From the IMG/VR virus record IMGVR_UViG_2718217636_000001: a stretch of 64,000 nt of DNA; one strand, written 5' to 3'. Below, one piece after another: positions 1-64,000 of this stretch (the first letter of the stretch is position 1; every line of letters begins with the position of its first letter). The notes beneath the pieces were generated by a model that was not told where the DNA came from, did not search any database, and saw only the letters and a list, made by a program, of their open reading frames with translations. Made by a program: the position numbers and the translations under genes. The stretch is from an uncultured virus (IMG/VR IMGVR_UViG_2718217636_000001). Its lineage: Duplodnaviria; Heunggongvirae; Uroviricota; Caudoviricetes.

Positions 1-201
1 ATGACACAGAGCACAGCAAACGACGATCTCAAGGTCGAGATCGTCCGCAAGTACGTCGACGACGGCCTGAGCGTCCGCCTCACCGCCGAGGCCGTCGGCA
101 AAAGCTTCGGATTCGTCCACCGGATCCTCAAGGACGCCGGCGTCACCATGAGGTCGCGCGGCGGCGCCCGGAAGAAGCCCGCCACCGAAGCTGGCAACTA
201 G
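1..201 (+). CDS. Small helix-turn-helix protein (actinobacterial HTH family)
   Basis: GLSVRLTAEAVGKSFGFVHRILKDAGVTMRSRGG pattern. Confidence 0.75.
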   Translation: MTQSTANDDLKVEIVRKYVDDGLSVRLTAEAVGKSFGFVHRILKDAGVTMRSRGGARKKPATEAGN

Positions 202-218
202 CTGCGGAAACGCGGAAA

Positions 219-254
219 ACGCCCCGCTCCTCCCATCAGGGAGAAGCGGGGCGT
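219..254. terminator. Probable bidirectional terminator hairpin between convergent genes
   Basis: ACGCCCCGCT-CCTCCC/atca/GGGAGA-AGCGGGGCGT inverted repeat. Confidence 0.7.
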
Positions 255-268
255 ACCCGTTCAAGCGT

Positions 269-526
269 TTACCGCTGCGTGTCCGGCAGGTCTGGCCGCG
301 GCGTGTGCCGGGCCTTCCACCCGGCGACGGCCGAGAGCGCGGTCGGCACGAGCGGCAGGATGACGGCCTCCACCCAGTCCGGCAGGAACGCGATCAGCGA
401 CGGGGCGTCGGCAACGGTCTGCAGGATCGCCATGCCGGCCACGCCGGACAGGTAGGCGGTCAGCGTCATGGCCTTGACCTTGGTCTCGACCGGGCGGGTG
501 TACGTCGGCTCCGGGTCAGCGTGCAT
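269..526 (-). CDS. Holin
   Basis: 85 aa, two hydrophobic helices, VETKVKA...AGW-A-HT-R actinophage holin pattern, last gene of lysis cassette. Confidence 0.75.
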   Translation of the reverse strand: MHADPEPTYTRPVETKVKAMTLTAYLSGVAGMAILQTVADAPSLIAFLPDWVEAVILPLVPTALSAVAGWKARHTPRPDLPDTQR

Positions 527-556
527 GGTCTCTCCTTCGGGGACGAATCGAGTCGC

Positions 557-849
557 GCCAGCTGTAGTGCTGGCGTCAGGTGGTTACCGGGGCGGCAGGG
601 CGGCCCGGACGAAACAGTCCTTCGCCTCCAAGAGCTTGCGCAGCCCCACCGTCAGCTCCGTGCCGTCCGGCAGCGCGTCGATCATGGCCTGGGCCAGGTC
701 CGCAGACGGCTTGGACACCGCCTGAAGATGCGGCGGCAGATGGTCGTACTCGAAGAACCTGGCGATGGCCACCGTGGCGGGATGGCGTCCGATGACGTTC
801 AACTGCTCTCCTTCGAGGGTCGGGCCAGCGGTAGTGCTGGCATCAGGTG
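557..849. repeat. 26-bp direct repeat (557-582 and 824-849, 24/26 identical) flanking ORF 584-802
   Basis: gccagc(t/g)gtagtgctggc(g/a)tcaggtg, each with an internal gccagc/gctggc stem and a nearby ctctccttcg RBS complement. Confidence 0.85.
584..802 (-). CDS. Small helical phage protein, possible Acb2/Tad1-like hairpin (nucleotide sponge candidate)
   Basis: FEYDHLPPHLQAVSKP...LPDGTELTVGLRKLLEAKDCFVRA; RBS GAAGGAG upstream; function is inference. Confidence 0.6.
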   Translation of the reverse strand: MNVIGRHPATVAIARFFEYDHLPPHLQAVSKPSADLAQAMIDALPDGTELTVGLRKLLEAKDCFVRAALPPR

Positions 850-1661
850 AGAGCCGCCTCCCAGCAGGCGGCGTCCCACACCAGCGGATCCACGCCGACC
901 GGGATCTTGTGCTGGGACTTGAACTGCGTGACCTTCTGCACCAGGTCGGTGTCCGCCGGGTCGTAGGTCGCGTTGTGCAGGTTCGTCGGCTCGAACCCGC
1001 GCGCGAACAGGACGGCGCGCATCGTCTTCACGTGCCGGTGGCTGTCGCCGGGCTTCAGGACGGGCAGGTTCTTCACCAGGACCTCCGTAGTTCTCGGGGT
1101 GGGCTGGACAAACGCGGGCCGCGCCACGACCGGAGACGGCGGCCGCAGGGCGCCCTCCGCCACCCAGGCCGTCAGCGGCCCGCCGGGGCAGTTCGTGTCG
1201 TGGCCGTCGCGGTGCCCCCTGATGTCGGTGCCGGCATTGCCGTGCTCGCGCAGGTACTCGATGGCGTCGCGGACGGCGTGCAGCAGCAACTCGGTCGGCT
1301 CGGTGTAGCCGGAGCTGCCGACCAGGGCGAGCACGCTGTAATGCGCCCCGTCCAGGCCGGGCCCGTTGCCCTCCGGCATCGCGTACGGGCCACGGCCGAC
1401 GAACACACGCCGGTGCGGGCAGGCGATGAGGTTGTGCCCGATGTCGATCATCGGTTCGGCGCGGGCACCGGCCATGTGCTCGGCCTGGACCGCCTTGACG
1501 AGCGTGCCGCACACCTCGTGATCAGTCACGATGCGCGGATCGACGTGGCCGCCGGTGTAGTGGATCTTGACGCCCTCGGTTCCGGGGACGTGGGTGTAGG
1601 CCGTCGTGGGAGTCTCTGCCCTCCACGTGCGGCGGCTGACGAGCTTGATGCTCACGGGCAC
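843..1661 (-). CDS. Endolysin, PGRP-type N-acetylmuramoyl-L-alanine amidase with C-terminal peptidoglycan-binding region
   Basis: VSRRTW, HYTG, DIGHN, VFVGRG, GHRD, TNCPG motifs. Confidence 0.85.
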   Translation of the reverse strand: MPVSIKLVSRRTWRAETPTTAYTHVPGTEGVKIHYTGGHVDPRIVTDHEVCGTLVKAVQAEHMAGARAEPMIDIGHNLIACPHRRVFVGRGPYAMPEGNGPGLDGAHYSVLALVGSSGYTEPTELLLHAVRDAIEYLREHGNAGTDIRGHRDGHDTNCPGGPLTAWVAEGALRPPSPVVARPAFVQPTPRTTEVLVKNLPVLKPGDSHRHVKTMRAVLFARGFEPTNLHNATYDPADTDLVQKVTQFKSQHKIPVGVDPLVWDAACWEAALT

Positions 1662-1669
1662 CGCCCCTT

Positions 1670-2635
1670 CTAGCGCTTGAACATGCTGATCTTGGCCATC
1701 GTGACCTTCTCCACGACAGCGTCGCTCGAGGTGGGGTTAATGACCCTGAGCCGGAGCTGGTTCTTGGAGTTGAGCGCGAACTGGCCGCCCACGCTCGTCT
1801 CGACGCGGCCGTTGACGTCGGCCCGGAAGGACAGCCGCCAGGCGTTGTCGTCGAACTCCTTGCCGTCGCGGTCGTACCGCGACCAGGCGACGTCGATCTC
1901 AGAGCCGGGCTTCAGGCCGCGCACCTTGACCAGGCCGTCCACGATGCACCAGCGCGCGGTCGCCGCCATGATGGCGACTCCGTCCGCGCTGTGGCCGGGC
2001 GGGTCGTCGGCGTACTCGGTGTGCCAGCTCACCGCCATCTCGCCGCTGGCCGGGACGTCCTGGTCCTCACCGGCTCCTAGGGAGATCACTTCGGGCACGT
2101 CGTCCTCCTCCTGCCTGGTCGGGGTTCCGGGGTGCGTGATCAGCGCGGCCACGTGCCCCCGGAAGGTGGTCATGTTGATCGAGTGCGGGTCGGGCTTGCC
2201 GGTGTTGACCTCCCGGTGCGCCTTCACCCGCGAGGCCGGCAGGCCGAACTCTCGGCACAGCTCCGCGCACAGCGCTTCGTAGGCGTCGAGCTGCACCTGC
2301 GGCCACGCCGTCTTGCCGTCGTTCTCGGCCTCGATGCCGATCGACGTGCTGTTCATGTGCTGCGAACTGGTGGACGGCGCGTTGTGCCAGCACCGCCCGG
2401 CGGCGACGACCCAGATCCGGCCGGTGTGCTGCAGCCAGAAGTGCGACAGCGGCCCGTCCAGTCCCGGCCTGCCGTTCACCACGATGTGCCGGTCATTCCA
2501 GCCAGCGGTGTGGTGGCAGACCACGCCCTGCACGGCCTGCTGCGGCCCGTGCCCCCTGGTCTTCCACCCGCCGACCTCCGTCACCGGGTACCCCGTCTTG
2601 CGGGCGACCGAGGCGAGCTGCGTCAGCCACGGCAT
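1670..2635 (-). CDS. Endolysin, amidase_2-type N-acetylmuramoyl-L-alanine amidase
   Basis: GWKTRGH, CHHTAG, GRCWH, IGIEAEN, HRE, KPDP; ATG at 2635 with AAGGAAGGAG RBS. Confidence 0.85.
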   Translation of the reverse strand: MPWLTQLASVARKTGYPVTEVGGWKTRGHGPQQAVQGVVCHHTAGWNDRHIVVNGRPGLDGPLSHFWLQHTGRIWVVAAGRCWHNAPSTSSQHMNSTSIGIEAENDGKTAWPQVQLDAYEALCAELCREFGLPASRVKAHREVNTGKPDPHSINMTTFRGHVAALITHPGTPTRQEEDDVPEVISLGAGEDQDVPASGEMAVSWHTEYADDPPGHSADGVAIMAATARWCIVDGLVKVRGLKPGSEIDVAWSRYDRDGKEFDDNAWRLSFRADVNGRVETSVGGQFALNSKNQLRLRVINPTSSDAVVEKVTMAKISMFKR

Positions 2636-2649
2636 GGTGCCTCCTTCCT

Positions 2650-2994
2650 TCAGCTGCTCGTGAGTTGGATCAGCGCGATCACCGTGCCCGCCGCAGCGAT
2701 CAGGACGGTCACGACGGCGATGATCTGCCGCGTCCGGTCCGTCAGCTGACTGCGAGTCACCGCCTCCCGCTCCATCACGTCCACGCGCCCTTCCATCGCC
2801 GCGTACCGGGCGTCGGCTGCGGCGCGGTCCTGCTCGACGCGCTTGACCAGTTCGGCGTGCCGGTCGTCCACCCATTCCAGACGCTGCAGGATCAACGCCG
2901 TGCTGCCGTTCGTCCGCTCGAACCCAAGCTCGACCGCGCTGCGCAGCTCCGCCAACGCCAGCGCCAGATTCGGTAGCGTCTCCTCCTCGCTCAT
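2650..2994 (-). CDS. Coiled-coil protein with C-terminal TM helix (lysis-cassette membrane protein)
   Basis: MSEEETL...IIAVVTVLIAAAGTVIALI; immediately upstream of endolysin. Confidence 0.7.
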   Translation of the reverse strand: MSEEETLPNLALALAELRSAVELGFERTNGSTALILQRLEWVDDRHAELVKRVEQDRAAADARYAAMEGRVDVMEREAVTRSQLTDRTRQIIAVVTVLIAAAGTVIALIQLTSS

Positions 2995-3653
2995 ACCGGC
3001 GCCGAACCCGGCTCGGTCGGCATCCCCATGAAGGTGTCCGGCGGCTTCAGGTCGAAGTTCGGCTCCCGCGCGCTGCCCGTTGACCGAGCCCAGCTCACCG
3101 CCAGGCGGCGCGCCTCCACCCGGATCGGGTCGAGTTGCGCCGCCCGGATCGGATCCAGAGGATCGGACGGGGCCACCCGCCGCGACCCGATGAACGCCAG
3201 AGCGCTCTGCCGGTCGTCCACGCTCGCCGGCTCGATCCGGATGCGGTACTTCTTCACCGCCGCGATCCGGGTCAGATGGGCTTCCAGCCGGGTCTCGTCC
3301 GAAACGCCCGGAGTCCAGCACGTCGGCATGCCCTGCGTCACCGCGATGACCCTCGCCGACGTCGGATCCATCAGCGCGAGCGGGTCGTCCTCACGCGGGA
3401 TGTAGGACTCGTGCAGGATGACGTCGAGCAGGGTGTCCTTGTCGTCCGGGTCGATCCCGTACTCGGCCGCGCGCCATTCCAGGGTGCTGTGGGGGAACGT
3501 CTTCAGAAACCTGCTGCCGTTCTCCTTGACGACCGCGACGCCCCACAGCGGCTCGGCGCCCATCGGGTTGACCCGGGCCGGGTCGGCTTGGGCGTGGTAG
3601 ATCGGGCCGTACGACAGCTCGGCATCCCACGTGGTCCAGGTCAGTGGCATCAT
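2991..3653 (-). CDS. Tail-tip partner protein B (paralog of 6589-7047)
   Basis: ATGA-coupled to 3650-6460; FPHSTLEWRAAEYGID and DPLDPIR...DPIRV motifs. Confidence 0.7.
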   Translation of the reverse strand: MMPLTWTTWDAELSYGPIYHAQADPARVNPMGAEPLWGVAVVKENGSRFLKTFPHSTLEWRAAEYGIDPDDKDTLLDVILHESYIPREDDPLALMDPTSARVIAVTQGMPTCWTPGVSDETRLEAHLTRIAAVKKYRIRIEPASVDDRQSALAFIGSRRVAPSDPLDPIRAAQLDPIRVEARRLAVSWARSTGSAREPNFDLKPPDTFMGMPTEPGSAPV

Positions 3654-6460
3654 GCGCTCCCGTTGTGTCGATGGGCCCACCAATAGACGGCCTTGCCCGA
3701 GCGCACGCCGCCGCCCTCACCCCAGCTGATGATGAAGGCCACCTGCGTGCTGGACTCGATGCACCAGTTGAAGTTGGGGTCCAGGCTGGGGTTGCTGGTT
3801 ATCGCGCCGTCGCGCAGCACCGCGACCGGCCCCATGTTTCCCTGCATGCTGGGCCCGTAGACGATCTCGACGCCGGTCCAGCCTGAGCTGGTGATCCGCG
3901 ACCCGGCGTGGACGCCCCACGTGTTCGTCGCGAAGGTGTTGTCCCACCACTTGCCGTAGTGAGTCGTCATCCCGCTCGCGTCGAACCACATGTACTGGTT
4001 ATCGCTGGTGCCGTCGTCGTAGCCGATCCGGCTGTAGTCCTCGGCGCTCTCCAAGAACCCGCCGTTGGGGTTGCCGTTGGACGGCCGCAGTACATCCAGC
4101 TTGGTCCAGCCGGCCGCGAGGGTGAAGAACGTCCGCGCCGTGTTGCCCGGGTTGGTGCCCGAGGTGATCTCGAACGTGGCCTCGCCGGGGAACGCGTCGT
4201 CGCGGGTGTAAAGCCGGGAGTAGTTTGTGGTGCCTTGCGGGTAAAAGCGGATGTCCAAGGTGGTGGGGTCGATGACGATCCGCTGCCCGGTCGTGCCGGT
4301 GCGGATGATCGACCCCGTGATGGTCTTGCCGGAGATCGCGTCAGCGGCGATCTTCGCGGCCGTGATCGCGTTGGCGGCGATCTTGTCGGCGGTGATGGCG
4401 TTCGAGCTGATGTGGCTCGCCTCGATCGCGCCCGCGTTGATCTTGTCCGCCGTAATGGCGTTCGCGGCGATCTTGTCGGCCTCGATCGCCAGCGCCTGGA
4501 TCAGGCCGCCCGTGATCGACCCCGCCACGATCTTGGCGTTGGCGGGGATCGACCCGGCGATGATGTGCTCCGCGCCGTCGATCACCTGCCCGATCAGGTC
4601 GGCGTCCACCAGCGGCACCGTGGCGATCACCCCGGCCGCCGTGGCGGCCGACTCGTTCCCGCTCCGGTCCACCGCCGTCAGCCACACCTCGCGAGGTGCG
4701 TTGTACGGCTGATCCGGGATCACCACGACGCCGGCTGCCGTCAGATGGTCCACCTCGGCGGCAGGCGTGTCCGGGTCCAGCGGATCCCGCATCCACACCC
4801 GCACCCGATCGAAGTCCGGGGGCATCGGCACGCCGCCGTCGCCCAGCCCGTCCCACGCCACATGGATCACGCCGAGCCGCGTGGTCAGCGTCGGCGGCGA
4901 CGGCACCGGAGGAGGCGTCGCGTCGTCCGGGACGAGCACGGCGACCGGATCGCTGAACTCGCCCTTCGTGCCGTCGTTGCCGACCGCGCGCACCTTGAAG
5001 CCGTACTCGCTGTTCACGTTCAGCGGCGACACCGACGCCGACACGTCGCCCGATGCGGTCTGCGCCACCAAGAACCACAGCTCGCCTTCGGCGTTGACCC
5101 GGGCGTACACCTCGTAGCCGTCCACGTCGAGCGCCACACCGTTGACGTCCTGCGTGACCGGCCCCCACGTCGCCACGGCGAGGCCCTGCGCGTACCCGGC
5201 CGCGTCCAGGTACGCGACCGGCTCCACGATCAGGCCCTGCGGCGCGGCCGGAACCCGGCCGCTGGAGTCCGGTGCCGGCGTCGCACCCGACCCGCCCGAG
5301 GAGACGCCGCCCGCGAGGATGCCCTGCGTCTTGCGGGCAAGCTTGATGTCGTCTTCCAAGAATCGGTCGTTGAGCACGAGGTTGCCGGACAGCTTGCCGT
5401 CGCCCGCCCGCGACAGCGTGACCTGCCGGATCCGCAGCGGCTCCATGTGGCCGCCGTCGCCCGGCGCGAGCACCGTGTCGCCCGGCTGGTAGGCCGCCCA
5501 CGGCAGCCACCTGGCCACCGCGAACACCACGGCGCGGGTGATCTGCACCCGCTCCCCCGACGCGCGGTCCAGAGCGGCCTGAGCGAGCGCGGTAGCGGTC
5601 CCCTCATCGGACACCCCGCCCTGCTGCTGATAGGTCTCCCAGCGGCCCCACGGGGCGTTCGCGGAGGTGTTGGTGACCTCGTGCGTGAACCCGCCCTCGC
5701 CAGCGATAAGGATGGCGGTAGAGACGTCCTCCAGCGTGGCGTCATCTGGGGCCTGGTCGACGTCGCGGCCGAGCCGCAGGTCCACCAGGCCAGGGCCGGC
5801 CGACCGGTCCGCCGCCATCACGGTGCCCTCGTTGAACACCTCCAGCGTGCGGCCGCTCATCCGCCAGTCGATCACACCCTGATCGGAGAGGTTGAGCAGC
5901 AGCGTCAGCAGGTCAACGCCGGGTTCCAGCGCGATCGTCAGCGTCGCCGCCCACGGCTCGCCAGCGCTGTCGGTGCTGGCGGTGAACCCGGCCGTCATCC
6001 CGGCCAGCGCGCCCCGCGCCTTCGCCTCCCCGATGAGGGTCAGCAGCACCGCCCCGGCCGGGACGGCGTTGAACTGCCGCTTGCCGTCCACGAGCTGGTC
6101 GTTCGGGTAGAGCACCGCCTTCTTGAACTGCCAGGCGTAGCCGGGGCAGGTGTAGCCGCGCTTCCCCGCCTGGTCGGTGGCGTCCGACGTCCGCTTGATC
6201 CGCAGGAACCGCGCGTTGGGCGGCTCCACCCAGCCGCCGCCGGCCGAATACTCCAGCGCAACCTCGCACGGCTGCGCGAGCAGGCCAATGCCGGGCGCGT
6301 GCGAGGTGTAGTCCAGCCGCAGCGACGACACATCGTTCAGCGGCGCGCCCGCCTCGAAACCCAGCGGGAACGGCAGCAGCCCCAGCCTCGGCCCGTTCGG
6401 CTCGTACGCCACCAGCCGCACCCCGTACGACGCCGCCTCACTGGGCTCGATCACCTGCAT
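3650..6460 (-). CDS. Tail tip/hub protein B (hub-like N-terminus, Fn3-like domains, ITADKI repeats, variable C-terminus)
   Basis: 936 aa; YGFKVRAV Fn3-like motif; AITADKIAAN repeats; position after Dit. Confidence 0.8.
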   Translation of the reverse strand: MQVIEPSEAASYGVRLVAYEPNGPRLGLLPFPLGFEAGAPLNDVSSLRLDYTSHAPGIGLLAQPCEVALEYSAGGGWVEPPNARFLRIKRTSDATDQAGKRGYTCPGYAWQFKKAVLYPNDQLVDGKRQFNAVPAGAVLLTLIGEAKARGALAGMTAGFTASTDSAGEPWAATLTIALEPGVDLLTLLLNLSDQGVIDWRMSGRTLEVFNEGTVMAADRSAGPGLVDLRLGRDVDQAPDDATLEDVSTAILIAGEGGFTHEVTNTSANAPWGRWETYQQQGGVSDEGTATALAQAALDRASGERVQITRAVVFAVARWLPWAAYQPGDTVLAPGDGGHMEPLRIRQVTLSRAGDGKLSGNLVLNDRFLEDDIKLARKTQGILAGGVSSGGSGATPAPDSSGRVPAAPQGLIVEPVAYLDAAGYAQGLAVATWGPVTQDVNGVALDVDGYEVYARVNAEGELWFLVAQTASGDVSASVSPLNVNSEYGFKVRAVGNDGTKGEFSDPVAVLVPDDATPPPVPSPPTLTTRLGVIHVAWDGLGDGGVPMPPDFDRVRVWMRDPLDPDTPAAEVDHLTAAGVVVIPDQPYNAPREVWLTAVDRSGNESAATAAGVIATVPLVDADLIGQVIDGAEHIIAGSIPANAKIVAGSITGGLIQALAIEADKIAANAITADKINAGAIEASHISSNAITADKIAANAITAAKIAADAISGKTITGSIIRTGTTGQRIVIDPTTLDIRFYPQGTTNYSRLYTRDDAFPGEATFEITSGTNPGNTARTFFTLAAGWTKLDVLRPSNGNPNGGFLESAEDYSRIGYDDGTSDNQYMWFDASGMTTHYGKWWDNTFATNTWGVHAGSRITSSGWTGVEIVYGPSMQGNMGPVAVLRDGAITSNPSLDPNFNWCIESSTQVAFIISWGEGGGVRSGKAVYWWAHRHNGSA

Positions 6461-6596
6461 GCGTTGCCCCCCTCTTCAGCTCTGCTTGGAGCTGGTCAAC
6501 GGCGGTCGCCAAGACCGCGTTCTCGTAGATCAGCTCAGCGATGCGCCGCTTCAGCGCCTCCGCCACGGCGACGGGATCCACTCGCAGCTCATCCAC
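6438..6596 (-). CDS. Small coiled-coil protein
   Basis: VDELRVDPVAVAEALKRRIAELIYENAVL; overlaps both neighbours. Confidence 0.55.
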   Translation of the reverse strand: MDELRVDPVAVAEALKRRIAELIYENAVLATAVDQLQAELKRGATHAGDRAQ

Positions 6597-7047
6597 CAGC
6601 GCCCCCCGCCAGCAGCGAGTCTCTCTGCAGCCGGATCGTGGCCACCCGCACCGGATCCACCCGCACCCGCTCGCGCAGCACCTGCAGCGGATCCGCGGCG
6701 GCCCTCGCCAGCCCGTTCGCGGGCGCGGCCACCACCTCGGCGTACCGCTTCTTGCACCCCTCGACCTGGTCGCGGATCCGGGCCCGCGCGGTGGCCACGT
6801 CGTCCGCCAGCACCGGCAACACACCGTCGTGGCCGTCCGCGCGCATCAGGTGCAGCAGCGGCGTATACAGCAGGACCTCGATCGCCTCGTCGAGGCTGTC
6901 GAGGCCGTGTTCGGCCATGCGGATCTCGAAAGCGTCCTTCGGCCAGGACGCCGCGAACGGCTGCCCGTCGCCGACCGGCTCGTAGTGGATGAGCCACGTC
7001 TCCGGCTCCTCCGTCACGCTGGTGATCCGCCACTGCGCCACTGCCAT
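6589..7047 (-). CDS. Tail-tip partner protein A (paralog of 2991-3653)
   Basis: Coupled to 7047-9803; WPKDAFEIRMAEHGLD and DPLQVLR...DPVRV motifs. Confidence 0.7.
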   Translation of the reverse strand: MAVAQWRITSVTEEPETWLIHYEPVGDGQPFAASWPKDAFEIRMAEHGLDSLDEAIEVLLYTPLLHLMRADGHDGVLPVLADDVATARARIRDQVEGCKKRYAEVVAAPANGLARAAADPLQVLRERVRVDPVRVATIRLQRDSLLAGGAGG

Positions 7048-9803
7048 CAGCTCACTCCGTGCTGTCTCCACGCCCACACGTGCAGCAGCACGTTGAACGT
7101 CGTCCCTGACGCGGTCTCCGACGACCGCAGCGTGAACCCGGACGGCCCCGGCGACGCGATGTGGAACGCGAGCCGAGCCGGGACCGGGCTGTCGGCCGTG
7201 ATGTTGAGCCTCGGCGTGGACTGCAGCGTCACCGAGAACCCGACGAAGTACGACGACGCGGCACCGCCCGCCGCTGGCAGGCTCCGCCCGAACATGACCA
7301 GACCGGCGCCGGTCGCCTCGTATGTGAAGGTGCCCCGGAACGTCGTGTAGCCGCTGGCCGAGCTGCCGCCGCCGTTGGTGAACAGCCACCTGTTCAGGCG
7401 GCCCGCGATGTCGTTAAAGCCCACCTCCAGCTGGTCGGGCTGCGCGAACATGTAGCCGCCGCCGGCCAGGCCGTCCGAGGACTGCACCATGTGCATGCGC
7501 CACTCGTCGCCCTGTTGGATCACTTCGCTGCGGCGGGTGCCGTCCGTGCTCGTGCCTGAGTACAGGCGGATCGCGGCTTCGGTGTCGGTCCAGATGCGGG
7601 CGTAGTTGAGGCCCGCGCCTGGGTAGAAGCGGATCTCTGGGTCGCTCGCCCCGGCGGGGTTGACGACGATCCGCCGCCCGAGGACGCCGGTCGCGAGCTG
7701 CCCGATGATCGACACCGCGCCGGACGCCGACGAGATGGACACCGTCTGCTGCGACGACGCATCGAACGCCGCCAGCCCGTCCTCGTTGAGCTCCACCCGC
7801 GCCCCGGCCGGAGCCCCGGCCACGATCCGCGTGGCCAGAGTGAGCACCGCCTCCAGCTTGTCGGCCGTGACCGCGTTGGCGGCGATGTGGCCCGCCTCGA
7901 CCGCGCCCGCGTCGATCTTGTCGGCCGTGACCGCGTTCGCCACGATCGCGCCGGTCGTGATCGACTCGTCAGCGGCGTCGCCCTGCACGAGTTGCACCGC
8001 GGCGATGACCACGCTCGCGGACGGGGCCGACTCGTTCCCGGCGTGGTCGACGGCGGTCAGCCAGAACTCGCGCAGCGCGCCGTACGGCTGGCCGGTGACC
8101 ACGATCGACCCGGCCGCCTGCAGATACCCGACTTCGGCCGCGCCGGGGTTGAGCGGGTCCTGCATCCACACCCGCGCCCGGTGGAAGTCGGCCGGCATCG
8201 GCTCTCCGCCGTCGCCGAGGCCGTCCCATTCGACGTGGATCACGCCCAGCCGGGTCGTGAGCGTCGGCGCGGACGGCACGGGCGGCGGGGTGACGTCATC
8301 CGGGATGAGCACCGCGTACTCGTCGGAGAAGTCGCCCCTGACGCCTTGCGAGGTGGCGCGCACCTTGAAGGCGTACTCCTCGCCGACGAGCAGCGGGGAG
8401 AAGGTCGCCGTGGTGTCGTCCGGCTCGGTGGTGGCCACCAGGAACCACGGCGCGCCGACCACGTTCTCCCGCATGAACAGCTCGTAGGAGTCGATGTCGA
8501 CCGCCTCGCCGTTCACGTCCAGGAGCACCGGCCCCCACGTGGCGGTGATCTGGCCCTGCGCGTGCCCGGTCGCGTCCACGTACGCGATCGGGTCCACGAT
8601 CAGCCCCTCCGGGGCCGCCGCTGTGCGGCCGCGCGGCGTGGGCGGGGCGGGCTGCGCGCCGGACCCTCCCGAGGCGGTGGAGCCGCCGACGATGCCCGCG
8701 GTGCGGCGGGCGAGCCTGATCGACTGCTCAAGGAAACGGTCATTGAGCACGACGTTTCCGCCGACCGTGCCCTTGTCGTCCTTGGTGAGGGTGATCTGCC
8801 GGACCCGCAGCGGCGCCAGCGTGCCGCCGCTCGCTGGGGCGATGATCTTGTCTCCGGGCTGGTAGTCCCGCCACGGCAGCCACCGCGCCCCATGCGGCGT
8901 GATTTCGCGGGTGTGCTGCACCCGCTCCTGGGCGGCGCGCAGCAGCGACCCCTCCGCGAGCAAGAACGCCGTCCCCTCATCGCTCACGCCGCCCTGCCCG
9001 ATGTAGTTCTCCCATCGGCCCCACGGCAGGACCGCGCTGGAGCCGTACGACTTGCGGAATCCTTCGTCGCCGACGATGAGCACGGCGTTCGCGGCGTCCT
9101 CCAGGGTGCCCGTGTCGGGGGCGTCGAACACGTCGCGGCCGAGCAGCAGGTCCACGCGCGGCGCGGCCGTACGGTCGCGAGCCAGCGCGCTGTCGGCGTT
9201 GTAGACGTGGAGCGTCCGGCCCTCCATGCGGAAGTCGATGACGGACTGCTCAGCGAGGTTGATCAGCGTCGTGAGCGCGTCCAGGCCCAGCTGGTAGTAG
9301 ATGGTCAGGATCTTCGCCCACGGCTGGCCAGCGCTGTCGTGAGTCGTGGTGAACGTCCAGTCGAGCGCGGGCAGCGCCCCCCGTGCCTGGGCCTCAGCAA
9401 GGAATGTCTGCAGGATGGTGCCAGGCGTCGCCGACGTGAACGCGCGCTTGCCGTCGACCAGCGGAGCGGGCCCGGGGAACAGCACGATCTTGCGGAGCTG
9501 CCAGCCATAGCCGGGCAGCTCGAACGTCTCGACGCCGGCCTCGTCGGTGACGTCCGTGCCGCGCTTGATCCGTAGGAACCGCGCGTCCGGCGACTCTGTC
9601 CACATCTGCCCGTCGTCCGTCCACTCCAACGCAATCTCGCAGGGCTGTGCGAGCAGCTGCGCGCCGAGGGTGTGGCGGCTGTACTGCAACGTCATCGCGG
9701 GCACGTCGTTCAGCGGATGCCCGACCTCGAAGGACAGCGGGTGCGGTAACAGGCCCAGACGCGGCCCGTTGGGAGCGAAGGCGACCAACCTAAGTTCGTA
9801 CAC
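7047..9803 (-). CDS. Tail tip/hub protein A (paralog of 3650-6460)
   Basis: 918 aa; RLVAFAPNGPRLGLLP, PWGRWE..GGVSDEGTA, YAFKVRA, VTADKI repeats. Confidence 0.8.
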   Translation of the reverse strand: MYELRLVAFAPNGPRLGLLPHPLSFEVGHPLNDVPAMTLQYSRHTLGAQLLAQPCEIALEWTDDGQMWTESPDARFLRIKRGTDVTDEAGVETFELPGYGWQLRKIVLFPGPAPLVDGKRAFTSATPGTILQTFLAEAQARGALPALDWTFTTTHDSAGQPWAKILTIYYQLGLDALTTLINLAEQSVIDFRMEGRTLHVYNADSALARDRTAAPRVDLLLGRDVFDAPDTGTLEDAANAVLIVGDEGFRKSYGSSAVLPWGRWENYIGQGGVSDEGTAFLLAEGSLLRAAQERVQHTREITPHGARWLPWRDYQPGDKIIAPASGGTLAPLRVRQITLTKDDKGTVGGNVVLNDRFLEQSIRLARRTAGIVGGSTASGGSGAQPAPPTPRGRTAAAPEGLIVDPIAYVDATGHAQGQITATWGPVLLDVNGEAVDIDSYELFMRENVVGAPWFLVATTEPDDTTATFSPLLVGEEYAFKVRATSQGVRGDFSDEYAVLIPDDVTPPPVPSAPTLTTRLGVIHVEWDGLGDGGEPMPADFHRARVWMQDPLNPGAAEVGYLQAAGSIVVTGQPYGALREFWLTAVDHAGNESAPSASVVIAAVQLVQGDAADESITTGAIVANAVTADKIDAGAVEAGHIAANAVTADKLEAVLTLATRIVAGAPAGARVELNEDGLAAFDASSQQTVSISSASGAVSIIGQLATGVLGRRIVVNPAGASDPEIRFYPGAGLNYARIWTDTEAAIRLYSGTSTDGTRRSEVIQQGDEWRMHMVQSSDGLAGGGYMFAQPDQLEVGFNDIAGRLNRWLFTNGGGSSASGYTTFRGTFTYEATGAGLVMFGRSLPAAGGAASSYFVGFSVTLQSTPRLNITADSPVPARLAFHIASPGPSGFTLRSSETASGTTFNVLLHVWAWRQHGVS

Positions 9804-9817
9804 GGTGACCTCTTCCG

Positions 9818-10723
9818 GTGCAAAGACAGCAGGAGGCGCGGGACACTGGGGTGGTGTCTAGTGCTCCCTCGGCCCCCGAGAACGGGGCATCACTACTCGA
9901 CCGGATCGAAGATGCGGCGCTGAACCCTAACGTCCCGCTCTCAGATGCCCTACGTGCATGTATTGCCTTGGGCGGCCGCGCAGGATCCGCCGCCCTCCGC
10001 GAATGGGCAGGCCGTGAGCTAAACGGTTACACGGGCAAGAAAGACCTGCCAGATTACCGAATCGTGCCAGCGTCGCTATATGTGGACCACACGAACCTAG
10101 GGGGATTCAACCGAATGCCTCAACGAGTTAGCCCACAGATGCTCAGACGGGACCTTCCCGAAGGTGTGCGCGAGGTGATCGACGAGGAGGTCCGCCTGCC
10201 CGACCCGATTAGAACTCTCGAAGGGCATGCCAACGGTCACGAGGACGATCTACGCTTCACCTTCGGCAACTCCGAGATGGTGGCACAGTTCCTTACCCGC
10301 CTCTGGCAGCAGCAAGGCGCAATTGCGTCGAATCAGGTTGTCGCAGCCATCTATTGGAAGCTCCCTCGTCCTGTGCTGCTTGGAGTGCTCGATCGAATCC
10401 GAACAGCTCTGGTCGTACTCGTGGCAGAACTTCGTGAGGCCACTCCCACAGGCCAAGAGGTCCCCTCTCCGACCGATACAGATAACGCGCTCAAGAAGGC
10501 GGTCGGAGATATCAAGATCGACGGTGACCACAACGTGGTAACCGTCCAGATGAGTGACTCAGGTGACATAACAGCCAAGATCAAGGACTCCCCGGACAAT
10601 GAAGGCGAAGCTACCAACCGAAAGGTGTGGTCTCTAGTAGGTTGGGGGATCGGAATTCTGGTCGCGATTGTGGGCGCTTATGCCGGCCTCGGCCAATGGT
10701 TGAACTGGCCAGCACCATGGTGA
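9818..10723 (+). CDS. AbiTii-like N-terminal domain protein with C-terminal TM helix (moron)
   Basis: LSDALRACIALG...LREWAGRELNGY...LPDYRIV; lower GC; opposite strand; start uncertain. Confidence 0.7.
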   Translation: MQRQQEARDTGVVSSAPSAPENGASLLDRIEDAALNPNVPLSDALRACIALGGRAGSAALREWAGRELNGYTGKKDLPDYRIVPASLYVDHTNLGGFNRMPQRVSPQMLRRDLPEGVREVIDEEVRLPDPIRTLEGHANGHEDDLRFTFGNSEMVAQFLTRLWQQQGAIASNQVVAAIYWKLPRPVLLGVLDRIRTALVVLVAELREATPTGQEVPSPTDTDNALKKAVGDIKIDGDHNVVTVQMSDSGDITAKIKDSPDNEGEATNRKVWSLVGWGIGILVAIVGAYAGLGQWLNWPAPW

Positions 10724-10736
10724 ACCTGCATCAAGG

Positions 10737-11609
10737 TCACAAGTAGGAGCGGCGCGCCCGGATCGCGAGAGCTGAAGCGACCGAGGTGCCCAATGCCGTA
10801 GCGTCGACCAGGACGGCCCGCGAGTGCGGATCACCAACCGCCATGGCCGGCGTCAGGTGCAGCCATCGGAACGCCGAGCCGGGGCCGGTCGCGTTGATGT
10901 CGCCGGTCACGTCCATCCCGCCGGTCTGGTCCCACGTGTCCGTCGTGACGATCGCCGCCGTCAGCTGGCCGCAGTCGATCAGCAGATGCTCCCCAACCTG
11001 CACCGTGCCGGTGTAGGCCACCGTCCCGCCGGTGGCCACGTCGCTCGCGGACGGCTGGACGGCGGGGCCAGTGATCCGCAGCATCGCGTCCACGATGGGG
11101 CCGGTGCTGCCCGCGAGCGGCGTGACGATCTGGCCCGCGCCCGGCACGGCTCCGGTCCACGTCGCGCCGGCCTCGTCCCGCCAGTACACCCCGGGCACCT
11201 TCACCACGGCGGTTAGCCTGGCTATGGCCGCGCCCGGGAAGTACTCCGGCTCGCTGACCGCCTCCACCATCACGTCGGCGACGCGGACGATCGTCCCCGT
11301 CACCCACTTCAGCGCCATGAGCCGGTGCCTCGTCCCGAGCAGCGCGCCGAGCGCCTCCAGGTTGTGCTCCATCTGCTGCGCCCCGCCGTCCACACCGGAC
11401 GGCGTGAACGGGTAGATGGTGAGCGCCAGCGCCAGCGTCGTTGCCTCGTGGTCCAGGCCCAGCACCGGCAGGTCACCCGCCCGGCCGGGCACGGACAGGT
11501 TCACCGACCGCAGCCCCGGCAGGGGGCGCCGCTTCGTGCCCTTCTTCAGGCGCCAGCACCCCGCCGGGTGGTCCAGGGGGACCCCGTCGAGGATGTACGT
11601 CGCGCCCAT
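10737..11609 (-). CDS. Distal tail protein (Dit-like)
   Basis: Follows tape measure; VPGRAG, PGVYW, GSTGPI motifs; about 290 aa. Confidence 0.7.
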   Translation of the reverse strand: MGATYILDGVPLDHPAGCWRLKKGTKRRPLPGLRSVNLSVPGRAGDLPVLGLDHEATTLALALTIYPFTPSGVDGGAQQMEHNLEALGALLGTRHRLMALKWVTGTIVRVADVMVEAVSEPEYFPGAAIARLTAVVKVPGVYWRDEAGATWTGAVPGAGQIVTPLAGSTGPIVDAMLRITGPAVQPSASDVATGGTVAYTGTVQVGEHLLIDCGQLTAAIVTTDTWDQTGGMDVTGDINATGPGSAFRWLHLTPAMAVGDPHSRAVLVDATALGTSVASALAIRARRSYL

Positions 11610-13807
11610 CACACCACCCCCATTGCGCTGGCCAGTTGCAGGCCGCGGTTGATCGTCTGCGAGCCCGGCTCAGCGACCGGGTTGATCACCGTCTGGTTGA
11701 TGACCACTCCCCCGCTGTGGCCCTGCCTGCCCACCGCGGCCGCCGCCGGCCTGAGCGACCCAGACAGGTCCGGGTTGAACGCGGTGGTGAGCTGCCCCGC
11801 GATGCTGCGGGCTGTGCGCATCACCTGCCCGGCCGACTTCTGCATGCCCTGCGCCATGCCGAGCATGGTGTAGCCGCCGATCTCCGCGAACACCCTGCTC
11901 GGACTGGAGATGCCGAGGGCCTGCCGCACCCAGTCCGGCATGATCGAGCTGAAGAAGCCGTACAGCGCGTTCTTCAGCCAGTCGTACATGGACTGGACGC
12001 CGGACCAGATGCCGGTCATGGCGGCCTGCCCGATGCCGGACATCACGGAACCGATGTCGCCGACCGCGCGCACCAGCCCGTCCGGCAGGTCCGCGAAGAA
12101 GCCGACCAGCGTGCCGCCGATCCACTTACCGATCCCCGTCACCATGTCCGGGATGATCGAGTGGCCGATCAGCACGTCGTACAGCCAGCCGAACAGCCTC
12201 GCGACGCTCTCCACCATCGCCGACACGATCGTGGTGACCACCTGCACGGCCGGGCCGAGCACGGTCGTCAGGGCCTGCGCCAGCACACCCACCATCGACA
12301 CGACGTGCGGCAGGACCGCGCTGGTCAGCTGCAGCAGCGGCGGCAGGAGCGGCATCACCGCCTGGAAGATCTGGATGAACGCGCCCGCGAGCTGCATCAG
12401 CACCGGAGCGAGCACTGCCGCGAGCTGTACAGCTTGCGGCAGTATCTGCGCGCTGAACTGGGTCAGCATCGGCAACAGCGGAGCCACGGTCGGCAGCAGC
12501 GAGGAGAACGTCTGGACGAACTGCAGCAGCGTGGGCGTCAGGTCGAGCAGCGCCTTCATCAACTGCGCGCCGAACAACACCACGACCTGCGACAGCACAG
12601 GCAGGATCGGCGAGATCGCCCGGATCATGATGCCGAGGGCCTGCACCAGGACGCCGCCGAGGATCGTCGCGACCTGCCCGACCAGCGGCAGCAGCGGAGC
12701 CAGCGCCGGAACCAGCGCGGACGCGATCTGCACCACCAGGTCCACCAGCGGGCCGACCAACGGCACCAGGGCGAGCAGCAGCGCGCCGAACGCGGCGGCG
12801 ACCTGCCCGACGACCGGCTGCAGCCGGACCAGCGCCGACGACAGCACCCCGGACAGGATCTGCACGACCTGCACGATCACCGGCATCAACGTCGTCGCGA
12901 GCACGGCCGCCAGCTGCAGCAGCGGCGACAGCAGCGGAAGCACCGCGCCAGCGAGCTGGGCGACGCTGCCCAGCAGCATGGACGCCGCCGGGGTGACGGC
13001 GACGATCGCGGACAGCAGCGACCCGGCGAGGGCCTGCACGATCATCTGCAGCGCGGACAGGACGGGCCCCATGAGCTGCGCCCCGACCTGCACCAGCCCG
13101 CCGATGAACGGCCCGAGGATCTGCAGGATGCCGCCGACCCCGATCACGAACTGCGCGAGCAAGCCGCTGTTCGCGGCGAACGCCGACGTGATCGGGGCGA
13201 GGAACGCCGCCACCTGGGCGGCGAAGGTACCCAGCGCCCCGGCGAGCTGCGACAGCATCGGGACGATCGCCCCGATGATCTGCTGCACGGCCGGGAGGAT
13301 CGGCACGAGCACGTGCACCAGCGCCGTGGTGAACTGCCCGATGAGCGGGCTGAGCTGCTGAAACATGGCCGCGAGCTGCGGCGCGATCATCGTGGTGAAG
13401 ATCGTCTGCAGGTTCCCGGCCAGCTGCACCAGCGGCTGCTCGAACGTCGCCGCAGCGGCCTTCAGGTGCATCCCCACGGTGGACGCCATCGCAGAGAACG
13501 CGAGCTGCACGTCCTCGCTTGTCGCCGCGGCGGCGATGCCGATCGCGGCGATCCCGCCGACCAGGCCGGCGAAGGCCCCGGCCGCGCCCACGGCGACGGC
13601 GGACGCGGCCACGCCGAGCCCGGCCATCGCCGTACCGGCCACCGTGGTGGCCAGCGAGATCGCGGCGCCCGTCTTCGCGACCCTGGCCGAGGCGTCGTCG
13701 AACTGACCGCTCATGGTGCGCAGCGCGACGACGGCCCGGCCCACGCCGGGGGTGAGGTTGTCCCGGAGGCTGATTGTGGCGAACAGGTCGCCGACGTTGA
13801 GCGCCAC
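11609..13807 (-). CDS. Tape measure protein 2
   Basis: 732 aa; MALNVGDLFATISLRD start, LxPLL amphipathic repeats, GISSPSRVFAEIG; own RBS GGGAGGTGA. Confidence 0.85.
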   Translation of the reverse strand: MALNVGDLFATISLRDNLTPGVGRAVVALRTMSGQFDDASARVAKTGAAISLATTVAGTAMAGLGVAASAVAVGAAGAFAGLVGGIAAIGIAAAATSEDVQLAFSAMASTVGMHLKAAAATFEQPLVQLAGNLQTIFTTMIAPQLAAMFQQLSPLIGQFTTALVHVLVPILPAVQQIIGAIVPMLSQLAGALGTFAAQVAAFLAPITSAFAANSGLLAQFVIGVGGILQILGPFIGGLVQVGAQLMGPVLSALQMIVQALAGSLLSAIVAVTPAASMLLGSVAQLAGAVLPLLSPLLQLAAVLATTLMPVIVQVVQILSGVLSSALVRLQPVVGQVAAAFGALLLALVPLVGPLVDLVVQIASALVPALAPLLPLVGQVATILGGVLVQALGIMIRAISPILPVLSQVVVLFGAQLMKALLDLTPTLLQFVQTFSSLLPTVAPLLPMLTQFSAQILPQAVQLAAVLAPVLMQLAGAFIQIFQAVMPLLPPLLQLTSAVLPHVVSMVGVLAQALTTVLGPAVQVVTTIVSAMVESVARLFGWLYDVLIGHSIIPDMVTGIGKWIGGTLVGFFADLPDGLVRAVGDIGSVMSGIGQAAMTGIWSGVQSMYDWLKNALYGFFSSIMPDWVRQALGISSPSRVFAEIGGYTMLGMAQGMQKSAGQVMRTARSIAGQLTTAFNPDLSGSLRPAAAAVGRQGHSGGVVINQTVINPVAEPGSQTINRGLQLASAMGVV

Positions 13808-13849
13808 GATGCCTCACCTCCCGAGGAACGTCCGTGGGCGGGAGAGAGG

Positions 13850-15850
13850 TCAGGACAGGAGGCCGACCGCTGCGGCGTACTGCAGGCCCCGGTTCATCGA
13901 CCGCGAGGTGGGTTCTGCCTGCGGGTAGTGGTTGTTGATCACCATGTGGATCTGGCGACCATCGCCACCGCCCCCGGCTCCGCCGCCTCCGGCCGGGACT
14001 GCCACGCGCGGCGGCGGCGCGGCCACGGGGACCTGCGGGGCGTACGTGAGCGGCCCTGGCGCGGCCTGCTGCAGCGTGGTGGACAGCCGCGCGGCCATCT
14101 GCTGCAAGCCCTTCTGCTTGCGTGCCATGCCGTTGATCAGGCCCTGCACGTTCTGCTGGCCGATCTCGGCGAACACCTTCGACGGGCTGGAGATGCCGAA
14201 GATGCCCTTCACCAGGTCAACCGCGCCCTTGGCGAGGTTCTTGATCGTGTCGACGAAGCTGTTCCACGCCGAGAGGAACCCGTCGCGGATGCCGGTCACC
14301 AGGTCCCGCCCAAGGGTCATCAGCTTCTCGAAGGCGTTCTTGATCGTCGTGGCGAAGGTCGTGACGCCCTTCTTGATCGTCTCGAAGGCGCCCGAGAAGT
14401 CGCCGGTCAGGAGCTTGGCGAACGCGGTCACGATGCTGATCAGCAGCGGCAGGATCGCCGTCGAGAGCTGGATCAGCGGCGGCAGGAAGGGGGTCACCGC
14501 CCCGACCACCTTGGCGAAGATCGTCGCCAGTAGCGTCAAGATCGGCGACAGAGCGTTGATCAGCTGCACCAGCGGCGGCAACAGGGCCTGAGCCAGCTGC
14601 GCAACCACCGGCAGCAGCGGCGTGATCGCGGGCAAGATCGCTGAGAAGGCGGACAGCAGCGCGCCCGCCAGAGCCGCCGCCACCTGCCCGACCAGGGGGA
14701 TGATCGGCGTGATCGCGGGGATGAGCTGCGACGCCAGCGTGCCCACCAGCTGAGCGATGGGCGGCAGCAGCGGCAGCACAGCGGTGATCAGCTGACCGAA
14801 CGCCGTAGCGATCTGCCCGACCACCGGCGTGAGCTGGACAAGCACCGGCTGCAGCGCGGCGACGATCGTCTGCGCCACCTGCGTCAGCACCGGCATCAGC
14901 GCGGTTGCCAGAGTTGCCGCGAGCTGCAGGATCGGCGGCAGAAGCGGGATCAGCGCAGCCACAATCCCGGCGAGCCCCGTGACGAGCTGGCCGATCACGG
15001 GCGCGATCTGGATCAGGACGGGACCGAGCTGCGCCGACAGGGTCGAAGCGATCAGCTGCAGGCCGGCCATCAGCGGCCCGGCCACGGTCCCGGCGAGCTG
15101 CACGAACGCGCCCAGCAGCGGCCCGAGCGCCTGCAGCAGGCCGCCGATCCCCGTGACCAGGGTCGCCAGCAGGCCGGAGTTCTGCGACAGCGCGGCCGAC
15201 ACCGGCTCCAGGAAGCCGGCGAGCTGGCCACCGAACTGGCCGAGACTCCCGGCCAGGACGGACAGCATCGGCGCGACCGCCGCCACGATGCCCGAGATGG
15301 CGGGCAGCAGCGGCCCGAGCATCTGCCCGAGCCCGCCCGTGAACTGCGTGACCAGCGGCGCGAGCTGCGTGAACATTCCCTGCAGCGCCGGAGCGATCTG
15401 GGAGGAGAACATGCCCTTGAGCTGGCCAGCAGCCGCGATCAGCGGCCCCTGGAAGACGCTCGCGGCGTCCGCCAGGTCGCTCTTCACCGACTCGCCGAGC
15501 CCGGCGAAGGCGGCCTTCACCTGCGGCGCGGCCATCGCCGCCGAGATGCCGAGCTTCGCGATGCCCGCCACAGCGCCCGCGAACGCCAGCGCCAGGCCGC
15601 CGCCCACCGCGACGCCGGCCGCGCCCACCCCGGCCAGCGCCACGCTGCTCTTGGCCCCGGCCGAGACGATCGCCTGGCCGCCCTTGGCGGCCGTGGACGC
15701 CATGCGGGTGGCGGCCAGGCCCGCGGCGATGAACGCGGCCTGGATGCCGGTCGCGTGAACCTTGATGCCAGCGGTGGCCTTGCCGAGCGGCCCCGTCATC
15801 TTGTCGCGCAGACTCAGGGTCGCGTACAGGTCACCGATCGACAGAGCCAC
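13850..15850 (-). CDS. Tape measure protein 1
   Basis: 666 aa; MALSIGDLYATLSLRD start, same repeats, GISSPSKVFAEIG; follows tail chaperones. Confidence 0.85.
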   Translation of the reverse strand: MALSIGDLYATLSLRDKMTGPLGKATAGIKVHATGIQAAFIAAGLAATRMASTAAKGGQAIVSAGAKSSVALAGVGAAGVAVGGGLALAFAGAVAGIAKLGISAAMAAPQVKAAFAGLGESVKSDLADAASVFQGPLIAAAGQLKGMFSSQIAPALQGMFTQLAPLVTQFTGGLGQMLGPLLPAISGIVAAVAPMLSVLAGSLGQFGGQLAGFLEPVSAALSQNSGLLATLVTGIGGLLQALGPLLGAFVQLAGTVAGPLMAGLQLIASTLSAQLGPVLIQIAPVIGQLVTGLAGIVAALIPLLPPILQLAATLATALMPVLTQVAQTIVAALQPVLVQLTPVVGQIATAFGQLITAVLPLLPPIAQLVGTLASQLIPAITPIIPLVGQVAAALAGALLSAFSAILPAITPLLPVVAQLAQALLPPLVQLINALSPILTLLATIFAKVVGAVTPFLPPLIQLSTAILPLLISIVTAFAKLLTGDFSGAFETIKKGVTTFATTIKNAFEKLMTLGRDLVTGIRDGFLSAWNSFVDTIKNLAKGAVDLVKGIFGISSPSKVFAEIGQQNVQGLINGMARKQKGLQQMAARLSTTLQQAAPGPLTYAPQVPVAAPPPRVAVPAGGGGAGGGGDGRQIHMVINNHYPQAEPTSRSMNRGLQYAAAVGLLS

Positions 15851-15905
15851 GGGTCACCTCCCCGGATAGTCGCTTGTCGCCAGCGGTATGGATTGCGTGA
15901 TCTGG

Positions 15906-16232
15906 TCAGCCGCGTACGCGGCGCGACCGGCTGGCCGCCTTGTCCGGGGGAGGGGCGAACTGGCGGGCCAGCCGCGTGTCAGCGGAGAGGAGGCCGACAA
16001 TCCGGGTGCGGAGCCACCGCCAGGAGCGGTGCTGCAGCAGGCCCGGCTCGTCGAGGTCGATCCCGTAGTGGCTGTGCAGGTCGGCCTCGATCAGGTCCCA
16101 GTGGGTCAGGAGCTTTTCCCACGTGATGTCCGAGCCTGCCGGGACCGGCTCGTACCACTCGTAGAGCCCCGTGACCGGGTCGTACTCGCCGCCGCCTCGG
16201 AGGCTGCCCGGTCCGGGGCCATGGCTTCCGGG
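15906..16232 (-). CDS. Tail assembly chaperone, frameshift-extended (gpT-like) part
   Basis: -1 frame relative to 16106-16585; WDLIEADLHSHYGIDL...SWRWLRTRIVGLL; 5' boundary set at the candidate shift site. Confidence 0.7.
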   Translation of the reverse strand, partial: PGSHGPGPGSLRGGGEYDPVTGLYEWYEPVPAGSDITWEKLLTHWDLIEADLHSHYGIDLDEPGLLQHRSWRWLRTRIVGLLSADTRLARQFAPPPDKAASRSRRVRG

Positions 16233-16585
16233 ACACCACCGGCGTCCCAGAAGCGCATCGCGGTGTCCAGGTCGGCCGCGATCCACAGGAACGCGGTCAC
16301 GCCGCAGTGCTTGATCTTCGGCCAGGACACCTTGTCGGCCACCAGCGCGTCATAGACCGGGCCGAGGCACCGCTTGTAGAGGTCGGTCTCCTCGTCGTCG
16401 TCCAGGTCGGCCAGGTCCGACAGGTCGGTCTGCTGGCCGGCCGCCGCCGCGACACCGGCCTGCATGAGCCTCTGGCACAGCAGGCCGGTTTCCGCGTCCG
16501 GCGCTGGGATGGTGTACTCGCTGCCGCTGACCGGCAGCGTGAGGGTGTCGTCGAAAAACTCGTCGAGGGCCTTGAGCTTCGCCAT
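16106..16585 (-). CDS. Tail assembly chaperone (gpG-like)
   Basis: Between tail tube and TMP; Ser/Arg-rich read-through tail. Confidence 0.75.
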   Translation of the reverse strand: MAKLKALDEFFDDTLTLPVSGSEYTIPAPDAETGLLCQRLMQAGVAAAAGQQTDLSDLADLDDDEETDLYKRCLGPVYDALVADKVSWPKIKHCGVTAFLWIAADLDTAMRFWDAGGVPEAMAPDRAASEAAASTTRSRGSTSGTSRSRQARTSRGKSS

Positions 16586-16588
16586 GAG

Positions 16589-17059
16589 TTATGCCGCCAC
16601 CGGGTTGTCGATCTCGGTGGGCTTGCCCTGGCCGAGCAGTTCGCACTCGAACGGCTCCAGGTCGGTGGTCTCGCCACCGGCACCCTTGTAGTCGACCGCG
16701 GCTCGGCCCTCGTACGCGTCCGGGCTGCCGTCGCGCCGGTACCAGCGGACGTGCACGTCAGCGCCGGGGCCGACGACGTGGCCGGCCTGGCGCAGGAACT
16801 CCTGGCCGGGGTCAGGCACGAACGCGGGGGCGTCGGCGTCCCGCTTCCGGTTGCCGTTGAGGGTCAGCGTCCACCCGCGCTGGGTGACGACCTGGCTGGC
16901 CCAGCCGTCGCCGTCGAAGTCCGAGTCGTCCTCGGTCTCGGTGTTGATCTCCTCGGCGAATTCCGTCAGGCCCTTCACGGGCGTCCAGGTCGGCACAGCC
17001 GGGGTGGCTGTGTTGACCTCGACGACCCAGTCCTTGGCGAGGAGGCTGCGCAGCGTCAT
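16589..17059 (-). CDS. Major tail (tube) protein
   Basis: DDSDFDGDGW, WTLTL, DPGQEFL, VRWY, FECELLGQG. Confidence 0.85.
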   Translation of the reverse strand: MTLRSLLAKDWVVEVNTATPAVPTWTPVKGLTEFAEEINTETEDDSDFDGDGWASQVVTQRGWTLTLNGNRKRDADAPAFVPDPGQEFLRQAGHVVGPGADVHVRWYRRDGSPDAYEGRAAVDYKGAGGETTDLEPFECELLGQGKPTEIDNPVAA

Positions 17060-17134
17060 CTCATCTCCTTGTGAGCGCATGCCGGAATGCCGCCAGCACT
17101 ATTGCTTGCGGCAAGGGGAAAAGGGGGTCGGGGA

Positions 17135-17590
17135 TCAGTCCCGGTGGGTGGAGGGGCGGACGCACATCAGCTCGTAGCTGTCGGCGCGCTCCACTCGGCC
17201 GGAGCCGTCCCGCGTGTGCGGGGACACGATGCGCCGCTGAGCCAGCAGCACCATCACGCCGGTCGAGAGGCGGTGCTCGGCCAGGCCGTGAACCGCGTTG
17301 AACACGGCGTCGGCCAGGTCGTCAGCCACGCGCGGGTCCGCGCCGCCCCGCACTCGGACCTGCACCAGCACGGAGCTGTCGGTCTGCTCGACGTCGTCGC
17401 CGCCCTGGCCGAGCCCGTACGTCGCCAGCGAGATCGCCAGGTCCGGCGTCGTCGGCAGGCCGCCCAGCGTGATCGCGGTCTGCGCCGCGGTGTAGACACC
17501 TTCGGGGTTCCAGTCGCCCGCGCCCGCGTCCTCCAGGAGCTGCCCGAGCCCTTCCAGGAGTTGCCGGGTCCATCCCTGCGGCGGCGTCAC
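17135..17590 (-). CDS. Tail terminator / minor capsid-type neck protein
   Basis: PTTPDLAISL, VQVRVRG; synteny. Confidence 0.7.
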   Translation of the reverse strand: MTPPQGWTRQLLEGLGQLLEDAGAGDWNPEGVYTAAQTAITLGGLPTTPDLAISLATYGLGQGGDDVEQTDSSVLVQVRVRGGADPRVADDLADAVFNAVHGLAEHRLSTGVMVLLAQRRIVSPHTRDGSGRVERADSYELMCVRPSTHRD

Positions 17591-17949
17591 CGGAACAGCT
17601 CCTTGAGCTGCTGCGCGAGCAGGGCCCGCACCTGCGCGGCTTCCTCTTCGAGCGCCGTCTCCAGGTACTTGGCCTGCCGTCCGGGCGCGTGCTGCCAGGT
17701 CAGCTCCTCGTGCTGCCTGATCGCGTACGGCTGGTCGTAGGACACGTAGGCGCGCATCTCGCCTCGATCCACTGACGCGTTGCCGGAGTTCTGCAGGTGG
17801 CCTTCCTGGAGCGGAACCCGCGTGTTCGACACGGACAGCACGTGCAGCGCGCCGTCCTTGAGCGCCCGCGCGGACACCGTCTTGGTCTCCTCCGTGAACG
17901 CGGCCGGGTTGAGATGCAGGTCCAAATCGACGTCGATGCCGTCTCTCAC
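17587..17949 (-). CDS. Neck protein (HK97 gp10-like)
   Basis: VPLQEGHLQNS, YDQPYAIRQHE, GRQAKYLE. Confidence 0.75.
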   Translation of the reverse strand: MRDGIDVDLDLHLNPAAFTEETKTVSARALKDGALHVLSVSNTRVPLQEGHLQNSGNASVDRGEMRAYVSYDQPYAIRQHEELTWQHAPGRQAKYLETALEEEAAQVRALLAQQLKELFR

Positions 17950-18260
17950 TTCAGCGCCACCTCCACATGATCAGGCGTCGGCAGGCCGCCGCCGTCGCGG
18001 GTAAGGGACGTGATGGCCGTGCTCGCGCGACCGTTGACCGTGACCCGGCTGCCGGGCGGGCACACCACGCCGGGCCGGAAGTAGACCGTCGTGTCGGACA
18101 CGACCTCCGAGCCGGAGGCGTCGCGGACGAGCTGCCGCTTGTCGTCGGCCAGGCACGAGTGGGTCTCCGGCGGGCCGTACACCGGCCCGTACGCTCCCTC
18201 TCCGGTCAGCGGCTCCACCACCGCCTCGTGGCGGAACATGAAGTCCGGGATGGCGGTCAC
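17946..18260 (-). CDS. Head closure/stopper protein
   Basis: GAYGPVYG, LVRDASGSEVVS, PPGSRVT; synteny. Confidence 0.7.
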   Translation of the reverse strand: MTAIPDFMFRHEAVVEPLTGEGAYGPVYGPPETHSCLADDKRQLVRDASGSEVVSDTTVYFRPGVVCPPGSRVTVNGRASTAITSLTRDGGGLPTPDHVEVALK

Positions 18261-18634
18261 CAGGTCATCACCGCGATCAGGAATCCGGCCTTGAGCAGGA
18301 TCGACACGGCGTCCTGCGCGTACCGGGGAGCTTCACCCGTCTTGGTGTCCACCCGAGCGAGTCGGACGGACCCCATGCTGACGTCCTTGAAGGCGCTGGC
18401 TGTGCCGAACTCGTCGCCGACCGCCAGCGTCCACGCGGCCTGCGCGCACGTCGCCCGCCTGACGGCGTCCGCCAGATGCGGCTCGACCGGGAACCCCTCG
18501 GCGTCGGTCTCGTAGATCGCGTTCGACAGCAGCTCGTCGATCCGCTCCGACGCCCGGGTGAGCCGCCTGTCGATGTCGTCCGGGCCGGGCTTGCCGGTGT
18601 ACTCGGTGTAGTCATCCGCCGTGGCGTACGTCAT
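18257..18634 (-). CDS. Head-tail adaptor
   Basis: YATADDY...RASERID...ATCAQ. Confidence 0.75.
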   Translation of the reverse strand: MTYATADDYTEYTGKPGPDDIDRRLTRASERIDELLSNAIYETDAEGFPVEPHLADAVRRATCAQAAWTLAVGDEFGTASAFKDVSMGSVRLARVDTKTGEAPRYAQDAVSILLKAGFLIAVMTW

Positions 18635-18636
18635 GG

Positions 18637-18984
18637 CTACACCGCAGGCAGTTCGAGCACGTGGACCGTCAGCCCGTCTGGGTCGGAGTAGTCCAGGTAG
18701 ACCTTGCCGCCGGACTGGTTGTAGATCGCGGGCAGCGGCGGGATCAGCACGTCCCCGCCGGCGGGCACCGGGTAGGGCACGTCGGGGAGCGGCTGCCCCT
18801 CGATCTGGCCCGGGATCTGCACCGTGACGGTCCGCGCTTCGGCGGCGGCGTTCTTCACTCGGACCATGCGGCGGCTGTTGTTGACGAAAGCGTGCCCGTC
18901 CGCGATGGCATCCGTGGGAAGCGGAGCCGTCAGGTCGTGGCCAGCGCGCGTGGTCTTCGTGACTGGCAGGTCGGTCCTCGCCAT
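18637..18984 (-). CDS. Putative head decoration/virion protein
   Basis: MARTDLPV...YNQSGGKVYLDYS; coupled to neighbours in head operon. Confidence 0.6.
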   Translation of the reverse strand: MARTDLPVTKTTRAGHDLTAPLPTDAIADGHAFVNNSRRMVRVKNAAAEARTVTVQIPGQIEGQPLPDVPYPVPAGGDVLIPPLPAIYNQSGGKVYLDYSDPDGLTVHVLELPAV

Positions 18985-19265
18985 CAGTCCTCCTCCTCCC
19001 GGCCGAACTCCTTCACGAGGCTGGCCTTGCTGAGGGCGCGGGCGTCCTTCGCGGGCATGCCTCGGGCGATCGCGTACTGGACCCACACCTCGCGGGTCGC
19101 GCTGTCGAGTGGCCTCTGCGGGACGGCCTTGCCGTTGGCGGCGGCCTTGGGCTTCTCCTCGGCCGGGCCGGAGATCAGCAGCCAGTTCGGCAGGGCCTCC
19201 AGCCGGAGCGAGCGGCGCGGCGTCTCGTAGATGTCGCCGGTGTTGCTGTTGCGGTAGACGTACAT
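18984..19265 (-). CDS. Small phage protein with C-terminal helical (HeH/Rho-N-like) segment
   Basis: ATREVWVQYAIARG...LSKASLV. Confidence 0.55.
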   Translation of the reverse strand: MYVYRNSNTGDIYETPRRSLRLEALPNWLLISGPAEEKPKAAANGKAVPQRPLDSATREVWVQYAIARGMPAKDARALSKASLVKEFGREEED

Positions 19266-19274
19266 GCGGCCGCC

Positions 19275-19652
19275 CTACGGGTTGACTCGGAAATCGACCT
19301 GGACGACCACCTCGGACGGGCTTCCGGCCGGGTCGGCGGTGACGACCGACAGGGTGTCGCCCGAGGCGAACACCACGTTCTGCAGGTGCGTCCAGCCCGC
19401 CCACGTGTCGGTGACGGTGGCCAGCGGTTCGGCGAGCAGGTCGCCGCCGTTGCGCTGCGCGTTGACAACGCCGCCGCTTCCGCCAGCCCGGTAGGCGCGC
19501 ACGGCGATGGCCGTGCAGGCGACCGGGAGCCTGGTCACCATGTAGGTGCCGGCCGCGCCCTTGGCGACGCGGTACTCCTTGCTGAAGGTGCGAACGGCGG
19601 ACAGGTCGACGTCGCCCGCCCTGCCGTCCACTGAATTGACCTTGTGGCCCAT
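19275..19652 (-). CDS. Putative virion protein
   Basis: VNSVDGRAGDVDL motif; RBS AGGAGG. Confidence 0.55.
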   Translation of the reverse strand: MGHKVNSVDGRAGDVDLSAVRTFSKEYRVAKGAAGTYMVTRLPVACTAIAVRAYRAGGSGGVVNAQRNGGDLLAEPLATVTDTWAGWTHLQNVVFASGDTLSVVTADPAGSPSEVVVQVDFRVNP

Positions 19653-19736
19653 CGCTGCCCCCTCCTGAGGCTGGGTGATGGAAGGCCCGCCCGGCGTGCG
19701 GGCGGGCCAGTGGACGCGCAAGCTTTAAGGCTTGTG

Positions 19737-20684
19737 TCAGGCGACGTCCGCGCCCTTGATCAGGACGGCCCTGTTGGGGTCCAGGGTCTTGGTTCCGTAC
19801 AGGCAGTCGATCGACACGACGTCCTGCTTCTTGTCGATGTCGTAGTCCATGACCACGCGCAGGCCGAAACCCTTATAGCTGGCGACAGCGGCGTTGGCAG
19901 CGCCCTGCGGAAGCACGAGCGGGCGGGTCACAAGCGCGAAAGCAGTCCGGTGGAAAGACACGCCGACCTCGGTCGTTGAGTTGCCGGTGGTCTGCGCCGG
20001 GACCTTGATGTTCTGAGTCTGGTAAGGATCAAAACCAAAAACGCGCCTGCCCAGAGACGCCTCACGCAGGCCATCGGTGTCGCCGCGGGCGTCCGCCCGG
20101 TTGAACAGGTCATCGCCGAGCCACAGCGCCTCGATCTCCGGGCCGACCACCAGGTAGCGGTCAGCGGACGGGACGTTGCGCTGGTTGAGCACCCGGCGCG
20201 CGTCGATCGCGACCCGAGGGTTGCTGTAGTCGAACATGTTCTTGCCGACCGGGTTCGCAGGGAACTGCACGCCACCCTCAGCGGTGACACCGACCTCCTG
20301 CAGCACGTCGTTCCGCAGGGCGAGGATGTCGCGGTCGATCTTCTGCGCGATCGCCTCCATCGCCGGGTTGAGCAGCTGCACGCCGAAGTCCTCGATCTTC
20401 AGCGTCAGCTCCTCGGTCGTGACCGCAAAGCTCACGTCCGCGAAGTGGTTCAGGGTGACCGGGATCGAGGTCTCCTGCGCGTTCTGGATCTGGATGCCGT
20501 TCGCGCGCACGTACTCGTTCGCCTGGAAAACGGCCGGCTTCCTCACATTGACGGTGTCGCCGATGCGCGCCGCGAACTCCTCCTCGTAGTCGCGGTGCAC
20601 GAGCATCGCCATGACCGTGGTCTCGTACAGGGTGGCCAGCGCCGCACGAGCGATCACGCTCGGGGTCAGAAAGGTGTTAGCCAT
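19737..20684 (-). CDS. Major capsid protein (P22-coat-like family)
   Basis: GDTVNVRKP, SFHRTAFALVTRPL, SIDCLYG; follows scaffold. Confidence 0.85.
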   Translation of the reverse strand: MANTFLTPSVIARAALATLYETTVMAMLVHRDYEEEFAARIGDTVNVRKPAVFQANEYVRANGIQIQNAQETSIPVTLNHFADVSFAVTTEELTLKIEDFGVQLLNPAMEAIAQKIDRDILALRNDVLQEVGVTAEGGVQFPANPVGKNMFDYSNPRVAIDARRVLNQRNVPSADRYLVVGPEIEALWLGDDLFNRADARGDTDGLREASLGRRVFGFDPYQTQNIKVPAQTTGNSTTEVGVSFHRTAFALVTRPLVLPQGAANAAVASYKGFGLRVVMDYDIDKKQDVVSIDCLYGTKTLDPNRAVLIKGADVA

Positions 20685-20689
20685 GGGGC

Positions 20690-21463
20690 CTACTCCTTGG
20701 TGTTGGACTTCCGGCGGCGTGCCGCGCGGAAGTCATCGGTGGTCATCTGGTCCGGGTCGGAGCTACGGCCACCGGGCCCACCGGTGAACTCCCCTCCGCT
20801 CCTCGCAGGCGGCCCGCTCAGCGATGCCGCCTTGAACTTCGGGTTGTCCTCGACCGCCTGCGTGATCCGCTCCGCCAGTGCGGTGCCGAAGTCGTCGGCG
20901 TTCGGGTCGAGGTCCTTGATGGATCGAAGGAACGAGCGCGAATCGAGCAGCGCGTCCCCGTCCGCGCCGAGCTTCAGCGCAGTACGGTGCACACCCAGCT
21001 CCGTCAGCGCACGGCGGTGCAGCTCCCGCTCCTTGTCGCGCTCCTTCGCCGTGGCGTCCTTCTCAGCGCTCAGCCGCTCGACCATCTCCTTCGGGTCAAC
21101 CGGCTTCTCCTCCTCGGCCACGAGACCGAGGGCCTTACCGATCTGCTGCGCCAGCTCCGCCTTCGCCTGCGCCGCCACCTCCTCAGGAGACGGCCCGGCC
21201 TGCTGCTCGGCCGTCTTCTCCTTCTCCTGCAGCTGGGTGCGGTACTTCACGGCGTCGGTGCGGGCACGCCGCAGCTCGGCCTGCGCCCACGCGGGAAGGT
21301 CGTCGATCTTCCGCGCGTTCGGCTTGGCCTTGTCCTCCTCTGCAGCCGGCGCCTGCTCGGGAGGCGTGTTCTCCGCCTCCGGCGCGGGCGCGTCCTGGCC
21401 AGCCTGACCGGCCTGCTCGGCCTGGTCGGCGGTTGAGGAGACCTCGATCTGCTCGTCTGCCAT
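20690..21463 (-). CDS. Scaffolding protein
   Basis: Acidic N-terminus, LPAWAQ, LLDSRSF, RSGGEF. Confidence 0.8.
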   Translation of the reverse strand: MADEQIEVSSTADQAEQAGQAGQDAPAPEAENTPPEQAPAAEEDKAKPNARKIDDLPAWAQAELRRARTDAVKYRTQLQEKEKTAEQQAGPSPEEVAAQAKAELAQQIGKALGLVAEEEKPVDPKEMVERLSAEKDATAKERDKERELHRRALTELGVHRTALKLGADGDALLDSRSFLRSIKDLDPNADDFGTALAERITQAVEDNPKFKAASLSGPPARSGGEFTGGPGGRSSDPDQMTTDDFRAARRRKSNTKE

Positions 21464-21627
21464 GAGCTGACACTCCTTGCGAATCGGTGATGTGCCGCCC
21501 GGCCTGCGGGCTGTCGCACTCCGCCCGGCCTGCGGGCGGGCATGAAAAAGGCGCACCCGGTGGGGTGCGCCCGCATATGACAAAGGCCCGCGCCGGGCGG
21601 GCCTCTCAGATGGTGGTGAAGATCGAG

Positions 21628-21966
21628 CTAGTCGGCGGCCAGCTCGAAGTCCGGTGCGTACAGATCGGGGTCGAGCACGTCAGCGGCGGGCCTGCCCGAG
21701 GCGTACGCAGCCTTCAGAATGCGCCACACCTGCGACTGCGCCCTGATCCCGGCGACGCCCGCGTTCTCGTCCGGGACGAACCCGGCCGCGTCCCGGCCGT
21801 CCGTCCACACCTCGCCCAGGACCTGGCCAGCCCGGTCCCTCAGCGGGGCGCGGCGCACGTCCTCCTTGCGGGCGGCCTTGCTGCTGTACGTGCTCGCCGT
21901 CTTACCGACGACGGTGATCGTCTCAACGAACCGCGGATGCATGGGCGCGTCGTCGTTCTCAGCCAT
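21628..21966 (-). CDS. Putative immunity/antitoxin protein for upstream ART
   Basis: 112 aa, 21 nt downstream of the toxin-domain gene; function inferred from position. Confidence 0.5.
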   Translation of the reverse strand: MAENDDAPMHPRFVETITVVGKTASTYSSKAARKEDVRRAPLRDRAGQVLGEVWTDGRDAAGFVPDENAGVAGIRAQSQVWRILKAAYASGRPAADVLDPDLYAPDFELAAD

Positions 21967-21987
21967 TCCTGCATCATCCCCCTAAGA

Positions 21988-23859
21988 TCACGAGGTGTAG
22001 CCTCTGTGGGCGTCGCCGAAAGCGTCGGGCTCCCAGTCGTCGAGCGGCGCGTCCTCGAACCACTCGTCGGGAACAACCTCCGCCTCAATGAACCACTTCC
22101 CCTTCACCTTGTATACCGAGTGAACGATGTACGTGGTATCGCGGCGCAGGAGCAACTCTCGTTCGCCCGGGTGCGCCGTGAGACCTTCGACGTTGATTGC
22201 TCCGTGACCGCTCGGCACACGCAGCATCAACAGAACCGGCATGCCGGAGAACGCGGCCCTGCTGCCCACGCTGGTGGACATGTACGCCTTGTCCCGCAGT
22301 ACCCGCCCGATCATGCCGTACATCTCGTCCGGGGAGTCCATGTTCACGCCGTTGGCCGCCGTGTAGCGAGAATCGACGCCGCGGTGCACGATGACCGGCT
22401 CAGGGACCCTCTGCCGGGTCATCGCCCTGTCGAGCCTTTCGATCAGCCTCAACGTCTGATCGCTGCCGCCCCCGTCCCGCAGAGCATCGTTCATCCGCTC
22501 GTAGTCGTCATCGGTGTAGCGGTGGATCGCGTCGTATTCGTCGGGACGCCATCGGCTCGGAGGGATCGGAGGCATGTTGGCCCGGAGCCACTGCACGCCT
22601 TCCTCATTGCTCCGGTGGCGGGCAGCGTCACGCATCGACGACGAACGACGAGGCGTCACCTCAGCAACGTCATCCCGCTGCGTCAGGTCGGCCTGGGGCG
22701 TCGGCGCCGCCTTCGGCTTCGGCTTCGGCTTCAGCGCCGGATGCTTCGGCGGGTCCGTCGTCTCATCGGCCCGGACCTGTTCGCGGGCCTTTTGCCGCAG
22801 CAGGCCCGTCTTGTCCAGGTGCTCCTTCATCTGCTCCTGGTAGGCCCGCAGGTGCCGGGTCGCGGCCTTCCGCTCGTCGCTGCCCGGCGGGGCCGCCGCC
22901 GCGCGACGCTTCCATCCCCTGATCTGCCGTTCGAGGTAGCGCTGCTGCTGCGTGTCCTTGTACGTGCCCTCCGCCTCCGGCTTCGGCGGCGGCTTCGTCA
23001 GGCCCGGCAGGAACACGCCGAACGTGTGCTTGCAGTTCGGGTGCTGCAGGCCCGCCGCCCGCGCCTGGGCGACGGTGCCCGCGACGTGCACGGTCATGGT
23101 CTCGCCGGTCAGGACGTTCTTCTCCTGCCGGTCGTCGGCCGCGCCGCCCTGGGAGAGCACCTTGCCTTCCCACGGGTCGCACACCGGGCACGAGTACGGC
23201 GCCCGCGACACCATGACCAGGTCGTGGCCGTTCTCCCGCAGTGTCTGCAGGTGGCCTTCGTTCGCCGCCCGCGCCATCGCGGTCCTGGCCGCCATCTCCG
23301 CGTAGCTGGAGATGGACCAGGTGCGGTTCTTCCCGTCGAAGAACGTGATGCCCTTCGCGGCGAACTTCTGCAGCGCCTTCGTCGTCACCTGCTGCCGGGT
23401 GGCCGCGCCGGTCAGCGCCAGCGGAGCCGTCTCCGCGATCACCTGCCGGTAGATGTCGCCTACCTGCCGCAGCGCCCCCGTGGTCAGGTCGGGCAGCAGG
23501 CCGAGCGCCTCCTTCAGCAGCTGCGCCAGGCCCGCGCTGGGGCTGATGCCCTGGCCTTCGCCGAGCCCTTCCAGCTCCTGACTCGCCCGCTCGAACCCGT
23601 CCTGCCACGCCTTCGTGACGCCCTCTTCGAGAGCCGTGGACGCCAGCGCCTCCAGGTCCCGCAGGATCTTCTCGGCCTGCTGGCTGAGCGCCTGGACCTC
23701 TTCGAGCCGGGCGCTCGCCTGCATCGGCGCGTCGTTCCCCTTGGCCAGCGCCTTGGAGATGGCCTCGAACAGGGTCGTCTCCGCCTCGGCGTACTGAGCT
23801 GCGATCGCGGCGGCGAGCGAGATACGCCCCTCCACCTGCTCTTGCAGGTCGTCAGCCAT
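21988..23859 (-). CDS. Phage minor capsid (MuF-superfamily) protein with C-terminal VIP2/C3-like ADP-ribosyltransferase domain
   Basis: YAEMAART, CPVCDPWEGK, GLQHPNCKH, QRYLERQIR; ART motifs YT...MN..LR, VHRG, YMSTS, ERELLL. Confidence 0.88.
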   Translation of the reverse strand: MADDLQEQVEGRISLAAAIAAQYAEAETTLFEAISKALAKGNDAPMQASARLEEVQALSQQAEKILRDLEALASTALEEGVTKAWQDGFERASQELEGLGEGQGISPSAGLAQLLKEALGLLPDLTTGALRQVGDIYRQVIAETAPLALTGAATRQQVTTKALQKFAAKGITFFDGKNRTWSISSYAEMAARTAMARAANEGHLQTLRENGHDLVMVSRAPYSCPVCDPWEGKVLSQGGAADDRQEKNVLTGETMTVHVAGTVAQARAAGLQHPNCKHTFGVFLPGLTKPPPKPEAEGTYKDTQQQRYLERQIRGWKRRAAAAPPGSDERKAATRHLRAYQEQMKEHLDKTGLLRQKAREQVRADETTDPPKHPALKPKPKPKAAPTPQADLTQRDDVAEVTPRRSSSMRDAARHRSNEEGVQWLRANMPPIPPSRWRPDEYDAIHRYTDDDYERMNDALRDGGGSDQTLRLIERLDRAMTRQRVPEPVIVHRGVDSRYTAANGVNMDSPDEMYGMIGRVLRDKAYMSTSVGSRAAFSGMPVLLMLRVPSGHGAINVEGLTAHPGERELLLRRDTTYIVHSVYKVKGKWFIEAEVVPDEWFEDAPLDDWEPDAFGDAHRGYTS

Positions 23860-25423
23860 CGAGGTCGTCGTCCTGGCCCGGCAGGATCTGCTCGTCGAAC
23901 GAGTCCGGGTCTTGGAGGTTCAGGCCGAGCTCGTCCCGCAGCCGCTTCATCTCCGCCGACACCTGGACGTCGTCCCAGTCCGGGTGGACCATCCGGATGC
24001 GGGTGTCGATGCTGGCGGCCTGCGCCCGGTTCAGCATCTCCACGGTGCGGGCCACGGCCTCGGTCTCCAGGAACACGCCGTCAGGCCACTCGACCTGCGG
24101 ACGCTCGGCGGTGACCTTGCTCTTGTAGATGTAGTGATCCACCGACAGCAGGCAGTCGCCCAACCAGGCCAGCGCGGGCGTCCAGTAGCCGATCTTCCGG
24201 CCCCGAGTGGTGAGGGACTGCCGCTCGCGCGACTGGATCTCCGTCGCGGTCGCTTCGACACCTTCGCCGGCCTCACCGAAGCTCTGCACGCTGTACCCGG
24301 CGCCGCGCAGGATCTGCGCGACCAGGCTCTTGGCGGTCTGCTGGTGCTCGGCCACCCGGATCTCGAACTGGGAGACGGTGATCATGTTGCCGCCGCCGTT
24401 CGCCGGCGGCAGCATCCCAAGCCCGCTGTAGATCTCCCGGTCCGGGTCCCAGTACGAGCCTTTTCCGCGTCCGGTGTTCTGCAGATACACCTCGGGCACG
24501 ATGATGCGGGCCTTGCCGAGCCGCAGGTCCCGCATCCACGACGTCCACGTCTCATCGAGCGCGTCCATCAGCGGCTCCACCCCGGCGTAGTCGGAGCGGC
24601 CCAGCGCCGTCCCCCGCAGCGTCCGGTGCGGCCTCATGTTGGGGACGTAGTAAACAAGCAAGCCCTTTTGATAGCCGGAATCGAAGCCGCCGTCCGCGTC
24701 CACGATGGCCGCGAACCCGGCCGTCGCCGGATGGTCCTCCAGCGGCACCGGGTGACCCAGCCGCGAGTCATCTCCCTGGTAGAGGCCGTGGTAGACGCGG
24801 CCCTTCTCGTGCCGCTCCAGATGCCGCCACACGACCTTCTGGTCCTCGCCGACGACCCGCCAAAACGTGACCGCCGCCAGCCGGCCGGAGTGGAACTCCG
24901 GCACCGCCGTGTCCGCCGGGACCGAGTCGACCACCGGGTAGTCGGCCATCTCCGTGTCCCAGCCGACCCGCAAGTAGACGCCGCCGTACGCGCTGTCCAG
25001 CTCGCCAGCCTCCAGCAGCCCCGCGTACACCGAGCCTTCGTTGAGGATCTGGTCGAGCCGCTTCTGCGTCTTCTTCCCGGCCGCGCGCAGCGTCGGCGGC
25101 TCCGAGAACAGCAGGTCCGCGGACTTGGACGCGATGTCGGCCGCCAGCGGCACGTGCAGCTTCGTCGAGCGGGACTGCCCGGCCGGGATCGGCGACCCCC
25201 AGAACCACCGCGAGACGCGGCCTACCGCGCCGCCGCCCCACTGCAGCGGCCGATCCCAGCCCTTCAGGTCCAGGCCCAGGCCGGGCGTCACCGCCCCGTT
25301 GCCGTACACCTCAGCGAGCCGGTCAGGATCGCCCGAGTACCAGGCCCCGTACTGGCGATACAGACGCATCTCAGCACGGATGTGCGGGGGCGGCCACTCC
25401 TGGTCATGAGTAGGGAGCGGCAT
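23852..25423 (-). CDS. Portal protein (SPP1 gp6/A118-like)
   Basis: LHVPLAADIA...DLLFSE, GRSDY, TATEI. Confidence 0.85.
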   Translation of the reverse strand: MPLPTHDQEWPPPHIRAEMRLYRQYGAWYSGDPDRLAEVYGNGAVTPGLGLDLKGWDRPLQWGGGAVGRVSRWFWGSPIPAGQSRSTKLHVPLAADIASKSADLLFSEPPTLRAAGKKTQKRLDQILNEGSVYAGLLEAGELDSAYGGVYLRVGWDTEMADYPVVDSVPADTAVPEFHSGRLAAVTFWRVVGEDQKVVWRHLERHEKGRVYHGLYQGDDSRLGHPVPLEDHPATAGFAAIVDADGGFDSGYQKGLLVYYVPNMRPHRTLRGTALGRSDYAGVEPLMDALDETWTSWMRDLRLGKARIIVPEVYLQNTGRGKGSYWDPDREIYSGLGMLPPANGGGNMITVSQFEIRVAEHQQTAKSLVAQILRGAGYSVQSFGEAGEGVEATATEIQSRERQSLTTRGRKIGYWTPALAWLGDCLLSVDHYIYKSKVTAERPQVEWPDGVFLETEAVARTVEMLNRAQAASIDTRIRMVHPDWDDVQVSAEMKRLRDELGLNLQDPDSFDEQILPGQDDDLDG

Positions 25424-25450
25424 CACACCACCTCTCGTCGTTCGCGTCGT

Positions 25451-25744
25451 TCATGTGATCGGGACCAGTCCGGCCGGGAGCAAGGGCTGCTCCTCGACGG
25501 CGGTCACCCGCACCCACGCCTGATGGGTGCCTTCCGGCAGCGCCACAGCGCCCTCACCGGGGCCGACGAGGATCCTCGCGTCAGCGCCGTCCGCCTGCGG
25601 CGGCTCCCACTCGGCGGGGTGCCAGTCGTCCTCAACCGGCTTCACGCCGGGGACAGTGAACGCGACCTCCACACCCTCGCCGCCGGTCGCGCCCTCGACG
25701 TAGACGTACAGAAACTCCCTGCTCAGGGAGGACATCGGCTCCAC
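25451..25744 (-). CDS. Small beta-rich virion protein
   Basis: DDWHPAEW...ARILVGP...WVRVT. Confidence 0.55.
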   Translation of the reverse strand: MEPMSSLSREFLYVYVEGATGGEGVEVAFTVPGVKPVEDDWHPAEWEPPQADGADARILVGPGEGAVALPEGTHQAWVRVTAVEEQPLLPAGLVPIT

Positions 25745-25755
25745 TGATCACCTCC

Positions 25756-27963
25756 CTACGTGTGGGGCGAGTCCGCCCGCCAGGCCCGGCGCGGCTTCCC
25801 GGCCGCCCAGCGGCGGCGCGGCGTACGAGCAGCCCAGCCACGACGGATGAGACCGACAGCGCCGATGGCCCGCCCGATGTTGAGGACTTCGGCATGCTCG
25901 GCGAGCACCGCGGCGTCGGTCGCGAACTTGGGCACCACGAGCGATGCGTGATCCGTCAGCGTGCCGCTGTCCGACCCAGCGATGGCAGCGTCAACGGCGG
26001 CGAGCTCAGCGAGCGTCGCGGCGTCGGATGCAGCCAGGCCGATCGAGACCTGCTCGGCGAGCGTCGCGGCGTCGCTGGCTTCCTTGGCGACCGCCGCCGA
26101 AGCCGCTTCGTGGAGCGCGCCCGCGTCGGCCGCCGCCAGCTGCGTTTCCACCGTCGCGACTTCGGCCAGCGTTCCGGAGTCGGCGGAGATCGGGCCGATC
26201 GTCTTAGCGACGTTCACCGTCTCGGCCAGCACGCCGGAGTCGACGCCAGCGGTCTGGGTGCCGAGCTGGGCAGTCTCAGCGAGCACCGCCTGATCGGCGG
26301 CCTGCCGTCCGACTTCCAGCATCGACATCTCAGCCAGCGCGCCCGCGTCGGCCGCCATCGCCTGCGCCGCCACTGCGGCGGCCTCGGCCAGCGTTCCAGA
26401 GTCAGCGGTGATCGGACCGATCGTCTTAGCGACGTCGGCCAGCTCGGCCAGCGCGCCGGAGTCGACGCCGGCGGCTTGCACGTCCACGTGGGCGGTGTCG
26501 ATGACGTGCGCCTGGTCGACGCCGCTCCACCCGACCTCCAGCATCGACGTCTCACCGAGCACCGCCTGATCGGCGCCGCCCGGGACGGCGTCGACGGCCG
26601 GGGCCTCGACCAGAGCGGCCATGTCCGACGCTGTGGCGTCGGACATGGCCGCTGCTGACTCGATCAGCGTCGCGGTGTCGTCGGCTGCCATGGGTTCGCC
26701 GTCCGGCAGGACGGCGACAGCGGAGGATTCGGCCAGGCTGGCCGCGTCGGACGCCGCCTTGGCCGCCTGCGGAGGCCCGGTGACAGCCGGGGTGATGGCC
26801 AGCGTGTAGCCAGCCCGCCATTCCACCTCGTCCACCGAGGCAACGAAGTCCGCGGGGCTGGTCGCCGCGTTGGATTCCAGCGTGCGGGCTGCCGCTGCCA
26901 CCACGGTGTAGATCCGCGACTGGACGCGGGTCAGCGGGGTGAGCCCATCCGGCTCGTCAAAGGTCATGGCGACGCCGAGCGCGTACGCCGCGACCAGGCG
27001 GAGCTCCACGTCGCTGTTCGAGTCCGGGGTGATGCCCGGTGTCGTGATGTTCAGGCCGGTCCCAGCCGTCGAACGCACGAGCTTCGGTGCCGCCGTCAGC
27101 GATGCATCCTTGATTGCGACGAGCAGGCAGACGCCGTCTGAACCGCCCTGCTGCTTGAACGTGTACGTGCCGGGCTCGGCCGACCCTGCGCGTTTCCACC
27201 AGACCCGGATCGCCTGGATGATGCCGTTGTTCGTGTCCAAGGAGTCCAGCAGCTGCCAGGTGGTGCCGCCGGTCGGATCGGTCATGACCGCTGTCGAACC
27301 GCGGTCCGCCGCCTGAATACCGATCACGATGTCGTTGAGAGCGAGCCCGTCAGGCTTGTTGATCGTGTACGTCGCGGTGCCGCTTGCTGCCGTAGACGTC
27401 GACCGGATCGACGGCGGTATGGTGCCGCCCTGGGGCTCGCTCGCCCAGCGCGCCTCGGCCAGATGGCCGCTGTCGGTGCTGGCTTTGGCGACCTCCGGCA
27501 CCGGGGCGATATTGGTCGTCTCGGTCAGAGTGCCGCTGTCGGCGCCGGCCTTGGGCGTCCCCGTGTCCGGAACGGTGAACTCGATCTGGTCAACCCAGGC
27601 CGCGTCACTGCCGTTGGGGAACGACTCGTCCTTGGTGTAGAGAAACGTGACCTGCGACTTTCCGGTCACGTTGTACGTGGCGGACGCCCAGGCGACATCA
27701 CCGGATTCGGTGAGGACCTCCACGTCGTCGATCAGGACGTGGAGCTTGTCGAAGTCGGCTTCCGATGAGACCCGGTAGTAGAACGTCAGGGACGTGGCCT
27801 GGGCTGGGATGGCCACCACAGCCTGCGTCGACTCCAGGTCGCTGATGGTGCGGCTGCGCAGCGACCAACTGCCGAACGCCGCATTGCCTTGAGCCCGTGT
27901 CCAGTCTCCCGTGATGGTGAGGTTGAGGGTTGCGTCCTCGAAGTCCTCCAGGATGGTCGCCAC
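25756..27963 (-). CDS. Large repetitive fibre-like protein (N-terminal jelly-roll-like domain, ~18-aa DxxxLAE repeats)
   Basis: 735 aa; LTFYYRVSSEADFDKL domain; many ADSGTLAE-like repeats; 222-bp internal duplication (26201 vs 26423). Confidence 0.7.
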   Translation of the reverse strand: MATILEDFEDATLNLTITGDWTRAQGNAAFGSWSLRSRTISDLESTQAVVAIPAQATSLTFYYRVSSEADFDKLHVLIDDVEVLTESGDVAWASATYNVTGKSQVTFLYTKDESFPNGSDAAWVDQIEFTVPDTGTPKAGADSGTLTETTNIAPVPEVAKASTDSGHLAEARWASEPQGGTIPPSIRSTSTAASGTATYTINKPDGLALNDIVIGIQAADRGSTAVMTDPTGGTTWQLLDSLDTNNGIIQAIRVWWKRAGSAEPGTYTFKQQGGSDGVCLLVAIKDASLTAAPKLVRSTAGTGLNITTPGITPDSNSDVELRLVAAYALGVAMTFDEPDGLTPLTRVQSRIYTVVAAAARTLESNAATSPADFVASVDEVEWRAGYTLAITPAVTGPPQAAKAASDAASLAESSAVAVLPDGEPMAADDTATLIESAAAMSDATASDMAALVEAPAVDAVPGGADQAVLGETSMLEVGWSGVDQAHVIDTAHVDVQAAGVDSGALAELADVAKTIGPITADSGTLAEAAAVAAQAMAADAGALAEMSMLEVGRQAADQAVLAETAQLGTQTAGVDSGVLAETVNVAKTIGPISADSGTLAEVATVETQLAAADAGALHEAASAAVAKEASDAATLAEQVSIGLAASDAATLAELAAVDAAIAGSDSGTLTDHASLVVPKFATDAAVLAEHAEVLNIGRAIGAVGLIRRGWAARTPRRRWAAGKPRRAWRADSPHT

Positions 27964-28001
27964 CCGCTACTCCCCTCCCCGTCAGGCAGTCGCGTGATGG
28001 C

Positions 28002-28547
28002 TCAGACCAGGGAGAGTTGAACGGTGAACACCCAGGAGGCGGCGCTGGTCTTCTCACCCAGGTTCTCCACCTTGCGGTTGAGCATCCGGCCGCCGGCAGC
28101 GGCGTTGAAGATCCCCCATTCGGCCCACACGAAGTTCGCTTCGGCGGTGGAGAACGTCGACCGGAACGTCAGCAGCGCACCGCCGGCGTCGACGCCATCG
28201 ACGTGCTGCGGGTACGTGGCGTCCATGCCCTTGCGGAGCGTGTTCGCGCCCTGCAGGTTGGTCTGCAGCGGGTCCGCCGCGGCGGTGCCATTGCCGACAC
28301 CGATCCGGGCGTTGGTCGCGTCGTACGCTGCGACGGTGCTGCCACCGGTGAGTCGGTGCCACAGCGCGGATGCGCCGCCGTACATGAGGGCGTTGCCCTC
28401 GCGCTCGATCACCTCGTACGGCGCGGCGGTCAGGTCGTCACCGTGGAACTTCTCCACCTTCCAGTGGCAGCGCCACTTCACGGCGTCGTGGCGGCCCACG
28501 CCGGCCGCCAGGTGGCTTCCCTCGGTCAGTCGAGCGGTCTCCCGCAT
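28002..28547 (-). CDS. Putative fibre-attachment/virion protein
   Basis: IGVGNGT...EANFVWAEWGIFNAAAGGRMLNRKV. Confidence 0.6.
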   Translation of the reverse strand: MRETARLTEGSHLAAGVGRHDAVKWRCHWKVEKFHGDDLTAAPYEVIEREGNALMYGGASALWHRLTGGSTVAAYDATNARIGVGNGTAAADPLQTNLQGANTLRKGMDATYPQHVDGVDAGGALLTFRSTFSTAEANFVWAEWGIFNAAAGGRMLNRKVENLGEKTSAASWVFTVQLSLV

Positions 28548-28613
28548 GGTGCCCTCCCGGACATGCAGAAGGGCCACCCGCTCGGGCGGCCCTGACGTTG
28601 TGGTTGAGGTGCG

Positions 28614-28656
28614 ATCCCCGGCCCCGCGCTGCCCCTCAACAGCAGGGGCCGGGGAT
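28614..28656. terminator. GC-rich hairpin downstream of terL
   Basis: ATCCCCGGCCCC...GGGGCCGGGGAT 12-bp arms. Confidence 0.45.
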
Positions 28657-28725
28657 GCACCGGCTCCGGACGCGCTGTCCCGGGAGCGCGTTCGGAGCGG
28701 CCCACCGTGGAGGCGGTGGGAGTCA

Positions 28726-30033
28726 TCAGTCGGGCAAGCGGAACTGCTTGCCCCAGTTGGGGACGGGCTCCATCAGCGGCATCCACGCAGCCTGCGTGGT
28801 GTGCAGGATGTACCGGCTGGCGTCGATCGAGTGGTCGTCGAGCTTCACCGGCGCGTCGTCGCCTTTCTCGGCCTTCTTGTCGTCCCAGCTGTAGGAGCCG
28901 ACCTCGCCGAGCCAGCCCAGGCAGGATTCATGCACCCGCAGGTGGTCGCTGGCGATCAGGTTGGACACCGTGCGGATGCCGTCGAGCACCGCGTTATCGC
29001 CCAGCCGAGGCATCAACCCGTCGTGCATCAGCTGCGTGACGAAACTCGCCGCAGACGGGTCGACGACGATGTATTCAGGCCGGAGACCCACCGTGCCGGG
29101 CCCGTACGGGTCGGGCACGGCGTCCAGCCACTCCGAGACCCTCGCCGAGTACTCGGCGTCCGTGAGCTGCCGGCGCTCGGCGCGGGAATCCCACCGCCAC
29201 TCTCTGGCGAGGTAGACGCGCCGCTGGCCAGTGGCGTCCGGGACGGACACCCCGGCGAGCAGAGCCGAGAAAGGATTCACCGTGCCGTAGTCGATGCCGA
29301 CGCCGAGCCACCGTTCCATGAGCGGCAGTTCGTGCACGATGTGACGGTCGGGGTCCCACATGTCGAAGACAGCACCCTCAGCCATGCACCACTCACCGAG
29401 GACGTACCTCCTATACCAGAGGCCGGTGTACTCGGCCTTGAGGTTGGCCACGTACAGCGGGTCCAAGCTGGGATTGTCGTCCAAGGTGAAGTGCCACCAG
29501 CGCAGGTCCAACTCGTGCGAGCGGAGCAGGAACCTCTTGCGCAGCCAGTGGTTCGGAGCGTCCGGGTTCGTCGTAGCAAAGATCATCGCGCCCGGCACGG
29601 AGCAGCGGGCGAGCAGCTGATCCCAGAACGCCTCAGGGATCAGCGTCGCCTCGTCCACGTACGCGCCCGCGCAGGTCAGACCACGCAGCCGAGACTCCGA
29701 CCGGACGTCGTTCGCGGAGATGATCTCGACGCGGCGGCCCAGGATGTTGCCGGTGACCGCGCCGCGCGTGTAGAAGATCCGCCGAGCCACCGGCCCCGTC
29801 AGCGACGGGTCCATCAGCGGCTCGAACACGTTGCGCGCGATCGTGTCGGCGGTCTTGCCGACGATCACCAAGTGGCCGCCACGCGGTGCCTGCGCCACGT
29901 AGATCAGCCACCGCAGCAGACTGGCGATGGTCTTGCCGGAGCGGACACTGCCGGTCCAGATGTTGATCCGGGCCGTCGACTCAGCGATGCTGCGCTCCTG
30001 CATCGGCGACAGCGTGACAACCGCCAGGCTCAC
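28726..30033 (-). CDS. terL: Terminase large subunit (PBSX-type)
   Basis: GSVRSGKT Walker A, VDEAT, TTNP, IDYGTVNP, DDHSIDASRY. Confidence 0.93.
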   Translation of the reverse strand: MSLAVVTLSPMQERSIAESTARINIWTGSVRSGKTIASLLRWLIYVAQAPRGGHLVIVGKTADTIARNVFEPLMDPSLTGPVARRIFYTRGAVTGNILGRRVEIISANDVRSESRLRGLTCAGAYVDEATLIPEAFWDQLLARCSVPGAMIFATTNPDAPNHWLRKRFLLRSHELDLRWWHFTLDDNPSLDPLYVANLKAEYTGLWYRRYVLGEWCMAEGAVFDMWDPDRHIVHELPLMERWLGVGIDYGTVNPFSALLAGVSVPDATGQRRVYLAREWRWDSRAERRQLTDAEYSARVSEWLDAVPDPYGPGTVGLRPEYIVVDPSAASFVTQLMHDGLMPRLGDNAVLDGIRTVSNLIASDHLRVHESCLGWLGEVGSYSWDDKKAEKGDDAPVKLDDHSIDASRYILHTTQAAWMPLMEPVPNWGKQFRLPD

Positions 30034-30506
30034 GGGCGGTCCTCGCCGGCCTCGATGGCGTCCACCACCTCGACCGTCACATCGTCCTGGCCGTGCCGGG
30101 CCTTCAAGTTGGAGAACAGGTTGCCCAGCAGGGAGGCGATGTCGGCGTTCTCCGACCCGTTCCGGTTGAGCAGGTCCAGGCCCAGCAGGCTGCAGCGGCG
30201 CGCGATCAGCTTCTCCGCCTGGTCAACCGCCTTCACATCGCCAGACAGCGCCTTGCCCCAGACGCTGGCCATGAGCCGGTCCAGCCGGTCGATCTCGATC
30301 TGCAGCAGCTGCTCGGACGCCATCTGCTCGGCCTGCGCGGCCTTCTGCAGGCTGCGCGTGATGTCCTTGATGACGGCCGCGCCACTGGAGTAGCCGAGGT
30401 TCTCCGCGATGATCGTCGGGCTGATGCCCGCGATCCGCATCTGCACGGCCTTGGCGCGCCGCTCCGCGACGACGACGGACCGTGCCCGCTTTCTGCTGGA
30501 AACCAT
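30030..30506 (-). CDS. terS: Terminase small subunit
   Basis: N-terminal HTH (IAENLGY), RLDRL, RRCSLLGLD; overlaps terL. Confidence 0.8.
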   Translation of the reverse strand: MVSSRKRARSVVVAERRAKAVQMRIAGISPTIIAENLGYSSGAAVIKDITRSLQKAAQAEQMASEQLLQIEIDRLDRLMASVWGKALSGDVKAVDQAEKLIARRCSLLGLDLLNRNGSENADIASLLGNLFSNLKARHGQDDVTVEVVDAIEAGEDRP

Positions 30507-30552
30507 GAGGGGACCCCCGTCCGAGGTGCGTGAGAGAAGATCAGTGAGGGCG

Positions 30553-30945
30553 TCAGGCGTCGGTGCCGCGCCAGACGTGCAGCACGAGCTGCCCGCCCTT
30601 CACCACCGGCCCGAGCCGCATGTCCGGCCCGACCAGGTGTTCGGCGTCGTCGTCCACCAGCACGCCGGCGTCGGTCATCGCGCCGTCCACCGCCGCCTTC
30701 GCGGACGGATACCAGTTGCCGGGGTCGCGCCTACGCCTGTCGTTCGGCCGGAGCTCGCCAACGACGTACACCCGCTCAAGCCGGGGCAGGCCAACCGCCA
30801 GGGAAGCCCTGTGGCCAGCGCGGCGCAGCAGCTTCGTGACGCGAGCCTTCGCCATCGGGTGCAGCCGCTGATTCGAGTTCAGAAGCTCCAGGCCCGGCGG
30901 CAACTCGATGCTCCAGTCCGGGGCAGGCCGCTCGTCGAACCACAT
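30553..30945 (-). CDS. RusA-like Holliday junction resolvase
   Basis: RRRDPGN...KAAVDG...AGVLVDDD. Confidence 0.75.
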   Translation of the reverse strand: MWFDERPAPDWSIELPPGLELLNSNQRLHPMAKARVTKLLRRAGHRASLAVGLPRLERVYVVGELRPNDRRRRDPGNWYPSAKAAVDGAMTDAGVLVDDDAEHLVGPDMRLGPVVKGGQLVLHVWRGTDA

Positions 30946-30959
30946 CGGTCACCCCCTCG

Positions 30960-31730
30960 CTACTGGGCAGAGGCGAAAGCCCCGATCACCGCCCACGAAT
31001 GCCACCTGAACAGGACTTCCGGCGCGTGCCATCCGGCCGCGACCATGGCGTCCGCGGTGGCCTGCTGCGGGTACGGCCGCAGCACCCCGCGCAGGGCCTT
31101 CGCCTTGGCTCGGATCGCCGAGTCGCTGATGCCGTGCGCGGCCTTGTAGTCGTGCGCGACGTCCTGGCCGATCTCGGCCCACCGGCTGTCGATGGCGCGG
31201 ATTTTCTCGGCGACGATCAGGGCGCCGCTCTCGGCCGAACGCTGCCGGGCGAGCCGGAGCGCCTTCACCCGCTCCTTGCGCGGTAGGAACTGCAGCGTGA
31301 ACAGCGCCAAGGTCAGGTCGGCGTCCTCATGCGCGAGCGGCCCGTCCTGGATGCGGGTCGCGCTGAGCATGGCGTCGTACACGCCGCCCACCTTGGAGGC
31401 GAGCTTGCGCAGTTCGACGGCGGCCTGGTCGAGCATCGCGGGCTGCTCGTCGTACAACACGAACCGGACGCCCCGGTCAGGGTGCCGCTCCAGGATGCGC
31501 CGCGCTGACGCCCCGGTCGACGCTCCGAGGTCGGCGACCAGGCCGCCGGCCGGGACGAGCCAGTCGGTCGTCTCGGCCACGAGGTCCTGGATCACGTCGT
31601 AGTGCGGGACGCTGGCGCGCACGTGGTCGTCGAACACCTCGACCACCTCGGGCGTGAACTGCCAGCCGCCAGTGTCGAACCGTTCGGCGACGTCAGCGTC
31701 TCTCTGACGCGGCAACCGTGCACCAGTCAA
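30960..31730 (-). CDS. CmoA-like (carboxy-SAM synthase family) SAM-dependent enzyme
   Basis: WQFTPEVVEVFDDHVRASVPHY, DLGASTG, FTLQFL, GALIVAEK, HDYKAAHG all match CmoA blocks. Confidence 0.8.
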   Translation of the reverse strand: MTGARLPRQRDADVAERFDTGGWQFTPEVVEVFDDHVRASVPHYDVIQDLVAETTDWLVPAGGLVADLGASTGASARRILERHPDRGVRFVLYDEQPAMLDQAAVELRKLASKVGGVYDAMLSATRIQDGPLAHEDADLTLALFTLQFLPRKERVKALRLARQRSAESGALIVAEKIRAIDSRWAEIGQDVAHDYKAAHGISDSAIRAKAKALRGVLRPYPQQATADAMVAAGWHAPEVLFRWHSWAVIGAFASAQ

Positions 31731-31962
31731 GGGAGAATCCTCTTTAGACCGACATGTAAAGGCGACATATCCAGAAAGACGGGCGATTGGAAATTAAACG
31801 TGCCCGGTTGGTCAGATTTTCCCAATAGATTCATTGGCGGGAAATTGAATGTGCATTGTCTTGGTCTGAAAAATCCGGCGATAGACTTCATTTATTGCTT
31901 CCGCATCTCGTGGGCCGCCTAGTCGGCGGACTTCTGCGACAGGGACAGCGAGGAGAGTTGCA

Positions 31963-32577
31963 ATGTCGAAGACCAAGGGCTACCTGAACGCGATCATCGC
32001 GCCATTGCTAGTTTTCGCCGCACCACTCCCTGCATTCGCGAAAATGGACAGCAACCGCGATCGCGGCCCCGACACCTGGATCAACAACAAGATCACAGGC
32101 GGACAACTCTTCGTCGACATCCCCAGCGAATGTCGCTACAACATCGAGAACCCTGAATGCGTCCTCGGTAGGCGTATCCGATTGGGTGCCCGAATCGGCG
32201 GCAATTACCATGCCTTCTTTTTTGAGAGCTCGCCCGGCATCACAGGCGATCTAATCAGATGGACCGGCCTGAACGGGACGAAGTGTTTGGATGTGGCACA
32301 TGACGGTAAAGCCAATGGCGCGGCCGTAGTCTTGTGGGGTTGCCACGGGGGCCCTAACCAGCGGTGGAGAGCGGATAGCTTCTACTCCGGCCCCCACAAG
32401 GGTTTCAGGATCCTCGTGAGCGTCAGCAGCGGCAAGTGCCTCGACGTCCACAACGGGGCCTACCCTGAGTGGCCACGCCCCAATGCTCCCCTACAGATAT
32501 GGGACTGCTTCCATCCCACCGATCTTAGAAAGGCTGCGAACCGTGTCAATCAAGTCTGGGAGTTCAAGCGATACTAG
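31963..32577 (+). CDS. Secreted ricin-B (RICIN) lectin domain protein (moron)
   Basis: Signal peptide (AFA), KCLDV x2, WGCHGGPNQRW, QIWDC, NQVW; lower GC. Confidence 0.85.
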   Translation: MSKTKGYLNAIIAPLLVFAAPLPAFAKMDSNRDRGPDTWINNKITGGQLFVDIPSECRYNIENPECVLGRRIRLGARIGGNYHAFFFESSPGITGDLIRWTGLNGTKCLDVAHDGKANGAAVVLWGCHGGPNQRWRADSFYSGPHKGFRILVSVSSGKCLDVHNGAYPEWPRPNAPLQIWDCFHPTDLRKAANRVNQVWEFKRY

Positions 32578-32627
32578 TATTTTCCTGTCCTGACGAGATG
32601 AAGCTTGCGGATGGCGAAGCGTACATC

Positions 32628-34040
32628 TCATGCACTGTTCCTGACGAGGCGCTGGTATTCGGCGCGGTAGAAACGGGCCGGGTTCGGCAGCACGTCCATG
32701 ATCGCGGTCTTCAAACCTAACCCGTCCTGGAACGCGACCTTCGGCCGCCTCACCACGGCGTCGGGCAGCAGCCCGGCGTACGCGCGCTGCAGCACCGCCT
32801 TGGGGTGGGCCTTGCCGTCCGCCACGGCGTGCTGCGGCAGCGACAGCGCCAGATCGACCACGTCGGGGTCGCAGAACGGCAACCGCCCCTCCACCGAGTG
32901 CGCCATAAACGTCTTGTTGACGCGCGGGAAGTTCTTGCGGGCCTGCGCCGCCATGAGGTCGCACCGGTAGATGTGCCAGTCGGTCTTCTGCAGCGCGTGG
33001 AAGGCGAACCCGTAGCTGGCCCACAGCTCGTCGCTGCCCTCGCCGGAGTAGGTGACCTTGAAGCCGTCCGAGCGGATCCGCTCGGCGAGCTGCAGGCACG
33101 CCCACCCGATCTCCACCTGCGCCTTGTGCGGCATCTCGATCACGGACACCACGCGGGCCAGGTCGTCAGCGGTCGGCGCCGGGATGTCCACCTCTATCAG
33201 CCGGATCCCGAGCTGCTCTGCGGTCTCGCGCGCGCACCGCAGGTCCCGAGACTTCGGGTCCATGCGGGCGGTGTACGCCACCAGATCGGGCACGTGCTGC
33301 GCCAGCTCGTACGTGATCGCGGCCGAGTCGATGCCGCCGGACAGCAGCGCGCACACCGGCACGTCGGCGATGAGCCGCCGCTGTACCGCCCGCGCCAGCG
33401 TGTCCTTCAGCGTCGCCGACGCGAGCTCCAGCGTGTAGCCCGCCGGCGTGCACCGCTGGGTGTGGAAGCGGCTCCACTGGGCGCGGCGGCCGTGGAATGT
33501 CCCCCACTGCCCGGCGGGGACGTCCGCGATCAGGTGCGCGGCCATCGGGCGGCCAGCCGCGGCGAACGCGCGCAGCTCGGACGCGGCCATGACGGGCTGC
33601 GCCAGGTGCAGGTGCAGCGGGATCTCGCCGTGCCGGTCGCGGGCGACGTGAAGCACGCCCGGCCGCCGGTCGTCGGCCCACGCCACGGCGAACATGCCGT
33701 TCACCATCGGCAGGGCTCGTTCGGGGCCGAGCACGGCGAGCGCGGCGGCCAGGGCCTCTGTGTCGCCCGTCGTCGCCCAGCCCCGGCCAGGGACGCGCTC
33801 CTCGACGGCCTGGCGCAGTTCGGCGGCGTTGTAGATCTCGCCGTTGTAGGCGACCGTGACCGGCCCGTCCCGGTACGGCTGGTCGGATCGGCTGTCGAGG
33901 TCCTGCACCGCGAGCCGGGTGTGTCCGAGATGCACGCCGTCCACTTCGACCAGGCTGGACGCGTCCGGCCCACGATGGGTGAGCGCCGCCACGGCCGGGG
34001 CCAAGTCGAGCCGACCGAGGCCGGCGACGACACCGCACAT
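32628..34040 (-). CDS. Asparagine synthetase B-like glutamine amidotransferase / amide ligase
   Basis: MCG Ntn cysteine, HRGPD, YNGEIYN, SGGIDS, SGEGSDEL, VEGRLPF. Confidence 0.88.
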   Translation of the reverse strand: MCGVVAGLGRLDLAPAVAALTHRGPDASSLVEVDGVHLGHTRLAVQDLDSRSDQPYRDGPVTVAYNGEIYNAAELRQAVEERVPGRGWATTGDTEALAAALAVLGPERALPMVNGMFAVAWADDRRPGVLHVARDRHGEIPLHLHLAQPVMAASELRAFAAAGRPMAAHLIADVPAGQWGTFHGRRAQWSRFHTQRCTPAGYTLELASATLKDTLARAVQRRLIADVPVCALLSGGIDSAAITYELAQHVPDLVAYTARMDPKSRDLRCARETAEQLGIRLIEVDIPAPTADDLARVVSVIEMPHKAQVEIGWACLQLAERIRSDGFKVTYSGEGSDELWASYGFAFHALQKTDWHIYRCDLMAAQARKNFPRVNKTFMAHSVEGRLPFCDPDVVDLALSLPQHAVADGKAHPKAVLQRAYAGLLPDAVVRRPKVAFQDGLGLKTAIMDVLPNPARFYRAEYQRLVRNSA

Positions 34041-35131
34041 CAGATCCTCCCCGCGTCTCGTAGCGGCACGAGCACCTGATCGCGCACGGTCTTAGCGATC
34101 CGCGCCATCATCACCGGCGGCACGGCGCGGCCGATCCGCTCCCACCGGCGGTAGTAGGAGCCGGTGAGCTGGAAGTCGTCCGGGAAGCCGCCCAGGCGGC
34201 GCAGCTCGGCGAGCGACGGGTAGCGCGGGTGGTCGGGGTGGGTGAGCGCGGCGGTGCCAGCGGTGCCCGCCCTGGCCACGATGGTGTGCGCGGGCTGGTC
34301 CCACGCCATCCGCTTGAGGCTGGTCCGCTTCTTGTGGCCTTCGCCGGGCCGCAGCTCGTGCCAGTACTTCTCCACGGCGTAGCCGCGCAGCGTGAGCGGC
34401 TGCCCGGTCTCCGGGTCTTCGGCCAGGTCGTCGTGCGCGCCCGGCAGGTCGCCGATCGCGTCGCGCACCGTGTACCGGTACGGCAGCGGCGCTGGGTGGG
34501 CAGGGTCAACGCCGAGGTCATCGCGGACGCCGACGAAGATGAGCCGACGCCGGGCCTGCGGCACGCCGAGCCATTGTGCGTCGAGCAGCTTCGCCGTGAC
34601 GCGGTATCCGGGCTTGCGCAGCGCGGCCAGGATCTCCTTGAAGTAGCCCTTCGCGGTGCCCTGCACCAGACCGGCGACGTTCTCCGCGACGAACACTTTG
34701 GGCTGCAGGTCGCCGAGGAGGCGCGTGAACTCGAAGAACAGGTCGTCCACCCGCTGCTTGGTGTCGCTGTAGGTCTTGACGGTGTCCCACCCGGCCTCGC
34801 GCTTGCCCGAGGAGGAGAACGCGGCGCACGGCGGGCTGCCGTCGAGCAGGTCGAGCTCTCTCACCTTGAGGCCGATCCGGACGAGGATGTCCTTCGCGGT
34901 GACCTGGCGGATGTCGCGGGTGTCGAGGTGGGTGTACGCCGCGGCGTTGGCCCGGTAGGTCTCGGCGGCTGCGGCAATGAACTCCGACGCCCAAAGTATG
35001 CGGAAGCCGGCCGTGCGGTAGCCGAGCGACGAACCGCCACAGCCGGAGAAGGTGCTGACGGCGTTGAAGCCGTTCCACGGCACCGCCCGGACCTCGGCCA
35101 TGGTCGGCACTCGGTACGGCAGCTTGGTCAG
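34040..35131 (-). CDS. C5 cytosine DNA methyltransferase-family enzyme (possible carboxymethyltransferase)
   Basis: FSGCGG, GSPPC, ENV, QARRR, GFPDDF, motif X GRAVPP; start CTG 35131 (GGAGG RBS) or ATG 35101. Confidence 0.88.
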   Translation of the reverse strand: MTKLPYRVPTMAEVRAVPWNGFNAVSTFSGCGGSSLGYRTAGFRILWASEFIAAAAETYRANAAAYTHLDTRDIRQVTAKDILVRIGLKVRELDLLDGSPPCAAFSSSGKREAGWDTVKTYSDTKQRVDDLFFEFTRLLGDLQPKVFVAENVAGLVQGTAKGYFKEILAALRKPGYRVTAKLLDAQWLGVPQARRRLIFVGVRDDLGVDPAHPAPLPYRYTVRDAIGDLPGAHDDLAEDPETGQPLTLRGYAVEKYWHELRPGEGHKKRTSLKRMAWDQPAHTIVARAGTAGTAALTHPDHPRYPSLAELRRLGGFPDDFQLTGSYYRRWERIGRAVPPVMMARIAKTVRDQVLVPLRDAGRI

Positions 35132-35454
35132 GGGTGCGGCCTCCACTTGTGGCCGTGAATCTCTGGCAGGGGGCATGGACCAATCCAGTCGAGAGAGGGC
35201 TTGGAGTCCAGCACGATCAGGTGACCTGAGCCATACAGGCCAATGCGAAGACGAGAATCGGTCAGCTGCGTGGCGAGTCGCTCCACCTCTTCCACACGGA
35301 ACCCGTCGTTCAGAGTCGAACGGTGTACTCCGAACGTCTACCTTGCTTGAACAGCTCCCGGAGGTACCCTTGAGGGGCGCGTTGAAAAGCGGATCTCCGA
35401 TCAAGATTCACTGTCCTTACCCGAATCCTGAGCGATGCGGGCCCTACCCGCCCA

Positions 35455-35493
35455 CCTATGAGCCTGGTTTGCTCCCGTAACGAGGCTCATAGG
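35455..35493 (+). promoter_or_regulatory. Perfect 11-bp stem-loop in leader of small ORF
   Basis: CCTATGAGCCT-17nt-AGGCTCATAGG. Confidence 0.5.
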
Positions 35494-35533
35494 CCGGGAT
35501 GTGGCCCGCCTCGTTATTGGAGAAGGGAAGATC

Positions 35534-35653
35534 ATGGATCGCGACCCGGAGAGGCGGAGCCGTTGGTGGTGGCTTCCGGGATCTTTAGCCGCAGCAGCCT
35601 CGGTTGCACGGCTCGTGTATGAGATCTTCCGCGACCGGGCTGGGCTCCACTAA
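35534..35653 (+). CDS. 39-aa peptide, type I toxin-like candidate
   Basis: MDRDPERRSRWWWLPGSLAAAASVARLVYEIFRDRAGLH; purine-rich RBS; followed by terminator. Confidence 0.55.
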   Translation: MDRDPERRSRWWWLPGSLAAAASVARLVYEIFRDRAGLH

Positions 35654-35661
35654 GGCCCAGT

Positions 35662-35688
35662 AGGCCCCCGACTTGCTCGGGGGCCTTT
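35662..35688 (+). terminator. Intrinsic terminator
   Basis: AGGCCCCCGA-CTTGC-TCGGGGGCCT-TT. Confidence 0.65.
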
Positions 35689-35727
35689 CCCATTAGGCGG
35701 CGCGTTGCCGCTCGGCCTTCGTTGATA

Positions 35728-36360
35728 TCACTTGGGCTTACCACTCCAGCTATACGCGCAGCGCGGGCACTGGTAGTCGGTCGAGATGTCGTCGTCGAAC
35801 TCCTGGAAGCCCTCCGGCGACGGCCCGTCCGCGTCGCGGGTGCCGCCGCCGACGCCGTACCGCTCGTCGTAGTCCAGCACGCCCTCGGTGATGTGTGCGT
35901 CCGCCGCGAGCGCCTCCTGCAGTGTGGCCGCCTCGTCCTCGGAGTAGCCCGTGGCCGCAAGCAGCGCCTCGTCAGCCGCCCGGATCTCCTGCAGCGACAG
36001 CGCCAGCACGTCTTGGTCCCATCCGCCCTTTTCGTTGGTGCGGTTGTGGGCGATCATGTACGCCTCGGCGTCCGCGTCGGACCGGGACCGCCAGCCGCGC
36101 ACGATGGCCGCCATCCACGTGCCGTCCTCGCCCAGCTGCACGCCTTCCGGCGGGCTCGCGCCCTCGGCCTGCATCTGCATCAGGACTTCCTTGCGGCCGT
36201 GCCCGGCGACCAGTCGGCCGGTCCGCTCGTCTACCTCTCCGGCGACCACGCACCCGAACGTCTCGATGGACCTGCGGATGCTCGACAGGTCGTGGTCCTT
36301 GGCGTTCCGACTCGCGGAGGGAATCTCCGGGATCGGCATGTACTTGATGTACCGCTTCAT
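35728..36360 (-). CDS. ParB/Srx-like nuclease-domain protein with C-terminal Zn ribbon (DNA-modification associated)
   Basis: RNAKDHD, SIETFG, LVAGHGR, YQCPRCAYSW. Confidence 0.8.
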   Translation of the reverse strand: MKRYIKYMPIPEIPSASRNAKDHDLSSIRRSIETFGCVVAGEVDERTGRLVAGHGRKEVLMQMQAEGASPPEGVQLGEDGTWMAAIVRGWRSRSDADAEAYMIAHNRTNEKGGWDQDVLALSLQEIRAADEALLAATGYSEDEAATLQEALAADAHITEGVLDYDERYGVGGGTRDADGPSPEGFQEFDDDISTDYQCPRCAYSWSGKPK

Positions 36361-36968
36361 CACGCCTCCGCCTCGGCCGGCGACGTCGCGGGGAAAGCGC
36401 GGACGATTGCGTGGAACAGGTGGTCCTTGACCCGCTGCGACTGCGGCAGCGCCGCGTACGGCAGCAGACACGGATGCGTGCGCGCCTCGTCGTCCTTGAT
36501 CAGGCCGTACGTCCAGCCCTCAGCCGTCTTCGCCTCGCACCACCGCTCGTGCAGCTCCTGCGGAGTCGCGCCGGCCAGCGCCGCCTGGACGCCTTGGACC
36601 GCGGACTCTCGCTGCCACTCGGGCGCGTCGGCCCAGTGCGGCGACGGAGCCTCACCGGCGGCGATCTGCATGACGCGGTTCGCCTCGTGGCAGACGCGGG
36701 CGATCGTGGTCACATACACCTTCATGTCGGGGTCCTCGGGGTTTTCGGGGGTGCGGGGGTCGTCGTCGGGCAGCTTCTCCACCTCGGCCGCGGCTTCGCG
36801 CAGCAGCTCGGCCATGTCCGCGCGGAACGCCTTCGTGTCCAGGAGCAGGGACATCTCGCCTGGCTCGTCGCCGGGGACCGCCTTGAGAGGCAGCAAGAAC
36901 TCGCCGAGGAGGACGTCTTGGGAGCCGACCCGGAAGATCAGGCTGCCGGGCACCGTCATCGCCATCAC
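36360..36968 (-). CDS. RyR-domain protein
   Basis: ARVCHEAN, HERW...GWTYG, HPCLLPYAALP, KD. Confidence 0.8.
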   Translation of the reverse strand: MMAMTVPGSLIFRVGSQDVLLGEFLLPLKAVPGDEPGEMSLLLDTKAFRADMAELLREAAAEVEKLPDDDPRTPENPEDPDMKVYVTTIARVCHEANRVMQIAAGEAPSPHWADAPEWQRESAVQGVQAALAGATPQELHERWCEAKTAEGWTYGLIKDDEARTHPCLLPYAALPQSQRVKDHLFHAIVRAFPATSPAEAEA

Positions 36969-37147
36969 GCCACCACCGGTTCGCAGGCGAGCAGCTGGTG
37001 CCCGCGCCGCTTGTACCAGGCGTCGAGGGCGTCGGCGAGGACCTCTTCGATCTCGACGGTGACCTCGTCGACGCTGGTGTCCTCGGGCAGGTGGTCGCTG
37101 TCGTTGATGGTCGCGGCGACGGACCAGCGGATCAAAGTGGCGCTCAC
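36965..37147 (-). CDS. Hypothetical protein
   Basis: GTGA overlaps at both ends. Confidence 0.5.
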   Translation of the reverse strand: MSATLIRWSVAATINDSDHLPEDTSVDEVTVEIEEVLADALDAWYKRRGHQLLACEPVVA

Positions 37148-38205
37148 GGGGTGCCTCCGTCCGTGGTCTGCGGCTGGTAGCCGTACGCGGTTCGGCGCTC
37201 GCTCAGCTGCTTGGCGGCCAGCGTGCAGGCCAGCACGTCCCAGCAGCGGGCCTCGACGGCCTCCTCGGGCACCGGAACCGACGCCGCGGTGGTGCCTCCT
37301 CTGCCGGGGCGGGTGACGATCGGCGTGGCCGACTCCCACTCGACCGCCCAGTGGTACTTCGCGGCCCACTCGGCGCGCGGGCGGCCGAGCCGGACCCGCT
37401 TCAGGGTGAGCTGCACCTGGTGGCGGTCGCCTTCCGGCATGAGGATCCAGCCCATGACCGGGCCTTCCACGGGGCGAGAGCTGTACCGCTTGGGGCCGAG
37501 CAGCTTCTCCACCAGGTCGAAGCTGACGCTGCCGTGCATCCACCACGGATCGTCTCGTGACCACTCGTGCTCGCGGGCCCACAGCTTCCAGCGGAGCGCC
37601 CACTCGCTGACCGACACCTCGATGACGCGCGCGGTGTAGCCGGTTGGGTTCAGGCGGCGCTGCAGCCACGTGCCGAACCCCTCGGTGTGCAGGTAGAGCG
37701 CGCCGAGCGGGTTGAGCCGGATGTGCGTTGCCAGCGTGTTGTCGCCGCCAGCGCAGCCGACCTCGAACGCGATCGAGAACGCGCCGAACGTGCGGTCGAG
37801 CAGGACCTGCGCGCCGAGGCTGCCGGTGGGCTTGGCTGGCCACGGGCCGGGCAGCCGTAGGCCGGCGCGGACGCGGTTCATGGCCGCCCGCACTTCCTCG
37901 GTGGTGAGGACGTGCCGCTCGGGCGTCTCGTACAGGCCGTCGTAGCGGGAGCCGAGAGGCCACTCTTCGGGGGTGAGGTCGCCCTGCGGGTCGGGGCGGA
38001 CGCCGCATCGGTCGCAGGTGACCCAGCGGCGCGCCGCCAGGCCGCGCTTGTGGCGGCCGTACCCGTCGATGACCGGTTTGTGGCCGAGCAGGCGGCACCG
38101 CAGCATGAGGCGGGGCGCGTCGTTGAGCCAGACGCTTCGATCGACCAGCAGGCCGGGCGTGGGGTGGCCGTCGTCCTTGCGGTTGTCGCGGGAGTGCCAG
38201 TGCAC
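37144..38205 (-). CDS. Hypothetical phage protein with CRLLGH...CDRC Zn motif
   Basis: GGAGG RBS before GTG 38205; long open frame. Confidence 0.65.
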   Translation of the reverse strand: MHWHSRDNRKDDGHPTPGLLVDRSVWLNDAPRLMLRCRLLGHKPVIDGYGRHKRGLAARRWVTCDRCGVRPDPQGDLTPEEWPLGSRYDGLYETPERHVLTTEEVRAAMNRVRAGLRLPGPWPAKPTGSLGAQVLLDRTFGAFSIAFEVGCAGGDNTLATHIRLNPLGALYLHTEGFGTWLQRRLNPTGYTARVIEVSVSEWALRWKLWAREHEWSRDDPWWMHGSVSFDLVEKLLGPKRYSSRPVEGPVMGWILMPEGDRHQVQLTLKRVRLGRPRAEWAAKYHWAVEWESATPIVTRPGRGGTTAASVPVPEEAVEARCWDVLACTLAAKQLSERRTAYGYQPQTTDGGTP

Positions 38206-38307
38206 GAGGGGGCCTCCAGGTGGCGAGGGGTGGAGGGCCCGGCCCCGGCTCGTTTTCCGCGCCTCCCCCGATGAGCGCAGGGCCGTGCCGGGGCCGGGTG
38301 AACATGG

Positions 38308-38344
38308 GGAAGGCCCCGTCCCATCAAGGGGATCGGGGCCTTCC
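38308..38344. terminator. Hairpin at left edge of accessory island
   Basis: GGAAGGCCCC...GGGGCCTTCC. Confidence 0.5.
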
Positions 38345-39258
38345 AGCTCGTTTCGCGTCTCAGAGCGTCTGAGACAAGATCGACTCATGGGGGGGTCGAG
38401 AGCCATGCGGCGCGCCTTGAACGGGCAACACGCGCGGGCTCAGAGACGCGTACGAGCAAACATGCAAGCACTTTGGCATGCGTGTTCCACTCTGGCGGGC
38501 AGCATATGCACTGTTGTCAAGCCTCCGCAACCCTGATCCGCCAACCAGACGCGGCCGAGGGCATCCAGGGGCAAGCTCACGATCAGAGAGAGGGCGGCGG
38601 CGTGATCGATTTCGGCGGGCGGCGACCCTCCGAGTAAAGGTGTTCGAGCATCCGGGCATATGGCTGCAGAGACAGAGTTTCCTTACCTCCCCAGGGGAGG
38701 TCGAACTCCTCCGGTAAGCCGACCCAGACGTGGAGCCGATCAGGGTGCACAACCGACCCTGCCGCCTGCCAGACAGTCATAACCTTGACCCGGGTTGGAC
38801 TCCTTGGCGATCGGCAGATGGGCAGGGCTCGCTTATATAAACGCGCGCGATAAAGGCTCCACACCCTCCAGCCAGGAAGGATGCTCCACAGGGATTAATA
38901 GAGATAAATGCCAGAGAGTATTGCTGGACTATTTATACTAGGGCACTATTCGCGTCGGCGGTCGTATTAAATGACTGCACACTCTACCTGGGAAGACTTG
39001 GCATGTACTAAGCGATTGAGGGCTCTTGGAAGATCGGAAGCCGGGTGCGCGACGACTCCTTGCGGATCGAACTGGTGCGCACACGGAGAAGAAACCCTAG
39101 ATAATAAAAACTGCTCGACCTCCCGGGGTAAAGGGCCCCAAGAGGCGAGCAATGATACCGACCGAGTCCTCAGGACCGTGGCCGGGGTGGAGCGTCGACA
39201 ACTCCACTCTACGCCACGGACCAGGGCCTCGGTTGGATCACCGACCGAAGGAGTGATC

Positions 39259-39432
39259 GTGCATAACCTGCTGCCCATGCCCTGGATCATCGACGTGTGG
39301 AGCCTGTGCCTCAACCCGCTCTGGGATCGTGAGCGGCCATGGATCTCGGTGATCCCCGTCACCGTGGTGATCCTTGTGCTTCTTGTTTGCGGGCAGATGC
39401 AGCCGACGTGGGAGGTTCACATCTACCTCTAG
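39259..39432 (+). CDS. Small membrane peptide (57 aa)
   Basis: GAAGGAG RBS just before GTG; WISVIPVTVVILVLLVC helix. Confidence 0.4.
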   Translation: MHNLLPMPWIIDVWSLCLNPLWDRERPWISVIPVTVVILVLLVCGQMQPTWEVHIYL

Positions 39433-39654
39433 CCGTTCCTCCGCCGATCGATTAACCCGTCCCCTACCTGCTCAACACCATGCGGGCCGAGCACCTCAGC
39501 GTGCGAGGCCCGCACTGTGCGCTCTATGGTCAGGCTGCGACGGCGTGAATCTCACCGCGTCCTTACACTGCCCGCTTCACATTCGGATGCGCGCTGTGGC
39601 GTTGTCAGCCCACTGGCCGACGATCCACAGGTACTCGTGCAGCGCAGCCCTGCT

Positions 39655-40479
39655 TCAGATGAGCACCAAGGCGTCGTCTGAAACGTCTTCGGTTCGCACT
39701 CGCCACCGCCCGTCCGGCAACCGATCTGACGCTACTCTCATCCGCTCCGCCCATTCCGCCGTGGGCCAGTGCGTCCAATCGCTCCACACCACCTGGGGCA
39801 GGAGCGCACGGATCAGGTTAGCGCCGTCCAGGTCAGCGCCGATGAGGTTGGCGCCGGTCAGGTTCGCGTTGGCAAGGTTGGCTCCGATCAACCTCGCGCT
39901 CTCCAAAATCGCGCGGGTCAGGTTTGCGCCAGCCAGCTCCGCGTCGATGAGCTTCGCGCCAGACAGGTTGGCGTGGATCAGGTTCACACCGGACAGGTCC
40001 GTGCGGATGAGGAACGCGTCAGCCAAGAACGCGCCAGCCAAGTCCGCGTCGGTCAGGTCCGCGTCAGTCAGGTCCGTGTGGGTCAAGTTCACTCGGCTCA
40101 GCTTTGCGCCGCTGAGATGTGCGCCGCTCAGGTTCGCGCCACTAAGGGTTGCGCTAATCAAGGTCGCGCCGGACAAGTTCGCACCGCTTAGGTTCGCACC
40201 GATCAGACGCACGCTGACGAGAGTTGCACGGCTTAGGTTGGCGCCGGCCAGGTCCGCGCCGGTCAGGTCCGTGTCGCTCAGATCTGTGTCGCTCAGATCA
40301 GCGCCGCTCAGGGGTGTACTTACCAGGCCGGTGCCCCAGGTATTACCGAATGCAGGAGCGGTACGTGTCCAGGCCGCCGACCACCGCCCGATCCGGCCCT
40401 CCCCTGATGGACGGAAGGCGGGCGAACTGCGGGCGAAGGCTGCGACGATTCGGCCCGCCAGCGAGTCAGCGCGCAGCAT
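39655..40479 (-). CDS. Pentapeptide repeat protein
   Basis: About 30 A(D/N)LxG pentapeptide units; GGAGGAGG RBS. Confidence 0.85.
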   Translation of the reverse strand: MLRADSLAGRIVAAFARSSPAFRPSGEGRIGRWSAAWTRTAPAFGNTWGTGLVSTPLSGADLSDTDLSDTDLTGADLAGANLSRATLVSVRLIGANLSGANLSGATLISATLSGANLSGAHLSGAKLSRVNLTHTDLTDADLTDADLAGAFLADAFLIRTDLSGVNLIHANLSGAKLIDAELAGANLTRAILESARLIGANLANANLTGANLIGADLDGANLIRALLPQVVWSDWTHWPTAEWAERMRVASDRLPDGRWRVRTEDVSDDALVLI

Positions 40480-40909
40480 CTCGCCCCTCCTCCACACCAG
40501 TGATCTCCGCTTCACTTGACGGGTGTTCCCGGAGGTTGAGCAACTCTTGTGACAACGATGGGCCGCTGGCACCCGCCGCTGGAAACGCAGCCGGAGCATC
40601 AGCCAGGGGCAGGTCCGCCTGTACGGGAATCTGTTGGCTGAGCTTCTCCAGGATGAGAGGTGCGGCCGTGCCCAAGGCAAACGCAATGAGTGGCGTCACG
40701 CAGTCCACCGAAGCTCCTGCGGCGCCCGCGACCACCGCGCTCAGTGCCGCTCGGACGAGCACCGAGACGAAATAGGGGCCGCCGCCCGGTCCGTACGGGT
40801 AACGCCACGGCCACCCTCGCCCCACTCTCCGTGCCGCCTTGAAAAATTCCAGCGCCTCGATGGCCAGACCTCCGCCCAGCCCCCACAACGCAAGCACCCA
40901 GACGCTCAT
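40466..40909 (-). CDS. Membrane protein
   Basis: Three hydrophobic segments; overlaps pentapeptide gene. Confidence 0.65.
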   Translation of the reverse strand: MSVWVLALWGLGGGLAIEALEFFKAARRVGRGWPWRYPYGPGGGPYFVSVLVRAALSAVVAGAAGASVDCVTPLIAFALGTAAPLILEKLSQQIPVQADLPLADAPAAFPAAGASGPSLSQELLNLREHPSSEAEITGVEEGRDAAR

Positions 40910-41023
40910 GCACTGACCGTAAGCCGACCATGTCGTGCCGCGCACGGCTTCAGGACAACTCGCACAACCTAGGCGTGACCGGGGGCTCTGACGGACGCCC
41001 ACAGCTACGAAGGTTCCGGGGCC

Positions 41024-41669
41024 TCACATGCCGATGCCCGCCGTGGCGTTGTCCGCCCACTGGTCCACGATCCGCAGATACTCGTGCAACGCAGTGCCGT
41101 TCGGCGACTATCCGCCTGCACGGCGATCGTCTTGGTGTCGTGCCCGGCCGCCCGCGCCGCCGTGGCGAGGCCGGCGCGCATACTATGCCCGGTGATGCCG
41201 TCCAGGCCCACCGCCTCGGCCGCCGCCGTGACCGCGATCCCGATGCTCTGCCCCGTGATCGGACCCAGCATCTTGCGCCGGTTGAAGCGCAGGAATGCGG
41301 GCCCGTCCGGGTCGAGGTCCGCAGCCGCCGCCCACGCCAGCCAGGCGCGCCGGGGGCACGGCGACCCCGCGCTCCCGCAGGGACACCGCCGCGCCGTACA
41401 AGTTCCGCTCGATCGTCGACGGCGCCCTGCCCTCCTTCCCCAGCCAGATCACGAACCCGAGGAACGCTCCCGGAGTGCCGACCTCCAGCGGGATGCGCAC
41501 GGCTGACATACCGCTCCCAGGCCCGCCAGTCGGAGGCATAGGCGCGCAGGGTGTTGTCGGCGCGGGACTCGAACTTCTCGGCCGCCTGGTCGAGCGCGGC
41601 GTTGTCGGCGGATCCCAGCTCGCGGCCGCCCCGGAGCTTCTGCTGTTCGTCAAGCAGCGTGCGTGTCAA
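41024..41669 (-). pseudogene. Decayed Cre-like tyrosine recombinase
   Basis: NTLRAYASDWRAW / APSTIER / GHSMRAGLAT / LHEYLRIVDQW pieces lie in different frames; only about 645 bp. Confidence 0.8.
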
Positions 41670-41790
41670 CCGCTCATCGTCATCTCCTGTTTGGCTGGGG
41701 GCTGAGGGCAGGCCCCAGATCTTTGCTGGCCATTGGTTTACAACTGGAGACGCTCAGGTGTTCTGTCGAGGTAAGAGCTAGGAGAACGCC

Positions 41791-42009
41791 ATGTCGATGC
41801 AGTGGGCGCTCGCCATTGCAGCCCTCATCAATGTTGTAGGGCACGTTTGGGCCTGGAGGAATCTGCCGCGAAACACCGCACTCCTGGTGTCGGCTTGGAT
41901 TCTGTTGGTAACGATCTTTCTTGTGGTGCTGCTTGTCCATGCGATATGGGTGATCGTCGTGTTGGCCCTCGCCGCTGTGGTCCTTGCGCTCTTCTTGGCT
42001 GCGCACTAG
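41791..42009 (+). CDS. Small membrane protein
   Basis: 72 aa, very hydrophobic, AGGAG RBS. Confidence 0.6.
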   Translation: MSMQWALAIAALINVVGHVWAWRNLPRNTALLVSAWILLVTIFLVVLLVHAIWVIVVLALAAVVLALFLAAH

Positions 42010-42114
42010 TGAGTATGCATTTGTGGGTCGTGCCGTCCGGTTCGGCGCTCCCAGGAACTTGTTGAACTACATGCCAAGCCGCTAGCTCTTTCACTTGCGT
42101 AACGAAACATATCT

Positions 42115-42148
42115 CTAACTCACGATAAGAGACGTTATCGTGAGTTAT
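42115..42148. other. loxP-like recombination site
   Basis: CTAACTCACGATA-AGAGACGT-TATCGTGAGTTAT (13-8-13). Confidence 0.7.
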
Positions 42149-42164
42149 GCCACGATTGGCGACG

Positions 42165-42656
42165 CTATGGGCGAGGCCGCTTCAACCACTGCGGAAGGCT
42201 TCGAGCCGCAGGATGGCCAGGATCGCTCAGGTCCGCCACGTGTAGTCGGAAACTGTGCGCATGCTGCCCTTCCTCGACGGCTTTCCGCATTACCTCTTCG
42301 CTGAGCGACCGAACCACCGGGCTCTCTCCTGACCGGTCCACCACCACATCCGGCTCGTTGTGCGGCGCGAGTCGCCCCAGGTGCCAGCCCAGTTCGGCAG
42401 CCCTCTCCACCAGCCCATCTATCTCAGCGTTTCCGACGGACGCGCCCCGCGCGTCGGCTTGCGCTAGTTCCTCCTCCACGCTCTCCCGAGCCTGCTCCAC
42501 CTCGGCCAGTTCCACCGCTACCCCCGCAGCCTCCAACCGCTTCGCCCGCCCCATCGTCGCCGCCAACGGCCGGCGCAACACCACCACCGCCACCACCACA
42601 GCGACAGGCCAGGCTAGAGAGCTCACGAGGGACGCCACAAGCTGGAAACCCGACAT
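42165..42656 (-). CDS. N-terminally membrane-anchored protein
   Basis: LVSSLAWPVAVVVAVVVLRRPL. Confidence 0.65.
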   Translation of the reverse strand: MSGFQLVASLVSSLAWPVAVVVAVVVLRRPLAATMGRAKRLEAAGVAVELAEVEQARESVEEELAQADARGASVGNAEIDGLVERAAELGWHLGRLAPHNEPDVVVDRSGESPVVRSLSEEVMRKAVEEGQHAHSFRLHVADLSDPGHPAARSLPQWLKRPRP

Positions 42657-42704
42657 GACTCGCGCCACCTGTCCCATCCGCGATGAGCCCCGTATCGTCA
42701 GGTT

Positions 42705-43355
42705 ATGTCGGGATTGCCGATGTTGCCTGCGCAGCGCCGCGAGGCGCTTCGAGCCCTACGCGCTCAGAGGCGGAAGACGGAGAGACTGCTTCTTATAGCG
42801 ATGGTCGTGATGGGGTTCTCCATGCTGCTCGGCGCGGTGGCTGCAGCGCCGTTCCCGAGCCCGGCCAACACGATTGTCTTCTTCGTCGTCTGGATTCTTG
42901 CCGCGTTTGGCCCCTCCGGCTACCTCGGCCGTAAGTCGAAGAAGGAAGCAGACGCAATCGCGAAACATGAGCGAGAGATCGTGAGGCTCTATGAGAAGTT
43001 ACTTGATGTGCAAGACCCTGCACTTGAGGAACGTCTGACGATAGCCGCTCACCAACTGGTTGCCCTGTCCGCAGAGTTGAGCGAGCTACAGGTGATGGCG
43101 ACGCACCGAGCCGAGGTCATCGAGCAGCTCAAACAGCAGGCCCATCATGCACGACTGCAGTCGGAGTCGGATCAGAACCTGGCGGCGAAGTACCAGCGGG
43201 CAGCGGAGGGTATGCGTGACTACCTCGAAGTCCAGGCGGACGACTTGGACAGCCGCCAGCGCCGTACACAGTGGTTCTTCTATGTGCTGGCGTCGGTGAC
43301 CGGTTATGCCGTGGGCCTGTTGACAACTTGGACATACGAGCTCATGTCGAAGTAG
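42705..43355 (+). CDS. Membrane protein (2TM, coiled coil, C-terminal TM)
   Basis: Hydrophobic segments flanking a heptad-rich region. Confidence 0.65.
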   Translation: MSGLPMLPAQRREALRALRAQRRKTERLLLIAMVVMGFSMLLGAVAAAPFPSPANTIVFFVVWILAAFGPSGYLGRKSKKEADAIAKHEREIVRLYEKLLDVQDPALEERLTIAAHQLVALSAELSELQVMATHRAEVIEQLKQQAHHARLQSESDQNLAAKYQRAAEGMRDYLEVQADDLDSRQRRTQWFFYVLASVTGYAVGLLTTWTYELMSK

Positions 43356-43356
43356 C

Positions 43357-43620
43357 TCAGGTACGGCGAGCCGCCTTCACCTCGACATCGACAAGTTGGG
43401 GCAGACGCGGCCCAGGCCGGCCCCGCGAACGGCGACGCTCCACCTCCACCTCCAACAACTCCCGCACATTCACCAAGCCCCCCGCCTCCCCCCGCCGGCG
43501 CGCCCTCGGCAACCCAGTCGAAGCATCCACCACCAGACACCGGAGACGACCAGCATTAACCCACCGGCCCAACGTCGAACGATCAACACCAGCACGAACC
43601 GCAGCCACCTCAAACGACAC
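43357..43620 (-). CDS. MerR/excisionase-like HTH protein
   Basis: AAVRAGVDRSTLGRWVNAGRL; start uncertain. Confidence 0.55.
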   Translation of the reverse strand: MSFEVAAVRAGVDRSTLGRWVNAGRLRCLVVDASTGLPRARRRGEAGGLVNVRELLEVEVERRRSRGRPGPRLPQLVDVEVKAARRT

Positions 43621-43812
43621 CCACACACCAACCAGCATGCACCAGCACCAGGACACAGCACAGCAGAGCAAGGCAGGGCAGCACAGCGACGCCAAGTGCA
43701 CCCCGGCCCCCCTCCCCCCGGGGGGTGGGGGGTCGGTGCGGCCGGAGGAAAACGGGAAGGGCTCCACACGCGTGCCAGCGTGTGGAGCCCTGAGCGCGTT
43801 AGCGCGGTGAAA

Positions 43813-44223
43813 CTAGATGCCCCTGGTCAACCTCACCTGGAGCCCGCGAAGCTCGCGACGGATCGCCATGTCGCTGTTTCCGATGATGGCGCGGAGTCGC
43901 TTCACCTCTTTGCGCGCTTCCACGGCGTAAGGCGAGTTGGACGCCACCTTGCGTCGGCAACGATCCTCCGTCACCTCCTGCAGTTCGTGCGCCGCCACGT
44001 GGGCGGCGATGAGCGGCGTCGTGATCGCCTCATGCCAGAACATGGCGGCGTTCTCTACGCCCTGGCAGTGCGACGGGCCGAACTGAACCACCACGTTCCG
44101 GGGTCCGTCCTCCGGCGACTGGAGGAGGACGGCAACCGGGATGAACAGCTCCGCCATAAGGAGCGCGTACAGCTCCGCCGTTTCCTCGATGAGGTCGTTC
44201 GTGGGGGTCGTGTTGTACGGCAT
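43813..44223 (-). CDS. Hypothetical protein
   Basis: AGAAAGG RBS, 136 aa. Confidence 0.55.
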   Translation of the reverse strand: MPYNTTPTNDLIEETAELYALLMAELFIPVAVLLQSPEDGPRNVVVQFGPSHCQGVENAAMFWHEAITTPLIAAHVAAHELQEVTEDRCRRKVASNSPYAVEARKEVKRLRAIIGNSDMAIRRELRGLQVRLTRGI

Positions 44224-44299
44224 GGGGTTTGCCTTTCTGGCTGTGGGTTGGTTGGGAGGGGAGCCAGGCCACGCGGGTACGTGGCCTGGCTTGGGGGTG

Positions 44300-44941
44300 C
44301 TACTCGGACGCCTGCTCGGACGTCTGCTGGGCCTTGACGGCGTCGAGCATGGCGCGCATGGCAGTCACGTCGAGCCCGTTGTCCTCCGCGACCTTGATAG
44401 CGGCCGCGAGGTTCTTGACCTGCTCCTCAAGCTGCTTTCCGGCAGCTTCCCTCTGAAGGGCCTTACGCGTGGCCTCACGCTCCGCGACGACCCGATCCAT
44501 AGCCTGCGGGTCGGCCGCCTTGAGCCACTTAGCCAGGTCCGGGACGGACACCCCGGCAGGCTGGGCGAGAGGGTGTTCCGCGCCCACGTTCAGGAGGTGC
44601 ATCCCGACGTGGCGGAGGGTGGTGAGCCGCGCGACCGCCTTTGTCCGCTTCTGGGTGAAGACGAACCTGTCAGGGAAGTCGGGAAGGTCGGGAACGTCGA
44701 TCAGGTCTTCCCCGATCAGCGCGTCTCCCTTCAGCTCCCCGAAGTGGTGGACGGCGACCAGGGTCGCGATGGACGGGCGCATGCCCCCGACGAACGACCA
44801 GTAGTTCGCCGTGCCACGGGAGCTGCCCCCCTTGGGGGTCTCCGCGCGGGTGAGCCACGCGAACACGGGGATGAGCGCGTTCACCTGGTCGGGGGTGAGG
44901 ACGGTCTCAGGGGTGGTGGTGTCGGTCGTGTTCTCAGCCAT
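44300..44941 (-). CDS. Hypothetical protein with C-terminal coiled coil
   Basis: 213 aa, AGGAG RBS, 12-bp hairpin downstream (44262-44291). Confidence 0.65.
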   Translation of the reverse strand: MAENTTDTTTPETVLTPDQVNALIPVFAWLTRAETPKGGSSRGTANYWSFVGGMRPSIATLVAVHHFGELKGDALIGEDLIDVPDLPDFPDRFVFTQKRTKAVARLTTLRHVGMHLLNVGAEHPLAQPAGVSVPDLAKWLKAADPQAMDRVVAEREATRKALQREAAGKQLEEQVKNLAAAIKVAEDNGLDVTAMRAMLDAVKAQQTSEQASE

Positions 44942-44943
44942 GA

Positions 44944-45666
44944 TCAGATCTCCTGAGTCTGGGTGTCGCTCTGGGTTGGGTTGGTAGTGGGGTCCGGCAA
45001 GCGCTTTTGCTTGCGTGAATGACGGGCCGCCCGCCGGACAAGCCAGATGCCCGTTCCGGCTGCTGCCACGGTCACGATTGCCGTGATCAGCATGGGGAGG
45101 GGGATCGGGTCATCCCCGCCCACGGGGGCCGCGTTGGGGGTGGCGGGTGCGGGGGTGTCGGGCACGCACGCCACGCCCGGAATCGGGGGGGTGGCGCACG
45201 CTGCTACCGGCATCTGTACGCCCGTGTTGGCCGCCGCCGTGGTGGGCGCGCTACCCGTGATGGCGGGCAAGCCAGGTGCGGGTGTGGGGACCGCCGGGAG
45301 GGGGCCCGTGGTCACGTACGACACGGACACGGACGGGCTTGCCGTGGCGGTCGCCGTGGTGGTGGCCGTGGCGGTCGTGGTGGCCGTAGCCGTGCGGGTG
45401 GCCGTGGCCGTGACGGTCGCCGTGGTGGTGGCGGTCGCCGTGGCCGTGGTGGTGGCCGTGGCCGTGGTGGTCACGGGAACCGTGACGGTCGGGCCCGTGG
45501 TGACGGTCTCAGTCACGGTGACCTCAGGCTCAGGTGTGACGGTCGTGGGCGGGTCTCCCCCACCTACGGGGGACGCGCCCCATGCCGCCGCCACGGGGGC
45601 GAGTAGCGCGATCATGAGGACGGCACACACCAAGGTGGCCACCCCCCGCGCTTGTCTGGTGTTCAT
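44944..45666 (-). CDS. Secreted Thr/Ala/Pro-rich membrane-anchored surface protein
   Basis: Signal peptide, TATATT repeats, C-terminal TM then basic tail. Confidence 0.7.
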   Translation of the reverse strand: MNTRQARGVATLVCAVLMIALLAPVAAAWGASPVGGGDPPTTVTPEPEVTVTETVTTGPTVTVPVTTTATATTTATATATTTATVTATATRTATATTTATATTTATATASPSVSVSYVTTGPLPAVPTPAPGLPAITGSAPTTAAANTGVQMPVAACATPPIPGVACVPDTPAPATPNAAPVGGDDPIPLPMLITAIVTVAAAGTGIWLVRRAARHSRKQKRLPDPTTNPTQSDTQTQEI

Positions 45667-45892
45667 GGCTAAAGCTTATAGGTCGTTTCGCTTTCGGTAC
45701 AACCACCCTCCGGTGCGCATATGCCCAGGTGGCAGACGTTGTGGCCTGGCCTCACGCCCTTTTCCCCTCTCCTCTCCCTACCTCCTCTTGCCCGCTTTCC
45801 CTTGTAGGGCCCTGATTTGCCCGTGGAGCGTTTTTGATCATGTCCCTAGTGGTTCTGGTCGGATCCATCCCGCTAGCGCTTCAGCTTGCGTC

Positions 45893-46147
45893 TCAGCGCG
45901 TTCTAGGGGGGTCTGGGTGGGTTCCGAACGTGCGGGTCCCGTCGTGGGGGAAGACCATCAGCGACGAGGAGAGATCACCGGGGTCGTGTCCGCGGCTGCA
46001 GGTCGCGCAGTGGTCGAGGTCTCCGTCTCGGGTCCAGCCGAAGGCGGCGGATGCGGTTCCTCGTGCGTCGTTGATGCTGGTGGGTGCGGTGATGCCGCAG
46101 ACGTTGGCGCAGCCGTCGCAGGCGAGGACGATGGTGTGGATGCTCAT
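45893..46147 (-). CDS. Small Zn-finger protein
   Basis: CDGC...GW...DHCATC. Confidence 0.6.
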   Translation of the reverse strand: MSIHTIVLACDGCANVCGITAPTSINDARGTASAAFGWTRDGDLDHCATCSRGHDPGDLSSSLMVFPHDGTRTFGTHPDPPRTR

Positions 46148-46464
46148 GCCTGCTCTCCGGTGGTGGCGGGCCGACCGAGGGCGCGTTCTGCGTGGGCGCG
46201 GTGGGCGGCGTACTGCTCGGGGGTGAGTTGCTGCGTCTGGCTGCGGATCTTGATGACGGCGTCGCGGACGCGGAGCCGGCTGCTGGTGTCGTCCCTCGCG
46301 GCGAGGAGCGCTTGGAGGACGAGGTGGGCGTTCCAGGGGCAGCCGACGAGCTCGGCGAGGACTTGGTCGAGGTCCCAGTCGGCGCGCATCTCGGTGAGGA
46401 GTGCGGCGAGGGGGCCGTAGGCGTGGCGGAGGGTGGGCTTGTCGTCGTGCTTGGCGTGGGCCAT
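46144..46464 (-). CDS. Hypothetical protein downstream of origin
   Basis: AGGAAGGA RBS, LTEMRADWD. Confidence 0.55.
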   Translation of the reverse strand: MAHAKHDDKPTLRHAYGPLAALLTEMRADWDLDQVLAELVGCPWNAHLVLQALLAARDDTSSRLRVRDAVIKIRSQTQQLTPEQYAAHRAHAERALGRPATTGEQA

Positions 46465-46614
46465 GGGGGTCCTTCCTGTGTGCGTTATTGCTTGCGTGAG
46501 CTGTCGTGTTCCTGGGTGCGTGATCTTGTCCCCTTCCACGTTCATGTGTACGGCGGGATCCATATATGGACATAGTGAAGGGATAGCTAGTAGGGATAGG
46601 GGCCCCCGCTAGAA

Positions 46615-46764
46615 CGTGACCTAACTCGCGGTTAGGTCACGGTCTGAGCGTGACCTACGGGCCACGCTCAGACGTGACCTAACTCCCCCCGATTCCATGA
46701 TCGTTTAGGAGTTATCCACAGGCTCTTCCCGAGGGGTTTGGCCACGGTCAGAGCGTGACCTAAC
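46615..46764. repeat. Putative replication origin: CGTGACCTA(AC) iterons plus DnaA box
   Basis: Direct copies near 46615, 46649, 46673, 46754; inverted copy 46631-46641; TTATCCACA at 46712-46720. Confidence 0.75.
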
Positions 46765-47145
46765 CGGCGCCGGGGGCAGCTCCACCGACGCCGGCAACAG
46801 CGGCAGGTGGTAGTCCACCGCGTGCCCCCGACGAGCGAACACCGGCCTGCCGAGCTTGTCCGTGTCGATCTGTATCCGCACCTCGACCCCGCGAGCCGCG
46901 AGCCGCTTCAACGCGTCGCCCAGACCCCGCTCGCCGAGCCCCGTCCGCATCTGCAACGTCTCCGTCAACGTGATCTTCGTGCCGTCGTCCCTGCGGTCCC
47001 CGCGATGCCACAGCATCCGCCGCGACCCCTTGTGCGCCCGCTCCGCAATGATCATCAGCACCAACCGGTCCGACGCAGGCATCCCCTGAGCAGCCGGAGA
47101 GCCCAGCCACGCGGACACCTCCCCGACCAGGCTTTCCGCCACCAC
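46705..47145 (-). CDS. Replication initiator-like wHTH protein (possibly truncated)
   Basis: DRLVLMIIAERA...TGLGERGLGDALKRL; 3' end overlaps iterons and DnaA box. Confidence 0.6.
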   Translation of the reverse strand: MVAESLVGEVSAWLGSPAAQGMPASDRLVLMIIAERAHKGSRRMLWHRGDRRDDGTKITLTETLQMRTGLGERGLGDALKRLAARGVEVRIQIDTDKLGRPVFARRGHAVDYHLPLLPASVELPPAPVRSRSDRGQTPREEPVDNS

Positions 47146-47254
47146 TCCCCCTGTCGCGCATCATCGTCCTTGAGGGAAGGGCGGTCATATCAGCAGGTCC
47201 ACACCATAAGGCCAGCGGTTTCGCTGGCATCGACCATCTGTCACGTCAATCCTC

Positions 47255-47803
47255 CTAACTCCGTCCCGGCTTCGGCGGGCGCCCCGTCACGTCGTACAGC
47301 TGCCGCTGGCTCGGGTCCGACAGCACGGCGTACGCCTCCGTCACCTTCTTGAAGCGCTCCTCCGCCTCCTTGCTCGGGTTGATGTCCGGGTGCAGCTGCC
47401 GGGCCAGCCGCCGGTACGCCTTCTTGATGTCGTCCTGGCTCGCGGCCCGCTCGACCCCGAGCACCCCGTACAGGTCCAGCACGGGAGTCGCCGGCCGCTG
47501 CACCCGACCACCACCGCCACCCCCAGGAGGAGGAGGCGTCGCCCTCCTCGGCCGCGGCTTGCACGTCGCGACGTGCGGCATCATCAGCTTCTCGTGCGGC
47601 GCGCGAGGCCTCTGCGTGGTGACGCGACGCGACCGCAGAACCCCGGTCACGTCGCGCCACACCGCCGTGTTGCCCGCCGGATGCGGCTCCGGGTCGACGG
47701 CGAACGGCAACCCGGACTCCGTCTTCGTCCACCGCACCGGCTTGCCACACCCGGGCCGGCCTCCCCGGCCCAGGCACGGCTTCAGGTCAGCCCTCGAAAA
47801 CAC
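47255..47803 (-). CDS. Zn-binding domain fused to DnaJ J-domain
   Basis: DLYGVLGV...[15 protein letters not shown]...[14 protein letters not shown]. Confidence 0.85.
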
Positions 47804-48104
47804 GCCGCTCCCCCAGCGTTGTGATCTCGGCGAGCACCTCCAGGCGGCACGAGTGCGGCTTCTCCACCAGGAAGCACAGGGGGCAGCGAATCTCACCGTG
47901 CGCCACGTCCTCCACGTGGTACTGGCACAGCGGGGTCTCGCCCGCGTGCTCGTGGACGCAGCCCAGCAGCAGCACGATCACCACTTCGTGGCGGCACTGC
48001 GCGCCGTTGTCCATGATGATGCACCTGCGCACCTCCGGCTCCCCGGCGTCGAGCAGCTGCGCCACCTCCTGGTCGAAGCCGACCTCCTCCAGCACACTGG
48101 TCAC
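47787..48104 (-). CDS. Cys/His-rich hypothetical protein
   Basis: Multiple CxxH/CxxC. Confidence 0.5.
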
Positions 48105-48520
48105 CGCTGCCCCTCCTCTCGGTGGTCCTGCAGCTGCTCGGCGAGCAGCACCCCGTGGCAGCCGTTGCACAGGCACAGCACGACGACGATCGGGCCCATC
48201 GTCACGGCGCTCACGGTCGTATCGCCGACCTGGCCGCACCGGTTGCACGCCGACCACGCGTCTTCCGAGAACCACGAGGTGAAGCACGGCAGGCACCTCA
48301 TCACGCCCATCTGCGACAGCGAACCGAACGTCGGCCGAGGCGATCCCAGGTGTTCGCACCTGCGCGGGTCGCCCAGGTAGGCCCTCAGGAAGTCGTCCGC
48401 CACCTGCTCGATCCACCCGCTCGGGCTGTTCACCGTGCCCTCGCGGAACACGCCAGCGGCGAAACGGCCCGCCTCCGCAGCCGCGGCGTCGATCTGGTCC
48501 TGCAACGGATCCATGTTCAT
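48101..48520 (-). CDS. Zn-finger hypothetical protein
   Basis: CEH, CLPC, CNRC, CNGC. Confidence 0.55.
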   Translation of the reverse strand: MNMDPLQDQIDAAAAEAGRFAAGVFREGTVNSPSGWIEQVADDFLRAYLGDPRRCEHLGSPRPTFGSLSQMGVMRCLPCFTSWFSEDAWSACNRCGQVGDTTVSAVTMGPIVVVLCLCNGCHGVLLAEQLQDHREEGQR

Positions 48521-49068
48521 ACTGCTTCCTCCTCGATCACTTCCAGGCCCCGCCACCGCGCGTACGCGGCGGTGCCGGCCGCGCCGCGCGACTCCGGGTG
48601 AAGGTGTGCCAACATTCCTCGCCTGCCAGCCGCGAGCAGGGTCCGCTCGACGATCGCGCCGTTGCGGTAGTGGCCGGCCGCCTTGTCCAACTCGGGAAGG
48701 TGTCACGGCGCGGGCAGGCACTCCACGGTCACGCCCGGCGTGCCGATGGCCCAGTCGTAGGCGTGCATGTCGCCGCCGCTCGGGCGGCGCTTGTCCGGGT
48801 CGAACCCGACGATGAGCCGCAACGCGCCGACGTCGTCGCGGATGCGCGCCAGGTCGGCCTGCACCTTCTCCCGGCGCGCGCCCCGCCACCCGGTGTAGCC
48901 CAGGGTGAACGGCTCGGGGTCGGACCAGGCCGTCAGGTCCGCGTGGAAGTGACGTACGGCGCGCTCGGCCATCTCTGGCGACACCCCTTCCTGCTGCAGA
49001 TGCCGGTAGAGGTTGCGGGCCAGAGCCTGCCCATGGTCGGAGCTGATTCTCGGCCTCGGGGTCGTCAT
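48517..49068 (-). pseudogene. YspA/DUF2493-like SLOG protein interrupted by an in-frame TGA (48703-48705)
   Basis: ...ECLPAP*HLPELDKAAGHYRN...SRGAAGTAAYA continues in frame to a stop overlapping the next ATG. Confidence 0.7.
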
Positions 49069-49388
49069 CCGCCGCCGCCCTTCCCGCCCCTGCCGAACCC
49101 TCCGCGCTGGACGACGGTTCCCTTCCTGGTGACGATCCGGGCGTCCTTCGGCCGCACCGTGGTGCCGCCCCGCACAACCGTGCTGGACCGGCCGCCGCCG
49201 TACACGTACACGTACGCGCCGTGGGAGTCGCCGCTGCAGCGGTGCTCGTCGACCACCAGGTAGCTGCCGTCCGGTTGCGGCTTGGCGAGCACGCAGTCAG
49301 CTGTCACCTCGTCGCCCGAGCAGGCGGTGGTGACAAGAGCCGAGATAGCGACGACCGCGCCGACCTGGACCACACGTGATCTCTTCAC
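49065..49388 (-). CDS. Lipoprotein
   Basis: Lipobox-like VTTAC, C-terminal RGGFG. Confidence 0.65.
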   Translation of the reverse strand: MKRSRVVQVGAVVAISALVTTACSGDEVTADCVLAKPQPDGSYLVVDEHRCSGDSHGAYVYVYGGGRSSTVVRGGTTVRPKDARIVTRKGTVVQRGGFGRGGKGGGG

Positions 49389-49915
49389 TTCTCACCGCCG
49401 AGCTGGGCGTGGATCCGCTCAATGAGCGCCAGGTCCTCAGCGGGAGTGATCCAGAGGTTCTCGACGTGGCAGCGCGCGAGCTGCACGAGGCTGCGCAGGT
49501 CCTCGGCCGACACCTGCACCTGGTCGACGCTGCCCGGCGGCGTGGTCGCCGCGGCGTCGGCTGGCAGCAGCTCGGCGAGCGCGAGCGGCCACGACGTGAA
49601 CTGCACCGCCCGGTCGTCGAGGTAGGCCAGCGCGGGGAGTTTCCTCCGCGTCACCAGCAGCGCACCTCGCTCCGTCCAGAACTGCGTCGGGTCGCCGGGG
49701 TACTCAACCTGCACGTCGAATCCGCGCTGCACGAGCCACGGAGCGACGTCCTGCGGCGACCGGGACGTGTGGATGAACACCGCGTAGTGCTGCATCAGCG
49801 TGCGGAGCCCGTCGAGCGCGCCAGGCACCGGCTCGTCGTAGATCGTGCCGTCGAACCATCCCCGGCTGTAGCGGTGAATCACTCCGTCGAAGTCGACCGC
49901 GATGGTCCTGTTCAT
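49385..49915 (-). CDS. HAD-superfamily phosphatase/nucleotidase
   Basis: VDFDGVI, HTSR, YLDDRA. Confidence 0.8.
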   Translation of the reverse strand: MNRTIAVDFDGVIHRYSRGWFDGTIYDEPVPGALDGLRTLMQHYAVFIHTSRSPQDVAPWLVQRGFDVQVEYPGDPTQFWTERGALLVTRRKLPALAYLDDRAVQFTSWPLALAELLPADAAATTPPGSVDQVQVSAEDLRSLVQLARCHVENLWITPAEDLALIERIHAQLGGEK

Positions 49916-50181
49916 GACGCCTCCCACGACACGGCCTCGTCCACGATGACCAGGGTCGGCCGGACCCCCTGGAAGCTGGTGTTGTTCTTGGCGGCGGTGT
50001 GCGGGCCGAAGTGCCAGTAGGTGTCGCAGGGGAAGGCCCGCATGTTCCGGCCCGGGTGGAGCTGCCGGGCCGCGGCCTTGGCCCGCTTCTTGGTGGCGTA
50101 GCGGACGCGGCCGCACTCCTTGCAGTAGCCGAAGTGCCGGTCGGCCTCGATCGGCGTGAGCGCCTGACGTCTCCCCCTCAT
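49912..50181 (-). CDS. Small Zn-binding protein
   Basis: CKECG...FPC...WH. Confidence 0.55.
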   Translation of the reverse strand: MRGRRQALTPIEADRHFGYCKECGRVRYATKKRAKAAARQLHPGRNMRAFPCDTYWHFGPHTAAKNNTSFQGVRPTLVIVDEAVSWEAS

Positions 50182-51074
50182 CTGGCTTCCTTTCCCGCCA
50201 GCGATTCCGCTTGCGTGTTTGTGTGCCGGTAGAGGCTGCGCTCCAGCGCGTCGAGGGTCACGCCGAGACGCTCCGCGACCAGCTGCCGCCCGTTCTCCTC
50301 CCGCAGCGACCACCCCTGCTGCTGGGAGATCCACAGGGCGTCCTCGACGAGGGCGCTCCCATTCCTGGCCGGGGTGTAGCCGTCGAGCGTGCCGCGCTTT
50401 CTTCGCTGTTTGTCGCACGCTTCGCACAGGGCACGGCCTGGCTTCACCGGCCGGCTGCACGCGGCGAACTCGCACAGCACCGCTGACCAGTCCGGCAGTG
50501 CGTCGGGGTCGTCGATGTTGACGGTCTCCCACGCGGCTGGCGGCGCCCACCGGTTGCGCTGGGCTCGCTCCTTGGCCCGCTTGGAGGCGGTAGTGGGGGG
50601 CGGCGCCTGCTGCTGCAGGTCCACGTAGACGGCGGCGATCTCGTGGGCGAGGCTCGCTGTGATCCGTTGCCCCTTCAGGACGCGGGTGATGTTGGCCCAG
50701 GCGTCGCCTCGCCTCGCCGCGACCTGCCTGCCGACTTCTTCGCCAGTCCAGCCCGCCGTGGCGAGCGCCTGGACGCGCCGCCGGGACCCGGTCGAGTCCA
50801 GCAGGAGGGCCCCGTTGATGGGGGCCACCGCGAGGATCTTCCGTTCGGTGGCCGGCAGGACGGTTGCGCGTGCACCGTGCAGGATCTTCCAGATGGAGGT
50901 GTAGTCCATGGACGCTGCCTCGGCGATCTCGTGGATGCTCATGGTGCGGCGCAGCAGCTGGAGATGCCGGATCACGGGGGCGATGTCTCGACGCGTCTTG
51001 ATGCCGAGCCGGTGCGCCTTCCGCTGCCGGGTGCTCGCCTTCACGCGGCGAGCCTGGTCAACTGCCATCGCCAC
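50178..51074 (-). CDS. Multi-HTH regulator with Zn ribbon
   Basis: IHEIAEAASM...TERKILAV; RRRVQALATAGW; WAPPAAW. Confidence 0.7.
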   Translation of the reverse strand: MAMAVDQARRVKASTRQRKAHRLGIKTRRDIAPVIRHLQLLRRTMSIHEIAEAASMDYTSIWKILHGARATVLPATERKILAVAPINGALLLDSTGSRRRVQALATAGWTGEEVGRQVAARRGDAWANITRVLKGQRITASLAHEIAAVYVDLQQQAPPPTTASKRAKERAQRNRWAPPAAWETVNIDDPDALPDWSAVLCEFAACSRPVKPGRALCEACDKQRRKRGTLDGYTPARNGSALVEDALWISQQQGWSLREENGRQLVAERLGVTLDALERSLYRHTNTQAESLAGKEAR

Positions 51075-51423
51075 CGCCCCCCACGGTGGTCCGGGTGTCG
51101 ATGTCCTCGACCCACGCCGTGATGACCGCGGCCGACTGGATCAGGCCCGCGCGCAGGCTGGCCAGCTCGTCAGCGGCGAGCGCGCCGTACACCTGCTCCA
51201 GCAGGATCGACGGCCACGACTTCAGCTCGGGGTCGGCGTTGATCTGCCGTTCGGCCTGGGCGAGCAGCTGCAGGTACTGGAATTCCTCCCGGCTGTAGGT
51301 GGCGTGGTCGGGGTACTGCTGCTGGCCGTGCTCGCGGTGCTGGCGTTCCCGTACGGCCAGGACTTCGCGCACGATGGAGGCCCGCACGCGGGCGTTGGCG
51401 AGCCAGTCGCCCGGCTTCACCAT
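51058..51423 (-). CDS. MazG-like NTP pyrophosphohydrolase fold protein
   Basis: ERQHREHGQQ, WPSILLEQVYGA, LIQSAAVITAW. Confidence 0.6.
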   Translation of the reverse strand: MVKPGDWLANARVRASIVREVLAVRERQHREHGQQQYPDHATYSREEFQYLQLLAQAERQINADPELKSWPSILLEQVYGALAADELASLRAGLIQSAAVITAWVEDIDTRTTVGGGGDGS

Positions 51424-51650
51424 CACATGCCTCCGGTGGACGCGATCGCCAGGCCGAGCACCATCGCGCGGGCGCTGGCCAGGTCCGCCGCCGTCACTCC
51501 GTGGCCCTCGACGACCGTGGCCTTGTCGCCGCACTCCACGTAGTGGCGGGGCAGTTGCGTCGGCTTCTTCTTCTGCCGGACGACGCGCTTGCCGTCGATC
51601 CGGCGGGCCCGCTTCTTCTTGCGGTTGCTCGGGGGGTTCTGCTCATCCAT
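51423..51650 (-). CDS. Basic hypothetical protein
   Basis: Overlaps downstream gene. Confidence 0.45.
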   Translation of the reverse strand: MDEQNPPSNRKKKRARRIDGKRVVRQKKKPTQLPRHYVECGDKATVVEGHGVTAADLASARAMVLGLAIASTGGM

Positions 51651-51703
51651 GGAGTCGCTCACGTGCTTGTTTCCTTCCGTTGGTGGGGTGGGTTTCTGCG
51701 ACG

Positions 51704-51955
51704 TCACTCGTCGCCGGTGCGCTCGAACCGGGCGCGGTGGGCGAGGAACTCCGCCCTCTGCCGCTGCCAGCGCTGGACCGCCCGCCTGCGCTGCAGTTCC
51801 TCGGCGAAGCCGTCGACGACGACCATCACGACGAACGCGACGCCGATCGCGCCGATGGGGATGAGCACGTAGCCGACCGGCGCCCACGCGAACGCCAGCG
51901 CCGACAGCGCGGCCGTGAGGGCGGCCCACACGACCAGGACAGCAAGGGGTCTCAC
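51704..51955 (-). CDS. Small membrane protein
   Basis: Two TM helices, AGGAG RBS. Confidence 0.6.
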   Translation of the reverse strand: MRPLAVLVVWAALTAALSALAFAWAPVGYVLIPIGAIGVAFVVMVVVDGFAEELQRRRAVQRWQRQRAEFLAHRARFERTGDE

Positions 51956-51982
51956 AGCTGTTTCTCCTCTCGATACGGAACA

Positions 51983-52024
51983 GGGGTGTGCTGGTCACGG
52001 CCCCTGCCGTGACCAGCACACCCC
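51983..52024. terminator. Perfect 19-bp hairpin in early operon
   Basis: GGGGTGTGCTGGTCACGGC-CCCT-GCCGTGACCAGCACACCCC. Confidence 0.6.
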
Positions 52025-52039
52025 CTCACGGACAGCCTG

Positions 52040-52186
52040 CTAGGCGCTGGCCTGCAGATATCCGGGTGGCGGGGTGTCCCGCTGGGTGACGCGGTCGTCG
52101 TCGGCCTGGCTCAAGACCCAGGCGAGGATGGCGAAGGCCGCGAGGGCGAGCAGCACGCCGATGGCGACGAAAAACAGCGGCTTCAC
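52040..52186 (-). CDS. Small membrane protein
   Basis: LFFVAIGVLLALAAFAILAWVL; GTGA overlap. Confidence 0.5.
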   Translation of the reverse strand: MKPLFFVAIGVLLALAAFAILAWVLSQADDDRVTQRDTPPPGYLQASA

Positions 52187-52491
52187 CGTGCAGCGCTTTC
52201 GGCGCCGGTGCCGGCCGCGACCCCCGCTTCGGCGTCGAGGCCGATCACTTGGGCGTACGTCCACGCGCCGACCAGCGTCGAAGATGCCAGGTCGCCGCAG
52301 CGGTCGCACCGCTTGAGCACAGCGGTCTGTTCTGGCAGGAACGGACCGTGCCTCACCGTGCACACCGCGACCGGCGACCACCGGCACCGGTGGTTGCGCT
52401 GCGAGCTGGACAGGTAGCTGGCCACGATCAGCCCGCTAAGGACGGCGACCACGCCGCCGACGACGAACGCGGCGTCCGGGATCCCGATCAC
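52183..52491 (-). CDS. Membrane-anchored Zn-ribbon protein
   Basis: N-terminal TM, HRCRW, CDRCG. Confidence 0.55.
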   Translation of the reverse strand: MIGIPDAAFVVGGVVAVLSGLIVASYLSSSQRNHRCRWSPVAVCTVRHGPFLPEQTAVLKRCDRCGDLASSTLVGAWTYAQVIGLDAEAGVAAGTGAESAAR

Positions 52492-52766
52492 TGGTCACCT
52501 CCCACCCCGGCGAGGGCGAGAGCGGCGGGGCCGCCCTCCTGGTCTCCCAGGAGGGCGGCCACCACCTCAACCGTCAGGTGGGCGCGGAGGGGCTCCAGCG
52601 CCTGCTGCAAGGCGGTGATGGTCGGTAGCTCGACGTCGTCCTGCCCGATCTGCCAGACGATCGTGTCGTGCCGGTCGCGGCCGTACGCGGTGAACGTGCG
52701 CCGCTCGGGGTTCCAGGCTGCATGGACTCGCAGCCCGGCCCACCCTCGGAACGTGCGGTACTGCAT
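52488..52766 (-). CDS. Hypothetical protein
   Basis: Coupled to HU gene. Confidence 0.5.
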   Translation of the reverse strand: MQYRTFRGWAGLRVHAAWNPERRTFTAYGRDRHDTIVWQIGQDDVELPTITALQQALEPLRAHLTVEVVAALLGDQEGGPAALALAGVGGDQ

Positions 52767-53083
52767 CAGTTCGCTTCCGCCCGCTTCTCCGCGACGAGGC
52801 CGAGGAAGCCCGACCCCGGCGTGAACTTGGGCTTCCACGTCTCGGGGACGTTGACCTCGGAGCCGTTTCGGGGGTTCCGCGCCGTGCGGGCGGGCCGCAG
52901 GACGGCCTCGAACCGGCCGAAGCTCATGAACACGACCTTCTTGCCCTCGGCCACCTTCTCCTCGATGGCGTACAGGGTCGCCGTGACGGCCTTCTTCGCG
53001 GTCTTCAAGTCGAGGTCGGTCGCGTTCGCGACGAGCTCGGCGATGTCGTCGAGGTTGGCGGTCTTCTTCGTGCTGATCTTCAT
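52766..53083 (-). CDS. HU-family DNA-binding protein
   Basis: FGRFE...RPARTARNPRNG...PKFTPG. Confidence 0.9.
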   Translation of the reverse strand: MKISTKKTANLDDIAELVANATDLDLKTAKKAVTATLYAIEEKVAEGKKVVFMSFGRFEAVLRPARTARNPRNGSEVNVPETWKPKFTPGSGFLGLVAEKRAEAN

Positions 53084-53118
53084 CTGTCCTTCTCTCTGCT
53101 TTCGCGGTGGTTCGAGGG

Positions 53119-53748
53119 TTAGCGGCCCGGCGCGGCCGCCGGAGGCCGCGCGGGCGGGTGGAACGCGGTCGTGCTCGACATGGGCGCGCGGGCGTCGCCG
53201 CCGTCGACCACGGGCTGCAGGTGGCGGGTCTGCTCGGGCGGGTTGAGATCGGCGATGCCGCTGCCGGAGCAGTTGGGGCAGCCGTTGCCCTGGCAGGTGG
53301 GGCAGGGTTTGGTGCTGATCGGGTGGCAGGGCGCGTCCTGCCGGTGGACCATGGACGGCGCGGCCGGCGAGCCGCACCGGCACGGCTCGTGCTTCGACGT
53401 GGGCTTGGGCGCGGGCTTCGCGGCGGGGACGGGCTGCGTGGCCGGTGCCGCTGAGGCGGGAGCGGGGGCGGGCTGGGCGGCGGGAGCGTGGTTGTGCGCG
53501 GCGGCCAGGCGGCGCTGCTCCTCTCGGTTCTCCAGCCACGCGATGCGGGCCATCAAGTCGCGGAAGGCGTGCTCGGCCGCCTCCGCGATCTTCTTGTAGA
53601 TGATGACGTCTGCCTTGAGCGCGCCCAGGTCCGTCGTGGACGTGGGCAGCCGGTAGGCGCCGATCGACAGAGCCGCCTCCTCTTCGTGCCGGATGTAGCC
53701 GATCCGGTCGGTGCTGAGGTGCTCGGACTCCACGTAGAGAGGTCGCAT
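53119..53748 (-). CDS. Hypothetical protein with coiled coil and CxxCxGxG Zn repeats
   Basis: CPTCQGNGCPNCSGSG; AAGGAG RBS. Confidence 0.6.
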   Translation of the reverse strand: MRPLYVESEHLSTDRIGYIRHEEEAALSIGAYRLPTSTTDLGALKADVIIYKKIAEAAEHAFRDLMARIAWLENREEQRRLAAAHNHAPAAQPAPAPASAAPATQPVPAAKPAPKPTSKHEPCRCGSPAAPSMVHRQDAPCHPISTKPCPTCQGNGCPNCSGSGIADLNPPEQTRHLQPVVDGGDARAPMSSTTAFHPPARPPAAAPGR

Positions 53749-53810
53749 GTCGGTCTCCTTTGAAGAGGGGTTGGGTGCCCGGCCCTGGGGGAGGGCCGGG
53801 CGGCCGAAAG

Positions 53811-55499
53811 TCAGTTGGTGGCCTGCTCGGCGCGGGCCTGCTGAATCTGCGTGATCATCGCGTCGTAGGTGGCGACGTCGCCGCTGGCCGCTTCGAGCAC
53901 GTCGATCGCGTCCTGCATCTGCTGCAGGGTGGGCGGCGCTGTGGTGTCGACGTTCTCGCCGGTGATGATGCTGATGTCCCTCAGCACGTCCTCCCGGTCG
54001 GTGATGCTGAGCTGGCCGAACAGGTTCAGCAGGTGGGTGCGCAGCTTGGCCGGGTCCTGCTCCTGCTGGGCGGTGGCCTGCTTGGGCTTGGTCGGGTTGA
54101 CGATCGGCATGCTCTTGAGCCGCTTCATGACCTGGTCGGCTTCGCTTTCGGTGAGGTCCGCCGTCGATTCGACCGGCCGCTTCACCGTCTCGGTCAGCCA
54201 CGCCGCCTTGGCGGCCCGATTCGCCGCGGTGCTGCCCTTGCCGGTGGCGGAGGCGATGCCGCGCTCCCCGATCATGATGTTCATGCGGGTAAGGCGTTCC
54301 TTCGCCACCGGCTGCTTGCCCGAGTCGTCGTCGTCCTCGACCACATCGCCGTCCACGATCTCGTCGTCCGGCGGCACCGGAACGTCGTCCGCGCTGCGGC
54401 CGGCGGGCGGCTGCACCGTGGGCGTCTCATCCGTGGGCGGCTCGGGCTGGATGTGCTTGAGGAACGCTTCCAGCTCGGCGGCCGTGGCGTCCTCAATGCG
54501 GCGGCCTCGGGAGAAGTCCGCAAAGGTGCGGTGCAGGGCGTCGATGTCGCCGCCTTCCCAGGCGGTGACGATCTCCTTCCACAGCTCGGCCAACCGGTCG
54601 ATCTCCTTGGCGCGCTTGGCCGCCTCCGCCTCGATCTCCTTGCCCCTGGTCATCCAGACCTCGCGGTTGATCTTGGCCTGCCGCCACAGCTCGGTCACGG
54701 TCTCGCGGGTCCGCGCGGCACGGATCGCCGCGATGTAGTCGATCTGTCCGGGCTGGCCAGCCTCGATCGCCAGCCGATCCTCCGAAGGCCCGGCGCCGAG
54801 CTCGGCATGCTCGGGCGCGGCGGCCATGATGCGTGCTGCGGCCCCCATGGAGGTCATGCCACGCAACGCGATCTCGACCTTGGTGTAGAGCTTGAGCTTG
54901 CCCTTCTCCCTGGTCTTGCCCGGGACAAGCCACAGGCTGACCGGCACGGCGACCCTGTTCCCGAACATCGCCTGAAGCATGTCGACGAAGCCGGGCAGCT
55001 CCGCTCCTGCGTTCGCGCCCTTGGTCTCCAACAGCCACACCCCGATGTCCTGAATCTCGGGAATCCAGATGTTGAGGCGGGAGTGCAGCTTGCACGCCTG
55101 CTGCGACGGTGCGTTCTCCCAGAACCGCGGCCCCCACTGCGCCTTGCAGACGCAGGGCCGTCCCAGGTTCTCGACGGTTTCGCCGTTGCAGCGGGCTTGC
55201 CTGCCGCCCCGGCTCCACTTCTCGTACGCCTGGTCAAGGGGGTCACGGTGAGGCGGGATGATCGCGTCGAGGGACGTCAGTTCCTCGTTCATGAGCCGCC
55301 ACTGCATGCCGCCGTCGCCCTGCGGCTTCCACTGCTCGACCGTGCCGCCGTAGATGTCGGCGAGCTGCCGGATGAAGTGCTCGAACTCGGAGGTGGGGAT
55401 GAAGAACTCCGACGCCTTCGGCCTGCCTTCGAACGTGCCGAGGCGGATGCGACCAATCGTGCGGAGCCGGTGCTGCCGGTCGATGATGCGGCCGCCCAT
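53811..55499 (-). CDS. Gp3-like (recombination directionality factor-like) protein with long C-terminal extension
   Basis: IGRIRLG, YGG, RCNG, PCVC, CKLHSRLN, GVWLLET..NA..ELP. Confidence 0.75.
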   Translation of the reverse strand: MGGRIIDRQHRLRTIGRIRLGTFEGRPKASEFFIPTSEFEHFIRQLADIYGGTVEQWKPQGDGGMQWRLMNEELTSLDAIIPPHRDPLDQAYEKWSRGGRQARCNGETVENLGRPCVCKAQWGPRFWENAPSQQACKLHSRLNIWIPEIQDIGVWLLETKGANAGAELPGFVDMLQAMFGNRVAVPVSLWLVPGKTREKGKLKLYTKVEIALRGMTSMGAAARIMAAAPEHAELGAGPSEDRLAIEAGQPGQIDYIAAIRAARTRETVTELWRQAKINREVWMTRGKEIEAEAAKRAKEIDRLAELWKEIVTAWEGGDIDALHRTFADFSRGRRIEDATAAELEAFLKHIQPEPPTDETPTVQPPAGRSADDVPVPPDDEIVDGDVVEDDDDSGKQPVAKERLTRMNIMIGERGIASATGKGSTAANRAAKAAWLTETVKRPVESTADLTESEADQVMKRLKSMPIVNPTKPKQATAQQEQDPAKLRTHLLNLFGQLSITDREDVLRDISIITGENVDTTAPPTLQQMQDAIDVLEAASGDVATYDAMITQIQQARAEQATN

Positions 55500-57583
55500 C
55501 AGGCTGCCTCCTCCTTGATCTCGTCGGTGGGGTCGTCGTCGGCCAGGGTCAGCGGCTCGCCGATCACGTTCTTGGCCAGGCCGGTGTTGAACTCGGCCAC
55601 CTTGCGGATGGTCTGGAAGATCTCGTACATGTCGTCGCCGCAGCGGGCCGGATAGAGGTTGTAGCCCTCCGGCCTCAAGTGCAAGATCACGCCCACGTCG
55701 TGGCGGGGCGGCAGCTTGATGCGCGTCCCGTCGCGCTCCCACCCCCACGGGGCCATGCGGTACGCGGCCATCTGCAGGCCGGCCTCCGCGTAGACGCCGT
55801 GAACGGAGCCGTCGTACGTGGTCCCGTTGAGGGTGCCGCCGGTGTTGTGCGTCGGGATCATTTCCTTGCCGCAGAGGTAGGTGCGGTTTGGCGAGTTCAC
55901 GGCGATGCACTTCGTGGGCACGGTCAGTGTCTGCTCGACGCTGACGATCATTCGGCGTGAGGCTCGGGTGGTGCTGGGCACATTGACCAGTTCCGCCTTG
56001 CGGGTGAGCCGGAACGGGTTGATTCCGCGCGGTGTGAACGTGACCAGGTAGTGCTTGCCTGCCTTGAAGCCGGTGTGGTTCATCTCGAACATCACGACCC
56101 GTTGTCCGAGGGACAGCAGGAGTTCCCGAATCGAAGACGCAAACTCCTTGGAGGCGCTGACGATTTGGGCGCACTTCCTCCGCTTGTTCCACGTGCCATC
56201 GGTGTCCATGAGGCCCTGCAGCAACGCGAGACGCTGTTCCTTGCTGGAACGCAGGTAGGTGGCGGGGATGTGCTTGTTGCCGAACAGGTCGAGCACTCGC
56301 AGATCAAGGACCAGGCCAAGAACGGTCCGGACAGGACATCCGCCAGGGCGGGACAGCTTCTGCTGCGGCCCTACGGTGTAGCCGCAGGCTTCGATGTTGT
56401 CGAAGATCTCCTGGTCTTGGCTGGAAATCTCACCGCTGGTGTGCTTCCCGTCGCCGAGCCAGCAGCCCAGGACGTACGGCTCGATACGGAGCGCGGCCTG
56501 GGGAATGTTCAGCGGCTCGGCCACAGGCACCCGATGGTGAGTCTTGCCGTACGCCTTGAGCGTCGCGGCGACCTCCACCGTGGAGTGGACGCCGAACTTC
56601 TTCCACTGCGGGTGACCGCTCTCCGTCCACCACAAGTGCTCGTCGTCACAGATGACCGAACTGCCGTCGTCGAAGGTAACGCGGTAGCAGTCCCGGTAGT
56701 GGACTTCGGAGACCTCGGTGACGGTGCATGGCCGCCCGTCCGAGTCGAACAACGTGTCTCCAACCTGGACGTCCTTCATCGTCGTCCACCCGGTTGGGGT
56801 GGGCAGCGGTGTGTCCAGCGCGAGGCCCTTGGTGTCACCCGGGAAGATGGTGTCCTCAGGGACGCCGAGCTTCCGCGCGAGCGGCACCGACCGGAACAGG
56901 TAGTCGAGCGTCCCGCCGTACGGCTCGTCGTAGTTGGCCACCACCATCTCCGACGCCTCGAAGTCGATCTCCCATTCGGTGACCCACCGGTTGAAGTGGA
57001 AGATGTACGGCCGCAGCTCCTCGTTGGCCAGTAGCCGCACCGGCGCGGGCTCGCCCAGGATCCTGCACTCGACCAGCTTGTGGACCGCCTTCCCGACATC
57101 GGCCCGCTCGTCCTTGCGCCGGTTGGGCTCCTGCTTGAGCCATCGGATGAACTGCTCCCGGCCTTCCTCGGTGCGGGAGGCGGCGAGCATGTCGATCACG
57201 TTGTCCATCGCGGTTTCGGCCGTGACCTTGGCTGCCCAGTAGACCAGCGCCTCGTGCGCGGACCCCTGGTTGAGGATCGTCGTCACCGACCGCAGTAGCA
57301 CGCCGGTCGCGGGGTCCTTGTAGAAGCCGGACTTGGAGCGGCGCGGGATGCGGGCGGTCAGGATCGGCGCGCCGGAGCCGGTGCACGGCAGCACGTCGCG
57401 CTTGTCCGTCTTGTGCTTGCGCATCCGGCCGTTCTTGTTGACCCTCTGCAGCTTGCCCGTCTTCTTGCACTCTTCGCCGGGGCAGGGGTACAGCTCGGGG
57501 AACACCTCCTCGGCGGCGTCCTCCCAGTCGCTGGCGCTCTCGTCGGCCAGTTCGTCCGCGGCGGAGACGGCGAGTCGGCTCAC
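55499..57583 (-). CDS. PD-(D/E)xK (Cas4/YqaJ-like) exonuclease containing an intein
   Basis: SVTTIL, GKAVH, YGGTLD, DTK|T, LQMAAY. Confidence 0.85.
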   Translation of the reverse strand: MSRLAVSAADELADESASDWEDAAEEVFPELYPCPGEECKKTGKLQRVNKNGRMRKHKTDKRDVLPCTGSGAPILTARIPRRSKSGFYKDPATGVLLRSVTTILNQGSAHEALVYWAAKVTAETAMDNVIDMLAASRTEEGREQFIRWLKQEPNRRKDERADVGKAVHKLVECRILGEPAPVRLLANEELRPYIFHFNRWVTEWEIDFEASEMVVANYDEPYGGTLDYLFRSVPLARKLGVPEDTIFPGDTKGLALDTPLPTPTGWTTMKDVQVGDTLFDSDGRPCTVTEVSEVHYRDCYRVTFDDGSSVICDDEHLWWTESGHPQWKKFGVHSTVEVAATLKAYGKTHHRVPVAEPLNIPQAALRIEPYVLGCWLGDGKHTSGEISSQDQEIFDNIEACGYTVGPQQKLSRPGGCPVRTVLGLVLDLRVLDLFGNKHIPATYLRSSKEQRLALLQGLMDTDGTWNKRRKCAQIVSASKEFASSIRELLLSLGQRVVMFEMNHTGFKAGKHYLVTFTPRGINPFRLTRKAELVNVPSTTRASRRMIVSVEQTLTVPTKCIAVNSPNRTYLCGKEMIPTHNTGGTLNGTTYDGSVHGVYAEAGLQMAAYRMAPWGWERDGTRIKLPPRHDVGVILHLRPEGYNLYPARCGDDMYEIFQTIRKVAEFNTGLAKNVIGEPLTLADDDPTDEIKEEAA
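55844..56827 (-). mobile_element. Class 3-type intein with LAGLIDADG homing endonuclease (328 aa)
   Basis: GLALDTPLPTPTGW start, DEHLW, LGCWLGDG, LQGLMDTDG, TKCIAV, PTHN|T. Confidence 0.9.
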
Positions 57584-57912
57584 TTGCGGCCCTCCTGCAG
57601 CTTGAACATGGCCTCGGCGTACTCGGCCGCGTGCTGGCCGCCGGGCCACGGGGTCTTGCGGGGCTCGCCCGCCTCGATGCTGACGCGCACACCGGCGGCG
57701 ATCTCGATGAGGGTGTCGGCGTGCCGGCTGGCGTCCTCGTGGGAGTGACCGTCGTCCAGGAGGAAGTCGATCAGCATCCGCCGGAGGGCGCCGTAGGCCG
57801 GGCAGGTGATGTGCTCCGCGGCGTGCAGGGCGATGAGGGCGTACCCGCGCCGGAACGGCAGGTCAGGGGCCTGCTCTTTGTCGCTAGCAAGAGTGCTTGC
57901 GTTTACTGTCAT
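57580..57912 (-). CDS. Hypothetical early protein
   Basis: GGAG RBS; GTGA overlap with exonuclease. Confidence 0.6.
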   Translation of the reverse strand: MTVNASTLASDKEQAPDLPFRRGYALIALHAAEHITCPAYGALRRMLIDFLLDDGHSHEDASRHADTLIEIAAGVRVSIEAGEPRKTPWPGGQHAAEYAEAMFKLQEGRK

Positions 57913-57944
57913 GGTCGTGGGTCTCCGTGGAGTCCGTGGGTTGG

Positions 57945-58364
57945 TTAGGGGACGAGGACGGTTTGGGTGGACCGTCCCTTGGGGGGTGACTCTTCATCGC
58001 GCAGGGCCAACTCCGCCTCCTCGATGCGGGCGTTGAGTTTGGCCAGTTGCCTCTCCGCCATCTGCAGGGCCTTGCGGGTGGCGGCGAGCCGCTGTTCGGC
58101 TTCCGTGAGTTCACGGGCGACGAAGTTCCGCATCATGTACTCCGTCAGGATCACGCGGGGGATGCGGTAGCCGCGCTTGCCCGTGCGGATGAAGCCGAGC
58201 TTGCGGTCTTGCAGGAGGTAGAGGACTGCGCGGTCCGTTACGCCGAGCACCTTGGCGACATGCCGGACCTCAAGCATGTGCTGGTCGGTCGGTACCACGG
58301 CGTCGATGAGGTCGCCGACGATCTGCTCCGGCGTCTCTGCCGTTGTTGCGCTGGTCATGGGCAC
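57945..58364 (-). CDS. Excisionase/Cro-like HTH protein with coiled coil
   Basis: VAKVLGVTDRAVLYLLQDRKL...YRIP; first gene of leftward operon. Confidence 0.75.
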   Translation of the reverse strand: MPMTSATTAETPEQIVGDLIDAVVPTDQHMLEVRHVAKVLGVTDRAVLYLLQDRKLGFIRTGKRGYRIPRVILTEYMMRNFVARELTEAEQRLAATRKALQMAERQLAKLNARIEEAELALRDEESPPKGRSTQTVLVP

Positions 58365-58375
58365 CTCCCGTGCGT

Positions 58376-58525
58376 TCGCGATCTTCGTTGAAGATCAACA
58401 TTTGCTGACAAAGCGACCCTACTCGGTTATTCGCGAAATTCAAGCTTGCTTCGCGAAGTTGCGCGAAGATTCGAGAAGTTACTGAGAGTGACGGATATTT
58501 CGCGAAACGCCGATACATTCGCGCA
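58376..58525. promoter_or_regulatory. Divergent promoter region with TTCGCGAA operator-like array
   Basis: Perfect copies at 58430, 58450, 58499; one-mismatch copies at 58376, 58460, 58470, 58518. Confidence 0.65.
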
Positions 58526-58596
58526 CCGAGCTGGTACGGTGACGCCGTGACGCACAAACTGAAGATCAGTGCAGAAACAGAAGGAGCCTCATCGCT

Positions 58597-59079
58597 ATGC
58601 CATCGACCGCGCCCCAGGAAGCCCCCCTGCCGGAAGACGTCGCCCTCATCCAGCGACGACGCACCGATCGAGGGCTCGAAAGTCCTCTAAGCATCTCCCG
58701 CTGCGCCGAGATGCTCCGCACGTATACCTCTCAACCCTTCAGCGACCGCACCTGGTCCTCCTACGAGCAAGGCAAGCGCCCCATACCCGACCGCGAGTAC
58801 GTCCTGATGGCCCTCGTCGTCGGCGCCACCCCCGAGGAAGTCGCGGCCGCCGGCCGCGACCGAGCCAGCGAGCTGCTGCGCGGGGAGCTCGATCGGCGCA
58901 GCTCGCCTGCGGGCGCGCGGGCCGCCGAGCGGATCGAAGCCGCGATTGCCCAGATCGAGGGCCTGCCCTTCAGCGAGGAGACCAAGGCCGAGATGATCGA
59001 GGTGCTAATGCAGCAGGTAGACGCGCTGCTGGACCTGCACACCAAGCAGATCGACATCATGCGTCAAGAGCGCCCCTGA
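58597..59079 (+). CDS. XRE-like repressor
   Basis: LSISRCAE...FSDRTWSSYEQG...MALVVGATPEE; divergent from early operon. Confidence 0.7.
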   Translation: MPSTAPQEAPLPEDVALIQRRRTDRGLESPLSISRCAEMLRTYTSQPFSDRTWSSYEQGKRPIPDREYVLMALVVGATPEEVAAAGRDRASELLRGELDRRSSPAGARAAERIEAAIAQIEGLPFSEETKAEMIEVLMQQVDALLDLHTKQIDIMRQERP

Positions 59080-59403
59080 TTTGGGACGCCAGGTGCCGTT
59101 ATATTGCGGACACCTAAACCGTAGGGAATTAGATAAGTTTCCTTGTCAACCAAAGCGGCGTGGTGCGCGTCCATGGCTCTCACCTAGGGATTTGCGCACC
59201 ATGGCCTCTCGCGGTGTCGCAGTGGCCGACATTGGCCATGACACATTTCGGTCATGGTTTTCACTGGACGAATCGGACGTGAAGGTTTACAACATTCTTT
59301 TGTTGTTACCCGTTCCGCCGTGTCCGTAGGGGCCGAAACGGCCCTCCGTCGTTGGAACGGTTCAAGCCGTTATCCCACCGCAACATTTCGGAGTGAACCT
59401 CAC

Positions 59404-59715
59404 ATGTCCTTCGCACGTCGCCTGCGTCTCCCCGCCGCCGCCCTCGCCCTGACGCTGCTCCTCGCCGGAGCCACCGCCGCGAACGCCGACGACACCGCGC
59501 CGGCCACCACCGCCACCACCGCCACCACTGGCACCACCACCACCGAAACCACGGCCACCGAGACGGTCACCAACCCCGACGGCAGCAAGTTGATCACTGA
59601 AACCACCACCACGAAGTCCGTCACCGTGACCGTCGTCCCGGCGCCGACCTCCACCACGAACCCCGACTCCTCCGGGCCGACCGAGTCGACCAACGCCACC
59701 ACGGGCGGCATGTAG
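59404..59715 (+). CDS. Small secreted Thr-rich protein
   Basis: Signal peptide ending ANA; low-complexity mature part ending NATTGGM. Confidence 0.65.
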   Translation: MSFARRLRLPAAALALTLLLAGATAANADDTAPATTATTATTGTTTTETTATETVTNPDGSKLITETTTTKSVTVTVVPAPTSTTNPDSSGPTESTNATTGGM

Positions 59716-59793
59716 CAGGCCGGCGACCGGCCTGACCAGCAGAGGCGGTCCCATAAGCGCCCCCTCCCATACCGACCCGTCTGAGGACCTCAA

Positions 59794-60726
59794 GTGCCAT
59801 TACGCGGTGACGACAGCGATGAGCTGCGTCTGTACGAGTACCTGATCGACCACGGGCCCACGCCCGTGGAGGACCTGCGCGGCGTCGTCGACGACCCAGA
59901 GCAGACCCTGGAGTGGCTGCGCGGCCGAGGGTTCGTGATCGGCCAGCCAGCCCGAGCCCGACGCCCTCGCCACGCACTCAGCCCAGCCGTCTCCGAGGCC
60001 ACCCACACCCTGGACCGGCTGAAGGCCCTCGTGCACGACCTGGACACCCGATACCAGGTCAGCGGCCACTACCAGGACGCCGCAGAACCGGTGTCCAAGC
60101 TGACCAGCCGGGAAGAAGTCACCCAGGTCTTCGACGCCCTGCAGCGCACCGTCCGGCAGGACTGGATGCAGCTTGTCACCGGACCGTTCTTCCGGCTTGC
60201 CGAGCCGCTCCGGCCCGAGCGCAGCGTGATCCCGTCCACCACGCTCGACTGCCGCAGGCGGGTGGTGTACGAGCGAGAGGTCATGGAAGATCCGCTCGTC
60301 ATGGAGGGCCTGCGGAACACGTTGCGCTGGGGGGGCGCGCAGATCCGCTTCACCGACCAGCTGCCCACGAAGCTCCTGATCGTTGACAACGCCGTCGCGA
60401 TGACTCCCCTCGAAGAACGGGGCAGCCTGCCCATGCTGCTGATCGAGGCGCCGTCTTTGATCAACGGGCAGATCGCCCGCTTCGAGGAGGAGTGGGAGAA
60501 GGCAACGCCGTGGAACGCGGACGTCAGCTCCGCTCCGCCGGACCTTGACGAGCAAGACCGCAAGATTCTGCAACAGGTGGTGGCCGGCGAGACCGACAAG
60601 GCGATCGCCCGCGTGTGCCAATCGTCCATGCGGACGGTCGGCCGCCGCATCGCACGCATGCGGCAGCTCGCGGGCGTGTCCACCCGGACCCAGCTCGTCC
60701 ACTATGCAACGAAGCATTGGCTGTAG
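59794..60726 (+). CDS. TrmB-like / LuxR-HTH transcriptional regulator
   Basis: N-terminal HTH, LPTKLLIVD, C-terminal GETDKAIAR...RTVGRRI...TRTQL. Confidence 0.85.
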   Translation: MPLRGDDSDELRLYEYLIDHGPTPVEDLRGVVDDPEQTLEWLRGRGFVIGQPARARRPRHALSPAVSEATHTLDRLKALVHDLDTRYQVSGHYQDAAEPVSKLTSREEVTQVFDALQRTVRQDWMQLVTGPFFRLAEPLRPERSVIPSTTLDCRRRVVYEREVMEDPLVMEGLRNTLRWGGAQIRFTDQLPTKLLIVDNAVAMTPLEERGSLPMLLIEAPSLINGQIARFEEEWEKATPWNADVSSAPPDLDEQDRKILQQVVAGETDKAIARVCQSSMRTVGRRIARMRQLAGVSTRTQLVHYATKHWL

Positions 60727-60752
60727 CACGTCACTATCACTGGGGGTTCCTG

Positions 60753-61103
60753 ATGCCGAGCACTACCCGTGCCCTGATCACATCCGCATCCGCCGCGATA
60801 CTTGGCTGGATCGCGGCGGGGGTCACCACCTGCTGGGTGGTCCTCAACCCGACGATGCACTACGTCCCGGTCTCCCTCCTATGGCTCCACAGCGCCGCGC
60901 TCGTGGCGACGATCAGCACGCTGCTGCTGGTAGCGCTGCGTGCGTTCAATCGAATGATTGGCGAGACCAAGCAGGCGTACGCGCTGGGCCTGGAGCACGG
61001 CATCAGCATCATGGGCGCGTTCGAGTCCGACCTGTCCGGCCCGGCCGAGCAGCCTGCCCCGAGAATGCCGGAAGCCCCGGCCGCAGCCGGGGCATCCGGA
61101 TAG
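60753..61103 (+). CDS. Membrane protein (2 TM)
   Basis: Hydrophobic segments. Confidence 0.6.
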   Translation: MPSTTRALITSASAAILGWIAAGVTTCWVVLNPTMHYVPVSLLWLHSAALVATISTLLLVALRAFNRMIGETKQAYALGLEHGISIMGAFESDLSGPAEQPAPRMPEAPAAAGASG

Positions 61104-61115
61104 GTCCGCGGGGCT

Positions 61116-61427
61116 CTACTCGTCGCCGTCGTCGTCCTTCGCTGTTAGCGCTGACACGACTCTCAAGATCGTATACAGGGTGAACCCCTCCCCCTGCGGG
61201 TCGGCAGCCTTCGTGATCTCGACCATGCGGCGACGGGTCACCAGACTCTTCTTGTCGCTGCCGGGGACGCCTTCGGGCGGCCCCGCAGCGGCGGCCAGGG
61301 CCTGCTGGAACTTCCTGGTCGGCTCCTCGATCGCCTCGTAGTACTCGCGGGCCGCCTCCATGAGAGCCTTCTCCGCCGCGATTCTCTGCTCCGCCGGTGG
61401 GAGCCTGCCCGGGTTCTTCATGAACAT
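61116..61427 (-). CDS. Hypothetical protein (possible HTH)
   Basis: Helical; VTRRRMVEIT...TLYTILRV. Confidence 0.5.
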   Translation of the reverse strand: MFMKNPGRLPPAEQRIAAEKALMEAAREYYEAIEEPTRKFQQALAAAAGPPEGVPGSDKKSLVTRRRMVEITKAADPQGEGFTLYTILRVVSALTAKDDDGDE

Positions 61428-61441
61428 CAGTCTGCCACATC

Positions 61442-62215
61442 TCATTTCGTTTTCGTACCGACCTTGCGGGGCTTTCGCCGATACGGCCCCACCAGATCGG
61501 CCACGTGCTGCTCGTACTCCTCCTCGGTCCACAACGCGCCGCACCCGCCGATCACCTCGCGGGCGTCGCACTCGATGTACCGCTCCCCCGCCGTCCGGAC
61601 CAGCGCCCGCTTGCCGCACGACCGGCACGGCCCAACGAGTTCCTGCACGTGAACGGCCCACGGCGCGAGCCCGTGCGCCCACCGACGCAACGCTCCGACT
61701 TCGCCGATCATCTCGTCGATCCACAGCTGGCCGGCCGCCCAGTCCAGGTGCCGCAGCAGCCACGCGGACAGCTCCTCGACGTCGGCCCGCTCCGGGTAAA
61801 CCAGGCCGCGGTGCTCGGCGATCAGCCACGCCCAGTTCTTCAACGTCGACGGAATCGACAGCGGGCCGATCTGGTCGTCATCGTCGCCGTGGATCGGCGT
61901 CGCGCCGTCGTGCAGCATCGACAGCACATCGAGCCGCGTCGGCGTGCCAGCCTCCTGCGATCCGGACACCTTATCCCCGCCGCCCTGGCCCGGCGTCTTG
62001 TGCTGCTCCAGCCACCGCATGAGCTGCGGCGTGATCTCCACGTCGCGGCACAGCCTGGTCGTGCAGACCTCGCAGATGAGTGTCCCGTCCGCTGCCTGGC
62101 GGGGTTCGCCCCGTCCGCAGCGAGGGCCGATGCACAGCGGGTTCGTGTCGGTCAAGGGCAACACTGGTCCTTCCAACGTCAAAGAGGGGCAACGAGAGTA
62201 GTCTCTATCATGCAA
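61442..62215 (-). CDS. Zn-binding actinophage protein (possible late regulator)
   Basis: CEVC, WLLRHLDW, GPCRSCG...C...CGALW; start uncertain. Confidence 0.65.
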   Translation of the reverse strand: MHDRDYSRCPSLTLEGPVLPLTDTNPLCIGPRCGRGEPRQAADGTLICEVCTTRLCRDVEITPQLMRWLEQHKTPGQGGGDKVSGSQEAGTPTRLDVLSMLHDGATPIHGDDDDQIGPLSIPSTLKNWAWLIAEHRGLVYPERADVEELSAWLLRHLDWAAGQLWIDEMIGEVGALRRWAHGLAPWAVHVQELVGPCRSCGKRALVRTAGERYIECDAREVIGGCGALWTEEEYEQHVADLVGPYRRKPRKVGTKTK

Positions 62216-62356
62216 GCATTATCGCTAGGATGATGCGATCCTCACGGCGACCGAACGACTCCGATGACGCGTGTTCTGATGATCTTCACAGAGTGGGCCA
62301 TTGCTCTTTTTTTCCCCACATGAGTACATTGACATGGACTTCCTCTGGAGCAGGGC

Positions 62357-63226
62357 ATGAACCGATCACCAAAGCGCGACGAAGTAAGTTCTGAGCATCG
62401 AATAGCGAAACGCCTCCGTCGTCTTAGATCGCCGCAAAGGAAGCTCGGCAATAAGAGCAGGGCAAAAGTTGCACGAACTTGGATAGTAGGCGTCCTGGTG
62501 GCCGCACTAGGAATAACGATCACAGATGCGACCACCGGCGCCCTCTCCACGGTCGCGTCCGGCATAAAGAGCAGGATTTTTGACGGACCTCCGGTCCGCG
62601 TAACTAAAACCATCGATTTTGTTAGCCAGGAACGCGAACGCCTTCGCCGATCCTCCTATATTCTTCCTGGTAGATCAATTGCATCGATGGGTCCGCCACC
62701 GAAGATCGATATGGAAGATTATGCGGCAAGAGCAGCCTGGGCTAAGCAAAACAATGCTGTAGATGCTTACAACTCCTACATCCGAGTAGTGGTTGATGCG
62801 CCGCAATCTAAAACGGTCGTGTTGACCGGTTTGCGCGTACGAGTTCTACAGAGGCGTCCGCCGCCATCAGGTGTGGCTATAGATGCCATCGGTGCGGGCC
62901 CGATAGTGACGCGCAGCTTCTTCGCTTCGCTAGACGAAGAACAATCGCGGATTGAATACATGGAGCCCGAGGAAATAGTGCCGGGCCAAGAGAGGGCTAT
63001 TGACTTTCCATTTCGGATCTCAAATACGGAGCCTGAGGTTTTCCTCATAATCACTGACGTCCAGAAGTTTGACGTCGACTGGCAAGCAGAGCTCACATGG
63101 GTGGCCGACGGCAAGGCGGGGCGATCAGTGATAGATGATGAAGGGAAGCCATTTCGGACAGCCTCAGCCGCAAACGCTCCCATGTATACACCAACAGCTA
63201 AAGGTTGGAAGAAGGTAGGAGATTAA
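62357..63226 (+). CDS. Membrane-anchored hypothetical protein (low-GC moron)
   Basis: 289 aa, one TM then a beta-rich domain; opposite strand. Confidence 0.7.
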   Translation: MNRSPKRDEVSSEHRIAKRLRRLRSPQRKLGNKSRAKVARTWIVGVLVAALGITITDATTGALSTVASGIKSRIFDGPPVRVTKTIDFVSQERERLRRSSYILPGRSIASMGPPPKIDMEDYAARAAWAKQNNAVDAYNSYIRVVVDAPQSKTVVLTGLRVRVLQRRPPPSGVAIDAIGAGPIVTRSFFASLDEEQSRIEYMEPEEIVPGQERAIDFPFRISNTEPEVFLIITDVQKFDVDWQAELTWVADGKAGRSVIDDEGKPFRTASAANAPMYTPTAKGWKKVGD

Positions 63227-63327
63227 TACAGTGGCGACGATCGAGAATACCGCCCTCACGGCTGGGTCGACGACGTTCTTCAGGTAACCGTCAGGCCCCA
63301 GTAGAAAAGCATGTACGTGGCTGGGGC

Positions 63328-63999
63328 TCATCTGAGGATTCCGTGCGTGATGCCATCGGCCACGTCTCGCACGCAGCGGGCGTCGCCGAGCGCGGTGTGC
63401 TTGGTGTACCAGGGCTGGGTGACGCCGACGACCTCCCAGGGGAGCACGTCGGTGCTGGTTTCGAGCCAGTCGCGGACATGCTCTGCGGCCTCGCCGGTGA
63501 ACGCCTCGTCCACCTTGCCGCCAGCGGCGGCCAGGCGGCCGAGCACGTAGCCCTTCAGCATGCTGCGGATGTCGTCCATGCGGTGCGACGCCGTGAACGC
63601 CTGCCCGTGGGCACGCAGGAACGAGCGAAGGAAGTCCCGATCATGCCTAGGGTTGTTCGCCACGATGGTCGCGCCGTCGAGCTGCCGGGCGATCTGCAGC
63701 GCGATGTCATCCGCCGTCATGTTCTTTGCGATCGTGCCCTCGTCGGTGTCGTCCCAGTTCGCGCCGCACGACAGCAGCACGCCGTGGCCGATGGGAAGGT
63801 GAGCGACCTGACTCCGCTCGTAGTACTGGCTGACCTGCAGCGCCTTGGGGTCCGCGGCGGTGAGGCCGGGCCTCACCTGCCACCAGAACTCCGCCTCGCC
63901 GCCCTCGGGGAAATCGGGGTCGCGCACGATCAGCGCGGCCTCCCAGAGGTGGCCGATTTCCGCGTCGAGGTGCGTCGACTCCGTGTCGAGGTATACGTA
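63328..63999 (-). CDS. DEDDh 3'-5' exonuclease (5' end outside window)
   Basis: YLDTES at window edge, NPRHD, HTALGDA. Confidence 0.75.
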   Translation of the reverse strand, partial: YVYLDTESTHLDAEIGHLWEAALIVRDPDFPEGGEAEFWWQVRPGLTAADPKALQVSQYYERSQVAHLPIGHGVLLSCGANWDDTDEGTIAKNMTADDIALQIARQLDGATIVANNPRHDRDFLRSFLRAHGQAFTASHRMDDIRSMLKGYVLGRLAAAGGKVDEAFTGEAAEHVRDWLETSTDVLPWEVVGVTQPWYTKHTALGDARCVRDVADGITHGILR

Positions 64000-64000
64000 G

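Follow-up and report, generated by a model that had tools for sequence, protein, structure and literature searches.

Two tape measure genes and two Tal–partner units in the tail module of an actinomycete prophage

The tail module and its genes

The window, by which we mean the whole stretch of 64,000 nucleotides analysed (IMG/VR record IMGVR_UViG_2718217636_000001), carries the tail module of a large prophage of siphophage type, whose host is a Nonomuraea-like actinomycete. The genes follow one another in the order tube, chaperone pair, TMP1, TMP2, Dit, TalA–pA, TalB–pB, and the endolysin gene marks the end of the module:

17135..17590, minus strand: tail terminator, upstream of the tube gene (Pfam Phage_tail_terminator_6, E 8.3e-12; phrog_2595)
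16589..17080, minus strand: major tail (tube) protein, single copy, "alpha" tube lineage (phrog_3884, E 1.4e-53)
16106..16585, minus strand: tail assembly chaperone (G-like), single copy (DUF7426, E 4.5e-51; phrog_3860, E 2.9e-35)
15906..16286, minus strand: open reading frame overlapping the chaperone gene in the -1 frame (phrog_13398, E 2.2e-30, residues 54-119)
13850..15850, minus strand: TMP1, 666 aa, lineage alpha1 (best PHROG phrog_58, E 6.5e-32)
11609..13807, minus strand: TMP2, 732 aa, lineage alpha2 (best PHROG phrog_305, E 2.6e-34)
10737..11612, minus strand: Dit, single copy (AlphaFold model and Foldseek matches)
9818..10723, plus strand: AbiTii-family gene (Pfam AbiTii, PF18864, E 1.3e-25)
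7047..9803, minus strand: TalA, 918 aa (phrog_31834 "tail protein", E 1.2e-33)
6589..7044, minus strand: pA, small partner gene following TalA, about 151 aa counted from the first start past the TalA stop
3650..6460, minus strand: TalB, 936 aa hub/fibre protein (phrog_31834, E 2.9e-27)
2991..3683, minus strand: pB, partner gene following TalB, called as 230 aa
1670..2875, minus strand: endolysin (amidase; Pfam Amidase_2, E 1e-22; phrog_880 "endolysin", E 2.9e-41)

A preliminary description of this DNA had reported one tube gene, one chaperone pair and one Dit beside two TMPs and two Tal–partner units; open reading frames, Pfam and PHROGs place all of these on the minus strand at the same coordinates. 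The canonical siphophage module (lambda gpH, SPP1 gp18, TP901-1 TMP) has the same order of tube, chaperone pair, TMP, Dit, Tal and lysin, and so does Streptomyces phage Eastland, the nearest isolate by tube protein (41% identical), which encodes one TMP of 1115 aa. Whereas the canonical module has a single TMP, the window encodes two complete TMPs of different lineages, and such a linked pair is found in 21 loci. The literature searched contained no description of a phage with two complete TMP genes, which is not proof of absence.

A GGGAAAAG run lies just 5' of the stop codon of the chaperone gene, and its zero-frame reading differs from the canonical X XXY YYZ. The overlapping open reading frame, whose -1 offset was derived from the coordinates, is likely to be a frameshift extension of the chaperone, its putative T-like part. 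Dit had no sequence-level match in the PDB or Pfam, but its AlphaFold model (pLDDT 82.9) found structural matches in Foldseek at E 2e-11 to 4e-07, including SPP1 Dit 2x8k (E 2e-10), TP901-1 4v96, p2 2wzp, 6v8i_AC and Douge 8zdo_m; the predicted structure is a Dit fold of the SPP1 gp19.1 type, a type defined by a ring domain at the N-terminus and a galectin-like domain. Dit directly follows the TMP, as in the Dit–Tal initiator of Gram-positive siphophages.

Between Dit and TalA, on the opposite strand, we also observed a gene that was absent from the preliminary description. It scores 91.1 bits against the Pfam AbiTii model (gathering threshold 27.6) and has a lower G+C content than its surroundings, and the Dit–TalA slot is variable, with other cargo in relatives. 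By its Pfam score this is an AbiTii-family gene, which we take as prophage cargo and no part of the doubling of tail genes; what sets it apart from the AbiTii family is its place inside a tail operon.

Two complete tape measure genes from different lineages

TMP1 and TMP2 are two whole genes, since the two can be aligned over their whole length, starting at Met1 and ending at the C-terminus (BLASTP E 3e-93, 37% identity). Both sit between the tail assembly chaperone and Dit and match tape-measure PHROGs (21 for TMP1 and 14 for TMP2, mostly named tape measure). TMP1 has a strong SD, GGGGAGGTG, ahead of its GTG start; its TGA stop is followed by a 42-nt spacer with the SD GGGAGGTG and then by the GTG start of TMP2 in another frame, and the 3' end of TMP2 overlaps the start of Dit by 4 nt. 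At both termini the two proteins carry motifs common to all 33 TMPs listed, single-TMP loci included, with somewhat different C-terminal motifs in the TMP1 and TMP2 of the window. All four TMP matches in the genome fall inside this locus and none elsewhere, and no enzymatic or other extra domain was found in either copy among 10 TMPs tested. We also considered an artefact, either a single TMP gene split by a frameshift or a mis-assembly of two strains, as two adjacent open reading frames in different frames might suggest. This is refuted by the end-to-end alignment and by the same arrangement in 20 other loci from different assemblies, and the spacer between the two genes has an SD of its own; we give it practically no probability.

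Both TMPs are under purifying selection and have diverged in step. The dN/dS values are 0.27 for TMP1, 0.36 for TMP2 and 0.25 for Dit (21 pairs), and 0.49 for both TMP copies in the alpha1+beta group (45 pairs), these absolute values being rough because extreme GC3 compresses dS. The distances of the two copies correlate with r 0.92 (reached by 2 of 2000 permutations) and r 0.82 (1 of 2000). With a strong SD of their own, the end motifs of single-copy TMPs and purifying selection, both TMPs look functional. The preliminary description had both TMPs and both Tals as intact and diverged, and this is borne out, with selection acting on them and no relaxed selection in either TMP copy by dN/dS; full length and both terminal motifs, as in single TMPs, likewise agree with its reading of both TMPs as complete rulers.

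All trees were calculated by neighbour-joining with Kimura distances and 50-100 bootstraps. In the TMP tree (66 sequences), every upstream copy of a pair is alpha1. Downstream copies are alpha2 in the subclade of the window (seven in the tree; 9 of 20 paired loci measured) and beta in the remaining pairs (eight in the tree; 11 of 20). Alpha2 is the sister group of the alpha1 TMPs as a whole (bootstrap 100), and in the other tube lineage beta also serves as the only TMP. An upstream member that is always alpha1, joined to a downstream member from either of two other lineages, fits recombination and not local duplication. The tube tree places all 21 two-TMP loci, with the tube protein of the window among them, in one clade of 25 (bootstrap 100); the TMP pair is confined to this one tube/chaperone lineage, where 21 of the 25 members keep it intact, and single-TMP members of the clade include L029 (alpha1 only) and L052/L053 (beta only). 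Across loci, the length difference between TMP1 and TMP2 ranges from 22 to 388 aa; in all nine loci of the subclade of the window, TMP2 measures 732-738 aa and TMP1 638-666 aa. A second complete TMP gene would have come to adjoin the first in one tube/chaperone lineage, probably through recombination at chaperone–TMP–Dit junctions between phages of different TMP lineages, and the linked pair would have been retained ever since its formation.

Duplication of the Tal–partner unit

TalA and TalB match each other with an E value of 0 and 50% identity over residues 2-826, and their differences are concentrated in the last ~100 residues. TalA begins with a gp27-like hub (residues 1 to ~360), followed by fn3, fibre repeats and a C-terminal domain. 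The predicted model of TalA residues 1-395 (pLDDT 85.6, pTM 0.80) has 73 PDB matches at E <= 0.001, and its matches to Mu gp44, T4 gp27, VgrG and the Tal chains of 80alpha, Bxb1 and Douge range from E 1e-17 to 1e-11; the N-terminus is accordingly modelled as a four-domain hub fold of the gp27/gp44 type. TalB, whose hub is assigned from its sequence, is 56% identical to TalA in this region. The genome holds four Tal matches, all inside this locus, and none elsewhere.

The phylogeny of the hub region separates the two paralogs. One cluster (bootstrap 82) unites the Tals at position 2 with all single Tals; the full-length Tals at position 1 make up a clade of their own (100), as do the hub-only TalA proteins (100); the deep nodes of the TalA clade are weakly supported (30-56). 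From this tree, TalB appears to be orthologous to the Tal of relatives that have just one, and TalA an added paralog beside Dit. In 11 genome loci the hub-only TalA is an intact gene, with a dN/dS of 0.37.

A comparison of pA with pB as single sequences gives only E 0.001, but profile–profile alignment with hhalign gives 99.4% probability and E 1.4e-21, by which we regard them as homologous. Alignments show pA kept after TalA in 26 loci, with no match in Pfam or PHROGs, and pB kept in 38, where it follows either TalB or the only Tal; in a public (Atlas) record, pB starts at residue 11 of our called open reading frame. The two-gene unit of Tal and partner would have been duplicated as a whole, with TalB–pB ancestral and TalA–pA inserted between Dit and TalB.

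With the Dit–Tal initiators of SPP1 (gp19.1/gp21), 80alpha, TP901-1 and the mycobacteriophages Bxb1 and Douge, the window shares the Dit fold and the gp27-like N-terminus of Tal; it differs from them in having two hub-bearing Tal paralogs after one Dit, and 12 relatives encode a hub-only protein together with a full Tal. As a rule, a tail has one kind of Tal hub, which as a trimer seals the tube beneath the Dit hexamer; two hub paralogs depart from the one-kind rule. The literature searched yielded no account of a siphophage tip with two hub paralogs.

Distribution of the doublings and use of the pairs

The sample comprised 70 genome loci and 35 IMG/VR loci, 17 of the latter duplicating genome loci. 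We classed 63 related prophage loci by gene content, 64 with the window. Of these, 19 (18 loci and the window) combine two TMPs with two full Tals, 26 have one TMP and two hub genes (14 with a full-length TalA, 12 with a hub-only TalA plus TalB) and 18 have one TMP and one Tal; two TMPs with one Tal occur in none of the 64, and two further two-TMP loci, whose Tal count is cut off, stand outside them. The TalA–TalB state is widespread in prophages of the Streptosporangiaceae and does not need a second TMP. With 26 loci of two hubs and one TMP against none of two TMPs and one hub, the Tal–partner duplication would be the older and an independent event. That the TMP and Tal blocks are not one segmental duplication, as first described, holds; the doubling had also been called coordinated, and co-occurrence in relatives shows a nested pattern instead of a paired one.

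The preliminary description had each TMP dock in a tip of its own, TalA or TalB, to give two virion types with different receptors and tail lengths. In favour of this pairing are the somewhat different C-terminal motifs of the two TMPs of the window and the divergent ends of TalA and TalB, and also the distribution: none of the 19 classed two-TMP loci lacks two Tals and L029 has neither doubling, so that some link between the doublings is conceivable, although shared ancestry explains the same pattern. We nevertheless consider the pairing very improbable. In the 26 loci with two hub genes and one TMP, a single TMP C-terminal motif serves both Tals; the downstream TMP changes between alpha2 and beta among relatives without a matching change of the Tal lineage; and the hub-only TalA of 12 loci speaks against TalA as an alternative tip, as this would produce virions without fibres.

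An obligate arrangement, in which every tail needs both TMPs, arranged in a fixed heteromeric bundle or joined end to end with a length equal to their sum (~1400 residues, ~210 nm), is unlikely but deserves consideration. It would suit a pair that is intact in 21 of the 25 loci of its tube clade, copies that have co-diverged with similar dN/dS, and summed TMP lengths of 1328-1908 aa, compared with a single-TMP range in the wider group that reaches 1769 aa; it could also explain the tightly kept lengths of TMP1 and TMP2 in the subclade of the window. However, L029 and L052/L053 lie in the same tube/chaperone clade with one TMP type only, both copies keep the C-terminal motif of a single TMP, for which the upstream partner in an end-to-end arrangement should have no use, and length differences of up to 388 aa sit poorly with a parallel fixed bundle. 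Obligate heteromers, the other option of the preliminary description, are thereby weakened; it should be noted that these single-TMP relatives may be defective prophages, and if so this argument falls. Somewhat less probable again, and doubtful, is that only one TMP acts as ruler, the other being a recombination passenger with another role (such as an ejected channel or an anti-exclusion protein) or carried by linkage. The lineage pattern of the TMPs implies a recombinational origin, either type suffices alone in relatives, and it is common for one host genome to contain several related prophages (2-3 loci in several species), which makes a TMP-directed exclusion conceivable; on the other hand, selection is relaxed in neither copy, each is full-length with a strong SD and the motifs at its two ends intact, and the 10 TMPs tested for it carry no added domain.

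The account we favour, with two independent doublings, facultative use of either TMP, and TalA and TalB in one tip, has as a whole about an even chance of being correct. We regard the anatomy, folds, paralogy, distribution, selection and co-divergence as nearly certain, while its mechanistic parts, in which expression, virion incorporation, stoichiometry and tip geometry are inferred, range from tentative to evenly balanced. TMP1 and TMP2 would each be translated from their own ribosome-binding site, and because both carry the end motifs of single TMPs, each could seat in the same Dit–Tal initiator as a ruler. Use of the pair would be facultative and not obligatory, as argued by the same-lineage relatives with one TMP type. 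In the tip, TalA would lie beside Dit with TalB distal to it, alternative virions being less likely: the hub-only TalA of some relatives points to TalA and TalB sharing a single tip. We found no structural precedent for such a stacked two-hub tip.

Tails made after induction would then form around TMP1, TMP2 or bundles of both, the last being awkward within one tail given the length differences between the copies. A tape measure specifies ~0.15 nm of tail length per residue, at which TMP1 and TMP2 tails would be roughly 100 and 110 nm long, and a bet-hedging mix of two tail lengths is possible.

Organization of the tail genes

The window corresponds to positions 223398-287397 of a 413,553-bp contig from a 12.2-Mb genome, with a G+C content of ~70%; no clear boundary of the prophage was found within 18 kb scanned on either side. 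The phage late operon lies on the minus strand, running from ~30 kb down to 1.7 kb of the window, and begins, in order, with the genes for terminase, portal, a MuF-like protein, a P22-type capsid protein, connector proteins, and the tail terminator. The tail and lysis genes are arranged as follows:

16589-17080 (-), tail tube
16106-16585 (-), chaperone (DUF7426)
15906-16286 (-), ORF overlapping the chaperone gene in the -1 frame (phrog_13398)
13850-15850 (-), tape measure protein TMP1, 666 aa
11609-13807 (-), tape measure protein TMP2, 732 aa
10737-11612 (-), distal tail protein (Dit), 291 aa, directly after TMP2
9818-10723 (+), AbiTii gene between Dit and TalA, opposite to the late operon
7047-9803 (-), hub/fibre tail-tip protein TalA, 918 aa
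6589-7044 (-), small partner of TalA (pA)
3650-6460 (-), hub/fibre tail-tip protein TalB, 936 aa
2991-3683 (-), small partner of TalB (pB)
1670-2875 (-), amidase endolysin

TMP1 and TMP2 are separated by a spacer of 42 nt, with a strong Shine-Dalgarno sequence before each, and align from Met1 through to the C-terminal residues with 37% identity (BLASTP, E 3e-93); each ORF is a full-length paralog, ruling out a single TMP gene split in two. TalA and TalB share 50% identity across residues 2-826 and diverge in the last ~100 residues. Comparison of pA with pB gave an E of 0.001 with single sequences and 99.4% (E 1.4e-21) in a profile-profile alignment with hhalign; as they are clearly homologous as profiles, the duplicated unit is Tal plus partner. 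No further copies of TMP or Tal were found elsewhere in the genome.

The names Dit and Tal hub are justified by the folds of predicted structures. Residues 1-395 of TalA, modelled from 99 aligned sequences (pLDDT 85.6, pTM 0.80), match the hubs of the gp27/Mu gp44/VgrG type and the Tal chains of 80alpha, Bxb1, and Douge (E 1e-17 to 1e-11), and the Dit model (291 aa, pLDDT 82.9) matches the Dit of SPP1 and those of TP901-1, p2, 80alpha, and Douge. Neither fold had emerged from sequence searches alone: searching the PDB with the TalA and Dit sequences returned fn3/titin-type matches or noise only.

Several other features of the prophage were recorded. The chaperone 3' end (16106-16125, minus strand) reads GGG AAA AGC TCC TGA; the putative extension ORF uses the -1 frame, but in the zero frame the GGGAAAAG run near this end does not read as a canonical X XXY YYZ site. 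The MuF-like minor capsid protein (21988-23919, minus strand; Phage_min_cap2, E 8.6e-58) has an ADP-ribosyltransferase domain at its C-terminus (ADPrib_exo_Tox, E 1.2e-27) and is probably an ejected effector against the bacterial host. A 787-aa protein with a LAGLIDADG_3 domain (55499-57862, minus strand) is a candidate homing endonuclease or intein-containing protein. The prophage further includes an asparagine synthase-like gene and a C-5 cytosine methylase, the stretch 32628-35407 (minus strand) being noted alongside.

Distribution of the doublings among related prophages

With a Dit alignment as the central anchor, we collected 70 loci from one-genome-per-species contigs and 35 from IMG/VR, each with 10 kb on either side; 17 of the IMG/VR loci were duplicates of genome loci, as identified with an exact 400-nt probe. 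Almost all Dit homologs originate from Nonomuraea and other Streptosporangiaceae. ORF classes were assigned by BLASTP against the proteins of the window, and 63 sufficiently complete loci could be classed (64 with the window). Two loci with two TMPs whose Tal region is cut off (L058, L082) were counted apart, and loci that were truncated, degraded, or too distant were left unclassed (L009, L025, L028, L037, L042, L043, L051, L053, L054, L060, L063, L064, L072, L073, L075-L078, L107, L109-L113).

Numbers of TMP and Tal genes in the classed loci
Two TMPs, two full Tals: 18 loci and the window
One TMP, two full Tals: 14 loci
One TMP, hub-only TalA (~384 aa, hub alone) and full TalB: 12 loci
One TMP, one Tal: 18 loci
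Two TMPs, one Tal: 0 loci

The preliminary description had proposed a coordinated doubling of tail genes, with TMP1 and TMP2 each paired with tip A or B or forming obligate heteromers, a reading under which double TMPs should co-occur with double tips in relatives. Both doublings are indeed present in the window and in 18 loci, but a single TMP stands alongside two hub genes in 26 loci; over the 64 loci the pattern is therefore nested, not paired. The finding is real and unusual, and represents two separate doublings rather than one coordinated event.

Some genomes carry more than one prophage of the group, three each in N. basaltis (L025, L028, L042) and Nonomuraea sp. NPDC050643 (L026, L072, L076), and two each in LPB2021202275-12-8 (L031, L032), B19D2 (L012, L048), and N. 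antri (L019, L060); such co-resident prophages at times differ in TMP/Tal class, and their presence gives scope for mutual recombination and exclusion pressure. Contigs of ~90-120 kb hold many of the related loci, and L032 is labelled a plasmid, a hint of extrachromosomal phage-plasmids among the relatives.

Separate histories of the TMP and Tal pairs

Phylogenetic analysis of the TMPs (neighbour-joining, 66 sequences after two very distant ones were dropped, 712 columns, 100 bootstraps) revealed two families. The alpha family comprises the upstream copy of every pair and the single TMP of L029, with a sister clade (bootstrap 100) restricted to downstream copies from the window's subclade; the beta family comprises the single TMPs of most one-TMP loci together with the downstream copies of the remaining pairs (L015, L021, L058, L032, L074, L046, L047, L050). 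The pair is therefore alpha1+alpha2 in the window's subclade and alpha1+beta elsewhere. In the tree of tube proteins (neighbour-joining with bootstraps, 61 sequences), all 21 two-TMP loci fall within one 25-member clade (bootstrap 100), the four exceptions being L029 (alpha1 only, 858 aa), L052 and L053 (beta only, 1019 aa), and L028 (broken TMP region). A recent local duplication does not fit as the origin of the pair. The pattern is consistent with recombination between two phages, one supplying the tube-chaperone-TMP end and the other the TMP-Dit start, with long retention of both copies thereafter. Decayed loci were also seen: L028 (6069-9969) has a short TMP, ~2 kb of other sequence, and then a 146-aa TMP C-terminal fragment, and L009 and L025 have a TMP remnant only upstream of Dit, without tube and chaperone.

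The hub tree (neighbour-joining, 99 hub domains, 393 columns, 50 bootstraps) groups TalB and its counterparts, the second Tal after Dit, with every single Tal (bootstrap 82); the full-length Tals next to Dit form one clade (bootstrap 100) and the hub-only proteins in this position another (bootstrap 100). Thus, TalB-pB is the ancestral unit, and TalA-pA was added next to Dit. The preliminary description of two intact, diverged TMPs and two Tals with partners is borne out by the alignments and gene anatomy, as is its view that the blocks are not one segmental duplication, which is ruled out by the single Dit and the different histories of the two pairs.

The hub-only proteins (~384 aa, the gp27-like domain alone) lie between Dit and a full Tal at ~10.9-13.1 kb of each locus (L031, L033, L034, L036, L038-L040, L044, L045, L048, L049, L091). 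The second Tal is also divided in L033 and L040, where the fibre ORFs are separate from a hub part of 506-530 aa, and in L020 (12465-15223) TalA is split into two ORFs. The Dit-TalA junction is a variable cargo slot, holding the opposite-strand AbiTii gene in the window (9818-10723, plus strand), L011, L047, and L053, a DUF6355 gene in L010, an HTH-TPR protein in L028, and in L058 an 8.8-kb island with a UDP-glucose dehydrogenase, a metallo-beta-lactamase fold, and a weak SIR2 match; Dit and Tal almost abut in one-Tal relatives.

Proposed use of two tape measures and two hubs

Relaxed selection, which would have counted against the initial reading, is seen in neither TMP copy. As GC3 above 90% compresses dS, dN/dS is meaningful between genes only; in the window's subclade (7 loci, 21 pairs, NG86) it is 0.27 for TMP1 and 0.36 for TMP2, compared with 0.25 for Dit, 0.36 for TalA, 0.41 for TalB, and 0.18 for the tube. 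In the alpha1+beta group it is 0.49 in both copies, with equal divergence (45 pairs). Pairwise distances for one copy track those for the other (r 0.92, a value that 2 of 2000 permutations attained, and r 0.82, attained by 1 of 2000), which linkage alone could give. All TMPs, whether from pairs or alone, have an N-terminal and a C-terminal motif in common. Domain searches revealed nothing enzymatic in TMP1 or TMP2, nor did Pfam in the TMPs of 10 relatives; across these TMPs, pA, pB, and the Tal C-termini, Pfam gave sub-threshold Baculo_PEP_C matches only, in the TMPs, which we read as compositional. A search of the ESM Atlas with pB gave no usable match.

We favour facultative use of the two TMPs, in which each could seat in the Dit-Tal initiator and tails would be built on either or on mixed bundles, because neither copy has lost the C-terminal motif found in single TMPs and either type occurs alone in the same tube/chaperone lineage. 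A serious rival is an obligate heteromer or an end-to-end ruler made of TMP1 and TMP2, for which the great stability of the pair speaks, as do the tight lengths of both proteins in the window's subclade (638-666 aa upstream and 732-738 aa downstream in 9/9 loci); over all pairs, the length difference is 22-388 aa and the summed length 1328-1908 aa. The conversion used for tail length is ~0.15 nm per TMP residue. For the hubs, the hub-only TalA is encoded by intact genes under constraint (dN/dS 0.37, 55 pairs). A tip of such a hub alone would carry no fibre, and therefore the hubs next to Dit probably join TalB in one tip, rather than replace it. A speculative and rather unlikely arrangement would have two different tape measures in the same particle, as a mixed bundle or end-to-end ruler, on a two-storey tip where TalA forms an additional hub trimer placed between Dit and the ancestral Tal; such an assembly is not described for siphophages.

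In the textbook view, long-tailed phages have one ruler, the single-copy tape measure, and one plug at the tail tip, the Tal hub. No close isolated phages were found, the best matches among isolates being ~30% identity over 37% of the query for TMP, 36% for Tal, and 42% for the tube; the isolate closest in its tube protein is Streptomyces phage Eastland, which, unlike the window, has one TMP, as is usual. Within the incomplete coverage of the literature search, no phage carrying a pair of complete TMP genes or of hub paralogs was encountered, and apparent cases of two tape measures all concerned chaperone pairs, between-phage comparisons, or a draft frameshift.

The phage lineage has stably retained a pair of complete rulers drawn from different lineages and, separately, a pair of hub proteins. 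As a natural experiment, it bears on the way in which rulers are selected and counted when a tail is initiated, on the possibility of mixed ruler bundles, and on how far a tail tip can be extended; as natural relatives exist with each single state (alpha1 only, beta only, hub-only TalA, single Tal), these questions are testable by comparison. Even if the pair were plain redundancy after recombination, it would still show that phage mosaicism can leave long-lived duplicates of core structural genes.

Follow-up and report, generated by a model that had tools for sequence, protein, structure and literature searches.

A probable glutamine-dependent CmoA-CmoX-CmoY DNA hypermodification module in an actinomycete prophage

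What do a ParB-like gene, a cytosine C5 methyltransferase (MTase) gene, an AsnB-like gene and a CmoA-like gene encode together when they stand side by side in a phage genome? Four such genes, all on the minus strand, lie upstream of the terminase genes in the window, i.e. the whole stretch of 64,000 nucleotides that was analysed (Table 1). The original prediction had described this arrangement correctly and had read it as a pathway in which carboxy-SAM (Cx-SAM) is made, cytosine is carboxymethylated and the product is then amidated. Our analysis supports this chain, with an amide as the presumed product, and the locus is probably a prophage module for DNA hypermodification by CmoA, CmoX and CmoY, of the glutamine-dependent subtype represented by TurkishDelight. 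Its carrier is siphovirus-like and belongs to a high-GC actinomycete. This reading is based here on homology, signature residues and synteny; what the window proteins do, the amide as product, the target sequence and a role against restriction are inferred.

Table 1. Features of the module and its neighbourhood in the window.
Feature	Position	Strand	Basis and remarks
RyR-domain protein	36360..36968	-	PF02026 RyR E 1.6e-11; phrog_5154 E 8.8e-40
ParB-like protein	35728..36360 (ORF extendable to 36471)	-	phrog_620 E 4.8e-28
Insertion of ~600 bp, ParB-like/CmoX junction	35131..35733		blastn break points; GC 0.61
C5 MTase (putative CmoX type)	ORF 34040..35404; 34040..35176 from ATG 35176 (378 aa)	-	PF00145 E 6e-52
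SPPC motif codons of CmoX homologue	34826..34837	-	alignment to 8YF3; residues 114-117 of 378-aa form
Motif X GRAVPP Arg codon, CGC	34127..34129	-	sequence; 8YF3 alignment
AsnB-like protein (CmoY homologue), 470 aa	32628..34040	-	GATase_6/7 and Asn_synthase
Low-GC insertion of ~935 bp, CmoY/CmoA junction	31701..32634		blastn break points; GC 0.50-0.58
Ricin-type beta-trefoil lectin	31963..32577	+	PF14200 E 1.2e-14; PF00652 E 8.6e-11
CmoA-like carboxy-SAM synthase homologue	30960..31730	-	TIGR00740 E 1.2e-28; phrog_4752 E 3.2e-50
RusA-like Holliday junction resolvase	30553..30945	-	phrog_34 E 1.8e-18
Small terminase subunit (putative)	30030..30506	-	position and size only
Large terminase subunit	28726..30033	-	TIGR01547 E 1.5e-36

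The TGA of the MTase gene (34042-34040) and the ATG of the AsnB-like gene (34040-34038) have one base in common (TGATG), which confirms the overlap noticed earlier, and a Shine-Dalgarno-like GGAGGA is present just 5′ of this ATG. The stop of the RyR-domain gene overlaps the start of the ParB-like gene, and the RyR-domain protein is 66% identical (tblastn) to its counterparts in the relative loci L012 and L015, where its position is conserved. The terminase genes are 85-92% identical to those of relatives. It may be noted that the interval from CmoA to the large terminase is filled by the RusA-like and small-terminase genes, which the original prediction did not mention, and that the sole family match of the putative small terminase is phrog_645, labelled 'Rnase E'.

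The MTase has the full set of C5 motifs (I, FSGCGGSS; IV, GSPPCAAFS; VI, AENVAG; VIII, PQARRRL; IX, LRRLGGFPDDF; X, GRAVPP), and the Arg codon in motif X is confirmed from the sequence. Its best PDB match is 8YF3, SpCmoX (E 2.2e-63), followed by HaeIII (E 3.5e-25), with about 39-40% identity to SpCmoX by tblastn. On alignment to 8YF3, the catalytic Cys of SPPC is the equivalent of SpCmoX Cys98 and the motif X Arg that of SpCmoX Arg350 and HhaI Asn304; both are kept along with the cofactor contacts Phe25, Glu47, Phe48 and Asp69, while the motif VIII-IX region aligns poorly. Since the SpCmoX homology starts at residue 94 of the ORF, the true start is probably ATG 35176 or GTG 35146. Both signatures used for CmoX in PMC12783734 (SPPC and Arg350) are present, and the MTase is, on sequence grounds, a homologue of the CmoX-type DNA cytosine C5-carboxymethyltransferases. 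The available text of that paper describes SpCmoX as using Cx-SAM only, its R350N mutant as taking neither cofactor and its target motif as GC. It also describes M.MpeI N374K, a C5-MTase that can work with Cx-SAM and make 5-carboxymethylcytosine (5cxmC) owing to a basic residue in place of the motif-X Asn; that enzyme is engineered, has Lys and targets CG, whereas the window MTase is natural, has Arg and belongs to the CmoX lineage.

The CmoA-like protein scores 100 bits with TIGR00740, under the curated CmoA cut-off of 193, and matches E. coli CmoA (PDB 4GEK) of the same fold family with an E-value of 8.5e-20. Alignment to E. coli CmoA shows Tyr39, the D-x-G-x-S-x-G SAM motif, Asp89 and Lys198 to be conserved and the Arg199 position to be Ala, as had been seen by eye. 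Arg199 is salt-bridged to the Cx-SAM carboxylate in E. coli (PMC3663124), and its replacement is a real but weak objection to CmoA-like activity. The objection is mitigated, though not removed, because SpCmoA, which is biochemically active, is also without Arg at this position and carries Glu; a K-x-K/R-x-L-R pattern is common to SpCmoA and the window protein. There is no cmoB adjacent to the window gene, whose partner is a DNA enzyme as opposed to the tRNA enzyme CmoB in E. coli.

The ligase has an intact Ntn glutamine amidase domain with a Cys2 nucleophile and an SGGIDS PP-loop, and its scores of 253 and 230 bits are lower than the respective AsnB equivalog cut-offs of 267 and 499 bits. It shares with E. 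coli asparagine synthetase B (1CT9) the two-domain architecture, glutaminase residues, PP-loop, SGEGSDE segment and Lys449, but TTIR is changed to AQVE, Lys376 to Leu and Asp384 to Asn, and about 90 C-terminal residues are missing. All 12 members of the ligase clade keep the glutaminase residues (Cys1, Arg30, Asp33, Arg49, Asn74, Gly75, Glu76, Asp98), the PP-loop, the equivalents of Glu348, Asp351 and Glu352 in SGEGSDE, and Lys449; the AQVE replacement and the C-terminal loss are also found in all 12. According to the available text of PMC5775275, the wheat counterparts of TTIR (Thr316, Thr317, Arg319) serve aspartate/ATP binding, after Boehlein et al. An acidic pocket of asparagine synthetases binds the aspartate alpha-amino group (human Glu364, Asp367, Glu368; PMC6748925), and this pocket (SGEGSDE) is fully retained in the window ligase; therefore, the acyl-substrate site is not obviously remodelled everywhere. 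Over its full length the ligase is 65% identical to gp124 of Streptomyces phage TurkishDelight (UniRef100_A0A7T0Q3R0). This entry represents the second-largest ligase cluster, of glutamine-amidotransferase type, for which the authors of PMC12783734 suggest glutamine-derived ammonia as the nucleophile and from which they failed to get soluble enzyme for assay.

A set of 12 loci with a ligase at least 48% identical to ours (9 IMG/VR contigs, 2 records titled Nonomuraea sp. and TurkishDelight) was used to survey the synteny, and 98 other loci from the same scans, with ordinary AsnB-like proteins at most 37% identical, were used for comparison. CmoA adjoins the ligase in 12 of 12 cases; among the 11 with upstream DNA, CmoX is present in all and the ParB-like gene in 10. 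Neither CmoX nor CmoA was found in any of the 98 ordinary loci. SPPC and G-R in motif X occur in all 14 CmoX homologues examined. Constant linkage to CmoX and CmoA distinguishes the window-type ligase from E. coli AsnB.

A Pfam search of the ParB-like protein gave no match, even at E<=1, while PHROG 620 (phrog_620, 'ParB-like partition protein') supports the ParB-like call, and PF02195 matches 2 of 9 members of the family. An AlphaFold2 model (pLDDT 80) has ParB, PadC, Noc, KorB and sulfiredoxin structures as its top Foldseek matches (best 6RYK, E 2.2e-4), and by this model the protein is of the ParB/Srx fold. In the family alignment an acidic stretch is conserved and the C-terminus ends in a CPxCxYxWSGKP tail, and the protein is predicted to be a conserved DNA-binding accessory.

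The related phage pathway that was suspected earlier does exist: in Synechococcus phage S-B43, 5cxmC is formed and subsequently turned into its glycine amide by CmoA, CmoX and CmoY (Yang et al., Nat Commun, Dec 2025, PMC12783734, available text). The pathway is therefore not new, and its experimental description in late 2025 removes most of the novelty. Clusters of the S-B43 type frequently include a ParB-type gene according to the same text, and the window also has one. The same three enzyme families stand in one cluster in both, with 27% identity between the CmoA proteins, and the gene order is A-Y-X in S-B43 and ParB-X-Y-A in the window. S-B43 is a cyanophage of the Kyanoviridae, which we take to be lytic, as opposed to the actinomycete prophage here. 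The order in TurkishDelight gp121-gp125 (NC_073473) is identical to ours (ParB-like, MTase, glutamine-amidotransferase ligase, CmoA), with identities of 57% for CmoX (gp123), 64% for CmoA (gp125) and 28% for the ParB-like protein, with which the C-terminal tail (CPRC..WSGKP) is shared. TurkishDelight, a phage isolate of 93.6 kb, carries the module at its genome end and has two ParB-like genes, whereas the window module is prophage-borne, beside terminase genes and split by two insertions.

In the proposed pathway, CmoA would make Cx-SAM from SAM and prephenate. CmoX would then act on double-stranded phage DNA by the normal C5-MTase mechanism (Cys attack on C6), and the carboxymethyl group would be transferred to C5 because the motif X Arg holds the carboxylate of the cofactor, giving 5cxmC. 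The AsnB-like enzyme would adenylate the carboxylate of 5cxmC via the SGGIDS PP-loop, and ammonia released from glutamine by the N-terminal Cys amidase domain would attack to give the primary amide 5-carbamoylmethylcytosine as the presumed final base. The first two steps and the glycine version of the third have been shown in S-B43. Since the module lies immediately upstream of the terminase, modification would precede packaging in the lytic cycle and would shield the DNA from host nucleases.

An ordinary 5mC MTase beside unrelated auxiliary genes, namely an asparagine synthetase and a CmoA for host or phage tRNA modification, would also show every C5 motif, and the CmoA family carries the PHROG label 'tRNA methyltransferase' while the ligase score comes near the first AsnB cut-off. 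Yet motif X has Arg in place of Asn as in the Cx-SAM-only SpCmoX, a tRNA gene search of the window found none, the three genes strictly co-occur as opposed to none of the ordinary AsnB loci, and the ligase has lost TTIR and its C-terminus; we regard this explanation as highly improbable. It is unlikely, though less strained, that after the same first two steps the ligase adds an amino acid or other amine, or that its glutaminase domain serves another purpose. The sole assayed CmoY attaches glycine, the acidic alpha-amino pocket is retained, and several ligase clusters with unknown amines appear in the available part of PMC12783734. But conservation of the amidase glutamine-binding and catalytic residues, including the N-terminal Cys, in the whole clade is hard to explain without ammonia channelling, and SpCmoY (271 aa) has no such domain and shares the PP-loop adenylating domain with the window ligase, to which it is only 28% identical over 159 residues.

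The glutamine-dependent module may also be decaying or silent in this prophage, leaving the DNA unmodified or partly so (5cxmC without the amide, or nothing without Cx-SAM), which we judge quite unlikely. Both insertions are single copy in their own genome; by blastn, that at the ParB-like/CmoX junction is absent from L012 and L042, and that at the CmoY/CmoA junction from L012, L041, L042 and L015. They replace the 5′ ends of CmoX (whose current 5′ end the first provides) and CmoA, and the gene within the second has the opposite orientation. The coupling present in relatives is thereby broken, and expression of the cassette is therefore uncertain. Against decay, none of the four reading frames is disrupted, they share 75-89% identity with relatives, their GC3 of 0.85-0.93 is like that of the other prophage genes, L041 tolerates an insert at the same ParB/CmoX junction, and a promoter-like site (consensus match only) is present on the minus strand inside the insertion upstream of CmoA.

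The plus-strand gene of the second insertion, between the AsnB-like and CmoA-like genes and absent from the original prediction, encodes the lectin, for which tblastn of the related loci gave no match in any. Its N-terminus is hydrophobic and, by eye from the translation, resembles a signal peptide; the lectin, probably secreted, is a moron-like passenger of the insertion.

The original prediction suspected that a related pathway had been reported from another phage, and this proved right. Yang et al. (Nat Commun, December 2025, PMC12783734) described it in Synechococcus phage S-B43, where CmoA makes carboxy-SAM (Cx-SAM), CmoX, a methyltransferase (MTase) homologue, makes 5-carboxymethylcytosine at GC sites and CmoY, a short AsnB-like protein, ligates glycine to 5-carboxymethylcytosine. 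Arg350 of CmoX replaces Asn304 of HhaI and contacts the carboxylate of the cofactor (structure 8YF3). The same authors collected 5,615 CmoX candidates (having SPPC and Arg350), 4,257 CmoA, 2,251 ligases and 1,660 ParBc proteins. It may be noted that A0A7T0Q3R0 represents the second-largest of their ligase clusters, which has a domain for hydrolysing glutamine and which they suggest uses glutamine-derived ammonia, and that they obtained no soluble protein from a ligase of this type (PMC12783734). Our literature searches for CmoX/CmoY returned only this paper. By its sequence criteria, the module in the window is assigned to the CmoA-CmoX-CmoY system, as a glutamine-dependent variant of the type found in Streptomyces phage TurkishDelight (NC_073473). 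As the pathway itself is already published, what the locus offers is for the most part a correct re-discovery; the carboxymethylation and amidation that had been proposed for it are supported at the sequence level by the CmoX criteria, the ligase cluster match and the synteny.

The window MTase matches PF00145 (E 6e-52) and has motifs I, IV, VI, VIII, IX and X. The catalytic motif SPPC is present, with DGSPPCAAF aligning with S95-C98 of the S-B43 enzyme (SpCmoX). Motif X, which had been claimed to carry an Arg, does read GRAVPP in the sequence (Arg codon CGC at 34129-34127) and aligns with GRMVPP of 8YF3, the Arg being at the position of Arg350 in SpCmoX (Asn304 in HhaI). The closest solved relative is 8YF3 itself (E 2.2e-63), with HaeIII second (E 3.5e-25), and the 8YF3 alignment shows conservation of Cys98 (in SPPC), of Arg350 and of the residues Phe25, Glu47, Phe48 and Asp69 that contact the cofactor. 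The protein therefore has the sequence features by which a CmoX is recognized, and SpCmoX is a nearer relative of it than the ordinary C5-MTases are. SPPC together with G-R-[AMS]-V was present in all 14 CmoX homologues examined, including those of S-B43, Moraxella phage Mcat8 and Pseudomonas phage PaBG. No second match to the window MTase was found in its own genome at E<=1e-5. The overlap described between the MTase and AsnB-like genes was also seen, the last base of the stop codon TGA (34042-34040) being also the first of the ATG (34040-34038), with GGAGGA just upstream. GpC sites number 7,024 in 57.6 kb, and if the specificity is of the GC type, about a third of all cytosines would be touched. 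Palindrome avoidance gave no useful indication of the target, only CTAG being low (0.64). Two CmoX homologues in loci fetched with the window ligase (L013 1141-2601 and L018 4469-6001) have ~130 extra residues in the variable, target-recognition region that separates their two conserved halves (N- and C-terminal), a hint that target sequences differ among clade members. On the IMG/VR contig L017 (4978-7404), no stop codon separates the CmoX frame from the ligase frame and the two form one 808-codon ORF, the junction reading ...GRAVPPPYDVPS...GGCL and then MCGIVGG. Fusion of CmoX with the ligase, read-through and assembly error are all conceivable; if fused, the ligase would be without the free N-terminal Cys needed by its amidase.

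Three placements were weighed for the AsnB-like ligase. The cluster of glycine ligases around SpCmoY, the neighbour of SpCmoX, was rejected because the window ligase has GATase_6/7 domains, unlike the short PP-loop ligase of that type, and is 28% identical to SpCmoY over 159 residues only. Against TurkishDelight gp124 the identity is 65% over 465 residues, where the network threshold for cluster membership in PMC12783734 is about 30%, and an exact look-up gave gp124 as UniRef100_A0A7T0Q3R0 (the supplements of that paper mention neither A0A7T0Q3R0 nor TurkishDelight nor Streptomyces). On these two matches the window ligase is placed in the glutamine-amidase (A0A7T0Q3R0-type) CmoY cluster, in keeping with its glutamine-hydrolysing domain and its CmoX and CmoA neighbours. 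The remaining placement, as asparagine synthetase B, was also rejected, having against it the AsnB equivalog scores, which are below cut-off (253.4 vs 267.1 bits and 229.8 vs 499 bits), and an alignment of 12 proteins of the clade in which E. coli AsnB was the sole reference. In all 12, the TTIR segment of AsnB has become AQVE and the C-terminal ~90 residues (the region with Cys523) are missing; Lys376 and Asp384 are changed too. The wheat residues Thr316, Thr317 and Arg319, which match the TTIR segment, are cited in a passage of PMC5775275 as involved in aspartate/ATP binding. Five loci (L045, L052, L054, L057 and L066) were discarded as comparison rows for ordinary AsnB, being long AsnB-family paralogues and not true AsnB.

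The residues that are kept in the same 12 of 12 ligases are those for glutaminase activity (Cys1, Arg30, Asp33, Arg49, Asn74, Gly75, Glu76 and Asp98) as well as the PP-loop SGGxDS, the equivalents of Glu348, Asp351 and Glu352 in SGEGSDE, Arg387 and Lys449. Intact amidase and adenylation residues with an altered aspartate site fit an enzyme that would still hydrolyse glutamine and would adenylate a carboxylate other than aspartate. The acidic pocket (SGEGSDE), which according to a passage of PMC6748925 binds the alpha-amino group of aspartate in asparagine synthetases, is retained in the window ligase, and this counts against a fully remodelled acyl site; it is our speculation that the pocket reads the N4 amino group of cytosine instead. 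The predicted product is 5-carbamoylmethylcytosine, with a calculated nucleoside [M+H]+ of about 285.1. We give roughly even chances to the full proposal, whereby the module would write this never-observed base through an AsnB-like enzyme that channels glutamine-derived ammonia onto the carboxymethyl group inside duplex DNA, with the SGEGSDE pocket reading cytosine N4. If true, DNA would for the first time be known as the substrate of a glutamine amidotransferase, and this in a temperate phage whose host has a GC content of ~69%. Literature searches gave no report of 5-carbamoylmethylcytosine in DNA, the matches to 'carbamoylmethyl' being RNA or unrelated chemistry. Among the partners of CmoX, ligases of the glutamine-dependent subtype rank second in frequency (PMC12783734). 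The 12 ligases now have a clade signature (intact amidase site, AQVE for TTIR, AsnB C-terminus lost), and the window ligase and its 11 orthologues offer alternative proteins for expression, the one prior protein having been insoluble.

The co-occurrence of the motif-X Arg with cmoA and asnB had been set beforehand as a check. IMG/VR and one-genome-per-species contigs were scanned for the window ligase, and all window proteins were then compared by tblastn with every fetched locus. A ligase at least 48% identical was found in 11 loci (L012-L020 together with L041 and L042, the last two titled Nonomuraea sp., at 89%), with TurkishDelight as the 12th; the orthologous ligases (n=11) are 48-89% identical to the window protein. 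CmoA adjoins the ligase in 12 of 12 loci and CmoX lies upstream of it in all 11 that have upstream DNA, L014 being cut inside the ligase, so the expected association was borne out. The ParB-like gene was present in 10 of 11 and was not found in L018. Neither CmoX nor CmoA occurred in any of the 98 other loci of the same scans, which make a lenient control as some of them are short; 84 of these have an AsnB-like match of at most 37% identity and 14 have no match at E<=1e-5. Also, a search of 150 other genomes sampled from the same family (only 3 of the same genus) did not detect the ligase at E<=1e-60, which is consistent with sporadic carriage by a prophage. TurkishDelight is the closest isolated phage, and its gp121-125 follow the order of the window (ParB-like, ParB-like, MTase, glutamine amidotransferase, CmoA-like), with identities of 57% for CmoX, 65% for the ligase, 64% for CmoA and 28% for the ParB-like protein, which has the same C-terminal tail. 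The presence of the module in temperate actinophages also raises the question of host DNA modification during lysogeny or induction.

The CmoA-like protein scores below the cut-offs of the curated CmoA models (100.4 vs 193.3 bits for TIGR00740 and 73 vs 285 bits for PRK15451), and we regard it by sequence as homologous to CmoA but divergent. The caveat raised earlier about Arg199 holds, as QKRSMLEN of E. coli aligns with AKAKALRG, giving Ala at the Arg199 position. In E. coli CmoA this Arg is joined by a salt bridge to the carboxylate of Cx-SAM, as stated in a passage of PMC3663124. In the same alignments SpCmoA, which is more active than the E. coli enzyme (PMC12783734), has Glu at this position, and the pattern K-x-K/R-x-L-R is common to SpCmoA (KEKELRD) and the window protein (KAKALRG). 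Among 16 phage CmoA homologues the residue is Arg in 4, Ala in 9 and Glu in 3; Arg199 thus does not define the phage clade and is an unreliable marker for phage Cx-SAM synthases. Tyr39, D-x-G-x-S-x-G, Asp89 and Lys198 are conserved in the window protein, the roles of these residues (the SAM-binding core and Lys198) following PMC3663124. The missing Arg199 is therefore a real caveat, though from these comparisons it would not disqualify the protein. A second CmoA-like gene is present in the same genome outside any phage context (G000:C16:35334-36035; 9332-10042 on the minus strand of L010), with 115.8 bits to TIGR00740 and Lys at the Arg199 position. Its neighbour is a protein of 818 aa with a methyltransferase domain similar to daptide-type RiPP methyltransferases (75 bits, below cut-off), and an ABC transporter lies nearby; this may be a carboxy-SAM-using natural-product locus.

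For the ParB-like protein, the Pfam search gave no match even at E<=1, PF02195 included, and PF02195 matches only 2 of the 9 aligned family members (best 1.8e-5). The label given to it was nevertheless upheld by PHROG 620, 'ParB-like partition protein' (E 4.8e-28), and by fold matches. An AlphaFold2 model built on the family alignment has a mean pLDDT of 80, and its top Foldseek matches are PadC 6RYK (E 2.2e-4), ParB-CDP/CTP complexes, Noc, KorB and sulfiredoxin, so that the modelled fold is of the ParB/Srx type. At the C-terminus, all 9 clade proteins have a C-P-x-C-x-[YF] motif and an acidic stretch, and in 8 of the 9 the motif continues as E/S/C-W-S (mostly W-S-G-K-P). The tail has one Cys pair only, resembling half a zinc ribbon, and may serve in docking.

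Relative to two related loci, L012 and L042, the window operon has two insertions. One (35131-35733, ~600 bp, GC 0.61) lies between the ParB-like gene and CmoX and contains a 15-nt hairpin pair (35455-35493). These genes abut in L012 and L042, and L041 has a different insert of ~630 bp at the same junction (4294-4922), which may be a recurrent insertion spot. The other (31701-32634, GC 0.50-0.58) lies between the ligase and CmoA and carries a gene for a ricin-type beta-trefoil lectin, which is antisense to the operon, is absent from all related loci, has a hydrophobic, signal-peptide-like N-terminus (read by eye) and resembles a moron that was gained within the operon. Each insertion occurs only once in the genome and convincing terminal repeats are lacking, so both were rejected as mobile repeats. 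They supply new 5′ ends to CmoX and CmoA, with loss of the tight gene junctions of the relatives; all reading frames are intact, yet expression of the module is uncertain.

The window (G+C ~68-70%) holds a siphovirus-like prophage on the minus strand, from ~0.8 kb to at least 58 kb, with the module directly upstream of the terminase genes.

Features of the prophage and of the modification module in the window
Feature	Coordinates	Strand	Remark
Endolysins	843-2875		
Tail proteins and tape-measure-like genes	3650-15850		
Major tail, connector and major head genes	16589-20684		
MuF-like minor head protein	21988-23859	-	
Portal	23852-25426		
Large terminase	28726-30033		
Small-terminase-like gene	30030-30506		Basis: position and size only
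RusA-like resolvase	30553-30945		
CmoA-like gene	30960-31730		
Ricin-type lectin gene	31963-32577	+	Opposite to module
AsnB-like amidotransferase	32628-34040		
C5-MTase homologue	34040-35176		ORF open to 35404
ParB-like protein	35728-36360		
RyR-domain protein	36360-36968	-	
Primase/helicase-like gene	55499-57649	-	

An Rfam search of 30000-39500 at E<=0.1 gave no match, a tRNA scan of the window gave no tRNA gene and a scan of 30900-36500 gave no terminator-like site. The stop of the RyR-domain gene overlaps the start of the ParB-like gene. The RyR-domain gene has the same position in L012 and L015, and its protein may belong to the module. A lower-GC stretch within the prophage (38400-43800, 0.63-0.67) includes a 343-aa pentapeptide-repeat gene (39655-40686, minus strand; PF00805, E 2.3e-49). 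The primase/helicase-like protein has an internal LAGLIDADG_3 match (residues 471-523), a possible intein or insertion of a homing endonuclease. The MuF-like protein (Phage_min_cap2) carries an ADP-ribosyltransferase domain (PF03496, E 1.3e-27) as a C-terminal fusion.
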